Virus record (IMG/VR): IMGVR_UViG_2541047895_000009
Coordinates: 1 to 15,546 of that record
Direction: 5' to 3' (one strand)
Length of the DNA stretch: 15,546 bases
DNA from: a virus
Lineage: Duplodnaviria; Heunggongvirae; Uroviricota; Caudoviricetes
Shown here: positions 1-15,546 of the stretch, in pieces
Layout: each line of letters opens with the position of its first letter
How positions within the stretch are numbered: position 1 is the first letter of the stretch
Position numbers and translations under genes: made by a program
The notes under the pieces: model-generated
Told to the model about the DNA's origin: nothing
Databases searched by the model: none
Seen by the model: the letters and a program-made list of their open reading frames with translations, nothing else

Positions 1-662
<662 letters not shown>

Positions 663-922
663 ATCCACGCCAGCGTGAAGCTGGTATCTCCGGCAGATTT
701 CTGCCCCTGCCCGGTCGCAGTCCAGTCCGCATCTTCATCATCGAGATAGCTGTCGTCATAGGACTCAGCGCTCAGTTCGCCGGGCGTCAGGTCTTTAACT
801 TTAGCCAGACGCGACCAGTCAACGTCTGAAAGCGGGTTCGCATAAGGGTCACCGTTCCCCTTATAAACCCACAGGGTGGTCCCGGCCCCTTTCACCGGCA
901 TTACTGGATTTGGTACAGGCAT
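663..922 (-). pseudogene. V: major tail protein V, N-terminal 86 codons only, truncated by the IS insertion
   Basis: Translation [22 protein letters not shown]...DTSFTLAW matches the lambda gpV N-terminus, then reads into IS-derived sequence ([11 protein letters not shown], stop). ATG at 920-922 lies 7 nt after the U stop. Confidence 0.85.
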
Positions 923-929
923 ATCGTCC

Positions 930-1325
930 TCACATTTCATAGGTAATGACATAAGTCAGATCGGCTGAACTCCACAGGCCCGCATCATCGTCGCGCCGGT
1001 AGTCATAGCCACTGGCCACCATACTGGTGATCAAATCTGACAGTGCCGGGACATCGCTCATCACCGGATAAATCCGGGACTCCATCCACGAATCCAGCTC
1101 TGAATCCGGCACCTGAGCAGGCAGGAAAACTTCAATATGCAGCTCCGCCTGCCAGGTATCGCTGTCCAGCTCTTCGCCCGTGTATTCAGCGCCGGTGAGA
1201 TAAACGGCAACTGCCGGAAAATCCGCCTCATCAAAAACAGCGGGGCGACCATCAAAAAGCGTCGCCCCGGTGTCATGCTTCTCCAGTGCATCCAGTACGG
1301 CTGCACGGAGTTCTGTATGTTTCAT
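930..1325 (-). CDS. U: tail terminator protein U
   Basis: 131 aa, near-identical to lambda gpU as recalled ([22 protein letters not shown]...LTYVITYEM). ATGA overlap with the Z stop. Confidence 0.93.
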
Positions 1326-1900
1326 CGCTTTATTACCATCCTCAGTTGATGCTGCAGCGCATAGCCCAGCTCTTTCGGAAGACGTTCACGCCGTATCCGC
1401 TCAATATTCTGTTTAAACGCCGTGGTCAGCGGCACTGCCATCGGGATTTTCACCACATCAATGGGGTAACGGTTTTTCCCGGCCACACGCTGCATGACAT
1501 GCCACCGGCCATTTTTCAGTTGCTGAATAAACGCGCCGGGAATACGACGGTTTCCCACCACAAGCACGCTGTCGCCACCTTTCAGGGATGAACGCTGCCC
1601 CTTTTTACGACGCCTGCGTCGGGACAGGACAACCCGCGCGTTACCCAGCCTGATTACGGGCAAATCCCCCCGGTTAACCTTGATTCTGGCCTGCGGATTT
1701 TTGACCGTGGCCCTTTTCAGCCTGGCCCTTTCCTTTACCAGTTTCCGGCGTACCTTTGTCTCACGGGCAACCTGTGACGCCGACTGCGATATCGCGGATG
1801 AAGCAACGCGGTTAATGGCCATTGCTGACGCACCAGGCACCGCCGTTCTGCTGATACGGCTGAGGTTTTCAACGGCCTGCTCAAGACCTTTTATGGCCAT
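1322..1900 (-). CDS. Z: tail completion protein Z
   Basis: 192 aa, matches lambda gpZ length and sequence (MAIKGLEQAVENLSRISRTAVPGA...). AGGAGGAGG ribosome-binding site upstream of the ATG at 1898-1900. Confidence 0.93.
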   Translation of the reverse strand: MAIKGLEQAVENLSRISRTAVPGASAMAINRVASSAISQSASQVARETKVRRKLVKERARLKRATVKNPQARIKVNRGDLPVIRLGNARVVLSRRRRRKKGQRSSLKGGDSVLVVGNRRIPGAFIQQLKNGRWHVMQRVAGKNRYPIDVVKIPMAVPLTTAFKQNIERIRRERLPKELGYALQHQLRMVIKR

Positions 1901-1911
1901 ACCTCCTCCTT

Positions 1912-2265
1912 TCAGCGACGACGGTTAACGGCAGGCGGCACGCCACGCCCAAGCCAGAGATGACAGCTTCCGCCATCATCCGGTGAAATCCGGTCTATCC
2001 AGAAGTTTTCCTCACCGATGGTCAGCGTGTCGCCGCGCCGCAGCTGCCGCACATCATCAGTCCGGACAAACAGGGACGGGCAGGAGCCTTCAACACGTAC
2101 GCCCTGTCCGGCATAGCTGATATTTTCAGGGTCATCAAAAACACCACGTATTACTGCGCCGGACTGCTCACCGGATGTCATGGTGGCTGACGTTCCCATG
2201 TACCCGCGTATCGTTTCATCGGCGCGGGCAATGGCAGCATCGAACAGGTTATCGAAATCAGCCAC
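1912..2265 (-). CDS. FII: head-tail joining protein FII
   Basis: 117 aa, MADFDNLFDAAIARADETIRGYMG..., GTG start preceded by GGGAGG. Matches lambda gpFII. Confidence 0.92.
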   Translation of the reverse strand: MADFDNLFDAAIARADETIRGYMGTSATMTSGEQSGAVIRGVFDDPENISYAGQGVRVEGSCPSLFVRTDDVRQLRRGDTLTIGEENFWIDRISPDDGGSCHLWLGRGVPPAVNRRR

Positions 2266-2276
2266 AGCGCCTCCCG

Positions 2277-2675
2277 TTATTGCATTCTGGCCAGGCCACG
2301 TTCTGTCATTTCGGCTGCCACACCGGCAGAGACACGAAATGCCGTTCCCGGCAGCACAAATGCCACAGGTTCATCCCGCGTGGCGTGAAGTGCATCAGTA
2401 TGCAGCGTCACCAGTGCCACGACCGTGGCCAGTTCAGCCGTATCCTGAATCACGGTGTCCGGCTGCGCTGATACCACCTCATTTTCATGCCCGGTCAGCA
2501 CATTTTCCGGGCCGGGAGGGGTATCCTGACCCGCAGCGTCATCCGTGTCATCAAGCTCCTCTTCCAGCTCTGCCACACGGAGCGCCAGTTCTTCTTTCGT
2601 CCCCGTCAGGCTGACATCACGGTTCAGTTGTTCACCCAGGGAGCGGAGACGGGCAATCAGTTCATCTTTCGTCAT
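2277..2675 (-). CDS. FI: DNA-packaging/head assembly protein FI
   Basis: 132 aa from MTKDELIARLRSLGEQLNRD... to ...ERGLARMQ. GGAGGAG ribosome-binding site before the ATG at 2673-2675. The longer 145-aa ORF in the track is an upstream extension. Confidence 0.92.
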   Translation of the reverse strand: MTKDELIARLRSLGEQLNRDVSLTGTKEELALRVAELEEELDDTDDAAGQDTPPGPENVLTGHENEVVSAQPDTVIQDTAELATVVALVTLHTDALHATRDEPVAFVLPGTAFRVSAGVAAEMTERGLARMQ

Positions 2676-2716
2676 GGACTCCTCCACAGAGAAACAATGG
2701 CCCCGAAGGGCCATGA

Positions 2717-3508
2717 TTACGCCAGTTGTACGGACACGAACTCATCAGGGTCAGCCAGCAGCATCAGCGGTGCTGACTGAATCATGGTGAACTCACGCGC
2801 CGGATCGCCGGTGGTCACCCAGTTTTTCGGGTAGCGGGCAGAGGCGTTAATGCCTTCGCGCTGTGCGTCCGCATCCTGAATGCAGCCATAGGTGCGCAGA
2901 CCGCGTGCCTGAGTGTTCCCCAGTACCATCGTGTTGTCCGGCAGGAAGTTCTTTTTGACGCCGTTTTCCACGTACTGTCCGGAATACACGACGATGGCCA
3001 CATCGCCATACATCCCCTTATAGGACACCGCTTTACCCAGGTCTTTTACCGCTGTCTCCAGCTCGGAATTAGAGCCGCGACGGGTATCCAGCTTCTCCCT
3101 GACAGCTTTGAAGGAACGGAACAGCGCCCAGCCTTTCGGATCAAACACGATGATATTCACCACACCGCTGGCATTCAGCGCGTAGGCTTCAATATCGTCG
3201 GTCGGGTCATACGTGGACTTGTCACGCTTGCTCCACTCCGTGCCGCCGGACTGTGTGATGTTGTTCGCCGCACTGCGGCCCATATCCACCTCAACCGGAT
3301 CGAAGGCTTCACCGGTCATGGTGTATTTGCCCCTGAGCACGGCAGAAACGGCCTGCATCTCTTCGACCTGAGCAATGGCCAGCTCTTCGTCTCGCATGTT
3401 CTGCAGGATGATGCGACGGCGGCGGTAAGCCGGGTCCGCCAGATTCTGTGGATCTTCATCCGGCAGGCGACGCAGAGTCATCTGCGGATTCACCTCATGC
3501 TTGGGTTA
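2717..3508 (-). pseudogene. E: major capsid protein E, C-terminal fragment (codons ~83-341), separated from its 5' part by the inserted element
   Basis: Translation (PKH)EVNPQMTLRRLPDEDPQ...DEFVSVQLA matches the lambda gpE C-terminal 259 residues. An in-frame TAA lies immediately upstream of the homology and there is no promoter-proximal start. Confidence 0.9.
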
Positions 3509-3512
3509 CATG
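3494..3512. other. left junction of inserted element (attL-like): ctcaTGCTTgggttacatg
   Basis: Lambda E homology runs to about 3502, then diverges. The sequence is an imperfect direct repeat of 14911-14930 (aagTGCTTcggcttgacata), sharing the TGCTT core. Confidence 0.6.
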
Positions 3513-3583
3513 AGTCAAATATGAAAGGATGTGAATGATTTTTAGTGATAATATGCTTCAGAATTACTTCCAAAACGAACCGT

Positions 3584-3604
3584 TGCAATACATCATGCAA
3601 TACA
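3584..3604 (+). repeat. tandem direct repeats TGCAATACA (2 copies), candidate arm-type integrase-binding sites on the attL side
   Basis: TGCAATACA at 3584-3592 and 3596-3604. The same motif recurs in the same orientation at 14766-14802 beside int. Confidence 0.4.
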
Positions 3605-3626
3605 CAGGATATGTAAGGAGTTATTA

Positions 3627-3812
3627 ATGACTAATTCAGTTGATGTTCAAACCCGTAGAGAAGAATTTGAGCAAGGATATCGAGATGGCTTTCGTTCGGT
3701 TCAGGGCAATGTTTTACCCCCAAAAGCTCCAAGAATTGTACTTGAAACGGGTTCAAAACCTTACGATCAAGGCCATGCTTACGGGGTCAGAGATGCTGGA
3801 GGCAAGCGGTAG
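3627..3812 (+). CDS. small hypothetical protein (61 aa), first gene of the AT-rich cargo operon
   Basis: ATG at 3627 preceded by AAGGAG at 6-nt spacing. The overlapping alternative ORF 3640-3834 has no ribosome-binding site. No recognisable domain. Confidence 0.4.
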   Translation: MTNSVDVQTRREEFEQGYRDGFRSVQGNVLPPKAPRIVLETGSKPYDQGHAYGVRDAGGKR

Positions 3813-3856
3813 CTATCACTGGTATAGTCCATAGAAAAAGTGTAAGGGGTCCTAAA

Positions 3857-4618
3857 ATGGATAATTTTCTCAATGAGTTTTCGTCGGATCAGGAACGAGC
3901 TAGACATTTAGAGAACTTATTAATTAAGGTTGCTCGAGGAGGACCTCGAGATAATAGTGAAAATTATATTTCTCTTAGATCGTACTTTATACAAAACTCT
4001 GTATTAAAACTGTTGCTTCCTGCATTCGTAAGAGAAAACAGAAGCCTAAAAAAATTTTGGGGATTCATACAGCAGAAGTTCCCAACATATAAAGAGCGCG
4101 AGTACTTCATCTCAACTGAATTCACACCGTTATTCGATTATTTCGAAGAGAATCATGCTACGCCTTCGGATGTTCACATAACTGACGGATTAAGAAGCTA
4201 TGATGAGTGTGGCGTGAATGAAGCTTGGGCAAAAGCTCTAGACAGAAGAAACAACGATCCTGAAGGGGCTATTACAGCATCTAGAACATTGCTTGAGACG
4301 GTTTGTAAACACATTCTTGATGATTTAAGTATTACTTATGATAGAAATCTAGACATGAGTGAACTTTATAAACTAACATCCAAAGCACTTAATTTGGCTC
4401 CAGATCAGCACGGAGAACAGATTTTTAAGCAGATACTTAAAGGTTGCTCATCTGTGGTAAATGGCCTTGGCAATTTACGTAATAAATATGGCGATGCTCA
4501 TGGCATAGGGAAAAAACCAATAAAACCTGCTGATCGACATGCTCTTTTAGCTGTTAATCTTGCAGGAAGCATGTCAGTTTTCCTCATTCAAACATGGCAA
4601 AACTTGTCAAACAAATAA
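3857..4618 (+). CDS. Abi_C-domain (abortive-infection C-terminal, HEPN-like) protein, 253 aa
   Basis: C-terminal motif block ...TASRTLLETVCKHILDDL...GCSSVVNGLGNLRNKYGDAHG...ADRHALLAVNLAGSMSVFL matches the Abi_C pattern, including an R-x6-H motif (RNKYGDAH). AAGGGG ribosome-binding site 7 nt before the ATG. Strongly AT-rich relative to flanking phage DNA. Confidence 0.75.
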   Translation: MDNFLNEFSSDQERARHLENLLIKVARGGPRDNSENYISLRSYFIQNSVLKLLLPAFVRENRSLKKFWGFIQQKFPTYKEREYFISTEFTPLFDYFEENHATPSDVHITDGLRSYDECGVNEAWAKALDRRNNDPEGAITASRTLLETVCKHILDDLSITYDRNLDMSELYKLTSKALNLAPDQHGEQIFKQILKGCSSVVNGLGNLRNKYGDAHGIGKKPIKPADRHALLAVNLAGSMSVFLIQTWQNLSNK

Positions 4619-4671
4619 TACCTAATTTTTAACCTCAACTGATTAAATTTCGGTCAAACATCCGTTAGTGA

Positions 4672-4712
4672 AATACAAGTTGCTATGTAAATACACACCT
4701 GCAACTTGTATT
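4672..4712. promoter_or_regulatory. perfect 12-bp inverted repeat aatacaagttgc-N17-gcaacttgtatt, about 54 nt downstream of the Abi_C gene
   Basis: Read directly from the sequence. No U-run follows on either strand, so it is not a canonical intrinsic terminator; an operator or RNA structure is possible. Confidence 0.45.
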
Positions 4713-5572
4713 ACCAACCAAGTTTAGCTCCCGATATTACTCATTTCCATTATTTTTCCTTGGCTAGCGCTTCGTCGAACATTTTTACGTGTTATCTTCA
4801 AGGTAGATGCTCGCAGAAATGATAGTACCACCGATTCGGCGTTGACCATAAGCCAGCAGAACAAGATCCCCTTGGCCGGTTGTATTCGTTACACCACCAA
4901 ATGCATAGAATGCCTTGTTATCAGTATCTTGCTTACTCGGCTACCCACAAGATTGTGGGGATAGCATTTGAGCAACGTAGCCTATCGTCACAGAAGCCCC
5001 TACTACAAACATCATATTACTGGACGCTATACGCGCTCCTGACATTCAGATAGACACAGCAACGCAAATCATTTGCAGCAGACCAGAGCTTTTACTTTCC
5101 ACAATAACTGGCACAAATACGAATTTCCCGACCCTCAGTAGAGAGCACAAGCGCATCTTTTCCAATATTCTGTTTCCTATGAAAAATACAGAATGTCAGC
5201 TCGCGAAATTTACTAGTATTCAGATACTTTTCTAATCGAACCTCTCAGTTTAATCGTCATCATTACCTTATAGCTCTGCATTTCGAGTTCCTACAGTAGA
5301 GTAAGTGTTCAGTAACCCAAGTTCAGGAGAAAGGAAACGATCATGCCATTTTCAGTCCCAAATAATGCTTTCCATTTCCTTTCTTTTCAGGTGGTGTTTT
5401 AAATAAAAACATAAAGTTACGGCGAAGAAGAACGGAAACGCCTTAAACCGGAAAATTTCCATAAATAGAGAAAAACTGCGCGCCTTCCGCCCCGTAACGC
5501 TCCGGATCACCGGAAAGGACCCGCTCAAAAAAAGCGGCCACTGACGTGATTGTTTATGTTCCATGAGCGACA

Positions 5573-5592
5573 AAACCGCCCGGAGGCGGTTT
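5573..5592 (-). terminator. putative intrinsic terminator after the I-like gene
   Basis: Stem aaaccgcc/ggcggttt with a 4-nt loop. On the minus strand the stem is followed by UUUUG, about 20 nt after the I-like stop. Confidence 0.4.
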
Positions 5593-5610
5593 CACATAAA
5601 ACATTCTGCA

Positions 5611-6258
5611 TCAGCGACCAATCACCACGATTTCACCACCATCACCTTCATCAGCTGTGCTGATCTCCTGAGATACCACACGTGACCCCACGCGCATTTC
5701 ACCGTACAGAACAGGCAGGACATTGCCCTGGGCAACCATGTTATCCAGTGACGAGAAATACGTGTTCTGCTTACCGTTATCCGTTGTCTGTGTACGGGGA
5801 GTTCTGGCTTTCGGTGCCAGCATCTGAGCCACACCGCCAAGGATCATACTGGCCCCCGCACTATACATTCCTGTAATTGCTGCCGCTCCTAGCCAACCAG
5901 CGGGGTTCCACCACGCCACCGCAATCAGCGCCGCCCCCAGCACGGTCTGAAACACACCGCCACTTTTAGCGCCAGCAAGACGCGGTACGATGTGGATCAC
6001 AGCACCATTCGCCAGCGGCTCATTAAGACGGGCTGATAATTCATTTTCGCCTGCATCCCGCCCGGCAATCCGTACCTGATACCAACCGTCGCTCAGTTTC
6101 TGACGAAACGACGGTAGCTGTGTGGACAGAGCTCGGATGGCTTCAGCCCCCGTTTTTACACGAAGGTCGATGCGGCGGCCGAATCGTTGCAAATCCCCGT
6201 AAAGGCAGATTCGTGCCATGCCCGATGACGCCAGAGGGAGTGTGTGCGTAGTTGCCAT
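5611..6258 (-). CDS. lambda gpI-like tail assembly protein (215 aa)
   Basis: N- and C-termini (MATTHTLPLASSGMARICLYGDLQRFGRRIDLRVKTGAEAIRAL... and ...KQNTYFSSLDNMVAQGNVLPVLYGEMRVGSRVVSQEISTADEGDGG) match lambda gpI as recalled, with a divergent central segment. It is not followed by a J gene but by a hairpin and ORF-free DNA. Confidence 0.8.
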   Translation of the reverse strand: MATTHTLPLASSGMARICLYGDLQRFGRRIDLRVKTGAEAIRALSTQLPSFRQKLSDGWYQVRIAGRDAGENELSARLNEPLANGAVIHIVPRLAGAKSGGVFQTVLGAALIAVAWWNPAGWLGAAAITGMYSAGASMILGGVAQMLAPKARTPRTQTTDNGKQNTYFSSLDNMVAQGNVLPVLYGEMRVGSRVVSQEISTADEGDGGEIVVIGR

Positions 6259-6298
6259 TTGTCGGTATACCTCTCTCGTTTGCTCTGTTGTTCAGAAA

Positions 6299-6682
6299 TT
6301 AGCAGATCAACTTATAGCGTCCCTTCCGAGCATTGCGGCGTACACGTTCAATCTTGAGGCATAGCGCCGCATCTGGCTTTTTTGGGACTGGTACACGGCA
6401 ATATTCAGAAGCGCGAGGAATATTATTTATCCAGTCAATCACTTCGCTTAAATACCAGGCCTTACGCCCTTCCGTAACCTGCACACGCTCCGGGAACTCT
6501 CCACGGGCCTCAAGGTTTAGCAGTGTACGACGACTCAGGGTTGTAAGTTCCATCACCTGATTCATATCAACAAGACGCTCGCTTAAACGCATTTTGTCAG
6601 CGATAGCTTTTAATTCCTCTACAGCTGGATTTGGGTACATAATTTCGGCAATTGGCTTAAGGTCATTGTAATGATTCTGCAT
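6299..6682 (-). CDS. AlpA-family (MerR/Xis-type helix-turn-helix) DNA-binding protein with an N-terminal extension, 127 aa
   Basis: Core ...MELTTLSRRTLLNLEARGEFPERVQVTEGRKAWYLSEVIDWI fits the AlpA pattern. AAGGGGGA ribosome-binding site 5 nt before the ATG at 6680-6682. Confidence 0.6.
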   Translation of the reverse strand: MQNHYNDLKPIAEIMYPNPAVEELKAIADKMRLSERLVDMNQVMELTTLSRRTLLNLEARGEFPERVQVTEGRKAWYLSEVIDWINNIPRASEYCRVPVPKKPDAALCLKIERVRRNARKGRYKLIC

Positions 6683-6693
6683 TGTATCCCCCT

Positions 6694-7035
6694 TTACACA
6701 CGAGCCAGCGGCTGAACAGAAATACCTGAGCCAACAAACGCTGCAACCTTTACTGACAGTTCTTTTACAGACTCAGGCCAGTTCAGAGCATCAACATTTA
6801 AGACACCTGTCTTATAGACCTGAGCCTGTGTTTTTTTCGCGGTGTCGATTTGTACAGCGGATACATAAACCGCTTTACCTACGCTCGTACCATCCCATAC
6901 CACCAGTGCACCTGTTGCATCTTCCTGCATCAGTGGCGTAAATGCAGGAATTACCCCTTTATTAGCTGAAAATATCCCCAGCGTAGTAACCAGTGCTTCA
7001 GTGCCAGCCATGAGTTCAGTGTAATGAGTAGCCAT
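6694..7035 (-). CDS. gpD-like head decoration protein (113 aa), divergent from prophage D
   Basis: ALVVWDGTSVGKAVYVSAV...YKTGVLNVDALNWP aligns with the lambda gpD motif [19 protein letters not shown]...[23 protein letters not shown] ribosome-binding site; translationally adjacent to the E-like gene. Confidence 0.75.
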   Translation of the reverse strand: MATHYTELMAGTEALVTTLGIFSANKGVIPAFTPLMQEDATGALVVWDGTSVGKAVYVSAVQIDTAKKTQAQVYKTGVLNVDALNWPESVKELSVKVAAFVGSGISVQPLARV

Positions 7036-7044
7036 TGCTCCCCC

Positions 7045-8085
7045 TTAGCCAATGCGAACGGTAACAAAACGATTGATGCGGGCCGGTATTGGCTGTGGTG
7101 CTGAATGTGTCTGCACATATTCAATAGCCGGATCACCAGGCACAATATAGTTTTTCGGTGCAAGTTCGGCTTTAGTCAGCCCCATTCGGATTAGCTCCGG
7201 ATCCTGAATACCGCCATAGGCGACAATCCCCTGAAGAGCCGTATTGCCAAGCACCATCAAATCAGGATCAAGGAAATGTTTTTCAGTTCCGTCCTCGTCG
7301 GTATAACGCCCGCTGTAAACAACAATCGCAACATCGCCCATATACCCTTTAAAACTCACCGAATCACCAAGGTCTTTAAGGGCCGTTTCCAGTTCGGAAT
7401 TAGAACCACGACGGGTATCCAGAGCCTCTTTTATCGCTCTGAATGAACGGTATTTCTTCCATACATTACCGCCCATAATGATGATATTAGTGACGCCCTC
7501 ACTAAATTCTGCGTAGTTCTCAATATCATCATTTGGATCAAAAGTTTCTTTATCCTTACCTGACCACTCAGCACCGCCAGACTGAGTGATGATATTTTGT
7601 GGTTTAATATTCCAGTCCAGCTCATAACGTTCAATACCATCGCCCTCAATGATATTTTTCCCCGTTGTGATTGCCTGAACGGCAAGCCATTCAATACGTG
7701 CACGAATAGCTTTAGCTTGATTTACAATCGCCTGTTTAACTTTAATATTACGCGCCCCAAAAGCATTGTATTGCTCAGGTGATACACCAGCAGGGCGCAC
7801 AGCTAACTTATTTGGATCAATGCTGCTTTTCGGCTTCATATAGCCTGGACGAATTGTTTTTGATTCGTACCCTTCGTCACGTGAAACTTTACTACCCACC
7901 ATAGGAGAACAAAACGCTGCAATTGGGATATTTGGATCGTCGATTGTATCAAGAATAATATCGCGCGATTCAAACATTACCGAGCGAGTAAAAAACAAAC
8001 GGGTAAACAACGCATTTAGTTGTTTTTGTACATCTACAGCATTAACCACCTGTACAAGCTGGGTAGGCGAATATAAATCAACCAT
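7045..8085 (-). CDS. lambda E-like major capsid protein (347 aa), divergent second copy encoded within the inserted element
   Basis: Clear homology along its length to lambda gpE (GYMKPK vs GYVKPK; ITQSGGAEWSGKDKETFDPNDDIENYA vs ITQSGGTEWSKRDKSTYDPTDDIEAYA; LDTRRGSNSELETALKDLG...GDVAIVVYSG). Start taken at the ATG at 8083-8085, 6 nt after AAAGAGG; the 404-aa track ORF is an upstream extension. AT-richer than the prophage E. Confidence 0.85.
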   Translation of the reverse strand: MVDLYSPTQLVQVVNAVDVQKQLNALFTRLFFTRSVMFESRDIILDTIDDPNIPIAAFCSPMVGSKVSRDEGYESKTIRPGYMKPKSSIDPNKLAVRPAGVSPEQYNAFGARNIKVKQAIVNQAKAIRARIEWLAVQAITTGKNIIEGDGIERYELDWNIKPQNIITQSGGAEWSGKDKETFDPNDDIENYAEFSEGVTNIIIMGGNVWKKYRSFRAIKEALDTRRGSNSELETALKDLGDSVSFKGYMGDVAIVVYSGRYTDEDGTEKHFLDPDLMVLGNTALQGIVAYGGIQDPELIRMGLTKAELAPKNYIVPGDPAIEYVQTHSAPQPIPARINRFVTVRIG

Positions 8086-8259
8086 ACGCATCCTCTTTGC
8101 ATTCATTAAAAATAATTGTGGATATATGCTATCACCGATATTTGTCATGCGAATACATGCAACCGAGTGCAATGTTGTATAAAGTTTTGGGATGACAACT
8201 TCAGCGCGGATAATTAGTGTTAATATCTTCACTCCCTTTGGTCGGGATTTATGTAGCAT

Positions 8260-8294
8260 GCCGGAAAATTTATTTTTTTCCGGCCTTTTTTATT
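8260..8294 (+). terminator. GC-stem hairpin plus T-run (gccggaaaa-N7-ttttccggc CTTTTTTATT), terminator-like on the plus strand
   Basis: Read from sequence between ssb and the E-like gene. The U-run follows the stem only on the plus strand, so it would stop antisense or convergent transcription rather than ssb read-through. Confidence 0.35.
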
Positions 8295-8302
8295 GGCAAT
8301 AT

Positions 8303-8752
8303 TTAAAACGGAATATCATCTCCCCATTGCTCATTATCTCCCACTGGTGGATGGCTTCCTTGCTGATCTGCCTGTTGTTTTGCTCTGTTCAGTGCGTCAG
8401 TAGCCTGCCCCTGTTGGCCTTTTTTGCCGCCCGGTCGCACCGTTCGCGCACTGATTACGCTGTCTGCGATAACCTGCCAGCCCTGCCGCGTTTCACCGTT
8501 CTGTCCAGTCCACTGACTCACCTGCATGTTACCCGCCACGCTCAGGAGTTCGCCTTTGTGATGCTTTGCCAGCGCGTCGGCTTGTCTGCCAAACGCCAGA
8601 ACAGATAACCACATCGTCGCCTGACCGTCATCCGATTGGCTGCAGGGCAGTGATACCGCCATACGCGCCAGCGTCATGGGGGTGCCCTTGCTGGTCTGTT
8701 TTGTCTGCGGGGCGTCCACCAGCCGCCCGTAAGCTGCTATTTGCGCCGTCAT
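8303..8752 (-). CDS. ssb: single-stranded DNA-binding protein (SSB)
   Basis: 149 aa. OB-fold-like N-terminal region, Gly/Gln-rich linker and the hallmark acidic C-terminal tail ...WGDDIPF. ATGA overlap with the upstream ORF. Confidence 0.85.
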   Translation of the reverse strand: MTAQIAAYGRLVDAPQTKQTSKGTPMTLARMAVSLPCSQSDDGQATMWLSVLAFGRQADALAKHHKGELLSVAGNMQVSQWTGQNGETRQGWQVIADSVISARTVRPGGKKGQQGQATDALNRAKQQADQQGSHPPVGDNEQWGDDIPF

Positions 8753-9006
8753 GCTGCCTGCTCTCCGGACTTAATATTGATGGTTGTCACTTCCTCCGCT
8801 TCGGCAATCTCCCGTTCGGTCAGCGTGGCAAAGTTTGCAGCCGCCGTTGTCATGAATGCGCTTATCAGTTCGGGATGTGCTTTCGCGTATCCTTCCCCGG
8901 CGTTGCGGTCTATTGCCTTAATCGCCACCCTTAGCCAGTGTTCAGCCATATCAAGGGCGCGGTAATGTGGCTTTATATGTTTGTTCAGTTTTCCTGATGT
9001 GTGCAT
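8749..9006 (-). CDS. hypothetical protein (85 aa), between origin and ssb
   Basis: ORF translationally coupled to ssb (ATGA overlap). No recognisable motif. Confidence 0.45.
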   Translation of the reverse strand: MHTSGKLNKHIKPHYRALDMAEHWLRVAIKAIDRNAGEGYAKAHPELISAFMTTAAANFATLTEREIAEAEEVTTINIKSGEQAA

Positions 9007-9051
9007 TTTTATTTTTACCCCCTCGTTTAAAAAGTTTTTTGTGCACCACCA

Positions 9052-9283
9052 CCTTGTCTACCTTGTCTACCTGATTAGTTATCAGGCCAGTAATGGCGCG
9101 GGTTTCAGGGAGGTAGACAGCCCCAAATAGCTGTCTACCTCATCTCTACCCGTCTCCTTACCTGTCTACAAAAATGGGTAGATAAGGTAGATAACAGGTA
9201 GACAGTGAAAAATAGTTATCTACCTGCATTAATACATTGAAATAAAAGTATTTTCTTTCAGTCAGGTAGACAAGGTAGATAAC
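9052..9283. repeat. iteron array, putative replication origin: at least 11 copies of GGTAGA(C/T)A / T(G/A)TCTACC in both orientations
   Basis: Copies include cttgtctacc x2 (9053-9071), gaggtagacag, gctgtctacc, cctgtctaca, gggtagataaggtagataacaggtagacag, ttatctacc and caggtagacaaggtagataacc. Lies immediately downstream of the primase gene in an AT-rich non-coding gap. Confidence 0.7.
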
Positions 9284-9295
9284 CATTGCCATTTT

Positions 9296-11047
9296 TTATA
9301 AAAACGCATCGCAATCATCAGTAGTCGTTGCGTTGGTCTGCGTGACTCCCTTAACTTTTCGCGTAATATATTCATATCCGTAAACTTTCGCCGCTGACCT
9401 CATAGCCTTTCCGAACTCATTCACGCTCAAACATTTCCCCTTTCCTGTGTATGCCATGAAGGCCATATAGACACGGTAAAGGCTGTTTCTGGTCGTGTAC
9501 TTCACGGAGTCACCACCACCGCCCATCATTAGCCCACGAGCTTCCTCCAGAAACTCAAGCGCCGCGCAAAGCTCAACAACTGGATCCGTTTGCTGCTTTA
9601 TTGCCAGAGCTTCATCACCGTCACGCTGTTCCAGTAGTAAAGCCCTTGCCTTTTCAGGGTCAGCAAAGTTAGCCAGCAAGCGGCGGATAATTACGGGGAT
9701 TTCTGCCGCTATCTTTTCCGGTAATTCCTTGTCTTTTTCGTCCTCCCTTACAATGTTGTCGAACCGGAAAATCACCCGACGGCGTGACACACCTCCGGCC
9801 CGTTCGGTAAAGATCATCGGGTCGTTATTGGTTGCCAGTACCACCGCCCTTATTATCGTCGTGAATCGCTTCTCATATTTCGGATTGATTTCAACGGGAT
9901 CGCCTCCCGTGATTTTCTTGATGCCCGTGCCTTCCCCCGTATATTTCGGCTGATCGGCAAGGACGATAAGACGACTCCCGACAACCTGCGCGCGCCCTCC
10001 TGCATCATCGAGTGATGTCATCTCTGCGCTTACGGTGTTCTGTTTGCCTGCAAGCAGGGTGGCAATATGGGTAAATGTACTCTTACCGCTTCCCCCGTCT
10101 CCGGTGGCCTCAATGAACATCTGCCAGTCGTAGCGGTTCGCCATAATCATGTATAACGCGGCACATATACGCATCATCTTGCGCGGGTCTTTTCCTGCAG
10201 CATGTTCAAGCCATTTATGGAAATTTGGCGCATTATCGCGGATGTTTTCCCCTGCTACTGGTGGCGTGTACTCAATACCATTGTGCGTGGTGCTCCAGTG
10301 CTCCGGCGAGTGCGGAGAAAATTCCCCCGTTTTCAGATTAAGCACACCATTAGTGAACGGTAGCAAATCACCGGACGGCTCCCCCATGGGGGCGGCAATA
10401 ACTTTTAACGCTTCCACGGCGTTATTGATTACGCGTTTGCTGAACGTGGCCCTGTGCTCTGAATAGATCGCCACCATTTCGCGGCTCAGCTCCATTGTGC
10501 TGACCGGACACCATACCCCGCCGCGCCATACGTGGACGATTTCACTTTCTGCATGAACACAAACACCATCAAAGCGATCGGCAAGTAGTTGTGCCCGCTC
10601 ACTGTCTGCCATCTGTGAAAGTTGCGCCTTTTGCTTCGTCGGAAGATTAAGCACCAGGCTTTCCCCACGCTCGCATTCCTCTTTGAGTCGCGGCAACTGG
10701 TCGGATAAATCCACAGGGCTGGTGTCAGTAATCCCCGCGTATTCGTGTACGGTCTTCACTCCAGCCACAGCCAGTAACGTAACAATCTGCGTCATGCTGT
10801 GCTCTGTGATATGTCCTGCGCGGTAAACACGCACACACTGACGATCTTCATCAATGATCCGGTAATCGGTGATGTTTTTCAGTTGCTCATCAGCCAGCAC
10901 GACAGGCGGCACATCGTCGGCGGCAATATGTTTACCCGCCCATTCCTGCCACTCTTTCGCATGGCTCCACGCATCACTACCTGCAAAGATGATTACCTCT
11001 GTCAGTCTGTCGCGTGGCTGTTTTTTTAAGTTCGGTGCCAGTTTCAT
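9296..11047 (-). CDS. P4-alpha-type primase/replicase (D5-N / phage-plasmid primase C-terminal family), 583 aa
   Basis: Walker A P-loop EATGDGGSGKSTF plus the typical satellite/PICI primase-helicase layout. ATGA overlap with the upstream 99-aa ORF. Confidence 0.88.
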   Translation of the reverse strand: MKLAPNLKKQPRDRLTEVIIFAGSDAWSHAKEWQEWAGKHIAADDVPPVVLADEQLKNITDYRIIDEDRQCVRVYRAGHITEHSMTQIVTLLAVAGVKTVHEYAGITDTSPVDLSDQLPRLKEECERGESLVLNLPTKQKAQLSQMADSERAQLLADRFDGVCVHAESEIVHVWRGGVWCPVSTMELSREMVAIYSEHRATFSKRVINNAVEALKVIAAPMGEPSGDLLPFTNGVLNLKTGEFSPHSPEHWSTTHNGIEYTPPVAGENIRDNAPNFHKWLEHAAGKDPRKMMRICAALYMIMANRYDWQMFIEATGDGGSGKSTFTHIATLLAGKQNTVSAEMTSLDDAGGRAQVVGSRLIVLADQPKYTGEGTGIKKITGGDPVEINPKYEKRFTTIIRAVVLATNNDPMIFTERAGGVSRRRVIFRFDNIVREDEKDKELPEKIAAEIPVIIRRLLANFADPEKARALLLEQRDGDEALAIKQQTDPVVELCAALEFLEEARGLMMGGGGDSVKYTTRNSLYRVYMAFMAYTGKGKCLSVNEFGKAMRSAAKVYGYEYITRKVKGVTQTNATTTDDCDAFL

Positions 11048-11343
11048 TTTTTGCCCCTGAATGCGTTAATCATGCTTTTCATTTTCTGGATGTTTCCCCG
11101 CGCTTTTTCCCTGCTGGTGGGCTTACTGCGGGGTGCGGCATATACCAGGGAAAAATCACGCCGGAACTGATAAACAGGCATCACGCAGTCATAGCTATAC
11201 CCCTCACGGCGGTAAGTGATGCGCCGTTCTGCCACGCCTTTAATCGTTACCGTGCCGCCGTATTTATCGCGGTAAATATCGCCGTTCATAAATTCAGGCC
11301 GAGCGGGGCCGCTGGCAATAAAGCCAGAATTTTTCATTTCCAT
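11044..11343 (-). CDS. hypothetical protein (99 aa), translationally coupled to the primase
   Basis: ORF with ATG at 11341-11343; its stop overlaps the primase start. No motif recognised. Confidence 0.55.
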   Translation of the reverse strand: MEMKNSGFIASGPARPEFMNGDIYRDKYGGTVTIKGVAERRITYRREGYSYDCVMPVYQFRRDFSLVYAAPRSKPTSREKARGNIQKMKSMINAFRGKK

Positions 11344-11360
11344 ATTATTTATTCTTCGAC

Positions 11361-11582
11361 TTAACTCGACTTATTTGATAGCAGGGCACTATTTATTGCG
11401 TCATTGAGTTTTTCTGCTGCTTCATCAATAAGTGACAACAGGCCATAAGCAATATTTGCATCTTCATTGTCATTTATGCAATCAAGCCACATATTTAATA
11501 TTGCTTTTGCTGAATTATTTAAAGTTAATGAACTCTCTGCACATGCTAACAATTTAAAAAAGACTTCTCGTTCTGTATTCAT
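11361..11582 (-). CDS. hypothetical small protein (73 aa), AT-rich
   Basis: ORF in a tightly packed same-strand array upstream of the primase. Confidence 0.45.
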   Translation of the reverse strand: MNTEREVFFKLLACAESSLTLNNSAKAILNMWLDCINDNEDANIAYGLLSLIDEAAEKLNDAINSALLSNKSS

Positions 11583-11774
11583 TTAATCCCCCACCAGCTT
11601 ACTTTCTTCCTCAATCAGGAAACTAGCGACACTTCCCGAAAGGCGCGCCAGTAGGCTCGCCAGCGCGGATATATCAGCATCTGTAATTTTGTTCGGGTAT
11701 ACCTCAAGAAGGCGGCAAATAATCTCTGTTTGGTGCGCACGTTCAGCGGCTTCGTGTAATGTGATTTCCTGCAT
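11583..11774 (-). CDS. hypothetical small protein (63 aa)
   Basis: ORF abutting neighbours with start/stop overlaps, suggesting an operon. Confidence 0.45.
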   Translation of the reverse strand: MQEITLHEAAERAHQTEIICRLLEVYPNKITDADISALASLLARLSGSVASFLIEEESKLVGD

Positions 11775-11959
11775 TAATGCACCTCTTTTAATTCATACAC
11801 TGCTGAAATAATGACTTGTGATAAGCCATATTCTGATGATTCGCTTCTCACCGCAGCAATAGCCGTCTGAACATTAACAGCCTTCACGTTCTGAGCGATA
11901 CCAATTGTGTGGCCTCGTGGGTTAACAGCTCGGGCAAATACACGGAAGGTTTTAAGCAC
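11774..11959 (-). CDS. hypothetical small protein (61 aa), GTG start
   Basis: GTG at 11957-11959 preceded by AGGAGG at about 6-nt spacing. Overlaps the stop of the upstream ORF. Confidence 0.45.
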   Translation of the reverse strand: MLKTFRVFARAVNPRGHTIGIAQNVKAVNVQTAIAAVRSESSEYGLSQVIISAVYELKEVH

Positions 11960-12155
11960 GGCGCACCTCCTGACGAATACGGGCAGCGAATACCATCACG
12001 CAGCCAGTTGGGGATTGCTGGCGGGCTTCCTGTTCGCTGATGGCCTCGATGGTAATCACGCGCGGTTGTGCCGTACTCAAGGCGATAAAACGCCAGATGT
12101 ATTTATTCAGGTTGTGCGAGTTCCGCCCTTGCGGGTGTGTGGTATGATTTCTCAT
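11952..12155 (-). CDS. hypothetical small protein (67 aa), first gene of the leftward regulatory operon
   Basis: ATG at 12153-12155 preceded by GAGGT. The longer track ORF (to 12215) would run through the upstream inverted-repeat region. Confidence 0.45.
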   Translation of the reverse strand: MRNHTTHPQGRNSHNLNKYIWRFIALSTAQPRVITIEAISEQEARQQSPTGCVMVFAARIRQEVRRA

Positions 12156-12190
12156 AGCTACCTCGATACTGTTGCTATCGTTGGTGGTTA

Positions 12191-12292
12191 AACGCCCTGT
12201 ATGTGTTGCGAGCACTGCAGGGCGTTGTTCCAGAGCAATAAAACATGATAAGGTGTGTACCTATCAAGAAGCATACTAAGCAATAGGTACAT
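12191..12292. promoter_or_regulatory. divergent promoter/operator region with two inverted repeats
   Basis: AACGCCCTG-N18-CAGGGCGTT (12191-12226) and GTGTACCTAT-N18-ATAGGTACAT (12255-12292), located between the divergently oriented small-ORF operon and the RHH gene. Confidence 0.4.
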
Positions 12293-12294
12293 AC

Positions 12295-12489
12295 ATGTCA
12301 ACTATCATTCAGCGCGATAAACAGCCGAAAGGTGCTGGTAAGGCACCGGCATTTCAGATCCGTATCAACCCGGAACTAAAAGAACAAATGGTTAGTGCGG
12401 CTGCAAAAGAAGGAATGAGTTTGGCTAATTGGCTTAAAGAACTAGCAAGAGCAGAACTACGCAAACAAGGTATTGAACCTAGAGGTTAA
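12295..12489 (+). CDS. Arc/ribbon-helix-helix-type small DNA-binding protein (64 aa), candidate repressor or antitoxin
   Basis: KAPAFQIRINPELKEQMVSAAAKEGMSLANWLKELARAELRK fits the RHH beta-strand plus two helices pattern. No obvious Shine-Dalgarno; the second inverted repeat abuts its start. Confidence 0.6.
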   Translation: MSTIIQRDKQPKGAGKAPAFQIRINPELKEQMVSAAAKEGMSLANWLKELARAELRKQGIEPRG

Positions 12490-12513
12490 GACTTTTAAAA
12501 GGATCTGTGAGAG

Positions 12514-13239
12514 ATGCAAAATCTAAAACGAATAAGTGAATATAATTTAACAGACAATCCTATCCCACATTATTTCCCTCATGATAGTAGATTCCTGTCT
12601 CTACTTGGGAAATTTTCGTTCCGACTTGAAGATCTAATAGTATTTCACTCATTTGTTTATCATACATATAACATAAATCTTAAGGAGATACAAAAAATTG
12701 CAGATAACACTCCCCAATATAATCCAGACTTATTAGACGATGAAGAGCATGAAATGGCCTTGATTTCTCAAGCCAGACATAGAGAGAGGGTTGGTTATTA
12801 TGATGATCTTAATAGAAAAGCCTCATTTTTTGCCAATGACAGTGTCGTAATTAATCTTTGGGCTATTATTGAACAGTTTAGTACCATGGCATACTCTTTG
12901 CTAGAAGCAATTATTAAAGAAATACCTGAAAATCAAGTTAAAGTTCCATATACATGGGATAAATTAAAAAAGAAATACTTAAGTTATGGTATTGACCTCT
13001 CCCAACTTGATTCTTACGATGTCATTAACGAAACTAGGGTTTTAAACAACAAAATCAAACACCTTTATATTGTCGATGAAAACCTTGCCTCTTTTCCTTT
13101 TTTCAAGGACAAAGAGAACAAGTCATTATTAGGAATGGAATATAGGCTTCAAGATTATGTTATTGGAACTCATAAGTTCATCGGGCATCTTTTAGAGGAT
13201 TGCTCCATAAAATTAGGAAATAAGGCAAACATGATTTAA
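12514..13239 (+). CDS. hypothetical protein (241 aa), very AT-rich cargo gene downstream of the RHH gene
   Basis: Long uninterrupted ORF 24 nt after the RHH gene. No motif I can assign with confidence. Confidence 0.65.
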   Translation: MQNLKRISEYNLTDNPIPHYFPHDSRFLSLLGKFSFRLEDLIVFHSFVYHTYNINLKEIQKIADNTPQYNPDLLDDEEHEMALISQARHRERVGYYDDLNRKASFFANDSVVINLWAIIEQFSTMAYSLLEAIIKEIPENQVKVPYTWDKLKKKYLSYGIDLSQLDSYDVINETRVLNNKIKHLYIVDENLASFPFFKDKENKSLLGMEYRLQDYVIGTHKFIGHLLEDCSIKLGNKANMI

Positions 13240-13243
13240 ATTA

Positions 13244-13270
13244 ATTAGGTAGGTAATAAACCTACCTAAT
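13244..13270. terminator. perfect 10-bp inverted repeat attaggtagg-taataaa-cctacctaat between convergent genes
   Basis: Read from sequence; sits between the 241-aa gene (+) and alpA (-). AT-rich flanks on both sides, so possibly a bidirectional terminator. Confidence 0.45.
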
Positions 13271-13279
13271 TGAAATGAT

Positions 13280-13513
13280 TTACTTATTTAAGTACCATTC
13301 CCCACGAATCCACGCCTGCACCTCCGAAAGGCGATATGCTACGGCAGTGGCACCTATTTTAATTCGCTTTGGAAACTTTCCTTCTTTCTCTAACTTCCAT
13401 CGAGTGCTATTAGCAAGAGTAGTTAACTCACGGCATTCTTTCTCACGGATCATTCGGTCAATGTTAGGAATGTATTCCAGACCCTTTTTATCAACAATTG
13501 CCATTTTTTTCAT
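13280..13513 (-). CDS. alpA: AlpA-family excisionase/transcriptional regulator (77 aa)
   Basis: ...CRELTTLANSTRWKLEKEGKFPKRIKIGATAVAYRLSEVQAWI fits the AlpA helix-turn-helix pattern. Immediately downstream of int on the same strand. Confidence 0.8.
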   Translation of the reverse strand: MKKMAIVDKKGLEYIPNIDRMIREKECRELTTLANSTRWKLEKEGKFPKRIKIGATAVAYRLSEVQAWIRGEWYLNK

Positions 13514-13514
13514 G

Positions 13515-14750
13515 TTAACCAGCCTTTTGTTTGAGGATTGTCACTTTTGAATCAGCAGCTGCGATGCTATTGAGATATGTAGTCCAGAGTTCCAGAGCAT
13601 CCAGTTTTTTAGCCATAAACTTACTCCGGTTGTAAACACCTGCCACGCCAGGTAGCGCATGGCCTAACAGTTGTTCTACTACATAAAATTCAACACCGAG
13701 ATCACTTAGATGAGTAGATAGCGTTCTTCTAAGGTCGTGTAGTGACCATTGTTTTTCATGGCCCAAACGTTTACCGATTTTCCCCCCAATCTTGCTTACG
13801 CTTTCTCTAATTCGCAGACTTCCCAGCACATAACCAGTATGTTTTGTCTCTTCGTGAACATCCGTTACCCACTGTCGTAGAATTTCAGGTACTGGTCTGA
13901 CGATTTCAACACCAGTTTTTGAGTGATCTTTTGGTACAGTCCAAACCCAACTTTCGAGATCCCATTCGCTCCATTCTGATAATCGGGCTTCACTCATTCG
14001 ACATCCAAATACTGTACAAAGCACAAACATTTTTCGCGTGTATTCAGACATTAGTTTTAAATCAGGCTCGACAAAAATTGCCTTCCAGAGCTGGCCGAGT
14101 TCGGCTTCATCCAGAACCCGATCCCGCTTACCTGCAATCTGCCCCACATCACTCATGCGCAAATCCTTTAAAGCATCACACGTCGCGTACTGGCGTACCC
14201 GACAAAAACGAAGAGCTAATTTAGTGTCAGAAAAAACATACGCCGCCATAACTGGTGCATTACTTTTAATTCGGTCAAAACAGTCCAGCCATTCATATAG
14301 GTGAGTGTCATTTACGGGCAAATGACCGATATAGGGAAAGATATGCTTTCGAAATCTGCCAAGCGTTACAGCATGAGTTTTACGACGCACCTTACAGTAA
14401 TTTTCATACCAGTAATTTAGTGCATCCTCCACTGTGACCGGCTTTAAGCGTTCTTCAGCCTGAATCTTAATCTGGATACGCGGATCACGTTTGTCAGCCA
14501 ACCAAGCACGGCACTCGTCGCGCTTTTCCCTTGCCTGTTTGAGTGACATATCAGGATATTTACCCAACGTTAGCCAGACCGGAGCAGCCCGGCCACCTGC
14601 TAACCTGTAGAAGAAAACAAAGCTCACAGCCCCCTTGGTACTCACACGAATAGAAAGCCCCTTTCCATCAGCAATGGTGATCTGCTTTTCTCTGGGTTTC
14701 CCCAGATATCCTTTAAGTGCTTTGTCGCTCAGTTTGTTCTCGCCAGCCAT
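13515..14750 (-). CDS. int: P4-type tyrosine integrase (411 aa)
   Basis: N-terminal arm-binding-type domain (LSDKALKGYLGKP...ADGKGLSIRVSTKGAVSFVFFYRLAGG...WLTLGKYPDMSLKQAREKRDE) and a catalytic domain with R...HDLRRT...LLGH...Y. Start taken at the ATG at 14748-14750; the 455-aa track ORF is an upstream extension. Ends about 160 bp inside the right junction. Confidence 0.9.
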   Translation of the reverse strand: MAGENKLSDKALKGYLGKPREKQITIADGKGLSIRVSTKGAVSFVFFYRLAGGRAAPVWLTLGKYPDMSLKQAREKRDECRAWLADKRDPRIQIKIQAEERLKPVTVEDALNYWYENYCKVRRKTHAVTLGRFRKHIFPYIGHLPVNDTHLYEWLDCFDRIKSNAPVMAAYVFSDTKLALRFCRVRQYATCDALKDLRMSDVGQIAGKRDRVLDEAELGQLWKAIFVEPDLKLMSEYTRKMFVLCTVFGCRMSEARLSEWSEWDLESWVWTVPKDHSKTGVEIVRPVPEILRQWVTDVHEETKHTGYVLGSLRIRESVSKIGGKIGKRLGHEKQWSLHDLRRTLSTHLSDLGVEFYVVEQLLGHALPGVAGVYNRSKFMAKKLDALELWTTYLNSIAAADSKVTILKQKAG

Positions 14751-14765
14751 TTTTAGCCCCAAAAA

Positions 14766-14802
14766 GCAATACAAGCTGCAATACAGAGATGATTGCAACA
14801 CA
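14766..14802 (+). repeat. direct repeats GCAATACA x2 plus variant TGCAACACA in the int upstream region, candidate arm-type Int sites
   Basis: gcaataca at 14766-14773, tgcaataca at 14777-14785, tgcaacaca at 14794-14802; same motif and orientation as 3584-3604 at the other end. Confidence 0.4.
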
Positions 14803-14882
14803 CAGATAACGAGGAAAATCCAGTGAAAGCGCCAGATAAACTTATTCTTTATTATCAAAAGATTAAGTGTAAAAACCAGCAA

Positions 14883-15158
14883 CTACACGAAAGCCTCAGA
14901 AAGCCATGCTAAGTGCTTCGGCTTGACATATCCCGGCGTAAATTCAGAGGTGGAGCCGCCACGGGAGCGGATAACCTCACCGGAAACAATCGGCGAAACG
15001 TACAGCGCCATGTTTACCAGCCCCGGAATTTGTGAGAGATAGACTTTCTCCGTGGTGAAGGGATAGCTCTCACGGAAAAAGAGACGCAGAAACAGCGGAT
15101 CAAACTTAAATTTCTGCTCATTTGCCGCCAGCAGCTGGGCGGTTGTGTACATCGACAT
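14883..15158 (-). pseudogene. E: major capsid protein E, N-terminal fragment (codons 1-82) fused to 9 element-derived codons and a stop
   Basis: MSMYTTAQLLAANEQKFKFDPLFLRL...SEFTPGYVKPKH matches the lambda gpE N-terminus, then LAWLSEAFV and stop from element DNA. Confidence 0.9.
14905..14930. other. right junction of inserted element (attR-like): gctaagTGCTTcggcttgacata
   Basis: Lambda E homology begins at about 14914. Imperfect direct repeat of 3494-3512 sharing the TGCTT core. Confidence 0.6.
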
Positions 15159-15171
15159 AAAAAAATCCCGT

Positions 15172-15192
15172 AAAAAAAGCCGCAAAGGCGGC
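15172..15192 (-). terminator. D-E intercistronic hairpin (gccgc-ctttg-cggc) followed by a U7 run on the transcribed strand
   Basis: On the minus strand the RNA reads GCCGCCUUUGCGGC UUUUUUU ACGGGAUUUUUUU AUG. Attenuator/terminator-like structure between D and E. Confidence 0.4.
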
Positions 15193-15213
15193 CTTTAGTG
15201 ATGAAGGGTCAGG

Positions 15214-15546
15214 TTAAACGATGCTGATTGCCGTTCCGGCAAACGCGGTCCGTTTTTTCGTCTCGTCGCTGGCAGCATCCGGCCAGAGCACATCCTCATA
15301 ACGGAACGTGCCGGACTTGTAGAACGTCAGCGTGGTGCTGGTCTGGTCAGCAGCAACCGCCAGAATGCCAACAGCAGCACCGTCAGTGGTGCCATCCCAC
15401 GCAACCAGCTTACGGGTGGAGGTATCCGGCATCAGCGGGGTCATTGCAGGCGTTTTCGCACTCAATCCGCCGGGCGCGGTTGCGGTATGAGCCGGGTCAC
15501 TGTTGCCCAGCGGCTGGTAATGGGTAAAGGTTTCTTTGCTCGTCAT
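15214..15546 (-). CDS. D: head decoration protein D
   Basis: 110 aa, [27 protein letters not shown]...[11 protein letters not shown], matches lambda gpD. The start codon is the last three bases of the window. Confidence 0.93.

Follow-up and report, generated by a model that had tools for sequence, protein, structure and literature searches.

Helper-embedded PICIs (HE-PICIs) were described by Tommasini, Mageeney and Williams (NAR Genom Bioinform 2023; PMC10111431), with Eco567.11capE (11capE) of E. coli NRG857c as the prototype and with 201 instances at the site E:Phage_cap_E:80. The prototype excises precisely after mitomycin C treatment to yield attB and attP, as established by qPCR and deep sequencing, and the published model is that of a reversible block, which holds back expression of E until a late stage of induction, when the satellite leaves (PMC10111431). 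Neither the prototype nor its helper yielded recoverable virions, and transfer was never shown for the E-site group (PMC10111431).

The window analysed here, that is, the whole stretch of 15,546 nt, contains a lambda-type E gene with an insert of 11,416 bp (window ~3499-14914) placed between its codons 80 and 82. We classify this insert, with near certainty, as a cos-type satellite of lambdoid phages, 11.4 kb long, that belongs to the HE-PICI site group E:Phage_cap_E:80; its features are collected in Table 1.

Table 1. Coordinates of the satellite, the split E gene and the flanking helper prophage in the window.
Feature	Coordinates	Strand	Evidence
3' part of IS3-family transposase/IS element truncating V, outside the satellite	1..661	+	rve domains
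Helper late genes FI, FII, Z, U and truncated V (tail tube)	662..2714	-	Pfam, annotation
Helper E, C-terminal fragment, codons 81-341 and stop	2717..3502	-	translation, Pfam, gpE alignment
attR core AAGCA	3498..3502	-	shared core
Doubled motif, second copy TGTATTGCatgaTGTATTGC	3585..3604	-	exact match; end 84 nt upstream of core centre
Cargo: 61-aa ORF and 253-aa AbiJ-like / Abi_C abortive-infection protein	3627..4618	+	PADLOC AbiJ, E = 2.4e-22; Pfam Abi_C, E = 1.7e-23
Lambda-type cos site, cosN overhang GGGCGGAAGGCG	5375..5524	-	similarity to helper cos
Captured helper-type late genes: K fragment and tail assembly protein I homologue	5611..6299	-	Pfam Lambda_tail_I, E = 1e-23; CP027550.1 annotation
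Second AlpA-family HTH regulator	6299..6682	-	Pfam
Satellite's own D-family head decoration gene, 38% identical to helper D	6694..7035	-	family searches, comparison with helper D
Satellite's own E-family major capsid, 346 aa	7045..8085	-	Pfam Phage_cap_E, E = 4.5e-41
85-aa protein (phrog_1231) and single-strand DNA-binding protein	8303..9006	-	Pfam, PHROG
Primase/helicase: D5_N, DUF5906, Pox_D5; P4-family primase C-terminal domain	9296..11047	-	profile matches
Small early genes: Icd-like/repressor-like (phrog_6196), three small ORFs, DUF4222	11044..12215	-	family searches, annotation
Variable zone: HicB-like 64-aa protein and 241-aa protein without family match	12295..13239	+	domain/family searches
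AlpA-family regulator, likely excisionase	13280..13513	-	Pfam Phage_AlpA, E = 6.5e-15
Tyrosine integrase, 411 aa, Arm-DNA-bind_3 and Phage_integrase domains	13515..14750	-	Pfam
Doubled motif TGTATTGCagctTGTATTGC, candidate arm-type binding site	14766..14785	-	exact match; start 131 nt downstream of core centre
attL core AAGCA (TGCTT on +), where E codons 81/82 meet the element	14914..14918	-	'aagca' identity block of Eco8487.11 and Eco8567.11 in PMC10111431 supplement
Helper major capsid E, N-terminal fragment, codons 1-82, att core = last 5 nt	14914..15158	-	translation; Pfam Phage_cap_E, residues 5-82 on profile positions 1-78
Helper head decoration gene D, directly upstream of E	15214..15546	-	Pfam HDPD

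Both parts of E are encoded on the minus strand. The N-terminal part runs from M1 to H82 (...FTPGYVKPKH; 15158 to 14913) before continuing into the element residues LAWLSEAFV and a stop, and is annotated in CP027550.1 as 'major capsid protein, missing C-terminus'; the C-terminal part, (PKH)EVNPQM...VQLA and stop, extends from ~3505 to 2717. Fusion of the two parts at the common PKH codons yields a protein of 341 aa that aligns with lambda gpE (PDB 7vi9_A) from 1-341 on 1-341 (E = 7.8e-227) without a gap, and thus only the att core was lost or duplicated in E. This alignment to an uninterrupted lambda-family E, which an earlier note on this DNA had asked for, spans all 341 positions and upholds its view that E was split with neither loss nor duplication of coding sequence. 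The break point lies at K79-P80-K81-H82, and the core TGCTT (AAGCA on the coding strand), already seen at both junctions by the same note, recurs with a spacing of 11,416 bp. The int start codon at 14750 lies 163 bp inside the right junction, close to the ~160 bp previously given. The left limit of 3508 given for the E sequence needs a small correction, since the TAA at 3506-3508 is element sequence and certain E-derived sequence begins at or below 3502. With D upstream and FI, FII, Z and U downstream, the insertion interrupts E, a lambdoid prophage late gene, at about codon 80, as is characteristic of the E-site HE-PICIs.

The integrase is identical to that of NRG857c 11capE at 407/411 aa (99.3% at the nucleotide level), which places it in the 11capE clade by sequence identity rather than by a tree. 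The reconstructed attP, ...CATGTAACCC-AAGCA-CTTAGCATGG..., is flanked on both sides by the doubled TGTATTGC motif, for which the window holds exactly two exact matches, each of them on the minus strand, against a chance expectation of 0. These represent the two co-oriented copies of the doubled motif tgTGTATTGCantgTGTATTGCa that flank attP in HE-PICIs, where the published spacing from the attP centre is 81 +/- 2 bp on the upstream side and 132 +/- 2 bp on the downstream side (PMC10111431). In addition, attL and attR share the identity block of the E-site group (aacccaagca or a shorter form), which is here reduced to the 5 bp AAGCA, preceded by CCn. The block comprises 10 bp in the prototype (AACCCAAGCA) and 5 bp here because the host E allele is lambda-like at the site, reading AAG CCG rather than AAA CCC, and the smaller number of shared att bases may lower the efficiency of excision. 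The attP form was found in none of the 56 IMG/VR matches. The genes int, alpA and primase are all on the minus strand, co-oriented with E, D and FI-V, and the minus strand carries no terminator-like site between E' and int, an absence that weakly favours read-through. Taken together, the integrase, att cores, doubled motifs and recurrent junction bear out the proposal of site-specific recombination by a tyrosine integrase between partially homologous attP and attB, and with it the proposal that a satellite-like element has targeted the helper-type phage's own capsid gene.

The size of 11,416 bp and the order int, alpA, variable zone, primase and replication genes, late zone correspond to the layout of Gram-negative cos-type PICIs (10-20 kb). 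The satellite's own capsid protein is 42% identical to helper E (BLASTP), and its region equivalent to the att site has diverged (IRPGYMKPKSS). The cosQ and cosB parts of the satellite's cos-like segment are 87% identical to the helper cos, and no match to a terminase was obtained among the scanned ORFs, as expected of a cos-type PICI. We found no evidence against classification as an HE-PICI.

Both the kind of element and near-identical copies of it were already described and catalogued in 2023. Eco8487.11.E_Phage_cap_E_80 (CP027550.1/1601914-1590499) and Eco8567.11.E_Phage_cap_E_80 (CP027103.1), each listed with the identity block 'aagca' (PMC10111431 supplement), are essentially the same element as that of the window, and the 201 E-site instances in that catalogue overturn the earlier statement that such targeting was not known to be described. 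Both junction segments are 100% identical in CP027550.1 and the window is 99.76% identical to it over 13.9 kb, the two differing by 32 mismatches and by 45 nt in the length of helper gene Z, so that the window derives from a close relative or another assembly and not from CP027550.1 itself. The search for the element elsewhere, also suggested in the earlier note, recovered the same int-plus-E junction in 172/5,426 complete E. coli genomes, and all 56 IMG/VR contigs with element-side sequence have E upstream, joined at the same codon. The split of E is thus neither accidental nor an artefact of assembly.

That the two E halves were joined artificially to a satellite from elsewhere during assembly is barely credible: we found nothing in favour of such a chimera, each junction is found again in many independent assemblies that are complete and of long-read level, and the cores and flanking motifs are placed as expected for attL and attR. 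Scarcely more probable is one illegitimate or secondary-site event in E that recurs through inheritance or spread of the prophage. The perfect identity of attL and attR is short enough (5 bp) to suit such an origin, but the same codon is used in E alleles with six different sequences of codons 79-80 across the 56 IMG/VR contigs and with variation nearby, which argues for repeated site-specific events. The same codon is, moreover, occupied by satellites of differing cargo and of 10.6-11.7 kb, the published integrase phylogeny tracks the site groups, and precise excision of the prototype was demonstrated experimentally (PMC10111431). A single illegitimate event is therefore effectively refuted already.

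Nearly an even prospect, by comparison, is that this copy of the satellite is an immobile fossil, locked in a decayed prophage and maintained by vertical inheritance or by retention of its AbiJ-like cargo, with excision and transfer lost. IS3 has cut V short within the window, whose positions 1-662 match the IS3 copies in L058 at 99.7% identity, and CP027550.1 and CP027103.1 carry the same prophage at the same chromosomal site, adjoining mdtA, without G-J, the early region or an intact phage integrase. The satellite of RM14723 has frameshifts in int and primase, the AbiJ-like cargo variant is confined to 4-5/5,426 genomes, and the five-base identity of attL and attR points in the same direction. 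Against this, the window retains int, alpA, primase and cos in intact form, as it does the two doubled motifs and the two att cores. The question concerns the present activity of this copy, leaving the identity and origin of the element unaffected. Because the IS3 insertion in V already cripples the helper, the copy is probably stranded, barring the supply of helper functions by a different lambdoid phage.

For the HE-PICI as such, the integrase recombines attP with codons 79-82 of helper E, and the satellite is co-oriented with the late operon. Upon prophage induction, the composite of helper and satellite would be expected to excise and replicate, and later excision of the satellite would restore an intact E and free the circular satellite, both steps having been shown for 11capE. 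Thus, the earlier expectation that integration abolishes capsid production is retained as a block but not as a permanent one, in line with the published reversible model. Helper late transcription through E' into int and alpA might trigger excision, and the freed satellite could then be packaged through its lambda-type cos by the helper terminase into helper-built particles. We also consider, as an unlikely extension, that the satellite acts as an insertion-type defence: on lambdoid superinfection it would excise and insert into the replicating E of the invader, which would lose its capsid while the satellite rides along, and the AbiJ-like gene would provide a second line of defence. The idea originates from the intact att machinery beside a dead helper. 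We note that the integrase accepts E genes matching attP at only AAGCA and two further bases. In a smaller variant of the idea, most E-site satellites might owe their non-canonical cosN (GGGCGTCAGGCG) to adaptation to one class of helper cos.

Helper-embedded satellites show that integrase evolution can lead to the targeting of other mobile elements and that the excision of a satellite can be coupled to late gene expression of its helper, points that were both made in 2023. The window adds one further, already catalogued instance and its value is modest; as an example it illustrates an E allele sharing five identical bases with attP, turnover of defence cargo and a satellite outliving its helper.

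Satellite phage P4, which depends on P2-type helpers and has its integration site in a tRNA-Leu gene, shares with the window's element the integrase domains Arm-DNA-bind_3 and Phage_integrase, the P4-family primase domain and an annotated Icd-like gene. Assignment as a P4-like satellite was nevertheless rejected: searches of the scanned ORFs against Pfam and PHROG gave no matches of the Sid, Psu or Delta type, and the primase domain TIGR01613 scores 104.2 bits, just below the NCBIfam cut-off of 108.7. Capsid-forming PICIs (Alqurainy et al. 2023, as cited in PMC10111431) likewise carry their own HK97-fold capsid gene, but the complete head module of that class is represented here only by the E-like and D-like genes, and the scanned ORFs included neither a portal or protease nor a head-tail connector or small terminase.

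The model Gram-negative cos-type PICI EcCICFT073 (Fillol-Salom et al. 2018; 2019, PMC6739421) is similar, as summarised in PMC10111431, in size class, int-alpA-primase order, and dependence on a lambdoid helper, as well as in having a cos site but no terminase and in carrying a capsid homologue. In contrast, its integration site is chromosomal and its interaction with the helper is in trans only. EcCICFT073 keeps cosN and cosQ, and its differing cosB is read by an Rpp-TerS complex, whereas in the window's satellite cosB is lambda-like and the cosN overhang alone differs.

The closest counterpart remains Eco567.11capE, with which the element shares the E codon, the attP sequence, the doubled TGTATTGC motifs, the late-operon orientation and a backbone of int, alpA, small genes, primase, SSB, own capsid, own decoration protein, second AlpA-like regulator and cos, the shared cos region having been noted in 11capE itself (PMC10111431). 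The two diverge in the distal cargo, where DUF262/HEPN genes of 11capE are replaced by the AbiJ-like gene and the K'-I fragment, in the variable zone by alpA, occupied here by the HicB-like gene and the 241-aa ORF, and in cosN, which is GGGCGTCAGGCG in 11capE and GGGCGGAAGGCG here. The helper of 11capE is 50icd, located at icd, whereas the helper here adjoins mdtA and is degraded.

Gene E, which encodes the major capsid protein in the helper, the lambdoid prophage that surrounds the satellite, is present as two separated pieces. Translation of the N-terminal part (15158-14913, minus strand) gives MSMYTTAQ...FTPGYVKPKH, which corresponds to residues 1-82 of a major capsid protein of lambda type, and past H82 the frame continues with LAWLSEAFV before reaching a stop codon. 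The C-terminal part (~3505-2717, minus strand) encodes PKHEVNPQM...FVSVQLA* and is preceded by in-frame stop codons. Merging the two pieces at their common PKH codons yields a 341-aa protein that aligns with lambda gpE (PDB 7vi9_A) without gaps, residues 1-341 on 1-341 (E-value 7.8e-227); in Pfam, the N-terminal fragment covers positions 1-78 of the Phage_cap_E profile and the C-terminal fragment positions 94-328. An att core is common to the two junctions, reading AAGCA on the coding and TGCTT on the plus strand and located at 14914-14918 in attL, the right junction, and at 3498-3502 in attR, the left junction, a core-to-core distance of 11,416 bp. As judged by the translations, the gpE alignment and the core positions, the earlier note, which had described E as split at about codon 82 by an integrase-bearing element, was right to within a few bases.

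The coding strand reads GTCAAGCCG-AAGCA-CTTAGCATGG at attL and CATGTAACCC-AAGCA-TGAGGTGAAT at attR, from which an attP of …CATGTAACCCAAGCACTTAGCATGG… and a restored E junction of …GTCAAGCCGAAGCATGAGGTG… are predicted. The E allele of the window is lambda-like (AAG CCG) and departs from attP at the third position of two codons. The two differing bases are retained on the E side, and the exchange was therefore resolved at or 3' of the CCn codon, within AAGCA. At one IMG/VR locus (UViG_2840363982_000001, L045), CCG rather than CCC stands ahead of AAGCA at attL and attR alike, so this position is either part of the strand-exchange overlap or polymorphic in attP. The AAGCA block and the comparison of attL with attR bear out the proposal of recombination between partially homologous attP and attB sites. 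In addition, the doubled motif tgTGTATTGCantgTGTATTGCa is found exactly twice in the window (3585-3604 and 14766-14785, both minus strand), with none expected by chance; the start of one is 131 nt downstream of the core centre, and the end of the other 84 nt upstream of it. This motif has been reported as specific to helper-embedded PICIs (HE-PICIs), with copies 81 ± 2 bp upstream of the attP centre and 132 ± 2 bp downstream (Tommasini, Mageeney & Williams 2023; PMC10111431).

Such a split could in principle reflect an assembly chimera or a one-off illegitimate recombination event. Yet the right junction, comprising the 5' end of int and the N-terminus of E, is present in 172 of 5,426 complete E. 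coli genomes when a query coverage of at least 80% is required, and the integrase gene in 179 genomes of this set. The element side of attL was found in 56 IMG/VR contigs, all of which carry the E N-terminus upstream, ending at the identical codon, while codons 79-80 of E occur in six versions (AAGCCG, AAACCC, AAGCCA, AAGCCT, AAGCCC and AAACCG) and nearby E sequence also varies. Because the junction recurs in many genomes and alongside differing E sequences, both alternatives are ruled out; the recurrence shows site-specific targeting and supports the mechanism put forward earlier, insertion into E by a site-specific integrase. The left junction carrying the cargo of the window is found in only 4 genomes, few compared with the right junction, and the distal cargo is therefore variable whereas the integrase end is conserved. 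Related elements with both ends visible span 10.6-11.7 kb. A free attP, representing an excised or circular form, was seen in 0 of the 56 IMG/VR matches, and an exact-pattern scan for the element side of attL gave no match among one-genome-per-species contigs, where E. coli is represented by a single genome.

The backbone genes of the satellite are all co-stranded with E.

Features of the satellite and its flanks, assigned to the window
Feature	Position	Strand	Remark
Helper genes outside the satellite			D on one side; FI, FII, Z, U and truncated V on the other (Pfam)
Tyrosine integrase, 411 aa	13515-14750	-	Arm-DNA-bind_3 + Phage_integrase; first from the right junction
AlpA-family protein	13280-13513	-	
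Variable zone	12295-13239	+	HicB-like 64-aa antitoxin-type protein, then 241-aa ORF; between alpA and the small early genes
Icd-like/repressor-like gene and several small ORFs		-	includes a DUF4222 protein
D5_N/DUF5906 primase-helicase	9296-11047	-	
Single-strand DNA-binding protein (SSB)		-	
E-family capsid gene of the satellite	7045-8085	-	42% identity to the interrupted E
D-family decoration gene of the satellite	6694-7035	-	38% identity to helper D
Second AlpA-like regulator		-	after the D-family gene
K-like gene fragment and complete homologue of lambda tail assembly I	5611-6299	-	late zone, beside the satellite's own E-like and D-like genes
Lambda-type cos region, 150 bp	5375-5524	-	
AbiJ-like/Abi_C (HEPN-type) abortive-infection protein, 253 aa	3857-4618	+	distal end of the satellite
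61-aa ORF	3627-3812	+	ahead of the AbiJ-like gene

Within the variable zone, the 241-aa ORF is without a match in Pfam, NCBIfam or PADLOC, and together with the HicB-like protein it could form a toxin-antitoxin or defence pair. The K fragment and I homologue are consistent with 'late gene capture', a feature described in PICIs. The distal end looks like a swappable slot for defence genes, since at the equivalent position the prototype, Eco567.11capE (11capE) of E. coli NRG857c, carries DUF262 and HEPN genes rather than the AbiJ-like/Abi_C gene of the window. Between the Abi gene and cos, the ~750 bp at 4619-5370 contain no ORF of at least 60 aa and no Rfam match, and show no match to the phage collection beyond the cos part; likewise, no RNA family passed the Rfam gathering thresholds anywhere in the window.

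The cos region has been described as common to 11capE and its helper (PMC10111431). Among the fetched comparison loci, the helper cosN is the canonical GGGCGGCGACCT in 10 of 11, while the satellite cosN is GGGCGTCAGGCG in 13 of 16, GGGCGGAAGGCG in the window and one further locus (L058), and canonical GGGCGGCGACCT in one. In the window, the NRG857c locus (L001), L058 and the IMG/VR loci, cosQ and cosB of the satellite stay lambda-like and the 12-nt cosN is mostly non-canonical. This is the reverse of EcCICFT073, the model Gram-negative cos-type PICI, in which cosB differs but cosN is kept (PMC6739421). We considered the cosN variant as an adaptation of the satellite; this reading is downgraded, as GGGCGGAAGGCG likewise serves as cos in PhiR46_1, an N15-like phage whose large terminase gpA is identical to that of the helper at 635 of 641 positions and whose Nu1 shares 93% with the helper Nu1. 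Thus, at least the GGGCGGAAGGCG variant is probably a natural, terminase-compatible cos polymorphism. A literature search on the cosN 12-mers returned unrelated papers only.

For the prototype, the composite has been reported to excise and replicate after mitomycin C, with precise excision of the satellite following later, at ~2 h, and forming attB and attP (PMC10111431). By analogy, the satellite of the window would sit in cis within the late operon and block E production until it excises, and int and alpA would be driven by read-through of late transcription. A terminator scan of the stretch from the E N-terminal fragment to int identified no minus-strand terminator-like site, which lends weak support to read-through. 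Once freed, the 11.4-kb circle may be replicated by its own primase and packaged via its own cos by the helper terminase. According to PMC10111431, transfer in the EcCICFT073 model does not require the capsid genes of PICIs.

The genes, att cores, motifs and cos of the window satellite are intact; in the genome RM14723, satellite int and primase are frameshifted. In the window, the tail tube gene V (fragment 662-952) is cut after ~85-100 codons by an IS3-family element (1-661). The same prophage adjoins mdtA in CP027550.1 and CP027103.1, two genomes with near-identical satellite copies, and in both it additionally lacks G-J, a large part of the early region and an intact phage integrase. The resident helper cannot make tails and is probably not inducible, and the window copy is likely to be stranded unless another lambdoid phage helps.

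The earlier note had taken site-specific targeting of a phage structural gene by a satellite-like element as not known to be described, but a 2023 paper had already published the phenomenon together with its site, the family and copies nearly identical to this one (PMC10111431). That study reported Eco567.11capE as an 11-kb PICI integrated into the E capsid gene of the E. coli NRG857c prophage 50icd, carrying a capsid gene of its own and an identity block of 10 bp between attL and attR, and listed 201 instances at the site E:Phage_cap_E:80 and 290 more at 13 other late-gene sites (PMC10111431). Its supplement includes Eco8487.11.E_Phage_cap_E_80 (CP027550.1/1601914-1590499) and Eco8567.11 (CP027103.1), both with the identity block 'aagca' (PMC10111431), and the Eco8487.11 coordinates correspond to window positions 14914 and 3499. 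CP027550.1 is also the genome closest to the window (99.76% identity over 13.9 kb). A 45-nt length difference in gene Z (window 1539-1643, minus strand), which measures 579 nt in the window and NRG857c and 534 nt in CP027550.1, means that the window is not the exact CP027550.1 record. The satellite is therefore of a known kind, and near-identical copies are already catalogued. The prototype's locus in NRG857c has the same architecture as the window, and attL there reads GTCAAACCC-AAGCA-C..., hence the 10-bp block AACCCAAGCA; the integrase of the window is identical to that of 11capE at 407 of 411 positions.

Follow-up and report, generated by a model that had tools for sequence, protein, structure and literature searches.

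The window (the whole stretch of DNA analysed, 15,546 nucleotides) contains an element of 11,416 bp (11.4 kb; span about 3498-14918) that lies within E, the gene for the major capsid protein, in a lambdoid prophage, here called the helper. Its boundaries are marked by the following features.

15158..14914, minus strand: N-terminal fragment of helper E (Pfam Phage_cap_E positions 1-78, the match spanning 15185..14883).
14914..14918, minus strand: attL core AAGCA, at the junction of the N-terminal part of helper E with the satellite.
14766..14785, minus strand: doubled TGTATTGC arm motif in the int-proximal attP arm.
3585..3604, minus strand: doubled TGTATTGC arm motif in the distal attP arm.
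3498..3502, minus strand: attR core AAGCA, at the junction of the satellite with the C-terminal part of helper E.
3497..2717, minus strand: C-terminal fragment of helper E (Pfam Phage_cap_E positions 94-328, the match spanning 3493..2717).

The limits that the original prediction assigned to the element, 3498 and 14918, coincide with the outer edges of a 5-bp direct repeat, AAGCA, which forms the att core. The insertion point is at approximately codon 80 of the capsid gene, and the satellite runs in the same orientation as the helper late operon. Both E fragments are annotated as pseudogenes in RefSeq, and homology to the intact E of E. coli 042 stops at the attL core. When the two halves (15185..14914 and 3497..2717) are joined at AAGCA they form an uninterrupted reading frame of the lambda E type, and precise excision at this core restores E. 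The satellite carries no replacement sequence for E, and so the gene is broken for as long as the satellite stays integrated. The TGTATTGC arm motif has five matches in the window versus 0.69 expected. Doubling of this motif on both att arms is specific to helper-embedded PICIs (HE-PICIs; PICI, phage-inducible chromosomal island), and the geometry in the window agrees with the published description, about 83 bp separating the near edge of the distal motif from the centre of the core (published HE-PICI value, 81 +/- 2 bp). The place of the element inside E is its key feature, on which the original prediction was silent.

The genes and sites between the two boundaries, in order from attL to attR, are as follows.

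13515..14750, minus strand: tyrosine integrase (Pfam Arm-DNA-bind_3 and Phage_integrase) of the HE-PICI E:Phage_cap_E:80 subclade.
13280..13513, minus strand: AlpA excisionase/activator (Pfam Phage_AlpA, E = 6.5e-15).
12295..13239, plus strand: variable cargo slot 1, with a 64-aa RHH protein and a 241-aa orphan.
11361..12155, minus strand: early operon (PHROGs 6196, 3672, 1478 and 2196) of an Icd-like protein and three small conserved ORFs.
12155..11952, minus strand: the Icd-like protein (NCBIfam phage_ICD_like, E = 1.5e-18).
11343..11044, minus strand: DUF4222 protein.
11047..9296, minus strand: P4-family primase/helicase (Pfam D5_N, DUF5906 and Pox_D5; TIGR01613).
9055..9281, no strand: replication origin, directly 3' of pri, with nine iterons of sequence AGGTAGAYA.
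9006..8749, minus strand: conserved 85-aa ORF.
8752..8303, minus strand: SSB (Pfam SSB).
7045..8085, minus strand: E', a 346-aa major capsid protein homologue (Pfam Phage_cap_E, E = 4.5e-41).
6694..7035, minus strand: D', a 113-aa homologue of the lambda D-like head decoration protein (Pfam HDPD, E = 4e-15).
6299..6682, minus strand: late-zone 127-aa AlpA-family winged-helix protein (Pfam Phage_AlpA).
5560..6299, minus strand: captured lambdoid tail segment with the 3' end of K, an I homologue and the I-J intergenic hairpin.
6258..5611, minus strand: intact Lambda_tail_I homologue.
5373..5524, minus strand: lambda-type cos with cosQ, cosN and cosB (R3, I1, R2, R1).
5492..5481, minus strand: satellite cosN, GGGCGGAAGGCG.
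3627..4618, plus strand: variable cargo slot 2, with an ORF of 61 aa and an abortive-infection protein (AbiJ-like).

The integration and replication genes named in the original prediction (int, alpA, small regulatory ORFs, an alpha-type primase, an iteron origin and ssb) are all present where it placed them. The integrase falls in the P4/PICI clade. Identity to the counterparts in the E. coli PICI EcCICFT073 is 54% for AlpA, 92% for the Icd-like protein, 80% for the primase (Pri), 80% for the 85-aa ORF and 69% for SSB; phrog_1231 was matched in the region of the last two (8303..9006). Nine exact copies of AGGTAGAYA lie within 9055-9281, versus 0.10 expected, and none of 200 shuffled sequences reached this number. 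Their position agrees with that of the mapped PICI origin (PMC6092414).

The predicted AT-rich cargo at both ends is also borne out. Over 3501-5500 the GC content lies at 0.38-0.41 and over 12501-13500 at 0.32-0.36, compared with 0.45-0.56 in other parts, and the cargo genes are on the plus strand. The RHH protein of slot 1 is HicB / YlcI-YnfO-like, and the AbiJ-like protein of slot 2 (3857-4618) matches Pfam Abi_C (E = 1.7e-23) and PADLOC AbiJ (E = 2.4e-22). In NRG857c and CFT073, slot 1 is occupied by different genes, and slot 2 of NRG857c carries HEPN and DUF262 genes. The two ends are slots with swappable cargo.

The E-like, D-like, AlpA-like and I-like genes had been proposed to form a block. 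All four are present, but they are not a single unit: E', D' and the 127-aa helix-turn-helix (HTH) gene are conserved family genes, with 97.8% nucleotide identity to the type element of the family, whereas the I-like gene has been captured. The K'-I segment matches the lambdoid-phage K-I region at 88-90% nucleotide identity, the match stopping exactly at 6299. The junction of the segment occurs in 3 complete E. coli genomes out of 5426. RefSeq annotates the K portion as a pseudogene, and a decayed second I-like remnant is found inside the element. The I-like gene belongs to a rare, lineage-specific K'-I fragment, a piece of late helper DNA that was passively captured in recent times. The 127-aa protein matches PDB 8c3t (E = 1.6e-10) and phrog_2790, has a pN/pS of 0.07-0.16, and has no blastp match to RppA.

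Searches of the CDSs of the element gave no match to terminase, portal, protease, Psu, Sid, Ogr/Delta or Rpp. In agreement with the original prediction, the element has no terminase, portal, protease or tail-shaft genes of its own and no sid, psu or ppi-type gene; it also has no delta gene. A search of the element for the C4/isrK immunity RNA did not find it.

Taken as a whole, the element is best explained, and we hold this with high confidence, as a HE-PICI belonging to the E:Phage_cap_E:80 group, with lambdoid phages as helpers and packaging through cos. HE-PICIs at this site were described by Tommasini, Mageeney and Williams in 2023 (PMC10111431), and the supplement to that paper already lists the window copy exactly, as HE-PICI Eco8487.11.E_Phage_cap_E_80 (CP027550.1/1601914-1590499, identity block 'aagca'). 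The gene inventory supports the broader claim of the original prediction, a phage satellite of the P4/PICI world that carries capsid-gene homologues. Its view that the layout fits none of the known types of satellite is not supported: the family is published, the window copy is in its supplementary table and the gene order agrees with that of EcCICFT073, so the architecture is not an unclassified one.

The type element, HE-PICI Eco567.11capE of NRG857c (11capE), has the same insertion point in helper E and the same co-orientation. It shares with the window element a near-identical integrase (9 of 1236 nucleotides differ), doubled TGTATTGC arm motifs, the gene order, a cos at the equivalent place and two variable cargo slots, and the 97.8% nucleotide identity extends over the block from the 85-aa ORF and SSB through E' and D' to the HTH gene. 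By contrast, the two primase modules have diverged (patches with no more than about 75% identity), and the cargo differs, being AbiJ-like, RHH and the 241-aa orphan in the window, and HEPN, DUF262 and others in NRG857c. The window element also differs from 11capE in having the 740-bp K'-I segment inserted between the HTH gene and cos, in having an att identity block of 5 bp rather than 10 bp, and in residing in a truncated helper that occupies another site in the chromosome.

EcCICFT073 is the prototype PICI of E. coli (Fillol-Salom et al. 2018, 2019). It has the same order of int, alpA, divergent small cargo, Icd-like gene, small ORFs, DUF4222, pri, ori, 85-aa ORF, ssb, capsid homologue and decoration homologue, with protein identities to the window element from 45% to 92%. 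Both have lambdoid helpers and cos packaging. However, EcCICFT073 resides in the chromosome rather than inside its helper, and it has RppA and a lambda-like cosN without a lambda-type cosB, whereas the window element has no RppA homologue, a lambda-type cosB and a divergent cosN. In its late zone the window element also possesses a second gene of the AlpA family.

E' is 42% identical to helper E and 55% to c1499 of EcCICFT073; D' is 38% identical to helper D and 54% to c1500. These EcCICFT073 capsid and decoration homologues were described in 2018 (PMC6092414), and E' and D' are part of an old gene pair common to the two elements, no phage E exceeding 42% identity. One alternative, which we consider unlikely, is that the satellite is partly capsid-forming, building an E'/D' shell with the portal, scaffold/protease and terminase of the helper, so that knockout of helper E in cis favours its own shell. 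The conservation of the full-length pair across PICIs, the lack of any phage record with more than 42% identity to E', pN/pS values below 1 (resting on few substitutions for these two genes) and the unavailability of helper E before excision all fit this reading. On the other hand, interference by EcCICFT073, whose packaged DNA was phage-sized, stayed unrelieved when c1499 or c1500 was deleted (PMC6092414), and knockout of a PICI capsid gene was tolerated according to the literature. Capsid-forming PICIs (cfPICIs; Alqurainy et al. 2023) likewise encode an HK97-fold major capsid protein homologue, but they also encode the portal, protease/scaffold, head-tail connectors and terminase small subunit, taking only tails from the helper, and the window element has none of these defining extra genes. 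SaPIbov5 is similarly a cos-packaged satellite with a homologue of the helper major capsid protein, Ccm (Carpena et al. 2016, PMC5052747). In that Gram-positive system Ccm steers assembly towards small capsids, and there is no sequence relationship; such size redirection was not seen with the E. coli PICI capsid homologues (PMC6092414). Within a HE-PICI, E' and D' are most likely to serve as a backup or alternative shell subunit.

The DNA flanking the element is a lambdoid head/tail module, nohD-A-W-B-C-D on one side of the interrupted E and FI-FII-Z-U-V on the other. This helper prophage is decayed, with one IS3 cutting V and a second cutting the replication gene P. That decay, the truncated K adjoining I and the second I-like remnant would suit an inert prophage fragment, in which recombination and IS activity had brought a lambdoid head/tail mosaic together with an integrase. 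We regard this as very improbable, given the exact boundaries with att core and arm motifs, the presence of the same int-attL-E junction in 174 complete genomes of E. coli out of 5426, the intact int, alpA, pri, ssb, E', D' and HTH genes with pN/pS below 1, satellite DNA that is 100% identical in CP027550 and 99.9-100% identical in two other strains, and the experimentally shown precise excision of the type element. A rearranged, immobile fragment, as the original prediction had allowed for, does not describe the family; it is partly true of the surroundings of the window copy, because the helper is truncated by IS3.

Least probable of all is a P4-like satellite whose Sid/Psu-type external scaffolds would remodel the capsid of the helper, since the P4-family primase (TIGR01613), AlpA and Icd-like genes and an integrase of the wider P4/PICI clade are outweighed by the absence of Psu, Sid, Ogr/Delta and C4/isrK RNA, a lambdoid rather than P2-like helper and the gene order of EcCICFT073 rather than P4. 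P4 does share cos packaging and variable defence cargo with the window element, but the latter has no epsilon gene or CI RNA and targets a prophage gene, where P4 targets a tRNA gene.

As a HE-PICI, the element has been placed at codon 80 or so of helper E by its integrase. On helper induction the composite would leave the chromosome and replicate, as expected from the family and with experimental support in NRG857c, where delayed, precise satellite excision follows these steps (PMC10111431). By analogy with the family, Q-dependent helper late transcription would pass through Nu1 to D and the N-terminal E fragment and on to int and alpA, so that the satellite would excise late; a promoter/terminator scan gave counts not above those of shuffled sequence and is neutral on such read-through. 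The sequence and the EcCICFT073 precedent suggest that replication would then proceed from the pri-iteron origin of the satellite with its own SSB. In the present genome, the IS3 insertions have left the local helper without its early region and without tail genes beyond V, so this prophage cannot mobilise the window copy, which has probably been left stranded until a further lambdoid phage comes in.

The satellite cos shares 87% identity with the cos that lies upstream of nohD in the helper prophage, with R3, R2 and R1 conserved, and 92% with the 11capE cos. The cosN sites differ at 5 of 12 positions (satellite GGGCGGAAGGCG, helper GGGCGGCGACCT), and cleavage by the helper terminase is not assured. 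The authors of the family paper were unable to recover virions or to show transfer for any HE-PICI (PMC10111431), so packaging and transfer are steps that we infer, here from the sequence and EcCICFT073. Concatemers would be cut at the lambda-type cos and packaged by the helper terminase, with helper TerS binding R3, R2 and R1 directly because there is no Rpp homologue. Packaging would probably take place in full-size heads built by the helper, each with about four genome copies (4 x 11.4 = 45.7 kb).

On its minus strand, the window carries head and tail genes of a lambdoid prophage, the helper. The helper features are as follows.

15546..15214, minus strand: helper gene D
15158..14914, minus strand: helper gene E, N-terminal piece, covering Pfam Phage_cap_E profile positions 1-78
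3497..2717, minus strand: helper gene E, C-terminal piece, covering Pfam Phage_cap_E profile positions 94-328
Elsewhere in the window, minus strand: helper genes FI, FII, Z and U
Minus strand: helper gene V, interrupted by an IS3 copy

Because the two E pieces cover successive parts of one profile, the 11.4 kb in between is an insertion into E. The original prediction described a satellite here, and its text does not mention this insertion, which we saw from the split Phage_cap_E profile. When the sequence is aligned with an intact E, the junction falls between GCCGAAGCA and TGAAG. Homology to the intact E of E. coli 042 ends at AAGCA, a 5-bp direct repeat (14914-14918 and 3498-3502), and the ends originally proposed for the element, 3498 and 14918, are those of the repeats at which E homology stops. 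Rejoining the E halves at the AAGCA core gives an uninterrupted lambda-E-type reading frame. As they stand, the N-terminal fragment reaches a stop 10 codons beyond the core and the C-terminal fragment has no start.

Several of these features are ones by which helper-embedded PICIs (HE-PICIs), described by Tommasini, Mageeney and Williams in 2023 (PMC10111431), are recognised. The interrupted gene is one of the late genes of a lambdoid prophage, and the break falls near codon 80 on the Phage_cap_E profile. The predicted attP carries no replacement sequence for E: the target is disrupted, and excision would restore it. The int, alpA and primase genes share the minus strand with D, E, FI, FII, Z and U and are thus co-oriented with the interrupted gene. 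Finally, a doubled TGTATTGC motif is present on both att arms (3585-3604 and 14766-14785), co-oriented on the minus strand, with near edges ~83 and ~129 bp from the core, compared with 81 +/- 2 and 132 +/- 2 in the published account (PMC10111431). At the level of sequence, the insertion into E, the disruption of E and its restorability are established, and the integration, replication and cos modules of the satellite are intact.

The type element of this group, Eco567.11capE of strain NRG857c, is likewise assigned to codon 80 of Phage_cap_E (PMC10111431). Its gene order is common to our element, the int genes have 9 differences over 1236 nt, and the block running from an 85-aa ORF through SSB, the capsid homologue E', the decoration homologue D' and a 127-aa helix-turn-helix (HTH) protein is 97.8% identical. 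Moreover, the supplement of the same paper includes this copy, as Eco8487.11.E_Phage_cap_E_80 (CP027550.1/1601914-1590499, identity block 'aagca'). The near-identity of int and this listing place the predicted integrase in the capE subclade of the HE-PICI clade. The element is therefore an HE-PICI of the E:Phage_cap_E:80 group, a kind already known since 2023, and the window is only one further annotated example of what was established then. The junction of int, attL and E occurs in 174 of 5426 complete E. coli genomes. HE-PICIs matter because they show that parasitism of a helper can act in cis: the satellite holds the coat gene hostage until excision while riding along on helper replication and late transcription. 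For NRG857c only, qPCR and deep sequencing are reported to show precise excision after helper induction, later than that of the composite (PMC10111431).

Profile searches find an integrase, AlpA, an Icd-like protein, small conserved ORFs, a DUF4222 protein, a P4-family primase/helicase, SSB, a Phage_cap_E homologue (E'), a lambda-D-type decoration homologue (D'), the 127-aa AlpA-family protein and a Lambda_tail_I homologue, and so bear out every gene on the original list. Nine exact copies of the iteron AGGTAGAYA (0.10 expected by chance) occupy 9055-9281, on the immediate 3' side of the primase gene. With an int-alpA module, pri with ori immediately 3' and a size in the ~10-15 kb range, the element has the layout of a Gram-negative PICI. 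It has no lysis genes and no complete head or tail module, its sole tail-related sequence being a captured K'-I fragment. As originally noted, terminase, portal and protease have no match in the element in profile searches.

The original prediction correctly took the element for a satellite, yet its claim that the architecture matches no known satellite type is not supported. EcCICFT073, the prototype E. coli PICI, has the same gene order, with proteins 45-92% identical, and its own capsid (c1499) and decoration (c1500) homologues were described in 2018 (PMC6092414). The capsid-forming PICIs also encode a capsid, but as part of a full head module with portal, protease/scaffold, connectors and terS; of such a module our element has no more than homologues of capsid and decoration protein, and we reject membership of that class. 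A P4-like satellite, to be recognised by psu, delta and sid, is likewise rejected: Psu and Ogr_Delta gave no Pfam match and no PHROG match of such kind among the element CDSs, no sid/psu/delta-type homologue was found among the small ORFs in either set, as the original prediction had held, and the C4/isrK immunity RNA of P4 type gave no Rfam match at a permissive threshold. An inert prophage fragment was considered and rejected.

We next consider packaging. PICIs carry either a helper-type cos or their own terS as packaging signal, and here the signal is a predicted lambda-type cos at 5373-5524. It was found by its similarity to the helper cos upstream of nohD (87% identity, with R3, R2 and R1 conserved); an exact search for lambda cosN gave no match. 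The 12-nt cohesive end differs from that of the helper at 5 of 12 positions, against a divergence of ~13% in the flanks. The satellite cos retains the cosQ and cosB of the helper without its cohesive end, possibly a useful observation on these satellites. The satellite cosN reads GGGCGGAAGGCG (window 5481-5492, minus strand) and that of the helper GGGCGGCGACCT. In NRG857c the type element has GGGCGTCAGGCG and its helper GGGCGGCGACCT, with 5 positions differing there too. The sites compared with that in the window are at 36981-36992 of L001, 9790-9801 of L004 and ~2951-2962 of L006. This divergence does not appear in the first three of the four parts of the Results, or in the Discussion, of PMC10111431.

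In Rpp-type PICIs the packaging signals are the reverse, in that cosN is lambda-like and a lambda-type cosB is lacking, whereas our element has a lambda-type cosB and no Rpp homologue was found. RppA of EcCICFT073, used as a blastp query, has no match in the element. In a PDB sequence search, the 127-aa HTH protein matched only AlpA (8c3t), with no Rpp-named chain to E = 1 in a set for which an Rpp entry is unconfirmed. To our knowledge, Rpp is not universal among PICIs. Given the conserved R sites and the lack of a match to Rpp, we infer that helper TerS recognises the satellite cosB directly. Satellite multimers would then be packaged by the helper terminase into full-size heads, and transcription of the helper late operon would read through into the satellite. 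A promoter and terminator consensus scan gave counts equal to those in shuffled sequence.

A sister satellite in E. coli N1420 (L002, ~7231-7975) is 98% identical and has no K'-I block. It instead has a lambda-type cosN and other sequence in place of cosB, and it encodes a terminase small subunit itself. It therefore appears that satellites of this group exchange the packaging module as a whole.

E' is 55% identical to c1499 but only 42% identical to helper E, with no better match in 50,697 phage genomes. Thus, E' and D' belong to a lineage that EcCICFT073 has too, with no close phage relative among those genomes, and are not a recent capture. Values of pN/pS below 1 for the E', D' and HTH genes, from small counts for E' and D', suggest that these genes are maintained. 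At the att-equivalent position (window 7815-7875), E' reads AAGCCGAAAAGCAGC and helper E AAGCCGAAGCATGAAG; the two are similar to the left of the core and differ to its right, which agrees with the published expectation that the satellite's own capsid gene would not be a target for its integration.

Classical PICIs take whole helper capsids. It is possible, although we consider it unlikely, that E'/D' are not spare copies but the working shell of satellite particles, assembled on the helper portal, scaffold and protease. With helper E broken in cis, the satellite would supply its own coat in trans and bias head production towards itself, and the cosN divergence, seen at 5 of 12 positions in two independent satellite-helper pairs, might be part of this uncoupling of satellite packaging from that of the helper. 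Were this so, the satellite would be intermediate between classical and capsid-forming PICIs. A literature search found no later paper on E'/D' function in HE-PICIs.

The helper itself is damaged. IS3 copies cut it at the tail tube gene V and the replication gene P (window 1-654; L001 15232-16400 and 44608-45776), with the loss of the tail-tip genes as well as of the early and immunity region; of the helper integrase, too, only a part is present. With the local helper cut at V and P, this satellite copy has probably been left stranded, short of infection by a further lambdoid phage. The window is identical to CP027550.1 except within tail gene Z (window 1314-1854), where it has another allele, with clustered mismatches and an unalignable patch (105 bp versus 61 bp) and a net length difference of 45 bp (15 aa). 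This looks like a small recombination patch, and the window therefore comes from a very close relative and not from that exact record.

Two cargo slots, with an abortive-infection gene and an orphan gene, and a clean case of late-gene capture may make this copy useful. Both element ends are AT-rich. At one of them, an AbiJ-like gene of the abortive-infection type lies on the plus strand. The other (12295-13239, plus strand, GC 0.32-0.36) encodes a 64-aa RHH protein with weak HicB and YlcI-YnfO matches and, after a 25 bp gap, a 241-aa protein with no credible match in Pfam, PHROGs, PADLOC, NCBIfam or PDB sequences. This unit is possibly a toxin-antitoxin or defence pair, and the cargo would have defence roles.

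The captured segment (5560-6299) is 88-90% identical in nucleotide sequence to the K-I region of lambdoid phages and fits the 'late gene capture' described in PMC10111431. Its contents are a truncated K, of which the 3' end is left, a complete I gene and the hairpin between I and J. The insertion falls exactly behind the stop codon that ends the 127-aa HTH gene, and just 3 of 5426 complete E. coli genomes have this junction. In the AT-rich region downstream of cos (~4791-4994, minus strand) there is a second, divergent and decayed tail-assembly-I C-terminus with an in-frame stop, which may be the trace of an earlier capture event.

Follow-up and report, generated by a model that had tools for sequence, protein, structure and literature searches.

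The DNA analyzed here, referred to as the window, is a stretch of 15,546 nucleotides from an effector-carrying lambdoid prophage of Escherichia coli, of which it represents the late region. Two open reading frames lie next to each other on its + strand, at the positions that an earlier sequence-only reading had given: a small gene encoding 61 aa (3627–3812) and an Abi_C/HEPN gene encoding 253 aa (3857–4618). The strand is shared, the gap between the genes is 44 nt, and each of them has a strong ribosome binding site (RBS), namely AAGGAG at 3615–3620, ending 6 nt 5' of the ATG of the 61-aa ORF and already pointed out in that reading, and AAGGGG at 3844–3849, ending 7 nt 5' of the ATG of the 253-aa ORF. 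The GC content is 45.7% in the small ORF and 37.4% in the large one, whereas the prophage flank has 57% and the core of the satellite 48%, in line with the earlier description of the pair as more AT-rich than its flank.

With regard to transcription signals, a scan of positions 3480–5700 with a simple consensus test revealed no sigma-70-like promoter for either gene, the counts being below the shuffle expectation, and the same region yielded no terminator for the pair; expression of both genes is thus a prediction. A perfect 11-bp hairpin is present at 4673–4711 on the + strand, 55 nt past the stop codon of the Abi_C gene (z −3.2); it has no U tract and is possibly a transcript end or a stabilizing element. 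The Abi_C gene is oriented against the late genes of the satellite and of the helper, so that late read-through from the helper would be antisense to it; as a speculation, such read-through might limit autoimmunity while the satellite mobilizes. Within the window, positions 3500–4720 are 100% identical to the E. coli strain RM14723. No near-identical DNA was found in the phage and plasmid collections, and no papers were retrieved by the RefSeq protein accessions.

Both genes belong to an element of about 11.4 kb that splits the prophage's major capsid gene, E. The N-terminal fragment of gene E (14883–15185, − strand) ends with ...KPKH and covers positions 1–78 of Pfam Phage_cap_E, while the C-terminal fragment (2717 to ~3507, − strand) begins with PKHEVNPQ and covers positions 94–328. 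The left att core, ATGCTTGGG (3497–3505), overlaps the PKH codons of the split gene, and the right att core, GTGCTTCGG (14913–14921), adjoins the integrase gene; the P-K-H codons are therefore imperfectly duplicated at the two junctions. The integrase gene (13515–14882, − strand) forms one end of the element, with AlpA (13280–13513, − strand) beside it. The rest of the element encodes a small RHH protein and a 241-aa protein, an Icd-like protein, DUF4222, a D5_N primase and SSB, together with E-like capsid and decoration genes of its own and a second AlpA-like regulator. The genes for integrase, AlpA, primase, SSB, capsid and decoration proteins all share the − strand with the late genes of the prophage. 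Helper-embedded PICIs of the site E:Phage_cap_E:80 are recognized by an integrase-AlpA module, a primase and a late zone that are inserted, in the same orientation, into codon ~80 of the capsid gene E of a lambdoid prophage, and the element belongs to this class. For this site, 201 instances have been described, along with 2,642 PICIs at fis; besides the fis gene, related integrases use 14 sites that lie in late genes of prophages (PMC10111431). We found the alpA-decoration-capsid module in 365 of 5,426 complete E. coli genomes, and relatives of the element are also inserted in a prophage portal gene and near clpS. The element in the window has a cos site and lacks terS.

A second pair of genes in the element deserves mention in its own right. 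The RHH gene and the gene for the 241-aa protein (12295–13239) are conserved as a pair in helper-embedded PICIs of Citrobacter and Yersinia; the 241-aa protein has a 77%-identical homologue in Raoultella and matches no known family. As a two-gene candidate, this pair is better than the one formed by the 61-aa and Abi_C genes.

The window was compared by blastn with four sibling satellites integrated at the same capsid site (L089, L090, L095 and L096). The conserved satellite att arm (3506–3553) is common to the siblings, with the similarity ending at 3541–3553; 43 E. coli genomes match 3500–3541/3553. Two direct GCAATACA repeats follow on the + strand (3585–3592 and 3597–3604), whose position is kept in the siblings while the surrounding sequence differs, as checked in the junctions of the window and of L089, L096, L110, L109 and L123; they are probably arm-type integrase binding sites. 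Similarity to the siblings restarts only at 5375–5524, and then again from 6306. The segment 5375–5524 is a lambda-type cos site (− strand) common to all four siblings; it shows 89% identity to the sequence immediately upstream of nohD/Nu1 in a prophage of O157:H7, has matches in 3,662 genomes and forms the inner boundary of a variable cargo slot that extends from 3554 to 5374.

In the window, the 61-aa and Abi_C genes lie in this slot, followed by 756 nt that appear to be non-coding, whereas the content of the slot in the siblings consists of a DUF2971 gene plus a Nu1-like terS (L089 and L090), a 'restriction endonuclease' (L095) or a 936-bp hypothetical gene (L096). Since unrelated cargo thus lies between the conserved flanks of related elements, the slot is a defence hotspot of the PICI/satellite type, which bears out the placement of the pair at the variable end of a satellite, namely the non-integrase end, directly after the att arm. 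In PICIs, immune systems have been reported at the 5' or the 3' end (PMC11364771).

The 756 nt that follow the Abi_C gene were considered as a non-coding RNA or as extra cargo and rejected as such: positions 4791–5153 (− strand) are occupied by a pseudogene, similar to lambda tail assembly protein I, that has decayed (tblastn E-value 6e-13, 31% identity, in-frame stops), and other records have genes annotated as 'tail assembly protein' that match this segment as well. Beyond the cos site, 5525–6305 is an extra captured block with an intact tail-assembly-I gene and a K fragment, which fits the 'late gene capture' described for these elements (PMC10111431). In many related PICIs, an intact tail-I-like gene is convergent with Abi_C.

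The presence of this pseudogene next to the Abi_C gene bears on the question of whether the locus is functional at all. The surrounding prophage is degraded, being disrupted by IS3 and having no intact capsid gene, so that the locus may be a relic, in which a composite of prophage and satellite is decaying and the Abi_C gene is a silent, unexpressed cargo. The lack of a promoter- or terminator-like site for the pair and the frameshifts in both integrase and primase of the RM14723 copy are consistent with such decay. Nevertheless, the Abi_C ORF is intact and 99.8–100% identical in four E. coli genomes and E. albertii, both ribosome binding sites are strong, the integrase and primase ORFs are uninterrupted in the window, and the promoter scan was, as stated above, a simple consensus test. 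We therefore regard a silent relic as very unlikely.

The 253-aa protein (WP_001358138.1) is labelled in RefSeq as an 'abortive infection family protein'. Its residues 169–244 match Pfam Abi_C (PF14355) over positions 2–82 of the 83 of the profile, with 83 bits and an E-value of 1.7e-23; the score is well above the curated gathering threshold of 24 bits by which Pfam defines membership, and so the clear C-terminal Abi_C signature that had been claimed stands. The AbiJ model of PADLOC (PDLC02347) matches residues 129–245 (E-value 2.4e-22; profile positions 160–275 of 281), and PHROG 23253, annotated as 'unknown function', covers the full 253 aa (E-value 1.4e-91). The Abi_C match lies inside a HEPN domain that spans approximately residues 118–252 (4208–4615, + strand). 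Within it, the catalytic HEPN motif R208-N-K-Y-G-D-A-H215 (4478–4501, + strand) corresponds to GLGNLRNKYGDAHG, with R208 encoded by nt 4478–4480 and H215 by nt 4499–4501. It conforms to the R-x4-6-H motif of the HEPN superfamily (R-polar-x3-5-H, here R208-N-KYGDA-H215), and its spacer of five residues is the commonest among Abi_C proteins (PMC13590631). In an alignment of 30 homologues, R208, N209, G212, D213 and H215 were invariant, so that the R-x6-H motif of the sequence-only reading is both present and conserved in its key residues. The predicted model shows the four-helix up-down HEPN fold at approximately residues 118–251, with low confidence around the catalytic helix (pLDDT 46–59 for residues 181–220). 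Taken together, the 253-aa protein belongs to the Abi_C and HEPN families.

The remainder of the protein is an all-helical N-terminal domain of approximately residues 1–115 (3857–4201, + strand) that is conserved throughout the family and has no assignable family of its own; no Pfam model, including those of AbiJ_NTD, matched the N-terminal 129 residues at an E-value of up to 10. The earlier statement that the N-terminal part carries no recognizable motif thus holds with regard to its substance, although not to its extent, as it concerns about 45% of the protein rather than two-thirds. In the same 30-homologue alignment, the invariant residues of this domain include D11, R41, F44, P55, R62, F67, W68, Y78 and R81. 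Presumably, it is a sensor or regulatory domain. Homology searches gave 4,416 matches and showed that the family is conserved over its full length of about 250 aa; the best 120 of these matches are 234–281 aa long, at least 53% identical and from many phyla. Both halves of the protein are under purifying selection (pN 0.10–0.13 vs. pS 0.73–0.85), with the N-terminal half evolving approximately twofold faster than the C-terminal half.

As for the 61-aa gene, a 69%-identical copy was found at another locus, L002. Comparison of both copies gave a dN/dS of about 0.15 and 14, 11 and 33 differences at the three codon positions, and the similarity begins at the ribosome binding site and stops just before the stop codon. 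Judged from this pattern of substitutions, the 61-aa ORF is a real coding gene under purifying selection, to which no function could be assigned. Its family is tiny: in a set of 5.8 billion proteins, the close relatives form just three clusters, and when 1.84 billion representatives were scanned exhaustively with HMMER, only 12 remote, weak ones appeared. Its members have a bipartite motif, G-Y-x-D-G-F-R-S ... G-S-K-P-Y. Searches with the 61-aa protein in Pfam (including hits with E-values of up to 10), PHROG, NCBIfam, PADLOC and PDB sequences retrieved no match, which agrees with the earlier remark that the small partner has no recognizable motif. The L002 copy is preceded by a umuC-like gene and an ORF for an 87-aa membrane protein and is followed by a convergent gene for a 336-aa protein; no Abi_C gene is located near it.

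The sequence-only reading had taken the order of the two genes as an antitoxin-like arrangement. Stated in full, the two genes would form a toxin-antitoxin or abortive-infection operon, in which the HEPN RNase is neutralized or regulated by the 61-aa protein until the latter is displaced or broken down during infection. The common strand, the 44-nt gap, the strong ribosome binding site of each gene and the coding nature of the small one are all compatible with an operon. Many HEPN toxins do have partners (PMC3710099). Furthermore, the pair co-occurs in every copy of the element, that is, in four E. coli genomes, E. albertii and one IMG/VR contig. However, the co-occurrence is confined to this one element. 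A tblastn search for 61-aa homologues in 80 genomic loci that encode Abi_C relatives was negative, and among 48 IMG/VR viral loci with Abi_C relatives the small gene was present only in L097, which is the identical element; hence it accompanies Abi_C in one of 128 loci and is absent from 47 of the 48 viral ones. Clustering of all flanking ORFs in the 80 genomic loci did not reveal any neighbor conserved beyond a single genus. Instead, the neighbors across the family range from restriction-modification operons to housekeeping genes and include mutL/miaA, acetyl-CoA synthetase, purine synthesis genes, type I HsdR and MmeI enzymes.

The siblings tell the same story. At the capsid-gene site, about 14 sibling satellites have an Abi_C allele with 57% identity to that of the window; it begins 60–70 nt past the GCAATACA repeats, directly after the att arm, which leaves no room for the small ORF. 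In complete E. coli genomes, this allele was found in 41 and the one of the window in 4. Likewise, PICIs integrated at fis hold Abi_C alleles of 55–82% identity at the equivalent position. The type II arrangement, in which a cognate small partner is conserved beside the toxin, was not found in the 80 genomic and 48 viral loci, and neither the 61-aa protein nor the products of neighboring genes contain the nucleotidyltransferase domain that characterizes HEPN-MNT systems. In addition, the two genes differ in GC content (45.7% vs. 37.4%), no antitoxin-like domain was detected in the 61-aa protein, and no Abi_C gene accompanies its diverged copy. Finally, each of the characterized relatives SadR, AbiJ and Taranis works as a single gene and is tolerated in this form (PMC13590631; bioRxiv 10.1101/2024.07.02.601686). 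Given the rarity of the small gene, its lack of co-occurrence with Abi_C and the siblings that do without it, the antitoxin reading has no comparative support, and we consider the operon improbable.

Two further lines were followed on the same question. The type III systems AbiV, AbiF and ToxIN have a tandem-repeat RNA antitoxin. Such an antitoxin was rejected for the locus, as TRF identified no array in 3400–6300 except for a 2.2-copy, 10-nt chance match, there was no Rfam match, and the flanks are not conserved with the orthologue from Lonsdalea, to which nucleotide similarity is restricted to the Abi_C ORF. The solo gene of Lonsdalea was also considered as proof of a stand-alone chromosomal insertion; this argument loses force because PICIs also integrate at fis (PMC10111431), and the Lonsdalea copy may be a satellite remnant.

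We therefore view the 61-aa gene as an unrelated accessory gene that landed between the att arm and Abi_C in the lineage of the window, and not as a dedicated antitoxin. There is only a slim chance that its product modulates the Abi_C allele of the window in a lineage-specific manner, for instance as an anti-autoimmunity factor. If that were true, the factor would let a helper-embedded satellite retain a HEPN suicide RNase while needing its lambdoid helper, and the pair would be a new kind of protein-regulated Abi_C system.

The recurrent position of the Abi_C gene raises a different possibility. In both fis-type and capsid-gene PICIs, Abi_C is recurrently the first gene inside att, often facing a convergent tail-assembly-I-like gene, and this suggests a connection to the biology of the satellite. 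The HEPN protein could then serve the element itself through interference or addiction, either by cutting transcripts of the helper or of competitors or by killing cells that lose the element, and interference of satellites with their helpers is a known phenomenon (PMC10111431, PMC11364771). On the other hand, the family is widespread outside satellites, in many phyla and beside restriction-modification and housekeeping genes, as fits a generic defence gene; moreover, the sibling slots hold unrelated defence-like genes, and the characterized relatives defend against unrelated phages and plasmids. A role of this kind in the service of the satellite is thus unlikely, even if somewhat less so than the other alternatives discussed here.

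The reading that we favor, and consider probable, is that the 253-aa gene encodes an anti-phage defence of the Abi_C branch of HEPN ribonucleases (AbiJ/SadR/Taranis) which consists of one polypeptide, acts on its own and is carried as exchangeable PICI cargo. Its closest match by description is SadR of Staphylococcus aureus (Kondo et al., Nat Commun 2026, PMC13590631), also a single polypeptide (266 vs. 253 aa) with a C-terminal Abi_C/HEPN domain and a near-identical motif, RNEYGDAH as compared to RNKYGDAH in the window protein. Neither has a recognized N-terminal domain, SadR having been compared by its published description. Both genes adjoin an integration hotspot of a mobile element, although sadR lies beside rlmH/SCCmec in a host of a different phylum and the gene of the window is located on a phage satellite. 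AbiJ of Lactococcus lactis (Abi-859), the founder of Pfam Abi_C and the namesake of the AbiJ HEPN family (Anantharaman et al. 2013, PMC3710099), is likewise a single-gene system in which a variable N-terminal domain precedes the HEPN domain. However, only the C-terminal part of the window protein aligns with AbiJ, and since the N-terminal domain differs, it is not a full-length member of that family. In Taranis of Vibrio cholerae (bioRxiv 10.1101/2024.07.02.601686), Abi_C is also the exchangeable cargo of a mobile platform, which is a superintegron cassette and not the end slot of a PICI; its N-terminus is said to resemble AbiJ_NTD5, a domain that was not detected in the window protein. More distant is HepS, a HEPN defence of the Gifsy-1 prophage by which the J tail tip of lambda is sensed (PDB 9oik), with which similarity is at the level of the fold only.

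Several published observations shape the mechanism that we propose for this stand-alone defence. The variable N-terminal domains of the AbiJ family have been proposed to sense phage components and restrain the HEPN toxin (PMC3710099). SadR alone protects against phages and plasmids, degrades single-stranded RNA with Mg2+, loses both RNase activity and defence in the R225A, N226A and H232A variants and migrates as a probable dimer; in one phage that escaped SadR, the single-strand annealing protein was mutated (PMC13590631). Escape mutants of lactococcal AbiJ also map to single-strand annealing proteins (PMC13064643). On the basis of these findings on SadR, AbiJ and the family analyzed by Anantharaman et al., we propose that the 253-aa protein is a self-contained sensor and effector. 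By analogy with the family analysis of 2013, the helical N-terminal domain (approximately residues 1–115) would hold the HEPN domain inactive until infection. Once freed, the HEPN domain might cleave single-stranded RNA via R208, N209 and H215, probably as a dimer as suggested by SadR, and this cleavage would stop protein synthesis of the phage and possibly that of the host. Because escape from both AbiJ and SadR involves the single-strand annealing protein, a phage recombination protein of this type is the most likely candidate for the trigger. RNase activity, trigger and autoinhibition of the 253-aa protein are thus modelled on its relatives.

With regard to the element, the closest precedent is that of the 11capE helper-embedded PICIs (Tommasini, Mageeney and Williams 2023, PMC10111431), which occupy the same site in the lambdoid capsid gene E. 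The zones follow each other in the same order, with integrase-AlpA, a dynamic zone, primase/SSB and a late zone; in both cases the late zone contains a capsid homologue and captured late genes of the helper, and the cos site is common to the helper. Defence cargo is not described for 11capE in that study, whereas in the window an Abi_C gene occupies the far end of the late zone and lies in a variable slot; both are additions to that description. Abi_C systems have been reported in Klebsiella PICIs, as cited in the work on Taranis (bioRxiv 10.1101/2024.07.02.601686).

Abi_C defences, their presence on PICIs, hotspots at PICI ends and helper-embedded PICIs are therefore already published, and the 253-aa gene is an ordinary further example of a known single-gene type and not a new toxin-antitoxin pair. 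What is added here is modest: a variable slot between att and cos is documented in the E:Phage_cap_E:80 class, a strongly conserved Abi_C subfamily of about 250 aa is found to recur as the first gene of that slot, and evidence is provided against the 61-aa ORF as a partner of Abi_C. This removes a false lead, in that a small ORF upstream of such a gene is not to be assumed to be an antitoxin. The locus is also one more case of exchangeable anti-phage genes at the ends of satellites, now with the slot shown for the helper-embedded class of PICIs. The PHROG 23253 subfamily, which recurs as the first gene inside att of both capsid-gene and fis-integrated PICIs, represents an easily cloned target for the search for triggers of Abi_C RNases in enterobacteria.

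The element (window 3497-14921), which splits the capsid gene E of the prophage at around codon 80, is a helper-embedded PICI, a class that has already been published (PMC10111431). In relatives, the same satellite core was found elsewhere, namely in a prophage portal gene (loci L091 and L092) and near clpS (locus L093). The prophage tail tube gene was broken by an IS3-family transposase (window 1-654; locus L001).

On the plus strand of the satellite (window 12295-13239), a gene for a 64-aa RHH protein, with weak matches to HicB, YlcI-YnfO and Arc-like proteins, was followed after 24 nt by a gene for a 241-aa protein with a GC content of 32%. This latter protein gave no matches in Pfam, PHROG, NCBIfam or PADLOC. 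Citrobacter and Yersinia have helper-embedded PICIs that carry the pair too (46-80% identity), where, as here, it was situated with Icd-like genes on one side and AlpA-integrase on the other, and a homologue of the 241-aa protein with 77% identity was present in Raoultella; homologue clusters numbered only 10. Both genes form a conserved two-gene module.

Directly downstream of the primase gene, we found the repeat AGGTAGACAG...CTGTCTACCT in two copies (window 9111-9140 and 9196-9225), together with a further repeat, GGTAGAYAAGGTAGATAAC, at 9177-9195 and 9265-9283. These repeats (9111-9283) are probably the iterons of the satellite replication origin. Both the integrase and the primase were frameshifted in the satellite copy of E. 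coli RM14723, while the ORFs of the window were uninterrupted.

A lambda-type cos site (window 5375-5524) showed 89% identity to the DNA that directly precedes nohD/Nu1 in prophages of O157. This segment was matched in 3,662 E. coli genomes. No terS was present in the window satellite; a Nu1-like terS stands beside cos in the sibling satellites L089 and L090. Between cos and AlpA, a 781-nt insertion (window 5525-6305, minus strand) carried an intact lambda I gene together with a fragment of K, and was apparently captured recently. Beside it lay a decayed tail-assembly-protein-I-like pseudogene (4791-5153, minus strand). In many fis-type and capsid-gene PICIs from IMG/VR, an intact I-like gene was convergent with the Abi_C gene.

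With regard to the cargo, a perfect 11-bp hairpin, ATACAAGTTGC...GCAACTTGTAT (window 4673-4711; folding z-score of -3.2), lay 55 nt past the Abi_C stop codon and was devoid of a U tract. The 61-aa protein encoded upstream (window 3627-3812) and its relatives (P0134-P0144), a handful of proteins of around 60 aa as well as tandem units within secreted, Cys-containing proteins, shared the bipartite motif F-x-x-G-Y-x-D-G-[FW]-[RK]-S-[VI]-x-G ... G-S-x-P-[YF]-x-x-G-x-x-x-G, which is an undescribed mini-domain. In two Methylotenera loci (L014 and L028), an Abi_C-family gene was placed in the order mutL / Abi_C-family gene / miaA; since its ORF overlaps the ends of both neighbours by a few bases, it appears to be part of a housekeeping operon.

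At least some strains probably carry the prophage-satellite composite in a decaying, immobile state.

Follow-up and report, generated by a model that had tools for sequence, protein, structure and literature searches.

What occupies about 1 kb of viral DNA in which no gene is apparent? The question is raised by positions 1 to 15,546 of IMG/VR record IMGVR_UViG_2541047895_000009 (Caudoviricetes), the whole stretch analyzed here and hereafter called the window, in which the interval 4619-5610, between an abortive-infection gene and a lambda I-like tail gene, had been proposed from its letters alone to be a pseudogene remnant, a structured non-coding RNA or a small hydrophobic peptide gene. We conclude, with a probability of roughly 0.87, that the late zone of a helper-embedded PICI (HE-PICI), a phage satellite seated inside gene E of a lambdoid prophage, has its non-coding 3' end in this gene-poor stretch, the core of which is a lambda-type cos site. 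The stretch represents ordinary, known biology and holds no new RNA or peptide gene; the sequence-only reading had overlooked its main feature, the cos at 5327-5524, together with the satellite context. The element itself is already catalogued, and published work covers the family it belongs to, the site of its integration, where cos lies in PICIs and the distinction between Rpp-dependent and phage-type cosB.

The satellite spans 3499..14912 on the minus strand and encloses the gene-poor stretch. The window is a piece of E. coli chromosome, 99.7% identical to strain RM14723 (CP027103), and the coordinates of the catalogue entry CP027103.1/2907985-2896572, listed as Eco8567.11.E_Phage_cap_E_80 with identity block 'aagca' (supplementary file 3 of Tommasini, Mageeney and Williams 2023, PMC10111431), translate to window 3499-14912. 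In the PGAP annotation, the lambdoid prophage's major capsid gene E lies in two fragments flanking the PICI, the C-terminal one ending at ~3505 and the N-terminal one beginning at ~14911, and the junctions, read directly, place the interruption of the protein between ...GYVKPKH and EVNPQ.... An automatic direct-repeat search for att sites gave none, because the identity block is only ~5 bp; the att junctions read by hand agree with the published coordinates.

Between the E fragments, the minus strand carries, in the order given by PGAP, an integrase gene, an HTH gene, an Icd-like gene, DUF4222, a primase gene, SSB, a second capsid gene, a decoration gene, an AlpA-like gene, a K fragment and gene I, and beyond the gene-poor stretch the plus strand carries the Abi gene and a 61-aa ORF. 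This gene order falls into the four ordered zones of HE-PICIs, namely Integration (int, AlpA/HTH), Bro, Replication (primase, SSB, ori) and Late (PMC10111431), of which Bro was only lightly analyzed here. Iterons lie downstream of the primase gene, and the late zone consists of the capsid, decoration and AlpA-like genes, the K'-I fragment and cos. Membership in the E:Phage_cap_E:80 group is borne out by the insertion, which interrupts a late gene of the prophage at codon ~80 of the Phage_cap_E profile and has the orientation of that gene, and the integrase DNA is 99% identical to that of the LR-50 satellite, which occupies the same insertion site. With the 11capE / E:Phage_cap_E:80 HE-PICIs (PMC10111431), the window satellite has in common the insertion site in gene E, the four-zone layout, the absence of terS and a cos that ends the late zone at its 3' side and resembles the helper's; the type member 11capE, itself without terS, has 258 bp at 90% in common with the cos of its helper (PMC10111431). 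Three traits set the window lineage apart from this group: it has an extra, captured K'-I fragment between the AlpA-like gene and cos, a gpI-like pseudogene follows its cos, and its cohesive-end 12-mer is unlike that of the resident prophage. The cos site and the satellite context account for the lack of coding sequence in the gene-poor stretch.

The cos site comprises a complete lambda-type cosQ-cosN-cosB array at 5327-5524 on the minus strand, colinear with lambda. In a megablast of the region, the cos regions of lambda and of ~3700 E. coli records match only window 5375-5524, with an overall identity to lambda of 88% over 150 bp. Aligned with phages lambda and YDC107_1, with the resident prophage and with three sister satellites, the sequence runs from cosQ to R1 without a gap, in lambda order, orientation and spacing. 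A block containing cosQ (5503-5522, GGGTCCTTTCCGGTGATCCG) agrees with lambda at 20/20 positions and lies a few tens of bp upstream of cosN, where the cohesive-end 12-mer GGGCGGAAGGCG (5481-5492; 7/12 against lambda GGGCGGCGACCT) sits between conserved nick-site flanks, GTTACG before it and CGC after it, that align to lambda cosN. The elements of cosB follow on the same minus strand in lambda order and spacing: R3 (5425-5440, CGTTTCCGTTCTTCTT; 16/16), the I1 segment corresponding to the lambda interval between R3 and R2 (5393-5418; 24/26), an interval that in lambda holds the IHF site, R2 (5370-5385; 13/16), inverted relative to R1 and R3, and the terminase small-subunit binding repeat R1 (5327-5342, GATCGTTTCCTTTCTC; 14/16), which makes a 10-bp perfect inverted pair with R2. 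By homology, colinearity and conservation, window 5327-5524 is a lambda-type cos site, at which terminase cleavage and packaging are predicted. Sub-sites, order, orientation and spacing are thus those of lambda, and the cosQ block and R3 are identical to it, whereas five positions of the 12-mer are changed, the R2-R1 spacer is unrelated and no Nu1 gene lies past R1. Within the repeats themselves, of 16 positions each, R2 has 3 mismatches to lambda and R1 has 2.

Late-gene sequence lies on either side of this site. Beyond cosQ, a 31-bp junction (5525-5555), from whose first base onward the sister satellites are unrelated, leads to a captured lambdoid late-gene fragment (5556..6299, minus strand), in which phage homology begins at 5556 and identity to the K-I region of many lambdoid phages is ~90%. 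It comprises the K 3' end (6156-6299, minus strand), an intact gene I (5611-6258, minus strand; Pfam Lambda_tail_I, E 1e-23) and, within 55 bp downstream of I, a terminator-like hairpin (5571-5590; fold z = -3.6); only 5556-5610 of it falls within the gene-poor stretch. The K'-I fragment is missing from sister satellites, among them those of VCSW7 and LR-50; there the AlpA-like gene, itself placed after the capsid/decoration genes, directly abuts cos and the downstream cargo is unrelated. The fragment is a more recent capture.

On the cosB side, the sequence-only reading had picked out a stop-flanked minus-strand fragment (...AFYAFGGVTNTTGQGDLVLLAYGQRRIGGTIISASIYLEDN) and guessed at a decayed gene. 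The fragment is present and the guess was right, the relic being larger than supposed: 4791..5153 on the minus strand is a lambda gpI-like tail assembly pseudogene that corresponds to residues ~77-204, the C-terminal two-thirds of a gpI-like gene. A tblastn search with the intact I protein (5611-6258) pairs it with residues 77-204 at 31% identity (E 1e-12), and by blastn its DNA is 67-75% identical to annotated tail assembly genes. Having no start codon, two in-frame stops and no N-terminal domain, 4791-5153 falls outside Lambda_tail_I, and its translation matches no Pfam family. The SCU-316 satellite has a diverged copy (74% nt) of the same relic after its cos, annotated by PGAP as an incomplete hypothetical protein. 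Between the pseudogene and R1 lies an AT-rich spacer (5154..5326; 36% GC) for which distant blastn, tblastn with protein I and Rfam gave no similarity; when 4619-5380 was compared with phages and E. coli genomes by distant blastn, matches were confined to the gpI-like segment.

Part of this arrangement bears marks of recent exchange. A block of 1979 bp (3507-5485), reaching from midway through the 12-nt cohesive end to the att core and taking in cosB, the pseudogene and the Abi cargo, has 0 mismatches against the VCSW7 satellite, whereas outside it the two satellites differ by 0.6-1.8%; four mismatches cluster in 5486-5503, and past 5524 the sequences are unrelated. The position of the breakpoint raises the idea, which we hold to be unlikely but worth stating, that cosN is a joint for module swapping between satellites. 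Heterologous packaged molecules could anneal and be ligated at their cohesive ends, with mismatch repair or replication following, and a portable 'cosB plus defense gene' cassette would then be bounded by the cut site of terminase and the crossover site of integrase. Ordinary homologous recombination within the conserved cos island of ~200 bp explains the identical block equally well.

Is the cos still functional? The 12-mer of the resident prophage is the canonical lambda GGGCGGCGACCT, from which the satellite's GGGCGGAAGGCG differs at 5 of 12 positions. The latter immediately precedes Nu1 in the helper prophage of VCSW7 as well as in phage YDC107_1, and since 27/30 IMG/VR loci bearing it are in phage context with Nu1 downstream, it can be regarded as a working phage variant. 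The flanking bases of the satellite's cosQ-cosN half are nearer the satellite type than the phage type, which bears on whether this half came from a phage along with the K'-I capture. An IS3 in the resident prophage cuts the tail tube gene, and from that point through J its tail genes have been lost; with this loss and the differing 12-mer, the prophage may not be a working helper for this satellite copy. Both observations would also be expected if the cos were an inert relic, with the satellite copy stranded in a defective prophage and the stretch idle, and so would the single-base frameshifts in int and primase of the near-identical RM14723 copy and the clear decay of the neighboring I' gene. 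Nevertheless, all cos sub-sites are intact and in register, and the window's own int (411 codons) and primase (583 codons) are intact, unlike those of RM14723, with 99% identity to copies so annotated. A helper could moreover come by infection, and the cosB-plus-cargo block, 100% identical between two satellites whose backbones are 1.8% apart, points to recent mobility. We consider an inert relic improbable, and favor a cos that a suitable terminase could still use.

Which proteins would read it is a separate matter, as the E. coli PICI packaging paradigm in print is Rpp-dependent: EcCICFT073 has kept cosQ and cosN, and its different cosB is read by an Rpp-TerS heterocomplex (PMC6739421). EcCICFT073 cos1 (Fillol-Salom et al. 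2019, PMC6739421) and the window cos belong to E. coli PICIs with lambdoid helper terminase packaging, are lambda-like in cosQ and cosN, and occupy an equivalent position on a related backbone; the two differ in that the window element keeps the phage R elements and has no Rpp. That the window cos works only through an Rpp-TerS heterocomplex, like EcCICFT073 cos1, would conform to the published paradigm and to the many sister PICIs with the same capsid-decoration-AlpA module that carry an Rpp-like 'terminase small subunit' gene directly after cos, and whose blastn homology to the window stops just past cosN. Against this, tblastn found no Nu1 or Rpp homologue in the window, and the phage-type R3, R2 and R1 present here are a feature that the sampled Rpp-bearing satellites lack. 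Among the 20 IMG/VR satellites on which this dichotomy rests, the R elements are absent in 4/4 with an Rpp-like gene, and R2 and R1 are kept in 16/16 without a TerS-like gene, a split that fits the Rpp model (PMC6739421). The window satellite, having neither the rpp gene nor a cosB stripped of phage R elements, is thus very unlikely to be confined to the Rpp-TerS route.

Because the satellite encodes no Rpp or TerS and keeps the phage R elements, helper TerS should bind its cosB directly; judging from these elements, the satellite should use helper TerS as such and not an Rpp-TerS heterocomplex. The window element is one of the E. coli satellites with a phage-type cosB and no Rpp, which are predicted to compete directly against the helper genome for unmodified TerS and not to redirect packaging. 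Cos-type SaPIs belong to another host phylum, and their sequences are unrelated to that of the window satellite. The parallel is one of layout: a copy of the helper cos and a capsid-protein homologue occur here, as is reported for SaPIbov5 (Carpena et al. 2016, PMC5052747).

Under direct use of helper TerS, packaging might proceed as follows. The satellite would excise and then replicate, after which a helper TerS of the gpNu1 type would occupy the R repeats and IHF would bend the DNA at I1. A TerL of the gpA type would nick cosN, generating 12-nt 5' overhangs of GGGCGGAAGGCG, and packaging would start on the cosB side, taking in the pseudogene, Abi, att and int and later the capsid genes and I, before terminating at a later cos with the assistance of cosQ. 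The satellite unit measures 11.4 kb, and four tandem units of ~45.7 kb in total would be compatible with phage-length concatemer packaging, for which Tommasini et al. point to a model PICI of E. coli (PMC10111431).

At the opposite end of the gene-poor stretch, an Abi_C / AbiJ-like abortive-infection gene (3857..4618, plus strand; Pfam Abi_C E 1.7e-23, PADLOC AbiJ E 2.4e-22) forms the left boundary, lying at the 3' end of the satellite and convergent to the stretch. PICIs carry immune systems at their 5' or 3' ends (PMC11364771), and the cargo of the sister elements likewise consists of defense genes (TIR, restriction endonuclease, Abi), so that the position of the Abi/AbiJ gene fits known defense cargo at PICI ends. 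A variable defense gene between cos and the att end also recalls the defense hotspots described for the ends of PICIs and beside the cos of P4 (PMC11364771; Rousset et al. 2022, PMC9122126), a likeness that concerns the neighboring cargo and not the non-coding stretch itself. Placed beside cos, an Abi-type defense gene would travel with the satellite.

The Abi stop codon is followed by an AT-rich spacer (4619..4790, plus strand; 36% GC) that holds, as first described, a 12-bp perfect inverted repeat (4672-4683 / 4701-4712) with a 17-nt loop, one of only four such repeats (loop 3-40) in the 15.5-kb window. The fold of its region has z scores of -3.1 (plus strand) and -5.6 (minus strand), yet the repeat at 4672-4712 has no T-run and is therefore not a canonical intrinsic terminator. 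A promoter/terminator consensus scan of 3500-6800 gave counts at or below shuffle expectation, with nothing at the inverted repeat or after gene I, and distant blastn found no DNA similar to 4619-4790 outside four E. coli genomes. Probably the Abi transcript carries at its 3' end a hairpin formed by the repeat, which would also act as a barrier to transcription converging from the other side; this role is something of a guess given the missing T-run and the lack of homologues outside the four genomes. Sister satellites divide on the point: the cargo of IAI39 has a comparable hairpin right after its TIR gene, whereas ST69 has no post-stop hairpin in the 220 nt after its Abi gene, its nearest inverted repeat being a 30-nt near-palindrome (3781-3810 of locus L008), so the comparison adds little weight to this role. 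Separately, a remnant of the J-gene N-terminus was sought downstream of the I' relic, at 4620-4790, and rejected, as the minus-strand frames, judged by eye, are unlike the lambda J N-terminus, and blastn gave nothing.

The better-than-shuffled folding of the inverted-repeat region (z -3.1, -5.6) and the absence of a coding signal would suit the proposal of a structured non-coding RNA within the stretch, for instance at the repeat. Rfam, however, gives no family, either at gathering score across the whole window or at E<0.5, and a permissive scan of 4000-6300 returned as its sole E<1 match one of 17 bits against a gathering score of 48.8. The promoter counts lie below shuffle expectation, and the segment occurs in only four genomes, all identical, so that the copies offer no covariation. 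It is more economical to take a simple hairpin just past a stop codon for the 3' end of an mRNA, and we give a structured RNA very little chance beside that reading.

The description of the stretch as free of ORFs of at least 60 aa requires one amendment, as a 73-codon TTG-start ORF runs across cos on the minus strand (5352-5573); PGAP annotates no gene within 4619-5610 in any of the three genomes where the stretch is identical. This ORF has no Pfam match, and ORFs called across cos, such as this one and WP_244565124.1 in strain LR-50, are probably spurious. For annotation, the gene-free 3' ends of Gram-negative PICIs are better regarded as cos plus late-gene debris than as candidate RNA or peptide genes. 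Two smaller features noted earlier are likewise present, a 19-codon ORF (MPFSVPNNAFHFLSFQVVF, 5343-5402) and a AGGAGAAAGGA string (5325-5335) taken for a ribosome-binding region, but the string coincides with R1 of cosB. We consider it extremely unlikely that together they are a small hydrophobic peptide gene served by its own ribosome-binding site, even though the ATG start lies 7 nt past AGGAGAAAGGA. The ORF goes from just after R1 through R2 into I1, and these elements are conserved with lambda as DNA and function on the opposite strand. Much of the ORF consists of the R2-R1 spacer, for which lambda has unrelated sequence, so that the peptide is not conserved, and the ORF is unremarkable in 1 kb that holds 21 mechanical ORFs of at least 20 aa. 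The palindrome CCCACAAGATTGTGGG was also correctly spotted, at 4944-4959 and thus 3 nt from the position first given; hairpins with a 6-bp stem and a loop of 3-8 nt occur ~2 per kb across the window, so this 16-nt palindrome is no more than chance would yield. It falls inside the gpI-like pseudogene.

Cohesive-end 12-mers of three kinds were found across the window, the RM14723 record (L001), L005, L006 and the IMG/VR loci L012-L067. Lambda and the resident prophage (L001, at about 32700) carry GGGCGGCGACCT, the satellite in the window (5481-5492), phage YDC107_1 and the VCSW7 helper share GGGCGGAAGGCG, and the satellites of VCSW7 and LR-50 have GGGCGTCAGGCG. Among the IMG/VR loci bearing them, GGGCGGAAGGCG lies in a phage context in 27 of 30, and GGGCGTCAGGCG in a satellite context in 24 of 26. 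Satellite and resident helper differed in their 12-mer in both of the pairs compared (2/2).

The satellite of the window and that of VCSW7 (L005) are identical over 1979 bp (window 3507-5485, zero mismatches), a block that covers cosB, the I' relic (a gpI-like tail assembly pseudogene at 4791-5153, minus strand) and the Abi cargo (an Abi_C/AbiJ-like gene at 3857-4618, plus strand). Their backbones diverge by 1.8% over 6306-12215 and by 0.6% in the int region, and a cluster of four mismatches occupies 5486-5503, inside and just beyond the 12-mer. Judged from these alignments, the common cosB, I' relic and Abi block appears to have been swapped recently as a module, with a breakpoint in cosN.

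Sister satellites carry variable cargo downstream of cos, in the region from cos to the att end (L004, L007, L008, L010 and L068): a TIR-domain protein in IAI39, an Abi family protein in ST69, a restriction endonuclease in SCU-316, a PerC regulator in 06-00048 and a hypothetical protein of 311 aa in LR-50. Such variability is in keeping with the defence hotspot reported at the 3' end of PICIs. Just upstream of the Abi gene of the window, and in the same orientation, lies a 61-aa ORF (3627-3812; WP_021559942.1), for which searches of Pfam and PADLOC each returned no match; it may encode a partner of the Abi protein.

On the other side of cos, a K' fragment and an intact lambda-like gene I (5556-6299) form a captured segment that separates the AlpA-like gene from cos. 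This segment shows about 90% identity to phages, and the capture was seen in three genomes, namely the three with a 100% match to the entire query. Over cos sites themselves, annotation pipelines have called 'hypothetical proteins', including WP_244565124.1 in LR-50 (L004, 11896-12138) and several in the lambda record KT232076 (L002, 2429-2802); the 73-codon ORF at 5352-5573 of the window is probably the same type of artefact.

The satellite (3499-14912) encodes capsid and decoration proteins of its own, from an E-like gene at 7045-8085 and a D-like gene at 6694-7035; the decoration proteins of satellite and prophage share an identity of only 38%. At the start of the window, an IS3 copy adjoins a truncated tail tube gene (1-662 and 655-1538). 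The RM14723 prophage is without the genes from tail tube through J, and the resident 'helper' is therefore defective.

Directly downstream of the satellite's primase gene, 9111-9283 holds direct-repeat arrays, AGGTAGACAG...CTGTCTACCT and GGTAGATAAGGTAGATAAC, which are probably the iterons of its replication origin. The window stems from a different strain or a corrected assembly, since it has two additional single bases relative to RM14723 (L001), in 9296-11047 and 13515-14750, and primase and integrase are intact in the window and annotated as frameshifted in RM14723.

Follow-up and report, generated by a model that had tools for sequence, protein, structure and literature searches.

The closest described relatives of the locus analyzed here are the helper-embedded PICIs (HE-PICIs) of the E:Phage_cap_E:80 kind, with Eco567.11capE as prototype. 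Tommasini, Mageeney and Williams (2023, PMC10111431) reported that such satellites carry their own capsid gene and that a doubled motif, TGTATTGCnnnnTGTATTGC, flanks the attP core at about -81 and +132 bp. The 11capE prototype was shown to excise and, to some extent, to replicate, and its virions were not recoverable (PMC10111431). The main text of that study makes no mention of a decoration gene, a second AlpA-like gene or an I gene.

EcCICFT073 has a capsid gene (c1499) and a decoration gene (c1500) downstream of a primase and a single-strand DNA-binding protein (SSB). Deletion of either c1499 or c1500 left lambda interference and island transfer unchanged, and packaging yielded DNA of phage size (Fillol-Salom et al. 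2018, PMC6092414). By means of Rpp, a 144-153 aa protein with a TerS-mimicking DNA-binding domain, this island diverts the helper TerS to a cosB that diverges from that of the helper. SaPIbov5 Ccm is likewise a satellite-encoded HK97-fold capsid homologue of a cos-packaged satellite (Carpena 2016; Hawkins 2021, PMC8569155). The cf-PICIs also encode their own capsid protein, in lineages apart from phages, and are defined by having besides it their own protease, portal, head-tail adaptor, connector, HNH, TerS and TerL (Alqurainy et al. 2023).

Identity and borders of the element

The window is the whole 15,546-nucleotide stretch that we analyzed (IMG/VR record IMGVR_UViG_2541047895_000009); features are on its minus strand unless marked otherwise. 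It contains a satellite of 11,416 bp (3499-14914) with borders set by a split prophage E gene and a common AAGCA core. The 5′ fragment of E (codons 1-82; 14914-15158), annotated as 'major capsid protein, missing C-terminus', ends in the attL core AAGCA (14914-18), and the 3′ fragment (from codon 83; 2717-3502) includes the attR core (3498-3502). An inserted mobile element had been suggested to split the prophage E from the sequence-only reading, and this was borne out: the break is at codon 82/83 and AAGCA is present at both junctions. The rejoined gene is a 341 aa open reading frame with 98.5% identity to lambda E, and excision at the AAGCA core is predicted to restore it intact.

The satellite is almost certainly Eco8487.11.E_Phage_cap_E_80, an HE-PICI of the Gram-negative PICI type. 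The same coordinates are given for it in CP027550.1 (1590499-1601914; Supplementary File 1 of Tommasini et al. 2023, PMC10111431), and NZ_CP027550.1 is 100% identical to window positions 3300-15300. At 11.4 kb and with matching gene order, it has the layout of Gram-negative PICIs (10-20 kb, int-alpA-variable zone-primase/ori-late zone; Fillol-Salom 2018). The block of interest is already known as the late zone of a published satellite kind, so finding it again opens no new category. The earlier suggestion of an undescribed capsid-hijacking strategy does not stand, given that the element is catalogued and that SaPIbov5 Ccm is a precedent for a satellite capsid homologue that redirects assembly.

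The core genes of the satellite all share their strand with prophage D, E, FI, FII, Z and U. The tyrosine integrase (13515-14750; a RefSeq CDS with Pfam Arm-DNA-bind_3 and Phage_integrase domains) is 83-88% identical in amino acids to those of E-inserted satellites in Cedecea and Kosakonia. Adjoining it at the attL end is an annotated AlpA regulator/excisionase (13280-13513) with 54% identity to the EcCICFT073 AlpA, and the int-alpA-attL region has 97.8% nucleotide identity to other E-inserted elements. The replication zone encodes a primase/helicase (9296-11047; Pfam D5_N, DUF5906 and Pox_D5) that is 80% identical to the EcCICFT073 primase, and an SSB (8303-8752) is recognized by Pfam and by comparison with EcCICFT073. 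Overall, backbone proteins have 45-92% identity to those of EcCICFT073. The int/alpA/primase satellite layout and the att sites rule out a second prophage remnant.

The E:Phage_cap_E:80 HE-PICIs share the insertion site in a lambda-type E (codon about 80), the int/AlpA/primase backbone (96-98% nucleotide identity between this copy and sister elements), the doubled attP motif, a cos-like site and a capsid gene of their own. The present copy, together with two nearly identical ones, has in addition an I cassette and an AbiJ-like gene, and the att identity block is 5 bp ('aagca') here versus 10 bp in most members. The int-side attP arm has the doubled motif TGTATTGCagctTGTATTGC (14766-14785), ~131 bp from the core, and the other arm has TGTATTGCatgaTGTATTGC (3585-3604), ~83-95 bp from the core. 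There are exactly two perfect matches to the HE-PICI-specific doubled motif TGTATTGC in the window, co-oriented and at the expected distances from the core.

A cos-like packaging site (5375-5524) was identified by homology to the prophage and to lambda. It shares 87% identity with the resident prophage sequence that lies upstream of Nu1 (nohD), 91% with lambda bases 13-118 and 92% with its counterpart in another E-inserted satellite. The position of the 12-base cosN reads GGGCGGAAGGCG in the satellite versus GGGCGGCGACCT in the helper. A perfect lambda cosN was not found in the window, and the only match with 2 mismatches falls within an IS3 transposase. The cosB is lambda-like, unlike that of EcCICFT073, and we found no Rpp homologue in the element (no BLASTP match to RppA; hhalign probability 0.4%). 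The two islands also differ in location, since EcCICFT073 is in the chromosome and the present satellite is in its helper.

The low-G+C variable spot at the satellite end has a gene for an AbiJ-like abortive-infection protein on the plus strand (3857-4618; G+C 38%; Pfam Abi_C 1.7e-23; PADLOC AbiJ 2.4e-22), an accessory cargo in whose place sister elements have other genes. Lacking from the gene list, Pfam matches and annotation of the satellite are lysis genes and a complete tail or head set. The protease, portal, adaptor, connector, HNH, TerS and TerL that define cf-PICIs are all absent from the element, which has only shell and cement proteins. A search for C4/isrK-type immunity RNAs, reported in some PICIs, gave no Rfam match at the gathering score.

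Capsid and decoration genes

The late zone encodes an E-like major capsid protein (7045-8085; Pfam Phage_cap_E, E=4.5e-41, positions 4-327 of 329). It is 346 aa long from an ATG at 8085 that has an upstream Shine-Dalgarno sequence, AAAGAGGA; a length of 347 aa had been given before. A 404-aa open reading frame extending to 8259 was rejected as a spurious upstream extension. The full-length match places the protein, by prediction, in the lambda gpE family of HK97-fold major capsid proteins, with PDB matches to 3BQW (6e-121) and to lambda gpE 7VI9 (8e-77 over residues 12-345). Alignment with the reconstructed prophage E and with lambda E gave 42% identity. E-like departs most from E over its first 160 residues (20-38% identity) and comes closest to it over residues 161-280 (60-65%).

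Only 9 nt past the E-like stop begins a gene for a 113 aa D-like head decoration protein (6694-7035; Pfam HDPD, E=4e-15, positions 1-111 of 116) with its own GGGGGAG Shine-Dalgarno. It matches best the phage 21 SHP in PDB (1TD0, 6.5e-16) and then 7VII/1C5E (about 3e-12), and over its full length it appears to be a member of the lambda gpD / phage 21 SHP decoration family; identity to the prophage D is 38%. The PHROG matches agree with Pfam (major head protein, head decoration and tail assembly for E-like, D-like and I-like). The order is the reverse of that in lambda, where D (5747-6079) precedes E (6135-7160). Pfam, PHROG and the coordinates thus confirm the earlier claim of divergent capsid and decoration genes in reversed order.

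The E-like and D-like genes have a G+C of 41-48%. Each of the four genes of the block has a Shine-Dalgarno sequence, and the spacers between them are 9, 11 and 40 nt. For E-like, dN/dS is about 0.09 (0.08-0.11; 0.085-0.09 against L006, an 80%-nt relative) and for D-like also about 0.09 (0.08-0.11; 0.084-0.095 against L006), with the L006 comparisons computed at dS 1.2 and about 0.25. These values are the same as or below that of the primase. They argue that neither gene is a pseudogene or just a stand-in for the interrupted E. Purifying selection and homology together point to function, from which we infer a role in building capsids.

The nearest relatives of both proteins are in EcCICFT073, where the same pair occurs in the same order. 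E-like is 55% identical to c1499 (the protein in PDB 3BQW is identical to c1499) and D-like is 54% identical to c1500, and each is nearer to these than to any helper or phage protein. The gene after c1500 encodes an unrelated 137-aa protein, whereas here an AlpA-like gene follows. P4 uses the helper's capsid protein with the external scaffold Sid, and Psu stabilizes P4 heads. To our knowledge, P4 has no capsid homologue of its own, and Psu and Sid have no homology to E-like or D-like. Ccm comes from a Gram-positive satellite, has no sequence relation to E-like and has no decoration partner.

A satellite-only lineage

The E-like, D-like and AlpA-like genes form a conserved satellite-specific trio, carried by PICIs of many Enterobacterales regardless of integration site; its shell and cement proteins are an ancient branch of the lambda family that is private to the satellites. 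Among 50,697 phage records the best match to E-like is lambda E (42.3%). Database matches to E-like fall in two groups, one with 50-99% identity (>=358 bits) and one with <=44% (<=286 bits); the sole exception is an oddly labelled 517-aa entry (44%, 386 bits). All 13 contexts examined for the upper group, found mainly by exact-protein look-ups, are int/alpA/primase elements in which capsid is followed by decoration 0-14 bp apart, and this synteny is kept across at least ten genera. The sites of these elements are fis, cspD-clpS, next to phoQ (EcCICFT073), the portal gene B, E and a myovirus-type tail region. One protein of the lower group is encoded in an ordinary Nu1-A-W-B-C-D-E prophage. That the satellite recently took E and D from its helper is ruled out by the 42% and 38% identities, by the reversed order and by the fact that no phage is above 42%.

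A scan of species-representative genomes from the capsid alignment gave only 4 loci because the derived peptide patterns are narrow. The full-length module occurs in 395 of 5,426 complete E. coli genomes. The capsid and decoration pair are the commonest late genes in Gram-negative PICIs, and they belong to a selected, non-phage lineage with a solved structure (3BQW).

The second AlpA-like gene

Between D-like and I-like there is a gene, absent from the sequence-only reading, for a second AlpA-family winged-HTH protein of 127 aa (6299-6682; Pfam Phage_AlpA; PDB match 8C3T at 1.6e-10). Of the 13 satellite contexts, 10 have an AlpA-like gene following the one for decoration. Comparison of profiles by hhalign gave probabilities of 96.9% for the element's AlpA, 0.4% for RppA and 10.6% for lambda Nu1, which rules out an Rpp or TerS-type DNA-binding protein.

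The I gene cassette

The I-like gene encodes a full-length tail-tip protein of 215 aa (5611-6258; Pfam Lambda_tail_I, E=1e-23). It had been described as near lambda-like in sequence and G+C, and we find 78% amino acid identity to lambda gpI over the whole protein and a G+C of 55-57%. The gene is within a cassette (5556-6299) that has 88-91% nucleotide identity to lambdoid K-I regions and is a single-gene piece of a lambdoid tail operon. In lambda it corresponds to 14733-15496 (80% nucleotide identity), beginning within the 3′ end of K, 40 bp upstream of the I start, and stopping 9 bp short of the start of J. Both cassette junctions occur together in only 3 of the 5,426 complete E. coli genomes, and the cassette is missing from elements that are otherwise 96-98% identical. 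By these comparisons, the I gene was taken up separately, recently and cleanly, as a lone tail-tip gene of a lambdoid phage. Its earlier placement as part of the block is revised accordingly to a rare later insertion outside the conserved trio.

Just past the I stop is a terminator-like hairpin, AACCGCC-tccg-GGCGGTT followed by TTT (5571-5593). Of the claim that I has its own terminator, the hairpin stands by folding (z = -4.45 for 5520-5615), and a consensus terminator scan made no call on it. The hairpin was inherited from the phage I-J spacer.

Homologues of I are found in PICIs of Kluyvera, Serratia, Citrobacter, Salmonella and Klebsiella, and in Citrobacter an identical homologue is present in two different PICI types. 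The dN/dS of I between satellite copies is 0.085. PICIs repeatedly carry an I homologue where the late zone ends; the capture seen here is an example of this recurrence, which we did not find discussed in the literature. It points to a second, tail-side interaction between satellite and helper.

Possible roles of the late genes

We consider it reasonably probable that the block is an HE-PICI late zone with a private shell and cement pair, working as follows. The four genes would be a single operon with short spacers, and each would have a ribosome-binding site to itself. As long as the satellite is integrated, it would be read through by the helper's Q-antiterminated late transcript; once it has excised, transcription under the control of its own AlpA would take over. 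E-like subunits, by themselves or together with helper E, could then assemble on the helper portal and protease/scaffold (B, C/Nu3), and cognate D-like trimers would cement the E-like lattice. Starting at the lambda-like cos site of the satellite, helper terminase would package its DNA. Four satellite copies amount to 45.7 kb, which would fit a lambda-sized head, and helper tails would be added last. It is possible that E-like and D-like serve as the shell and cement from which satellite particles are built, and we propose this tentatively from homology. The absence of a phenotype for either gene in EcCICFT073 means that a structural role is dispensable with lambda, phi80 and the native helper in the laboratory, and the knock-outs indicate, by analogy, that the contribution of E-like and D-like may be accessory and not essential.

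A change in capsid size is improbable. E-like, alone or as pentamers among helper hexamers, would force small heads for one satellite genome and so exclude the 48-kb helper genome. This is exactly what the SaPIbov5 homologue does, and PmCI172, a Pasteurella PICI with a capsid homologue, also yields small heads; the concentration of E-like divergence in the N-terminal part and the selection on the pair are in keeping with it. However, Ccm demonstrably alters capsid size and shape and c1499, the nearest tested relative of E-like, does not: EcCICFT073 with lambda gave only phage-sized DNA, and the c1499/c1500 deletions were without effect. From the element's length and the known packaging limits of lambda, we infer in addition that four 11.4-kb copies fit a normal head. 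The earlier proposal of altered size is thus argued against, at least in EcCICFT073. The same deletions speak against a strong non-redundant role, at least there, for the dominant-negative subunit that had also been proposed. Poisoning of head assembly in the helper or in unrelated incoming lambdoid phages by E-like, D-like or both, to the advantage of satellite or host, is in our judgment quite unlikely, because deletion of c1499 or c1500 released no interference and a matched decoration gene in every context would be better explained by productive assembly. Satellites do commonly interfere with helpers, and this element also bears AbiJ-like defence cargo. The EcCICFT073 knock-outs were tested with Rpp present, which by itself blocks lambda, so a weaker second block would be masked.

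Tommasini et al. (PMC10111431) proposed that the satellite gene replaces the interrupted helper E so that heads form before excision. Since the satellite has the same orientation as the late operon, read-through of late transcription would express E-like. As its only role, this is very improbable: the trio is also in satellites outside E, at fis (L007, L011, L020), at cspD-clpS (L006) and in EcCICFT073, and also within a tail region (L018) and within a portal gene that has the helper D-E intact downstream (L009). At 42% identity E-like is no copy of the helper gene, and a D of its own would be superfluous because the helper D is intact by annotation. Least credible of all, and already contradicted by the selection and synteny data, is a passive remnant, meaning that the genes would be decaying traces, now without function, of a second prophage or an old capture event. 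The lack of phenotype in EcCICFT073 and the defective resident helper would suit it. Against it are dN/dS of about 0.09 over a dS of about 1.2, intact reading frames and ribosome-binding sites, the order kept in 13/13 contexts and the spread of the full-length module in E. coli. Pseudogenes or a second-prophage leftover, which the sequence-only reading had named as what would overturn it, are therefore not what we find; the block is a conserved satellite module.

The private shell and cement pair, our preferred reading, could be extended. Enterobacterial PICIs may keep a private capsid kit (shell, matched cement and second AlpA-type regulator) that is seen in no sequenced phage, many with their own gpI, as an intermediate class, which we regard as unlikely and offer as speculation. 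If true, such a class would stand midway: classical PICIs take over entire virions, cf-PICIs tails alone. Its members would build their own shell on the helper portal and scaffold, and gpI would alter the tail tip for DNA exit; alternatively, a membrane-active gpI could keep incoming phages out. On this view, the lack of an effect in EcCICFT073 would be due to redundancy or to an unsuitable helper or assay.

The resident prophage

The resident prophage is a decayed lambda-like prophage. Its V and P genes are truncated by IS3; the annotation lists neither a repressor, N or O gene nor any tail gene past the fragment of V. Because of this decay, the satellite is probably stranded until another helper arrives. 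In the comparison with locus L001, we also observed a 45-bp length difference in gene Z.

Identity of the inserted element

In the window, a lambda-type E. coli prophage has its late operon on the minus strand. Prophage D (15214-15546, minus strand) is the first gene of the operon in the window, followed by the first 82 codons of E (14914-15158, minus strand), an inserted element of 11.4 kb (3499-14914), the remainder of E (2717-3497, minus strand), and then FI, FII, Z, and U; an IS3-family element at 1-654 cuts off gene V (629-952). Joined over the common AAGCA, the E halves encode 341 aa that match lambda E at 98.5% identity; for prophage D, identity to its lambda counterpart is 95.5%.

One end of the insert carries the genes for AlpA and a tyrosine integrase. 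An Icd-like gene with small ORFs comes next, and then DUF4222, a D5-type primase, an 85-aa ORF, SSB, the capsid block, and a cos-like site; accessory genes occupy two low-G+C spots. Gram-negative phage-inducible chromosomal islands (PICIs) have this layout, and the backbone proteins share 45-92% identity with their counterparts in EcCICFT073, the model PICI. The arrangement is exactly that of a helper-embedded PICI as described by Tommasini, Mageeney and Williams 2023 (PMC10111431), who found 201 such elements at the E integration site. Reported as unique to helper-embedded PICIs is a doubled TGTATTGC flanking both sides of the attP core (PMC10111431); it has exactly two matches in the window, spaced as expected from the attP core. 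Supplementary File 1 of PMC10111431 lists 'Eco8487.11.E_Phage_cap_E_80 CP027550.1/1601914-1590499' with the identity block 'aagca'. Those coordinates convert to window 3499-14914, and the element was therefore already catalogued. It has all the testable defining sequence features of the E:Phage_cap_E:80 group of helper-embedded PICIs and is a member of that group. It is not a capsid-forming PICI, because a protease, portal, connectors, and terminase are missing.

Window positions 3300-15300 are 100% identical to E. coli 2015C-4136CT1 (NZ_CP027550.1). The prophage in that genome is decayed: tail tube gene V and replication gene P are each truncated by an IS3-family copy (locus L001, 40292-41776), and its annotation includes no repressor, N, or O genes and no tail genes past the V fragment. 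The satellite is probably stranded in this strain, whose host prophage is defective. The prophage arms differ from NZ_CP027550.1 by about 0.2-1.6% (the satellite itself is 100% identical), and gene Z is 45 bp longer in the window (1539-1643), encoding 192 aa versus the 177 aa annotated in NZ_CP027550.1. Because of the differing arm and the extra 45 bp in Z, the window seems to derive from a sister genome, or its left prophage arm (1-3300) seems to have recombined.

Late genes of the satellite

The late zone encodes, all on the minus strand, an E-like protein (7045-8085; 346 aa from an ATG with AAAGAGGA just before the start), a D-like protein (6694-7035; 113 aa), an AlpA-family winged-HTH protein (6299-6682; 127 aa), and an I-like protein (5611-6258; 215 aa). 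Family matches bore out the E-like, D-like, and I-like genes where the sequence-only reading had placed them, as well as the capsid-then-decoration order, opposite to lambda; that reading had counted 347 aa for the E-like protein and had passed over the AlpA-family gene between D-like and I-like. The pairwise alignments it had suggested give 42% identity of the E-like protein to both the interrupted E and lambda E, and 38-40% of the D-like protein to D. Along its whole length the I-like protein shares 78% identity with lambda gpI. Spacers of 9, 11, and 40 nt lie between the four genes, with a good Shine-Dalgarno sequence ahead of each, so the group resembles a single operon. A hairpin with a short T run is directly 3' of the I stop. 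There is also a perfect 9-bp-stem hairpin, GCCGGAAAA...TTTTCCGGC, at 8260-8284 in the 217-bp gap between ssb and the E-like gene; from its flanking A and T runs it looks like an opposite-strand terminator.

A satellite lineage of capsid and decoration proteins

The capsid and decoration pair is an already known PICI module. In EcCICFT073, c1499 (capsid) and c1500 (head decoration) occur in this order downstream of the primase and SSB. The E-like protein is 55% identical to c1499 and the D-like protein 54% identical to c1500, and the satellite proteins are closer to each other than to any helper protein. PDB entry 3BQW ('putative capsid protein of prophage') is c1499, identical over all 351 residues, and it matches the E-like protein with E=6e-121 versus 8e-77 for lambda gpE.

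Lambda E, at 42.3%, is the closest match to the E-like protein among 50,697 phage records. Matches in the protein collection fall into an upper group (50-99% identity, 358 bits or more) and a lower group (44% or less, 286 bits or less); the sole exception is P0047, an oddly labelled database entry of 517 aa with 44% and 386 bits. By these identities the pair is a separate lineage. All 13 of the upper-group contexts examined are int/alpA/primase satellites with capsid then decoration, 0-14 bp apart, and ten of them have an AlpA-like gene directly behind the decoration gene (the second AlpA-family protein, of 127 aa in the window). These satellites are inside E (the window and loci L002, L005, L014, L015, and L019), inside portal gene B with the helper D-E intact downstream (L009), next to fis (L007, L011, and L020), between cspD and clpS (L006), next to phoQ (EcCICFT073), and in a myovirus-type tail region (L018). 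L012 and L013 have the same capsid-decoration-AlpA-like block, with integrases not located. One lower-group member comes from an ordinary prophage with the gene order Nu1-A-W-B-C-D-E. Of 5,426 complete E. coli genomes, 395 contain the full module.

Identity between the E-like protein and the helper E is uneven, at 20-38% in residues 1-160 and 60-65% in residues 161-280. Measured against the relative in L006 (80% nucleotide identity), dN/dS is 0.088 for the E-like gene (dS 1.2), 0.084 for the D-like gene, and 0.09-0.18 for the primase, indicating purifying selection on E-like and D-like.

Possible functions of the pair

The sequence-only reading would have been refuted if the pair were unexpressed pseudogenes or leftovers of a second prophage. 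They are neither: the lineage of their own, the conserved satellite contexts, the prevalence, and the low dN/dS rule out both pseudogenes and prophage debris, and it is extremely improbable that the module is a dead remnant. The same observations mean that replacing a broken E cannot be the module's general reason. Capsid genes are the commonest late genes of Gram-negative PICIs (21 of 29 reference islands) according to Tommasini et al. (PMC10111431), who proposed that the satellite capsid gene is a back-up for the interrupted helper gene. As the only function this is very unlikely, contradicted by the module in satellites that leave E intact.

The analysis shows the identity of the element, the families of the three proteins, the satellite-specific lineage, the conserved synteny, the purifying selection, and the operon-like layout. 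In the integrated state the late genes may be expressed when the helper's antiterminated late transcript reads through them, as Tommasini et al. propose (PMC10111431), and after excision by the satellite's own transcription. The E-like protein would then build or join shells upon the helper portal and scaffold, with the D-like protein as the cognate cement of the E-like shell. We consider this structural reading plausible, with somewhat less than even confidence. The pair could alternatively redirect capsid size in the manner of Ccm, which is unlikely given that the DNA packaged by EcCICFT073 was all phage-sized (Fillol-Salom et al. 2018, PMC6092414). In the same study c1499 and c1500 were deleted separately; the block of lambda persisted, island transfer by a resident helper was unaffected, and the authors could find no phenotype for c1499. 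Interference or defence is a slightly less unlikely role; those knock-outs were done with Rpp, the packaging-redirection protein of EcCICFT073, present, which would mask an effect. We found no later functional work on the pair in a literature search.

The idea of capsid hijacking, put forward from sequence as replacement of, co-assembly with, or poisoning of helper capsid proteins, is partly supported: the satellite and its private capsid genes are real and evolutionarily functional. It is not new, however, and the only experiments on homologues, the c1499 and c1500 deletions, speak against the strongest form of these mechanisms. What is left to explain is the strongly conserved capsid/decoration/AlpA-like trio. 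The AlpA-like 127-aa protein is neither Rpp nor Nu1-like, and might be a late regulator.

Packaging signals

Positions 5375-5524 (150 bp) match the sequence immediately ahead of Nu1 in the resident prophage at 87% identity and lambda bases 13-118, on the cosB side, at 91%; sister elements keep this stretch in the same position. At the 12-base cohesive-end position (5485-5500, minus strand) this element has GGGCGGAAGGCG and L005, a satellite also inside E, has GGGCGTCAGGCG (about 3590); lambda and helper prophages have GGGCGGCGACCT. The sequence flanking the cosN position, on the cosQ and cosB sides, is about 90% conserved. Some sister elements have a Nu1-type terS after cos. The element encodes no terS and no Rpp homologue, and unlike EcCICFT073 it does not use the Rpp route. 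Four tandem copies of its 11,416 bp make 45.7 kb, and the lambda packaging window is 78-105%. The tetramer falls inside that window, consistent with the multimer packaging of EcCICFT073 (PMC6092414).

Tail gene I in PICIs

From the AlpA-like stop to the cos-like site there are 781 bp here versus 31 bp in sister elements with a 96-98% identical backbone. Of this, 744 bp (5556-6299) match K-I regions from lambdoid phages and prophages at 88-91% identity, and lambda 14733-15496 at 80%. This segment starts 40 bp ahead of the I start codon, inside the K 3' end, and stops 9 bp short of the J start, and the RefSeq 'K fragment' is merely the portion of K overlapping I; the segment is therefore a clean cassette of one gene. 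The two junctions are found together in only 3 of 5,426 genomes, near-identical to each other.

Several other satellites end the late zone with a different, N15/phiKO2-type I homologue, 35-40% identical to the I of this element. It is the last late gene in Kluyvera (L012, 12062-12661), Serratia (L007, 12119-12748; also L008), two PICI types of Citrobacter (L020 and L021, 6001-6600), and Salmonella (L025 and L026, 6001-6594), and a published genotype table gives Lambda_tail_I as the final late gene of two Klebsiella helper-embedded elements. The Citrobacter loci encode an identical 199-aa homologue beside different capsid modules, and the Salmonella homologue is very widespread in the protein collection. 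The Kluyvera and Citrobacter copies give a dN/dS of 0.085 at dS about 1. A 75%-identical relative belongs to a normal tail operon in Klebsiella. Lambda gpI, a trimer, is part of the tail tip; it attaches to the C-terminal end of the tape-measure protein, and may insert into the outer membrane as the phage infects. For I, the evidence favours selected cargo over debris; the gene may either alter helper tails or act in exclusion. PICIs thus carry gpI recurrently, and our literature search returned no paper linking them to tail assembly protein I.

Variant modules and cargo

Two database proteins, P0005 (463 aa) and P0092 (470 aa), have Phage_cap_E and HDPD domains in a single polypeptide; read-through products or capsid-decoration fusions are possible explanations, as are sequencing errors at the 9-nt spacer. 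A fis-site PICI of Lelliottia (L011, 11409-12752) encodes an S49 (gpC-like) protease/scaffold in addition to capsid and decoration, apparently a step towards a more complete set of head genes. Another PICI type near the ung/rpoD region (Citrobacter L021, 3697-5610; Salmonella L025, 3668-5608) has one protein of 637-646 aa combining ClpP-type protease and Phage_capsid_4 domains, followed by DUF1441 (Salmonella copies) and then the I homologue.

Both cargo spots of the element are variable and low in G+C. The spot at 3542-6305 contains an AbiJ-like abortive-infection gene (3857-4618, plus strand) and a 61-aa ORF. The other (12492-13294) has a HicB-like antitoxin ORF (12295-12489) and a 241-aa protein (12514-13239) with no family match. 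In sister elements these spots hold DUF2971, SWIM, TIR, DUF262, or terS genes instead.

Follow-up and report, generated by a model that had tools for sequence, protein, structure and literature searches.

We know of no role for the capsid and decoration genes carried by Gram-negative PICIs; in EcCICFT073, deletion of the capsid and decoration genes reportedly left both transfer and interference unchanged. Gram-negative PICIs are described with a single AlpA, a master activator encoded next to the integrase. In EcCICFT073 this protein stimulates transcription from its own promoter (PMC6092414). One AlpA gene is typical of E. coli PICIs; EcCIMP1 has a further AlpA-family gene, alpA_1, that is dispensable for its core cycle (PMC11773190). 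The helper-embedded PICI (HE-PICI) type 11capE was described by Tommasini, Mageeney and Williams in 2023. Their paper, as far as searched, assigns all Phage_AlpA proteins, together with HTH_17 proteins, to the 'Integration' zone of such elements and gives the culturable strain E. coli NRG857c, used for induction experiments, as carrier of the type element (PMC10111431). The same passages mention neither a late-zone AlpA paralog nor a repeat array.

The window, by which we mean the whole 15,546-nucleotide stretch of viral DNA that was analyzed, contains two AlpA-family genes. One adjoins the integrase gene and is referred to in the following as alpA1. The other, here named alpA2, encodes a 127-aa late-zone AlpA paralog and is the last gene of a capsid operon. 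We describe the operon, its conservation and a repeat array upstream of it, and propose that AlpA2 acts on this array.

The satellite and its capsid operon

The satellite, ≈11.4 kb long, interrupts gene E of a degraded lambdoid prophage. It splits E into an N-terminal part at 14883–15185, with the first ≈83 codons within, and a C-terminal part at 2717–3493, and its two junctions share the imperfect core CC(G/C)AAGCA(C/T). The int, alpA1 and D5_N primase genes are all oriented on the minus strand. By the split E gene, the shared junction core and this co-orientation, we identify the element as a helper-embedded PICI. It is of the 11capE type: its integrase is 99% identical to that of 11capE in E. 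coli NRG857c, and the gene order and the attachment site in gene E are the same as in this type element; the window copy differs in having an additional captured K'-I fragment and an AbiJ-like cargo gene (3857–4618, plus strand). An identical copy of the window is present in E. coli RM14723; the helper prophage of that strain has lost its early region. On the minus strand, the helper contributes a lambda-like D gene (15214–15546) on one side and, after the C-terminal part of E, the genes FI, FII, Z, U and V on the other, V being cut by an IS3 element.

Within the insert, the minus strand carries the integrase gene, of the capsid-E-targeting HE-PICI clade (13515–14750), followed by alpA1 (13280–13513), encoding the canonical integrase-side AlpA of 77 aa. 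The sequence-only reading had already placed an AlpA-type protein beside the integrase, and the profile match bears this out (E = 6.5e-15). Several small genes and a DUF4222 gene separate alpA1 from the D5_N primase gene (9296–11047), which is followed by the GGTAGAYA iterons of the ori (9055–9283) and by ssb (8303–8752). A hairpin after ssb (8260–8284) lies between the replication genes and the presumptive capsid-operon promoter, P_cap; its T-tail is on the plus strand only. Rfam and tRNA scans of the window gave no match.

The capsid operon consists of three minus-strand genes: a lambda E-like major capsid gene (capE, 7045–8085, taken as the 346-aa form from the ATG at 8085 in agreement with the RefSeq annotation), a lambda D-like head-decoration gene (HDPD, 6694–7035) and alpA2 (6299–6682, ATG start). 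The genes are separated by only 9 and 11 nt and thus form a tightly packed operon. The Shine–Dalgarno sequence AAGGGGGA of alpA2 (6687–6694, minus strand) overlaps the TAA stop of the D-like gene (6694–6696), and the identical motif of HDPD (7039–7046, minus strand) overlaps the TAA of the preceding capE; the two copies sit 3–4 nt (4 and 3, respectively) 5' of the next ATG. The ribosome-binding motif that had been noticed as common to alpA2 and the D-like gene is thus present at both positions, and the co-expression with the structural module that it was taken to suggest is well founded, since alpA2 shares a compact operon with the genes for capsid and decoration proteins.

Downstream of alpA2 lies a captured lambdoid fragment (5611–6299, minus strand), comprising the 3' part of K' and a complete I tail-assembly gene (Lambda_tail_I, 5611–6258). 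The fragment is 87–90% identical in nucleotide sequence to lambdoid phages over exactly window positions 5600–6299, and it joins alpA2 within the final codon of that gene, at the stop (G changed to C). It was found in only 3 of 5,426 E. coli genomes, so the location of alpA2 "between the D-like and I-like genes" is a recent accident: the description is true of the window, but the arrangement is secondary and the ancestral downstream neighbor is cos. In the minus-strand sequence past the I gene we read a terminator-like hairpin, AAACCGCC-TCCG-GGCGGTTTT (5572–5593), and then a lambda-like cos (5326–5522), with a cosQ-like element at 5493–5522, a cosN-like element GGGCGGAAGGCG at 5481–5492, an R3-like site at 5423–5442 and R2-like and R1-like sites down to ≈5326. 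This cos was located by reading the sequence and by comparison; a search for lambda cosN allowing up to 2 mismatches returned nothing relevant. A cos site at this position of 11capE is mentioned in PMC10111431.

AlpA2 is a conserved AlpA-family paralog

With 35 bits (E = 1.3e-8), AlpA2 scored above the Pfam gathering cut-off of 21 for PF05930 (Phage_AlpA); its residues 36–85 cover positions 2–51 of the 51 in the model. The PHROG family phrog_2790, "excisionase and transcriptional regulator", aligned almost end to end (residues 11–109, E = 3.5e-48). The only significant sequence match in the PDB was 8C3T, the AlpA-family excisionase of GIsul2 (phmmer E = 1.6e-10; profile E = 6.4e-13), with 44% identity over 52 columns. 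The same structure was the top Foldseek match of the AlpA2 model, with a TM score of 0.72 on the target; the remaining structural matches belong to the general winged-helix class of MerR, excisionases and Nu1, with BldC among the neighbors. The matches to PF05930, phrog_2790 and 8C3T confirm the earlier assignment of 6299–6682 to a second AlpA-family regulator.

The protein can be divided into an N-terminal extension (residues 1–34), a winged helix-turn-helix (wHTH) domain (35–89), a linker and a C-terminal helix (105–120), so that the wHTH is flanked by ≈34 additional residues on the N-terminal side and a tail of ≈38 on the C-terminal side. The AlphaFold model is of moderate quality (mean pLDDT 67, pTM 0.40, core pLDDT 60–78); it predicts two helices in the N-terminal extension, at residues 8–15 and 19–31, the wHTH and, with fair confidence, the C-terminal helix. 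Almost all of the 99 homolog clusters retain a length of 127 aa, and an ELxxIADKM helix ahead of the HTH is common to the homologs. Synonymous sites were saturated in most comparisons; where dS was measurable, dN/dS was 0.2–0.7 for codons 2–34, 0.01–0.11 for the HTH and 0.08–0.16 for the C-terminal tail. From these comparisons we take the N-terminal extension to be genuine: the long form, whose first ≈40 residues had been singled out for checking, is the conserved one. The conserved C-terminal tail with its predicted helix is a feature absent from the earlier description.

AlpA2 and the AlpA1 of the same element are 38% identical over 65 aa, and by sequence AlpA2 is classed as a distinct AlpA-family paralog rather than the integrase-side form. 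We found no NCBIfam model specific to it. AlpA2 thus represents a sub-family that is annotated yet uncharacterized; both the parent family and the type of satellite are known. A relationship to the Q-like antiterminator called AlpA in Pseudomonas aeruginosa (PA0907-type) was discarded. Only the name is shared, and no such protein was matched in the PDB. The P. aeruginosa AlpA is an unrelated, larger protein of another architecture (at least ≈140 residues and eight helices, 21Q-like, with a C-terminal HTH), and its binding element lies between the −35 and −10 (PMC9371919).

The alpA2 gene was found in 373 of 5,426 complete E. coli genomes (≈7%). The PICI lineage carrying the capE-HDPD-alpA2 triad occurs in at least 12 genera, including Escherichia, Enterobacter, Klebsiella, Citrobacter, Salmonella and Pluralibacter, as well as Trabulsiella, Kosakonia, Kluyvera, Cedecea, Buttiauxella and Scandinavium. 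Homolog searches found the family only in Enterobacteriaceae, and tblastn against 50,697 phage records gave no match. An exhaustive phmmer search of 1.84 billion representative sequences yielded ≈940 AlpA-like proteins; the C-terminal tail is common to only three or four clusters at 50% identity, the other ≈900 matches being to the HTH core only. A second search seeded with the most divergent member added none.

Besides the window, 17 alpA2 loci were examined, from Escherichia, Pluralibacter, Buttiauxella, Scandinavium, Kosakonia, Kluyvera, Superficieibacter, Cedecea and metagenomic contigs. The order Phage_cap_E, HDPD, alpA2 was present in all 16 loci that reach far enough upstream, and alpA2 closed the unit in every locus. 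The presence of a second AlpA-like gene in a capsid block, which had seemed unusual in a single sequence, is thus the rule for this PICI lineage. The module is joined to at least three unrelated integration modules: in one, AlpA1 accompanies the capsid-E HE-PICI integrase; in a second, an HTH_17 protein goes with a different integrase; the third is of a fis-adjacent type. The primases also differ among loci. In seven locus types (L002, L004, L008/L112, L009, L010, L011 and L061) a lambda-like cos, cosQ followed by cosN, starts 26–53 nt past the alpA2 stop. In the window and in the Pluralibacter elements only inserted genes intervene, the K'-I fragment in the former and a gene for a 131-aa Rpp-like protein in the latter.

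A repeat array upstream of the capsid operon

On the minus strand upstream of capE lies a candidate operator (8147–8182) made of four direct repeats at 10-bp spacing, TTATAC (8177–8182), TTGCAC (8167–8172), TTGCAT (8157–8162) and TCGCAT (8147–8152), separated by N4. An extended −10-like element, TGATAGCAT (8126–8134, minus strand), is situated between the array and the capE ATG at 8085 and would be part of P_cap. The trimer pattern of the repeats is unique in the window and was not reproduced in any of 200 shuffled sequences. The array does not consist of ori iterons, which have a different sequence and location.

Arrays of three to four direct repeats at the same spacing were found upstream of capE in all 15 alpA2 loci checked. 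In each locus, spanning 7–27 kb, runs of at least three repeats were confined to the array, and isolated two-repeat matches elsewhere occur in only three loci. An extended −10 of the form TGnTAnnAT is conserved in other loci with TTGCAC- or TTGTAC-type arrays. The array ends 15 nt from the −10-like element in the window and NRG857c, one helical turn (10 bp) less than the 24–25 nt of the other loci, so the promoter geometry varies; none has a convincing −35. No array was detected in the ≈60 kb of helper prophage DNA examined. When IMG/VR was scanned for the TTGCAC trimer as an exact pattern, more than 120 loci matched, of which three have a capE module; two of these have the full capE-HDPD-alpA2 unit and the contig of the third ends inside capE. 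In a collection as large as IMG/VR the trimer is too short to be diagnostic. Among EcCICFT073-type capE loci from IMG/VR, 80 of 80 lacked both alpA2 and the array.

The type of repeat differs between lineages together with the AlpA2 subtype. TTGCAC arrays are paired with the common AlpA2 subtype, TTGTAC arrays with the subtype of Cedecea and the fis-PICIs (R52G and A59K in the predicted recognition helix), and TTATAC arrays with that of Buttiauxella and Scandinavium (N56D, L57M, A59E and three changes in the wing). The protein beside the integrase does not follow this pattern. In a Scandinavium locus (L132), AlpA1 is 92% identical to that of the window, yet the array is of the TTATAC type, whereas in three loci from Pluralibacter, Kluyvera and Superficieibacter (L005, L009 and L010) the integrase is accompanied by an unrelated HTH_17 protein (27–35% identity), yet the arrays are of the TTGCAC type. 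Similarly, L004 and L132 share the same array type and an 84% identical AlpA2, but their integrase-side regulators are unrelated (27%). Across the loci compared, the array type thus tracks the AlpA2 subtype and not the integrase-side regulator. With three subtypes and one lineage lacking alpA2, the covariation could reflect common descent, since the array and alpA2 are inherited together in one 2-kb module.

Proposed function of AlpA2 and comparison with known systems

We propose that AlpA2, the product of the last gene of a self-contained satellite transcription unit, P_cap-capE-HDPD-alpA2, is a winged-helix protein that binds DNA sequence-specifically. Structural neighbors such as BldC bind direct repeats head-to-tail, and AlpA2 most likely binds in this way on the three to four repeats (TTGCAC type, 10-bp spacing). 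From the array it would control its own operon, whose putative promoter has an extended −10 and no good −35. The proposal is made because the module encodes no other DNA-binding protein and because the family of AlpA2 includes a PICI regulator that activates itself (PMC6092414) as well as binders of tandem direct repeats. Positive feedback is favored, by analogy with the canonical PICI AlpA at its own promoter and because an array just 5' of a promoter lacking a −35 has an activator-like geometry; negative autoregulation is the alternative sign. The first dose of AlpA2 would be supplied by read-through, with transcripts arriving either from upstream parts of the satellite or from the helper late genes. 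We give this reading, in which AlpA2 binds the array and autoregulates capE-HDPD-alpA2, probably as an activator, an even chance of being correct. The promoter geometry, which is not the same in all loci, counts against it. The promoter of the satellite's own capsid operon is the only candidate target that our searches brought up. A bolder version is doubtful: AlpA2 would be a dedicated master switch whose positive feedback at P_cap times the production of the satellite's E-like/D-like shell, and whose extensions contact some component of the helper, such as terminase or RNA polymerase, linking expression to packaging at cos. If true, it would give a function to PICI capsid genes, which have so far been without a phenotype.

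The array might instead be bound by another protein, such as a CII-like activator of the helper, a host response regulator or the integrase-side AlpA, with AlpA2 having its target elsewhere, for example among helper genes. Lambda CII recognizes TTGC-N6-TTGC and the array contains this pattern, so a helper factor could be the binder, and 10-bp direct repeats are typical of OmpR-family regulators. CII sites at pRE, however, end 13 nt from the −10 hexamer, compared with the 24–25 nt that follow the last repeat here, and the helper in RM14723 has lost its cII region. The concerted shift of the repeats to TTGTAC and TTATAC in other lineages would be unexpected for a conserved host or helper binder, and the independence of the array from the integrase-side regulator speaks against AlpA1. 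The sequence-only reading had suggested that AlpA2 couples helper late-gene expression to satellite functions, which would fit the co-orientation with helper late genes described in PMC10111431, but no second array was found in the helper DNA examined. Overall, we consider a different array binder unlikely. AlpA2 as a second recombination directionality factor, acting on the satellite integrase or replacing the helper Xis, is very improbable, even though its closest solved relative is an excisionase and phrog_2790 is labeled accordingly. The C-terminal tail of lambda Xis contacts integrase, and the AlpA2 tail could do likewise. There is also a precedent in alpA_1 of EcCIMP1 (PMC11773190), but that gene has a different arrangement, on the opposite strand at the element end. 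One AlpA2 subtype is found with at least three unrelated integrase types and sites (capsid-E HE-PICI, chromosomal and next to fis), each integrase already having a canonical AlpA or HTH_17 protein beside it, so AlpA2 probably does not serve as excisionase of the element. Its linkage is with the capsid genes, ≈7 kb from int and att, and we saw no co-variation of AlpA2 with a particular integrase or attachment site. AlpA2 was also rejected as the canonical integration-zone AlpA: its gene lies 6.8 kb from int, in the late zone, and AlpA1 fills the canonical slot.

The conserved adjacency of alpA2 and cos keeps a role in packaging alive as a minority view, to which we assign a low probability; AlpA2 would bind near cos or to the helper TerS and bias packaging toward the satellite. 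Its fold class, MerR-like wHTH, is that of the lambda Nu1 N-terminal domain (1J9I), the TerS chain of 6HN7 was among the Foldseek matches, and Rpp occupies a similar late-zone position (PMC6739421). At the sequence level, however, AlpA2 showed no similarity to RppA (c1503 of EcCICFT073, taken from the CFT073 genome) by BLASTP, with no alignment at E ≤ 100, nor to RppC or Nu1 in PDB searches, where 6HLK and 6HN7 were absent from the matches at E ≤ 10. Moreover, AlpA2 co-occurs with an RppA ortholog (70% identity) in one locus (L007) and with a full Nu1-like terS in five others (L004, L008, L010, L132 and L133). Taken together, the absence of BLASTP similarity and this co-occurrence led us to reject AlpA2 both as an Rpp homolog and as a replacement for Rpp. 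The HTH is central in AlpA2 and N-terminal in Rpp, a single AlpA2 subtype is found beside differing cosB types and packaging genes, and we saw no repeat array or subtype-tracking motif between alpA2 and cos.

A widespread sister lineage of the EcCICFT073-type elements couples its capsid genes to an AlpA paralog of its own and to a putative promoter with a conserved repeat array. This suggests that the capsid module is a separately regulated unit and not passive cargo. The operator sequence, the three natural specificity variants and a strain with the type element provide handles on when and why satellites express their own capsid. The locus also calls for caution in annotation, as not every AlpA-family gene has an integration or excision function. 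The putative AlpA2–array circuit is so far undescribed for these satellites, and its mechanism is testable.

As far as we could find, the module-specific placement of AlpA2, its extensions and its predicted operator are not described in the literature. In EcCICFT073, an unrelated 137-aa protein occupies the position after HDPD. The best solved relative, the GIsul2 excisionase (8C3T), has the same core wHTH (AlpA2 residues 33–95), but with 73 aa it lacks both extensions and has another genomic role. Rpp (RppA, RppB and RppC; PMC6739421; 6HLK and 6HN7) resembles AlpA2 in being a small late-zone protein of the MerR/Nu1 wHTH class by the satellite cos. Like alpA2, alpA_1 of EcCIMP1 adds a second member of the AlpA family to an E. 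coli PICI and lies far from int; unlike alpA2, it is encoded on the other strand, at the distal end of an element without a capsid module, and its product resembles the helper Xis (TorI-like) and acts as a stand-in excisionase (PMC11773190). The canonical AlpA of EcCICFT073 shares both the Pfam family (PF05930) and the wHTH fold with AlpA2. However, canonical AlpA proteins have ≈70–80 aa and adjoin int, whereas AlpA2, with 127 aa, has extra N-terminal helices and a C-terminal helix, is encoded last in a late-zone capsid operon independently of integrase type, and has its candidate operator at the promoter of that operon.

Insertion in the capsid gene and state of the helper

[quoted passage not shown] Gene E is split into segments at window positions 2717-3493 and 14883-15185, with the insert spanning about 3500-14915, and the two insert junctions have an imperfect core, CC(G/C)AAGCA(C/T), in common. 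The published configuration of the helper-embedded PICI 11capE, a co-oriented satellite inside the capsid gene, matches that of the window.

The helper prophage is defective in this strain, because IS3-family elements cut its tail tube gene V (window 1-654) and its replication gene P (8979-10147 in L138, the locus holding helper prophage DNA), and cI, cII and O are missing. The satellite integrase and primase genes are flagged as frameshifted in RefSeq, yet both are intact ORFs in the window.

Accessory genes and the putative origin

The accessory slot beside attR is filled by an AbiJ-like abortive-infection gene (3857-4618, plus strand; Pfam Abi_C, PADLOC AbiJ). The type element in E. coli NRG857c carries DUF262 and HEPN genes in this slot, which is thus a hotspot for defence cargo. 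Between alpA1, the integrase-side AlpA gene, and an icd-like gene lies a divergently oriented gene pair (12295-13239, plus strand). One product is Arc/HicB-like and 64 aa long; the other, of 241 aa, has no family match. The pair may constitute an immunity or accessory unit. Multiple iterons (GGTAGAYA / TGTCTACC) were found in both orientations between the primase gene and an 85-aa gene; this region (9055-9283) is likely the satellite origin of replication.

The spacer of the putative capE promoter and genes following alpA2

The distance from the last upstream repeat to the −10 hexamer of the inferred capE promoter is 15 nt in the window (8126-8152) and in NRG857c, and 24-25 nt in six other alpA2 loci (L005, L008, L009, L010, L011 and L133). 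The difference is one helical turn; therefore, phase is kept and promoter geometry is altered.

A lambdoid K' fragment and a complete I tail-assembly gene have been captured between alpA2 and cos (5611-6299, minus strand). The capture junction falls within the last codon of alpA2, with a G to C change, and among 5,426 complete E. coli genomes the arrangement is confined to 3. Downstream of cos, a frameshifted remnant (4791-5235, minus strand), with 53% identity to a 194-aa protein of Pluralibacter PICIs, represents a different, satellite-type I-like gene rather than the captured lambdoid I. Since L005-L007, L009 and L061 have intact versions among their late-zone genes, I-like genes recur as satellite cargo.

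Pluralibacter-type PICIs encode, directly after alpA2, a 131-aa Rpp-like protein (9033-9428 in L006) that resembles only the C-terminal half of the packaging-redirection protein RppA and has no N-terminal HTH. L007 has a full RppA ortholog in addition, and its two genes lie at 1848-2243 and 2392-2811.

cos sites and small terminase genes

The satellite cosN-like 12-mer, GGGCGGAAGGCG (5481-5492, minus strand), differs from the lambda-form cosN of the helper prophage, GGGCGGCGACCT (L138, about 1360). The cosQ, R3 and I1 elements on either side show 87% identity between satellite and helper. The corresponding 12-mer in NRG857c is GGGCGTCAGGCG. In L004, L008 and L010, cosB is unlike the lambda type (TGCTGGTGGTGGTGTTGTTGTT). 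In these three loci, as in L132 and L133, alpA2 and cos are directly followed by a full small terminase gene of the Nu1-like type (about 10550-11120 in each). In contrast to these five related satellites, 11capE and EcCICFT073 have no terS.

Follow-up and report, generated by a model that had tools for sequence, protein, structure and literature searches.

What is a dense cluster of short repeats doing in the non-coding DNA between two replication genes of an element that is recorded as a virus? The question is raised by positions 9052-9283 of IMG/VR record IMGVR_UViG_2541047895_000009, of which the whole stretch of 15,546 nucleotides analysed here is called the window below. A first-pass annotation, made from the letters alone, had taken these repeats for the iteron-rich origin of a primase-dependent satellite, and had counted at least 11 copies of GGTAGAYA in both orientations. 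That count holds once degenerate sites are included: the window contains 10 exact matches, all within 9055-9281, and two copies on the minus strand with one mismatch each, GGTAGAGA at 9143-9150 and TGTAGACA at 9163-9170. The resulting 12 sites are indeed found in both orientations, six on each strand. By chance one would expect 0.47 exact matches per window, and a count of 10 was reached in none of 200 shuffles, which argues strongly against a chance low-complexity repeat. The 6-bp core GGTAGA has 11 copies in the cluster and a single further copy in the window, at 4802, while the full unit is about 9 bp long and reads (A/G)GGTAGAYA. The coordinates, the non-coding status and the placement after a primase-annotated gene and before the SSB operon were also given correctly, as the repeats fall in an intergenic gap of 289 bp (9007-9295) that is overlapped by no ORF of at least 50 aa, and that separates a 583-aa gene from an 85-aa ORF and ssb. 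Just 12 nt separate the repeat region from the stop codon of the 583-aa gene, and at its other end about 45 nt remain before the start of the 85-aa ORF.

The element that carries these repeats is chromosomal and is not a catalogued phage. The window is Escherichia coli chromosomal DNA, with 99.75% identity to RM14723 and 2015C-4136CT1, and a blastn search of positions 8700-9700 against a phage collection yielded no match. Within the window lies an island of about 11.4 kb (~3500-14915, with junctions near 3497-3506 and 14905-14920) that is nested, in the same orientation, in the lambda-E-like major capsid gene of a lambdoid prophage, between ...GYVKPKH and EVNPQ, so that the capsid gene is split into fragments at ~2717-3505 and ~14911-15156. 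At the island junctions no exact att identity block of at least 8 nt was observed, AGCATG alone being shared exactly. All key island genes are on the minus strand, like the capsid gene itself, and follow the order int, alpA, an Icd-like gene, several small ORFs, a DUF4222 gene, the 583-aa gene, the gap, the 85-aa ORF, ssb, the island's own capsid and decoration genes, an AlpA-like gene, a lambda-I-like gene, a cos-like stretch and an Abi-family gene. The same nesting in the capsid gene was found in RM14723, 2015C-4136CT1 and EC931. The insertion point corresponds to site E:Phage_cap_E:80, that of the 11capE class of helper-embedded PICI (HE-PICI; Mageeney et al. 2023, PMC10111431). 11capE (NRG857c, CP001855.1) resembles the present island both in site, being an element of about 11.4 kb co-oriented in the capsid gene at the same residues, and in gene content, since it likewise carries int, alpA, primase and ssb, together with a cos-like stretch and with capsid and decoration genes of its own. 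The term "satellite" is thus borne out, but by site and gene content the element belongs with the helper-embedded PICIs of the 11capE class and not with P4-like satellites. A related island in RM10466 (~390-1520 of the locus compared) abuts a truncated terminase gpA gene, which suggests a further helper-embedded PICI at a different late-gene site.

The gap has a close homologue in an element whose replication has been studied. It matches the region 3' of the primase in CFT073 with 75.1% identity (query positions 1-283, E 2e-42), and in EcCICFT073, the prototype Gram-negative PICI, the matching segment is bounded by the primase on one side and by the 85-aa ORF/ssb on the other. In the report by Fillol-Salom et al. 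(2018, ISME J, PMC6092414), a rep-ori segment of EcCICFT073 kept a temperature-sensitive plasmid at 44 C, whereas the rep mutant gave zero colonies at this temperature and the ori deletion significantly fewer. The two regions have the GGTAGA core in common, with 11 sites at offsets from the stop codon that match within 1 nt, as well as the AT-rich tract, a 21-bp block and the downstream 85-aa ORF and ssb, so that in DNA homology, core and spacing alike the window has an origin of the EcCICFT073 (GGTAGA) type. They differ in the last two iteron positions, which are mostly CA/TA in the window, CA/TA/GA/GT in CFT073 and GG/AG in other alleles, and in the location of the island, which is a prophage capsid gene in the window as opposed to a chromosomal site for EcCICFT073. 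Since the region is homologous to a tested pri-ori module, since its cores are selectively conserved and since iteron type co-varies with the C-terminal domain of the neighbouring Rep protein, we consider it very probable, from sequence comparison, that 9052-9283 is the replication origin of a Gram-negative PICI of the EcCICFT073 kind, and the reading of the repeats as an iteron origin is supported on these three counts. The origin type is one already described, the close CFT073 homologue having been tested experimentally.

The arrangement of the 12 putative Rep-binding iterons within this origin (9052-9283, read on the minus strand and delimited by site search and by homology to the EcCICFT073 ori) is highly regular. 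Next to Rep is a tandem pair on the plus strand (9265-9272 and 9274-9281) with a spacing of 9 bp, which starts 14 nt past the Rep stop codon and whose core offsets of 17 and 26 nt from the stop are identical in all GGTAGA-type relatives. It is followed by a 40-bp AT-rich spacer (9225-9264, 22.5% GC) that is the candidate DNA-unwinding element, and then by a central block of eight sites (9112-9224, from site search and inverted-repeat analysis) at 9112 (+), 9132 (-), 9143 (-, degenerate), 9163 (-, degenerate), 9177 (+), 9186 (+), 9197 (+) and 9217 (-). Two palindromic site pairs with 12-bp arms, at 9111-9140 and 9196-9225, are found in this block. Beyond it comes a second 40-bp spacer (9072-9111), which is placed symmetrically to the first but has an unlike composition (50% GC versus 22.5%) and contains a near-invariant, GC-rich 21-bp block (9088-9108, minus strand; CTGAAACCCGCGCCATTACTG in the sense of Rep). 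The Rep-distal tandem pair (9055-9062 and 9064-9071, minus strand) closes the array as the inverted mirror image of the proximal one, the two outer pairs forming inverted repeats with 21-nt arms that are 95% complementary. Read in the sense of Rep, the cores start 17, 26, 72, 94, 105, 114, (126), 146, 157, 179, 225 and 234 nt past the stop, with orientations, in the same order, - - + - - - (+) + + - + +. The 12 sites thus form six mirrored pairs of opposite orientation, and in five of the six the midpoint is exactly 9168.0 in window positions.

The AT-rich spacer is flanked by oppositely oriented iterons, with 9265 (+) and 9274 (+) on one side and 9217 (-) plus nine more sites on the other. 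The least stable 40-mer of the region begins at 9208 (dG -42.4 versus a window mean of -54.5, sd 4.9). Across the window as a whole, however, this spacer does not rank with the least stable 40-mers, which counts against it as the melting site. A scan of 8900-9400 detected no sigma-70-like promoter and no terminator-like site, and Rfam searches, of the whole window at the gathering threshold and of 8950-9350 at E-values up to 1, returned only noise.

We compared the gap across an alignment of 10 diverged GGTAGA-type sequences (the window, CFT073, Shigella and seven other E. coli). With the 21-bp block set aside, 54 of 66 iteron-core columns were invariant versus 19 of 143 other columns (Fisher p ~3e-22), and as the aligned sequences are related, the fair control is precisely this contrast with neighbouring columns in one alignment. 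The offsets of the sites from the stop codon were constant to 1-2 nt across these 10 origins. The 21-bp block is likewise conserved, with a mean majority fraction of 0.97 versus 0.68 for the remaining non-iteron columns, although the spacer around it is variable; it sits in the spacer that mirrors the AT-rich one. The gap as such is matched in 567 of 5426 complete E. coli genomes.

More distant relatives have other iterons, namely TGTTCAC in Serratia aquatilis and in vB_KppS-Ant, TGTTCAT in Morganella and TGTCCC in E. albertii. Nevertheless, a common layout is kept, in which a tandem pair just past the stop is followed by an AT-rich tract, mixed sites and an inverted tandem pair, and the AT-rich tract is at the same position in all relatives, whatever their iteron type. 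The 21-bp block, in contrast, is absent from TGTTCAC-type origins. When the proteins are compared domain by domain, those of Serratia and Morganella are closer to the window protein (GGTAGA) in the helicase (66-69% identity) but not in the C-terminal domain (28-29%), whereas with P4 alpha and KppS-Ant (TGTTCAC), which share their iteron, identity is 53-58% in the helicase and 43-48% in the C-terminal domain. C-terminal domains from the GGTAGA group share 80-92% identity with one another. In these comparisons, iteron type tracks the C-terminal domain of Rep and not its helicase. The co-variation covers three specificity groups, and because a scan of genome contigs for relatives gave four loci, the groups on which it rests are few; over these three groups it suggests that the C-terminal domain binds the GGTAGAYA iterons.

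Rep itself ("Pri-Rep", 9296-11047, minus strand) is a predicted initiator-helicase of 583 aa with Pfam matches to D5_N, DUF5906 and Pox_D5. It consists of an N-terminal module (residues 1-145), D5_N (152-282), the P-loop part of an SF3 helicase (315-416) and a winged helix (487-578), and is 80% identical over its full length to the EcCICFT073 protein. Residues 225-441 match the helicase of SaPI5 PriRep5 (PDB 7OLA, E 7e-15), and for residues 487-578 the match is the origin-binding winged helix whose structure has been solved for P4 alpha (PDB 1KA8, E 3e-7). The RefSeq record of RM14723 (NZ_CP027103.1) flags both primase and integrase (compare window 9296-11047 and 13515-14750) as frameshifted pseudogenes. 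Since neither ORF is disrupted in the window or in 2015C-4136CT1, we rejected these frameshifts as a property of the island and regard them as specific to that strain or assembly.

Is Rep, then, a primase of the P4-alpha type, as it was called in the first-pass annotation? For residues 137-579 the name is apt, as P4 alpha aligns with this part alone (41% identity, through the D5_N, SF3 helicase and winged-helix parts), but for the N-terminal part it is not. P4 alpha carries a DnaG-type primase domain (PMC2777425), whereas neither the zinc ribbon nor the Toprim domain expected of a P4-type initiator was recognised in Rep, where this part of alpha is replaced by the 145-aa module (window 10613-11047). 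Residues 1-145 have no Pfam match, while the Morganella relative has Zn_Ribbon_Prim and Toprim_3. The module is confidently predicted to be an alpha/beta domain with weak matches to Toprim-like folds, and could represent, at most, a degenerate Toprim-like fold. When it was aligned to Toprim regions by hhalign the result was not significant; the sole aligned stretch was "TEVIIFAG" against "SEVIIAEG" of Morganella, and in this alignment an invariant Ala of the Rep module occupies the position of the catalytic Glu. The N-terminal 145 aa are just 47% identical to the EcCICFT073 module, yet 83% identical to the N-terminus of a DUF927 helicase of E. albertii, and the module is also found fused to RepA-like AAA_25 helicases. 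Its presence in both kinds of helicase protein suggests that it behaves as a mobile cassette. Because Rep has no recognisable zinc-ribbon and Toprim primase domains, the term "primase-dependent" does not suit this origin; "initiator-helicase-dependent" appears the safer description, with any primase activity of Rep regarded as putative.

Past the origin, the first gene is the conserved 85-aa ORF (8749-9006, minus strand), which overlaps ssb and is found in CFT073 and other relatives. It has a strong Shine-Dalgarno region (~9010-9040) that is invariant among relatives, and matches no Pfam or NCBIfam family; its product may be a replication accessory protein. The island SSB (8303-8752, minus strand), assigned by family match, belongs to the replication module. 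The ORFs of Rep and ssb and the iterons are intact and evidently under purifying selection.

Several known types of origin can be compared with this one. Origins of the iteron plasmid oriV type (RepA/pi/TrfA) have direct repeats of 17-22 bp in one orientation and a WH1-WH2 Rep that recruits DnaB, whereas the sites in the window are 8-9 bp long and in both orientations, and the initiator is itself an SF3 helicase. SaPI origins, reportedly dealt with by Ubeda et al. in 2007, are more similar: the ori is immediately 3' of rep (the first iteron of the window being 14 nt past the stop), short iterons, 6-12 in number, accompany an AT-rich tract that has at least two opposed iterons on each side, and the initiator combines an SF3 helicase with a winged helix at its C-terminus, all of which is also seen here. 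Both SaPI and Gram-negative PICI origins are described as lying just after the rep stop (PMC6092414; PMC9371898), and for SaPI Reps recognition of the iterons has been ascribed to the C-terminal winged helix, with binding of ori fragments observed by EMSA (Qiao et al. 2022, PMC9371898). The differences are in the iterons, which are 5-6 bp long in SaPIs as against 8-9 bp in the window and have another sequence, in the AT-rich tract, which in the window, unlike in SaPIs, is off-centre with two sites on one side and 10 on the other, in the lack of DNA-level homology and in the host, which is Gram-negative for the window.

The comparison with P4, for which iteron and crr data were taken from the annotation and sequence of GenBank X05623, leads to the alternative that survives best. 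P4 also has an iteron cluster just past the stop of the alpha gene, with sites in both orientations, and that cluster is crr and not ori (X05623). One may therefore also consider that the repeats in the window are a cis-acting Rep-binding enhancer similar to P4 crr, a copy-control or handcuffing site, or a relic origin in an island that is now replicated only passively with its helper prophage, the more so as two of three experiments detected little replication of 11capE after excision (PMC10111431). However, P4 requires two separated cis elements, ori and crr, and the window has a single cluster: with 11 of its 12 GGTAGA cores here, there is no second cluster in the island that could serve as ori. 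The P4 type I iterons bound by alpha are moreover TGTTCACC, as against GGTAGAYA in the window, and the gene content of the element is that of a PICI and not P4-like. In EcCICFT073, rep and the homologous segment sufficed to maintain a plasmid, and deletion of this segment lowered maintenance (PMC6092414); the intact state of Rep, iterons and ssb under evident purifying selection argues against an enhancer or a relic. We therefore regard this alternative as improbable.

Another possibility is that the repeats are operators through which a regulator (AlpA, the 85-aa protein, or Rep acting as a repressor) controls the downstream ssb-capsid operon. The cluster does lie upstream of the 85-aa ORF and ssb, the palindromic pairs at 9111-9140 and 9196-9225 look operator-like, and iteron initiators in general often autoregulate as well. 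Yet the scan of 8900-9400 offers no sigma-70-like promoter for such operators to act on, and Gram-negative PICIs are transcribed unidirectionally through the ori region according to PMC6092414, which also reports that deletion of the homologous region impaired replication. Twelve sites over 230 bp around an AT-rich tract are in addition what one would expect of an origin and not of an operator, and control of transcription would leave the co-variation of iterons with the Rep C-terminal domain unexplained. On this evidence, operators are very improbable. Finally, that the repeats are RNA or DNA hairpins (such as a terminator, or a processing site that follows the primase gene), or else a chance low-complexity repeat, has next to no probability despite the two palindromes with 12-bp arms, given that no shuffle (0/200) matched the observed count, that neither a terminator-like site in 8900-9400 nor an Rfam match was detected, and that relatives keep the GGTAGA cores but not the complementarity of the arms beyond them (those of CFT073 are GGGGTAGAGTG and GGGGTAGATAG), which fits protein-binding sites better than hairpins.

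If the cluster is the origin, as we prefer, replication could proceed as follows. Upon induction the island would express Rep from the gene just upstream of the ori, and the C-terminal winged helix of Rep would recognise the GGTAGAYA sites. Since the 12 sites form six mirrored pairs, Rep would be expected to form self-loading hexameric helicases of the SF3 type whose orientation on one half of the origin is opposite to that on the other, presumably as a double hexamer. The 40-bp AT-rich spacer beside the Rep-proximal pair is where melting would most plausibly occur, leading to replication of the theta type. Synthesis would be carried out by the host polymerase, with primers probably supplied by host DnaG because Rep has no recognisable primase catalytic domain, and the SSB encoded downstream would coat the unwound strands.

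The 21-bp block at 9088-9108 has no place in this model. A joint hypothesis that would give it one is that Rep is a non-primase with a dead Toprim-like module ("EG" changed to an invariant "AG") that has been swapped as a cassette among three unrelated types of helicase, D5/SF3, DUF927 and RepA-like AAA_25, and that the block is a separate cis element, such as an entry signal for the host primase or primosome or a site for the 85-aa protein. We consider this combination rather unlikely; were it true, the dyad-symmetric origin would be functionally asymmetric.

How far the origin makes the island an autonomous replicon, as had been proposed, is conditional. For 11capE, two of three experiments gave weak or no replication after excision, attP:attB staying near 1, and the island is in addition replicated passively as part of its helper prophage (PMC10111431). 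The same paper places an ori downstream of pri but does not dissect it. Because of the attP:attB ratio in these two experiments, autonomous replication of the present island may be weak as well.

Other features of the island concern its relation to the helper. Positions 5375-5524 share 88% identity with the cos region that the surrounding prophage has immediately upstream of its small terminase gene, as seen in RM14723, and are probably, on the strength of this similarity, the cos site of the island; a search for lambda cosN/cosB sequences with up to three mismatches gave no match, and a comparable shared cos-like sequence has been reported for 11capE (PMC10111431). Downstream of the capsid and decoration genes are a lambda tail-assembly-I-like gene (5611-6258, minus strand) and a second AlpA-family regulator (6299-6682, minus strand), an arrangement that fits captured helper late genes. 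Accessory cargo includes an abortive-infection family gene (3857-4618, plus strand), a HicB-like antitoxin gene (12295-12489, plus strand) and an ORF of 241 aa (12514-13239) on the strand opposite to the core genes, to which no function was assigned. The tail tube gene of the helper prophage is interrupted by an IS3-family element (window 1-654 and ~665-950), which in RM14723 has the opposite orientation. The helper is therefore probably defective in the window strain, and the embedded satellite may be stranded.

For annotation, these results identify the window as carrying a PICI replication module and fix the coordinates of its origin. The comparative results, namely the exact dyad symmetry, the specificity that appears to reside in the C-terminal domain and a Rep with no recognisable primase domain, refine the known picture and leave it unchanged. 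They also show that helper-embedded PICIs residing in prophage capsid genes have the GGTAGA-type origin of EcCICFT073.

Follow-up and report, generated by a model that had tools for sequence, protein, structure and literature searches.

An Arc-like ribbon-helix-helix gene and a swappable cargo slot holding a candidate HEPN-like defence gene in a helper-embedded PICI satellite

Helper-embedded PICIs are an already known type of satellite, in which an int-alpA module is accompanied by a variable zone, a primase and replication region and a late zone that includes a capsid gene, the whole being integrated in a late gene of a prophage (PMC10111431). Immune systems have been reported at both the 5' and 3' ends of PICIs (PMC11364771), and defence hotspots of PICI and P4 elements have been described (PMC11364771, PMC9122126). 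Solo HEPN effectors are likewise known from prophages, an example being HepS, the anticodon nuclease of Gifsy-1 (PDB 9OIK; PMC13043305). In the searchable literature the activator AlpA is the only regulator described for these gram-negative satellites, and we found no text there that connects a ribbon-helix-helix repressor with PICIs and alpA. In phage lambda, the cI repressor gene is co-transcribed with the rexAB abortive-infection module in the resident state. Here we describe a stretch of 15,546 nucleotides (hereafter, the window) that contains a helper-embedded satellite, and we consider in particular the region between its alpA gene and its replication operon. The explanation that we favour for this region, with somewhat better than even confidence, is that of an Arc-like satellite repressor followed by a swappable cargo, in this case a solo HEPN-like abortive-infection protein.

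The satellite and its cargo slot

The element in the window is a helper-embedded PICI satellite of ~11.4 kb that lies in a lambdoid prophage and interrupts its lambda-E-like major capsid gene. Its genes are ordered int-alpA-[slot]-Icd-DUF4222-primase-SSB-capsid between the two halves of the interrupted gene (2717-3493 and 14883-15185), whose joined reading runs from ...GYVKPKH into EVNPQMTL, and it is assigned to the helper-embedded gram-negative PICIs because both this gene order and the split capsid gene match the published definition (PMC10111431). The genes and sites in and around the slot are the following.

11952-12155, minus strand: Icd-like protein, which heads the leftward replication operon and is divergent from the ribbon-helix-helix gene
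12295-12489, plus strand: Arc-like ribbon-helix-helix (RHH) protein of 64 aa, a satellite backbone gene and probable repressor/autoregulator
12486-13292, no strand: swappable cargo cassette, in which nucleotide homology to sister elements is absent, between flanks that are 89-97% identical
12514-13239, plus strand: predicted all-helical protein of 241 aa from an unannotated family, a candidate solo defence effector
13243-13271, no strand: perfect hairpin with a 12-bp stem and a 5-nt loop (-18.5 kcal/mol), separating the stop codon of the cargo gene from that of the convergent alpA
13280-13513, minus strand: AlpA, 77 aa, of the satellite regulator/excisionase family (Phage_AlpA PF05930, 6.5e-15)
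13515-14750, minus strand: tyrosine integrase of 411 aa, counted from the ATG at 14750, from a clade targeting prophage late genes (PMC10111431)

Downstream of the Icd-like gene, the leftward operon includes small ORFs, DUF4222 and a D5-type primase (9296-11047). A sequence-only reading of the window had placed an RHH frame at 12295-12489 and, after a gap of 24 nt, a 241-aa frame of strikingly low GC at 12514-13239; the coordinates are confirmed, as is the low GC, which is 0.32 in the 241-aa gene but 0.44 in the RHH gene, 0.52 in the primase and 0.48 over the window as a whole. The same reading had put the two genes in a variable region beside the integrase module, a description that holds up when loci are compared, with varied cargo and sharp homology breakpoints. 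Homology to sister element L002 ends at 12485 and that to L010 at 12498, resuming in both at 13293, and these two sisters (int/alpA 97-100% identical, alpA itself 97-99%) have PD-T7-1 or putAbiC in the slot, recognised at 1e-124 for PD-T7-1 (3e-156 for a full-length copy) and at 2.8e-16 for putAbiC. A recent insertion of foreign origin, comprising the RHH gene and cargo together, was also considered as the source of the low GC; it was rejected because the breakpoint falls at the RHH gene's 3' end, which leaves the cargo as the one foreign part.

The inverted repeat before the convergent alpA gene, which had been noted as a perfect one of 10 bp, is indeed real and perfect, but its arms are 12 nt long (13243-13254 and 13260-13271, 100% complementary). 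In every other cassette type a different, unrelated perfect hairpin takes its place, and the hairpin described here is probably a bidirectional terminator or insulator that belongs to the cassette. Together, the 241-aa gene and its hairpin form a clean cassette of ~0.8 kb that is independent of the RHH gene. The slot has the properties of a mobile-element hotspot, namely conserved flanks, unrelated genes between them and some known defence genes among these, with the qualification that the label 'defence hotspot' rests on two recognised families, most other occupants (at least eight cargo families) being uncharacterised. Since it is flanked by the short and recognisable RHH gene and alpA and is closed by a hairpin, the slot could be used as a compact 'bait' for candidate defence genes in PICI-type satellites.

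RHH and cargo genes lie on one strand and are separated by gaps of only 1-81 nt in most cassette types, from which we infer that they are co-transcribed. Under the favoured explanation, whichever gene lies just 3' of the RHH gene would be expressed in this rightward operon, and the hairpin would seal the operon against convergent transcription from alpA.

The ribbon-helix-helix protein and the region upstream of its gene

Several profiles identify the small protein, in agreement with the initial ribbon-helix-helix call. It matches Pfam HicB at 5.5e-5, exceeding the cutoff of that family, and the Arc-like repressor family of PHROGs at 4.6e-7; its own profile matches P22 Arc (PDB 1b28_A, E=3.7e-4) over residues 12-59 of 64, and the ribbon-helix-helix domain of Arc/MetJ-type repressors is therefore detectable by sequence. 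Of 5426 complete E. coli genomes, 107 have a homologue of the RHH region. Among 98 fetched loci, the RHH gene is kept irrespective of the cargo, with at least ten unrelated gene families downstream (PD-T7-1, putAbiC, SWIM, DUF5677 and small membrane proteins among them) and, in 28 loci, no same-strand cargo ORF at all. Because homologues of the RHH gene persist with many different cargo genes or with none, it is a backbone gene of the satellite and not a fixed partner of the cargo.

Two further features lie immediately upstream of the RHH gene.

12253-12294, no strand: candidate operator, an inverted repeat with arms at 12253-12264 (GTGTGTACCTAT) and 12283-12294 (ATAGGTACATAC), 18 nt apart
12273-12301, minus strand: putative sigma-70-like promoter, TTGACA-17-TAGTAT, matching the consensus at 10/12 positions

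Inverted-repeat arms occur at the identical position in all related elements, and here the right arm ends at the RHH start codon. The predicted leftward promoter points into the Icd-like/primase operon, its -10 lying between the arms and its -35 abutting the right arm; for the rightward direction, the promoter scan found no convincing candidate. The base-contacting positions of Arc in the Arc-operator structure are Q9, N11 and R13, and their equivalents in the RHH protein we take to be A19, Q21 and R23. Both arms covary with RHH residues 19 and 21 in five classes (41 non-redundant cases), a pattern that is partly confounded by the physical linkage of gene and promoter. On this pattern A19/Q21, the pair in this element, would specify arm GTGTGTACCTAT, and P/H at 19/21 would specify arm GTGTACACCTAT. 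Each arm is itself a dyad (AGGT-N4-ACCT) in three of the classes, and a perfect ACGT repeat in one.

Because the arms covary in five classes with the Arc-equivalent DNA-reading residues, the RHH protein is probably the satellite's own regulator. As suggested by homology, position and covariation, RHH dimers would bind the two repeat arms, which straddle the divergent promoter region; once bound, they would keep the leftward Icd-primase replication operon repressed and would also regulate the rightward operon, of which the RHH gene is itself a part. The sequence-only reading had likened the RHH gene and its neighbour to a repressor-effector pair, and this comparison survives in a loose sense, in that the repressor probably controls the operon of any cargo; the fixed pairing does not survive. 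With its five covarying operator classes, the RHH protein is a testable candidate for the silencing of the replication operon in gram-negative satellites.

An alternative for the upstream repeat is that it acts as an RNA hairpin, either a leader or an antisense-RNA element of the kind used in P4/P1-like RNA immunity, with the RHH protein having some other role. Compensatory changes preserve the complementarity of the arms, as an RNA stem would also show, whereas the dyad that each arm contains in some classes is as expected of a site for a two-fold symmetric RHH dimer, and a stem does not require it. P4-type satellites do use RNA immunity near Icd/Bro genes (PMC10111431), and the leftward leader contains another hairpin with compensating changes, at 12191-12226; Rfam, however, returned neither C4/isrK nor any credible family for the whole window (E≤1) or, at the permissive E≤10, for positions 11900-12320. 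Given also that the arms lie on either side of the leftward promoter's -10 and adjoin its -35, and that the covarying protein positions are exactly the equivalents of those with which Arc reads bases, we consider the RNA reading unlikely and the protein-binding one the better description of this repeat.

The 241-residue protein: family, predicted fold and proposed activity

The 241-aa ORF is a real gene and not a chance frame, because it stays open for 726 nt at 32% GC, has 255 family representatives and yields a confident structural model. These representatives are clusters ranging from enterobacteria to cyanobacteria. Within E. coli the gene is rare, being found by megablast in only 4 of the 5426 genomes, with at least one more carrying a relative of 236 aa and ~50% identity (L028). 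Family loci, retrieved with a 20-sequence alignment, include RHH-less members at 30-38% identity in Vibrio, Halomonas, Bradyrhizobium, cyanobacteria, Pseudomonas, Psychrobacter and two plasmids; in all, the family stands solo in 11 distant genomes and these two plasmids, mostly with no room for an upstream partner. The cyanobacterial, rhizobial and plasmid members occur where there is no satellite and adjoin independent toxin-antitoxin (TA) modules, integrases and IS elements.

By sequence, the protein resists assignment, much as had been supposed from its lack of a recognisable motif. Neither Pfam nor PHROGs (E≤0.1) nor PADLOC (E≤1) contains a family that matches it, and its matches in NCBIfam were all at chance level, far under the curated cut-offs. 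Pfam searches with ten distant members, and then with all 74 aligned members (E≤10), turned up no recurring family; a PDB sequence-profile search with the 74-sequence alignment produced chance matches only; Foldseek of the model against PDB and BFVD returned nothing under E 0.06; tblastn against 50,697 phage records gave no match; and a literature search on the protein's accessions found no citing paper.

The AlphaFold2 (AF2) model (pLDDT 92, pTM 0.84) is composed of helix 1 (residues 25-64), helix 2 (76-135), an insert, helix 3 (168-183) and helix 4 (212-240), a predicted topology that agrees with the HEPN fold (PMC3710099). An invariant polar stripe, R175-N179-K182-H183, ends at the last residue of helix 3, H183, and E120 in helix 2 is at least 90% conserved among the 74 sequences; both the stripe and E120 are kept across members down to ~16% identity. 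In the HEPN superfamily, the motif and an acidic residue occupy precisely these positions of the fold (PMC3710099), and E120 corresponds to the latter, its nearness to H183 being judged from helix register. The position and chemistry of H183 and N179 also fit the HEPN motif, but the spacing from arginine to histidine does not: the motif is Rx4-6H (PMC3710099), whereas the arrangement here is R175-x7-H183, with N178 at the canonical arginine position. Profile and sequence searches (Pfam on the 74 members, the PDB profile search and hhalign against DUF86) revealed no likeness to HEPN families. In the last of these, the one HEPN family covered by profile-to-profile comparison, the family profile scored probabilities of 0.1-0.2 against a single DUF86 HEPN sequence and a 102-sequence DUF86 alignment, a weak test in that the DUF86 set is 63-100% identical. 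Remote homology and structure prediction, both of which the sequence-only reading had named as routes to the identity of this protein, have thus yielded a HEPN-like predicted fold and no homology link to a known family.

Our best guess is that the 241-aa protein acts alone as a HEPN-like effector of abortive infection. Most likely it would be a HEPN-like RNase that stays inactive while the cell is at rest and is activated when an infecting phage supplies the triggering component; the activated enzyme may then cut RNA (tRNA or mRNA), so that the infection aborts, in the manner of HepS and other solo HEPN effectors. With near-identical sisters carrying PD-T7-1 or putAbiC in the same slot, the gene is a reasonable candidate for a new single-gene phage defence. 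If the protein does protect against phage, an unannotated single-gene family would join the defence catalogue and, were the predicted activity also borne out, so would another HEPN-type effector with a displaced catalytic arginine. To specialists this would come as little surprise, satellites being already known to carry defence hotspots. A more ambitious version holds that the family is a new and widespread solo abortive-infection RNase with a HEPN-like fold and a rewired active site (R-x3-N-x2-K-H along a single helical face, plus E120), activated by an incoming lambdoid structural protein and sparing the helper prophage, and that the RHH protein is the undescribed master repressor of a large group of gram-negative PICIs, with at least five operator specificities (immunity types), coupling satellite repression to constitutive cargo expression. 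We regard it as doubtful that all parts of this version are correct together.

The protein might instead be a factor in the life cycle of the satellite or in interference with its helper, acting on capsid, packaging or gene expression and being neither a host defence nor an enzyme. To this we give little credence, since the gene is dispensable to the backbone (sister elements lack it), the family also occurs in the cyanobacterial, rhizobial and plasmid contexts described above, and the invariant R/N/K/H stripe with E120 suggests catalysis or ligand binding over scaffolding.

HEPN toxins that have an RHH protein as their antitoxin are known, and a type II TA pair, in which the RHH protein binds and neutralises a 241-aa toxin and autoregulates the operon, would account for the order of a small RHH gene and a larger gene 24 nt apart, for the 'HicB family antitoxin' label that Pfam and NCBI attach to the RHH protein, and for the usual position of the 241-aa family in enterobacterial satellites beside an RHH or DUF3950 gene. 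This reading is very improbable: the RHH gene keeps company with unrelated cargo or none, cargo differs between RHH proteins of 84-89% identity and belongs to the same family at 69-72%, the 241-aa family is solo elsewhere, and the RHH domain takes up residues 12-59 of 64, so that no tail remains to bind a toxin, with the N-terminal 16 residues conserved regardless of cargo. A conserved, co-occurring TA unit was accordingly rejected from both sides (the 98 RHH loci; the 11 genomes and two plasmids), and an antitoxin with a separate toxin-binding region was rejected on the minimal Arc-like domain. Of the sequence-only proposal of a TA pair or defence cargo, then, the second half stands as a candidate by virtue of slot context, and the first falls; whether the two genes move as a unit had been proposed as a check, a split across unrelated contexts being named as contrary evidence, and they are found split in just this way.

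Comparison with known systems

HepT/DUF86 toxins of MNT-HEPN systems (SO_3166, PDB 5YEP; 7AE2) have ~130 aa and always occur with an MNT antitoxin, whereas the 241-aa protein lacks a partner, has its arginine displaced by three residues and includes an additional long helical hairpin (hhalign probability 0.1). With HepS the 241-aa protein shares no sequence relationship detectable by PDB profile search (E≤10); the HepS motif is R100-x4-H105, in contrast to R175-x7-H183 with asparagine at the canonical arginine position. The HepS gene was also sought in the LT2 Gifsy-1 record of the phage collection and was not found there.

The RHH protein shares with the Arc and Mnt repressors of P22 its small size, a near-full-length Arc alignment and, as candidates, dyad-symmetric sites over a divergent promoter region. 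It is unlike them in its conserved N-terminal extension of 16 residues, and its candidate sites, to which binding is predicted, are ~30 bp apart, whereas those of Arc and Mnt are adjacent half-operators.

Among satellites, the closest counterpart is the helper-embedded PICI of the 11capE type (Mageeney et al. 2023, PMC10111431), which is similar in size (~11.4 kb here), gene order and lambda E-type capsid insertion site. The variable zone is called the 'Bro zone' in that work, which does not describe the RHH gene, the operator classes or this cargo family. Accessory or immune genes at both ends are common to this element and the PICI hotspots (PMC11364771). Finally, the layout of the RHH gene and its cargo resembles that of lambda cI-rexAB, in which an immunity repressor is joined to a defence module, the proteins themselves being unrelated.

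A cargo slot in a capsid-embedded satellite

The sequence-only reading had described a ribbon-helix-helix (RHH) gene followed closely by an AT-rich ORF without an assignable motif, the pair being convergent with alpA across a perfect 10-bp inverted repeat. This description is accurate, save that the repeat measures 12 bp.

Features at the integrase end of the satellite, and the flanking capsid gene
12295-12489, plus strand: 64-aa RHH ORF, matched in Pfam and PHROGs
12514-13239, plus strand: 241-aa ORF, 24 nt past the RHH ORF
13243-13254 and 13260-13271: arms of the inverted repeat, 5-nt loop, between the two stop codons
13280-13513, minus strand: alpA, convergent to the 241-aa ORF
13515-14750, minus strand: tyrosine integrase, beyond alpA
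14883-15185 and 2717-3493, minus strand: the two parts of a lambda-E-like major capsid gene that the satellite (~11.4 kb) interrupts

The small protein matches the Pfam HicB family, itself a ribbon-helix-helix family (5.5e-5), and the PHROG "Arc-like repressor" family (4.6e-7). The 241-aa protein has no match in Pfam or PHROGs at E<=0.1 or in PADLOC at E<=1, and its NCBIfam matches are at chance level, far under curated cut-offs; its gene has a GC content of 32%, against 44% for the RHH gene and 48% for the whole window. Escherichia coli RM14723 carries an identical region, in which the RefSeq order is int, alpA, the RHH and 241-aa genes, an Icd-like gene, small ORFs, DUF4222, a D5-type primase, SSB, major capsid, head-decoration and HTH genes and a second AT-rich spot, the entire set interrupting a prophage major capsid gene, one half of which lies on either side. 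The capsid reading frame rejoins across the satellite as ...GYVKPKH/EVNPQMTL... (the slash marks the junction), which we take to be the lambda E sequence, and within the satellite there are further, intact capsid and decoration genes. No shared repeat of 9 nt or more was found, the att core being short. The element is a helper-embedded PICI of the capsid-E site, a satellite type already known from its description, with Integration, variable ("Bro"), Replication and Late zones, by Mageeney et al. 2023 (PMC10111431), which makes no mention of the RHH protein or the 241-aa cargo. The late zone (5611-6258, minus strand, and neighbours) holds a tail-assembly-protein gene and a tail-protein fragment beside the HTH, decoration and capsid genes, in keeping with the published proposal that satellites of this kind acquire late genes from their helpers (PMC10111431). 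The primase ORF (9296-11047, minus strand) encodes 583 aa here and about 606 aa in relatives; the matching RefSeq record flags it as "frameshifted", and the integrase likewise, but the integrase frame in the window is open and its alignment to intact relatives spans 100% of its length.

The elements of SCU-316 and SCU-101 share int and alpA with this one at 97-100% protein identity (about 97% in DNA) and RHH at 84-89%; nucleotide homology ends at 12485 or 12498 and returns at 13293. The cassette edges are sharp, and the foreign segment, of about 0.8 kb, thus comprises the 241-aa gene with its hairpin. The RHH gene belongs to the backbone, and the 241-aa gene to the cargo. By megablast, the 241-aa gene is present in 4 of 5426 complete E. 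coli genomes, and two further genomes match RHH (87% identical) and diverge afterwards; this search is blind to the ~50%-identical 236-aa family member carried by at least one more genome (strain 90-9280, locus L028). A more sensitive DNA search recovered the RHH region in 107 E. coli genomes. Annotated occupants between RHH and alpA are the 241-aa family, a 360-aa protein, a "putative abortive infection protein", a SWIM protein with a 265-aa protein, a 147-aa protein with a Bro-N gene, a 158-aa protein, or essentially nothing. With 80 additional RHH loci fetched from IMG/VR, 98 loci were compared in all: the slot, 264 to 2216 nt long, holds at least ten unrelated same-strand cargo families, mostly starting 1-81 nt past the RHH stop, and 28 of the 98 loci lack a same-strand cargo ORF. 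Alternatives in the slot include PD-T7-1 (PADLOC 1e-124; full-length copy 3e-156), putAbiC (Pfam 2.8e-16), DUF5677, DUF2971 and a Dam methylase. The slot lies at the int end of the satellite, and immune systems have been reported from both the 5' and the 3' end of PICIs (PMC11364771).

Each cassette type has its own perfect hairpin between the convergent stops, the sequences being unrelated; those between cargo and alpA in loci L002, L010 (sister elements), L038, L048, L007 and L009 are GC-rich or long (-13 to -25 kcal/mol). Because every cassette has its own hairpin, the 13243-13271 repeat is best read as a terminator or insulator travelling with the cargo; the terminator seems to go with the cargo rather than the backbone.

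The same cargo family occurs on related satellites of Yersinia (L007, L008) and E. coli 90-9280 (L028) inserted in another prophage head gene, a ClpP-type prohead protease/capsid fusion, and in Raoultella/Klebsiella (L003-L006) a related element occupies a chromosomal site beside cydAB-like genes; the family is thus carried by satellites whose integrases are merely 51-53% identical.

A second AT-rich variable spot lies at the opposite satellite end (3450-5400).

Genes in the second spot
3627-3812: 61-aa ORF, ahead of the 253-aa protein gene
3857-4618, plus strand: 253-aa protein with an Abi_C/AbiJ-type C-terminal domain (Pfam 1.7e-23; PADLOC AbiJ 2.4e-22)

The SCU-316 sister element has an Mrr-like restriction endonuclease in this spot, and another relative has a "HEPN domain-containing protein" just past the replication gene, where the late zone or second slot would be. 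It thus appears that cargo is carried at two places in the satellite.

A solitary cargo protein with HEPN-like features

The sequence-only reading had offered a toxin-antitoxin pair or defence cargo. The toxin-antitoxin unit is rejected: RHH is found with at least ten other cargo families or none, and the 241-aa family occurs solo elsewhere. The two genes thus turn up apart in unrelated contexts, the very outcome that the sequence-only reading had named as refuting its proposal. Distant members (30-38% identity; Vibrio, Halomonas, Bradyrhizobium, Rhizomicrobium, three cyanobacteria, Pseudomonas and Psychrobacter) each consist of one low-GC gene, in most cases with no space for an upstream partner, and an RHH homologue was absent at every distant locus examined. 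Their neighbours are self-contained toxin-antitoxin modules (UPF0175/DUF3368, DUF433/DUF5615, BrnT, MNT-DUF86), an integrase or housekeeping genes, and two plasmid copies sit amid IS elements, a HipBA module and a RelA/SpoT-domain gene. Moreover, since its profile alignment to P22 Arc (E=3.7e-4) takes up residues 12-59 of 64, RHH has no toxin-binding tail. The defence reading draws its support only from context, namely the slot.

Close relatives of the 241-aa protein are few (10 clusters at 90% identity). A full HMMER scan gave 255 family representatives, 46 at E<=1e-30, all named "hypothetical protein" at source, and no paper citing the family accessions was found. An alignment of 74 sequences, the most distant of them ~16% identical to the window protein, shows no variation at R175, N179, K182 and H183 and hardly any at E120, E173, N178 and L191; almost all members have the motif R-[VLC]-[LV]-N-N-x-[IV]-K-H. 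The AlphaFold model (pLDDT 92, pTM 0.84) is all-helical, with helices at 25-64, 76-135, 148-157, 168-183 and 212-240. HEPN domains are defined by four features (Anantharaman et al., PMC3710099).

HEPN features compared with the 241-aa protein
Four-helix up-down bundle: fits, in the AlphaFold model
Insert between helices 2 and 3: fits, 136-167
Rx4-6H closing helix 3, R followed by a polar residue: partly; helix 3 ends with the conserved H
Acidic residue in helix 2: fits, E120

Whereas the HEPN arginine stands 4-6 residues before the histidine, here it stands seven before, the canonical position being occupied by N178. Judging from helix register, E120 would lie level with H183, and R175, N179, K182 and H183 form one helix face (i, i+4, i+7, i+8), a stripe compatible with a rewired version of the HEPN site. 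Sequence and profile methods (Pfam on the 74 members, a PDB profile search and hhalign against DUF86) linked the family to no HEPN family, Foldseek with the model found nothing below E 0.06 in the PDB and BFVD, and generic helical bundles are interspersed at similar scores. A HEPN-like fold is, on the model, likely; RNase activity, argued by analogy, is an evenly balanced prospect. We therefore propose that the protein works like a HEPN effector and do not class it as a canonical member.

The RHH protein and its candidate operator

Arc residues Q9, N11 and R13, the base-contacting beta-strand residues in the Arc-operator structure, align with RHH A19, Q21 and R23.

Candidate regulatory features upstream of RHH
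12253-12264 and 12283-12294: candidate operator arms, 18 nt apart, directly upstream of the RHH start codon
TTGACA-17-TAGTAT, leftward: sigma-70-like promoter, -10 between the arms, -35 against the right arm

The predicted promoter, graded good by consensus match, is directed into the Icd-primase operon, and the arm/promoter arrangement is common to all related elements. Five classes of RHH residues 19/21 and arm sequence were drawn from 41 non-redundant protein and promoter combinations.

RHH residues 19/21 and arm sequences
A/Q: GTG(T/C)GTACCTAT, 18 cases
P/H: GTGTACACCTAT, 10 cases
T/Q: ACGTACGTA, 7 cases
M/N: AGGTATAGACCTA, 3 cases
I/S: TGTATGGACC, 3 cases

Both arms always vary in concert across classes, a residue-arm correlation that is partly plain co-inheritance because gene and site adjoin. 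More weight falls on the symmetry that the arms keep: several classes have arms that are each dyadic (AGGT-N4-ACCT, or an ACGT repeat), a property that would suit a symmetric RHH dimer and that an RNA stem would not need. We infer that RHH keeps the replication operon repressed and controls its own rightward operon, which carries the cargo.

In E. coli SK1144 (locus L029), an RHH homologue of class M19/N21, with its own matching repeat arms, is divergent from an operon containing a Mor-family activator, and no alpA, integrase or primase is nearby; from this context, the module is not limited to PICIs. The leader of the Icd-like operon (12191-12226, leftward) contains a 9-11 bp stem (AACGCCCTG...CAGGGCGTT) that keeps its position in every related element, its two strands changing in a compensatory manner (GACGCCCTAGG/CCTAGGGCGT; GAAGCCCGG/CCGGGCTT; GACGTCCCGAA/TTCGGGACGT; GGCCATAGCAA/TTGTTATGGCC). 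The leader folds at z=-2.9 vs shuffles, matches no Rfam family, C4 and isrK included, and may be a P4/P1-style immunity RNA or attenuator.

Proposed mechanism and relation to known systems

The satellite sits in the helper's capsid gene. RHH would bind the two arms, silencing the replication operon and setting the level of its own operon. In the resident state the cargo would be co-transcribed with RHH and terminated at the hairpin, as suggested by the shared strand, by the close spacing in most cassettes and by the conservation of a hairpin. The 241-aa protein alone would be harmless, since its family occurs widely without a partner. An incoming phage component might then activate it, RNA being cleaved via the R/N/K/H site and infection aborted. 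The analogy here is to HepS, a prophage-encoded anticodon nuclease of the solo HEPN kind, whose trigger is the tail-tip protein J (PMC13043305).

The satellite type and satellite defence hotspots are already known. The unannotated 241-aa family is, from its sequence and context, a plausible candidate for a new single-gene defence, its HEPN-like site being atypical. A limited literature search found no paper describing such a repressor in gram-negative PICIs, and RHH with its candidate operator makes a neat regulatory feature of these satellites, apparently one not yet described. The proposed role of RHH would resemble the position of Stl in SaPIs, and the proposed RHH-cargo operon would resemble the cI-rexAB arrangement in lambda.
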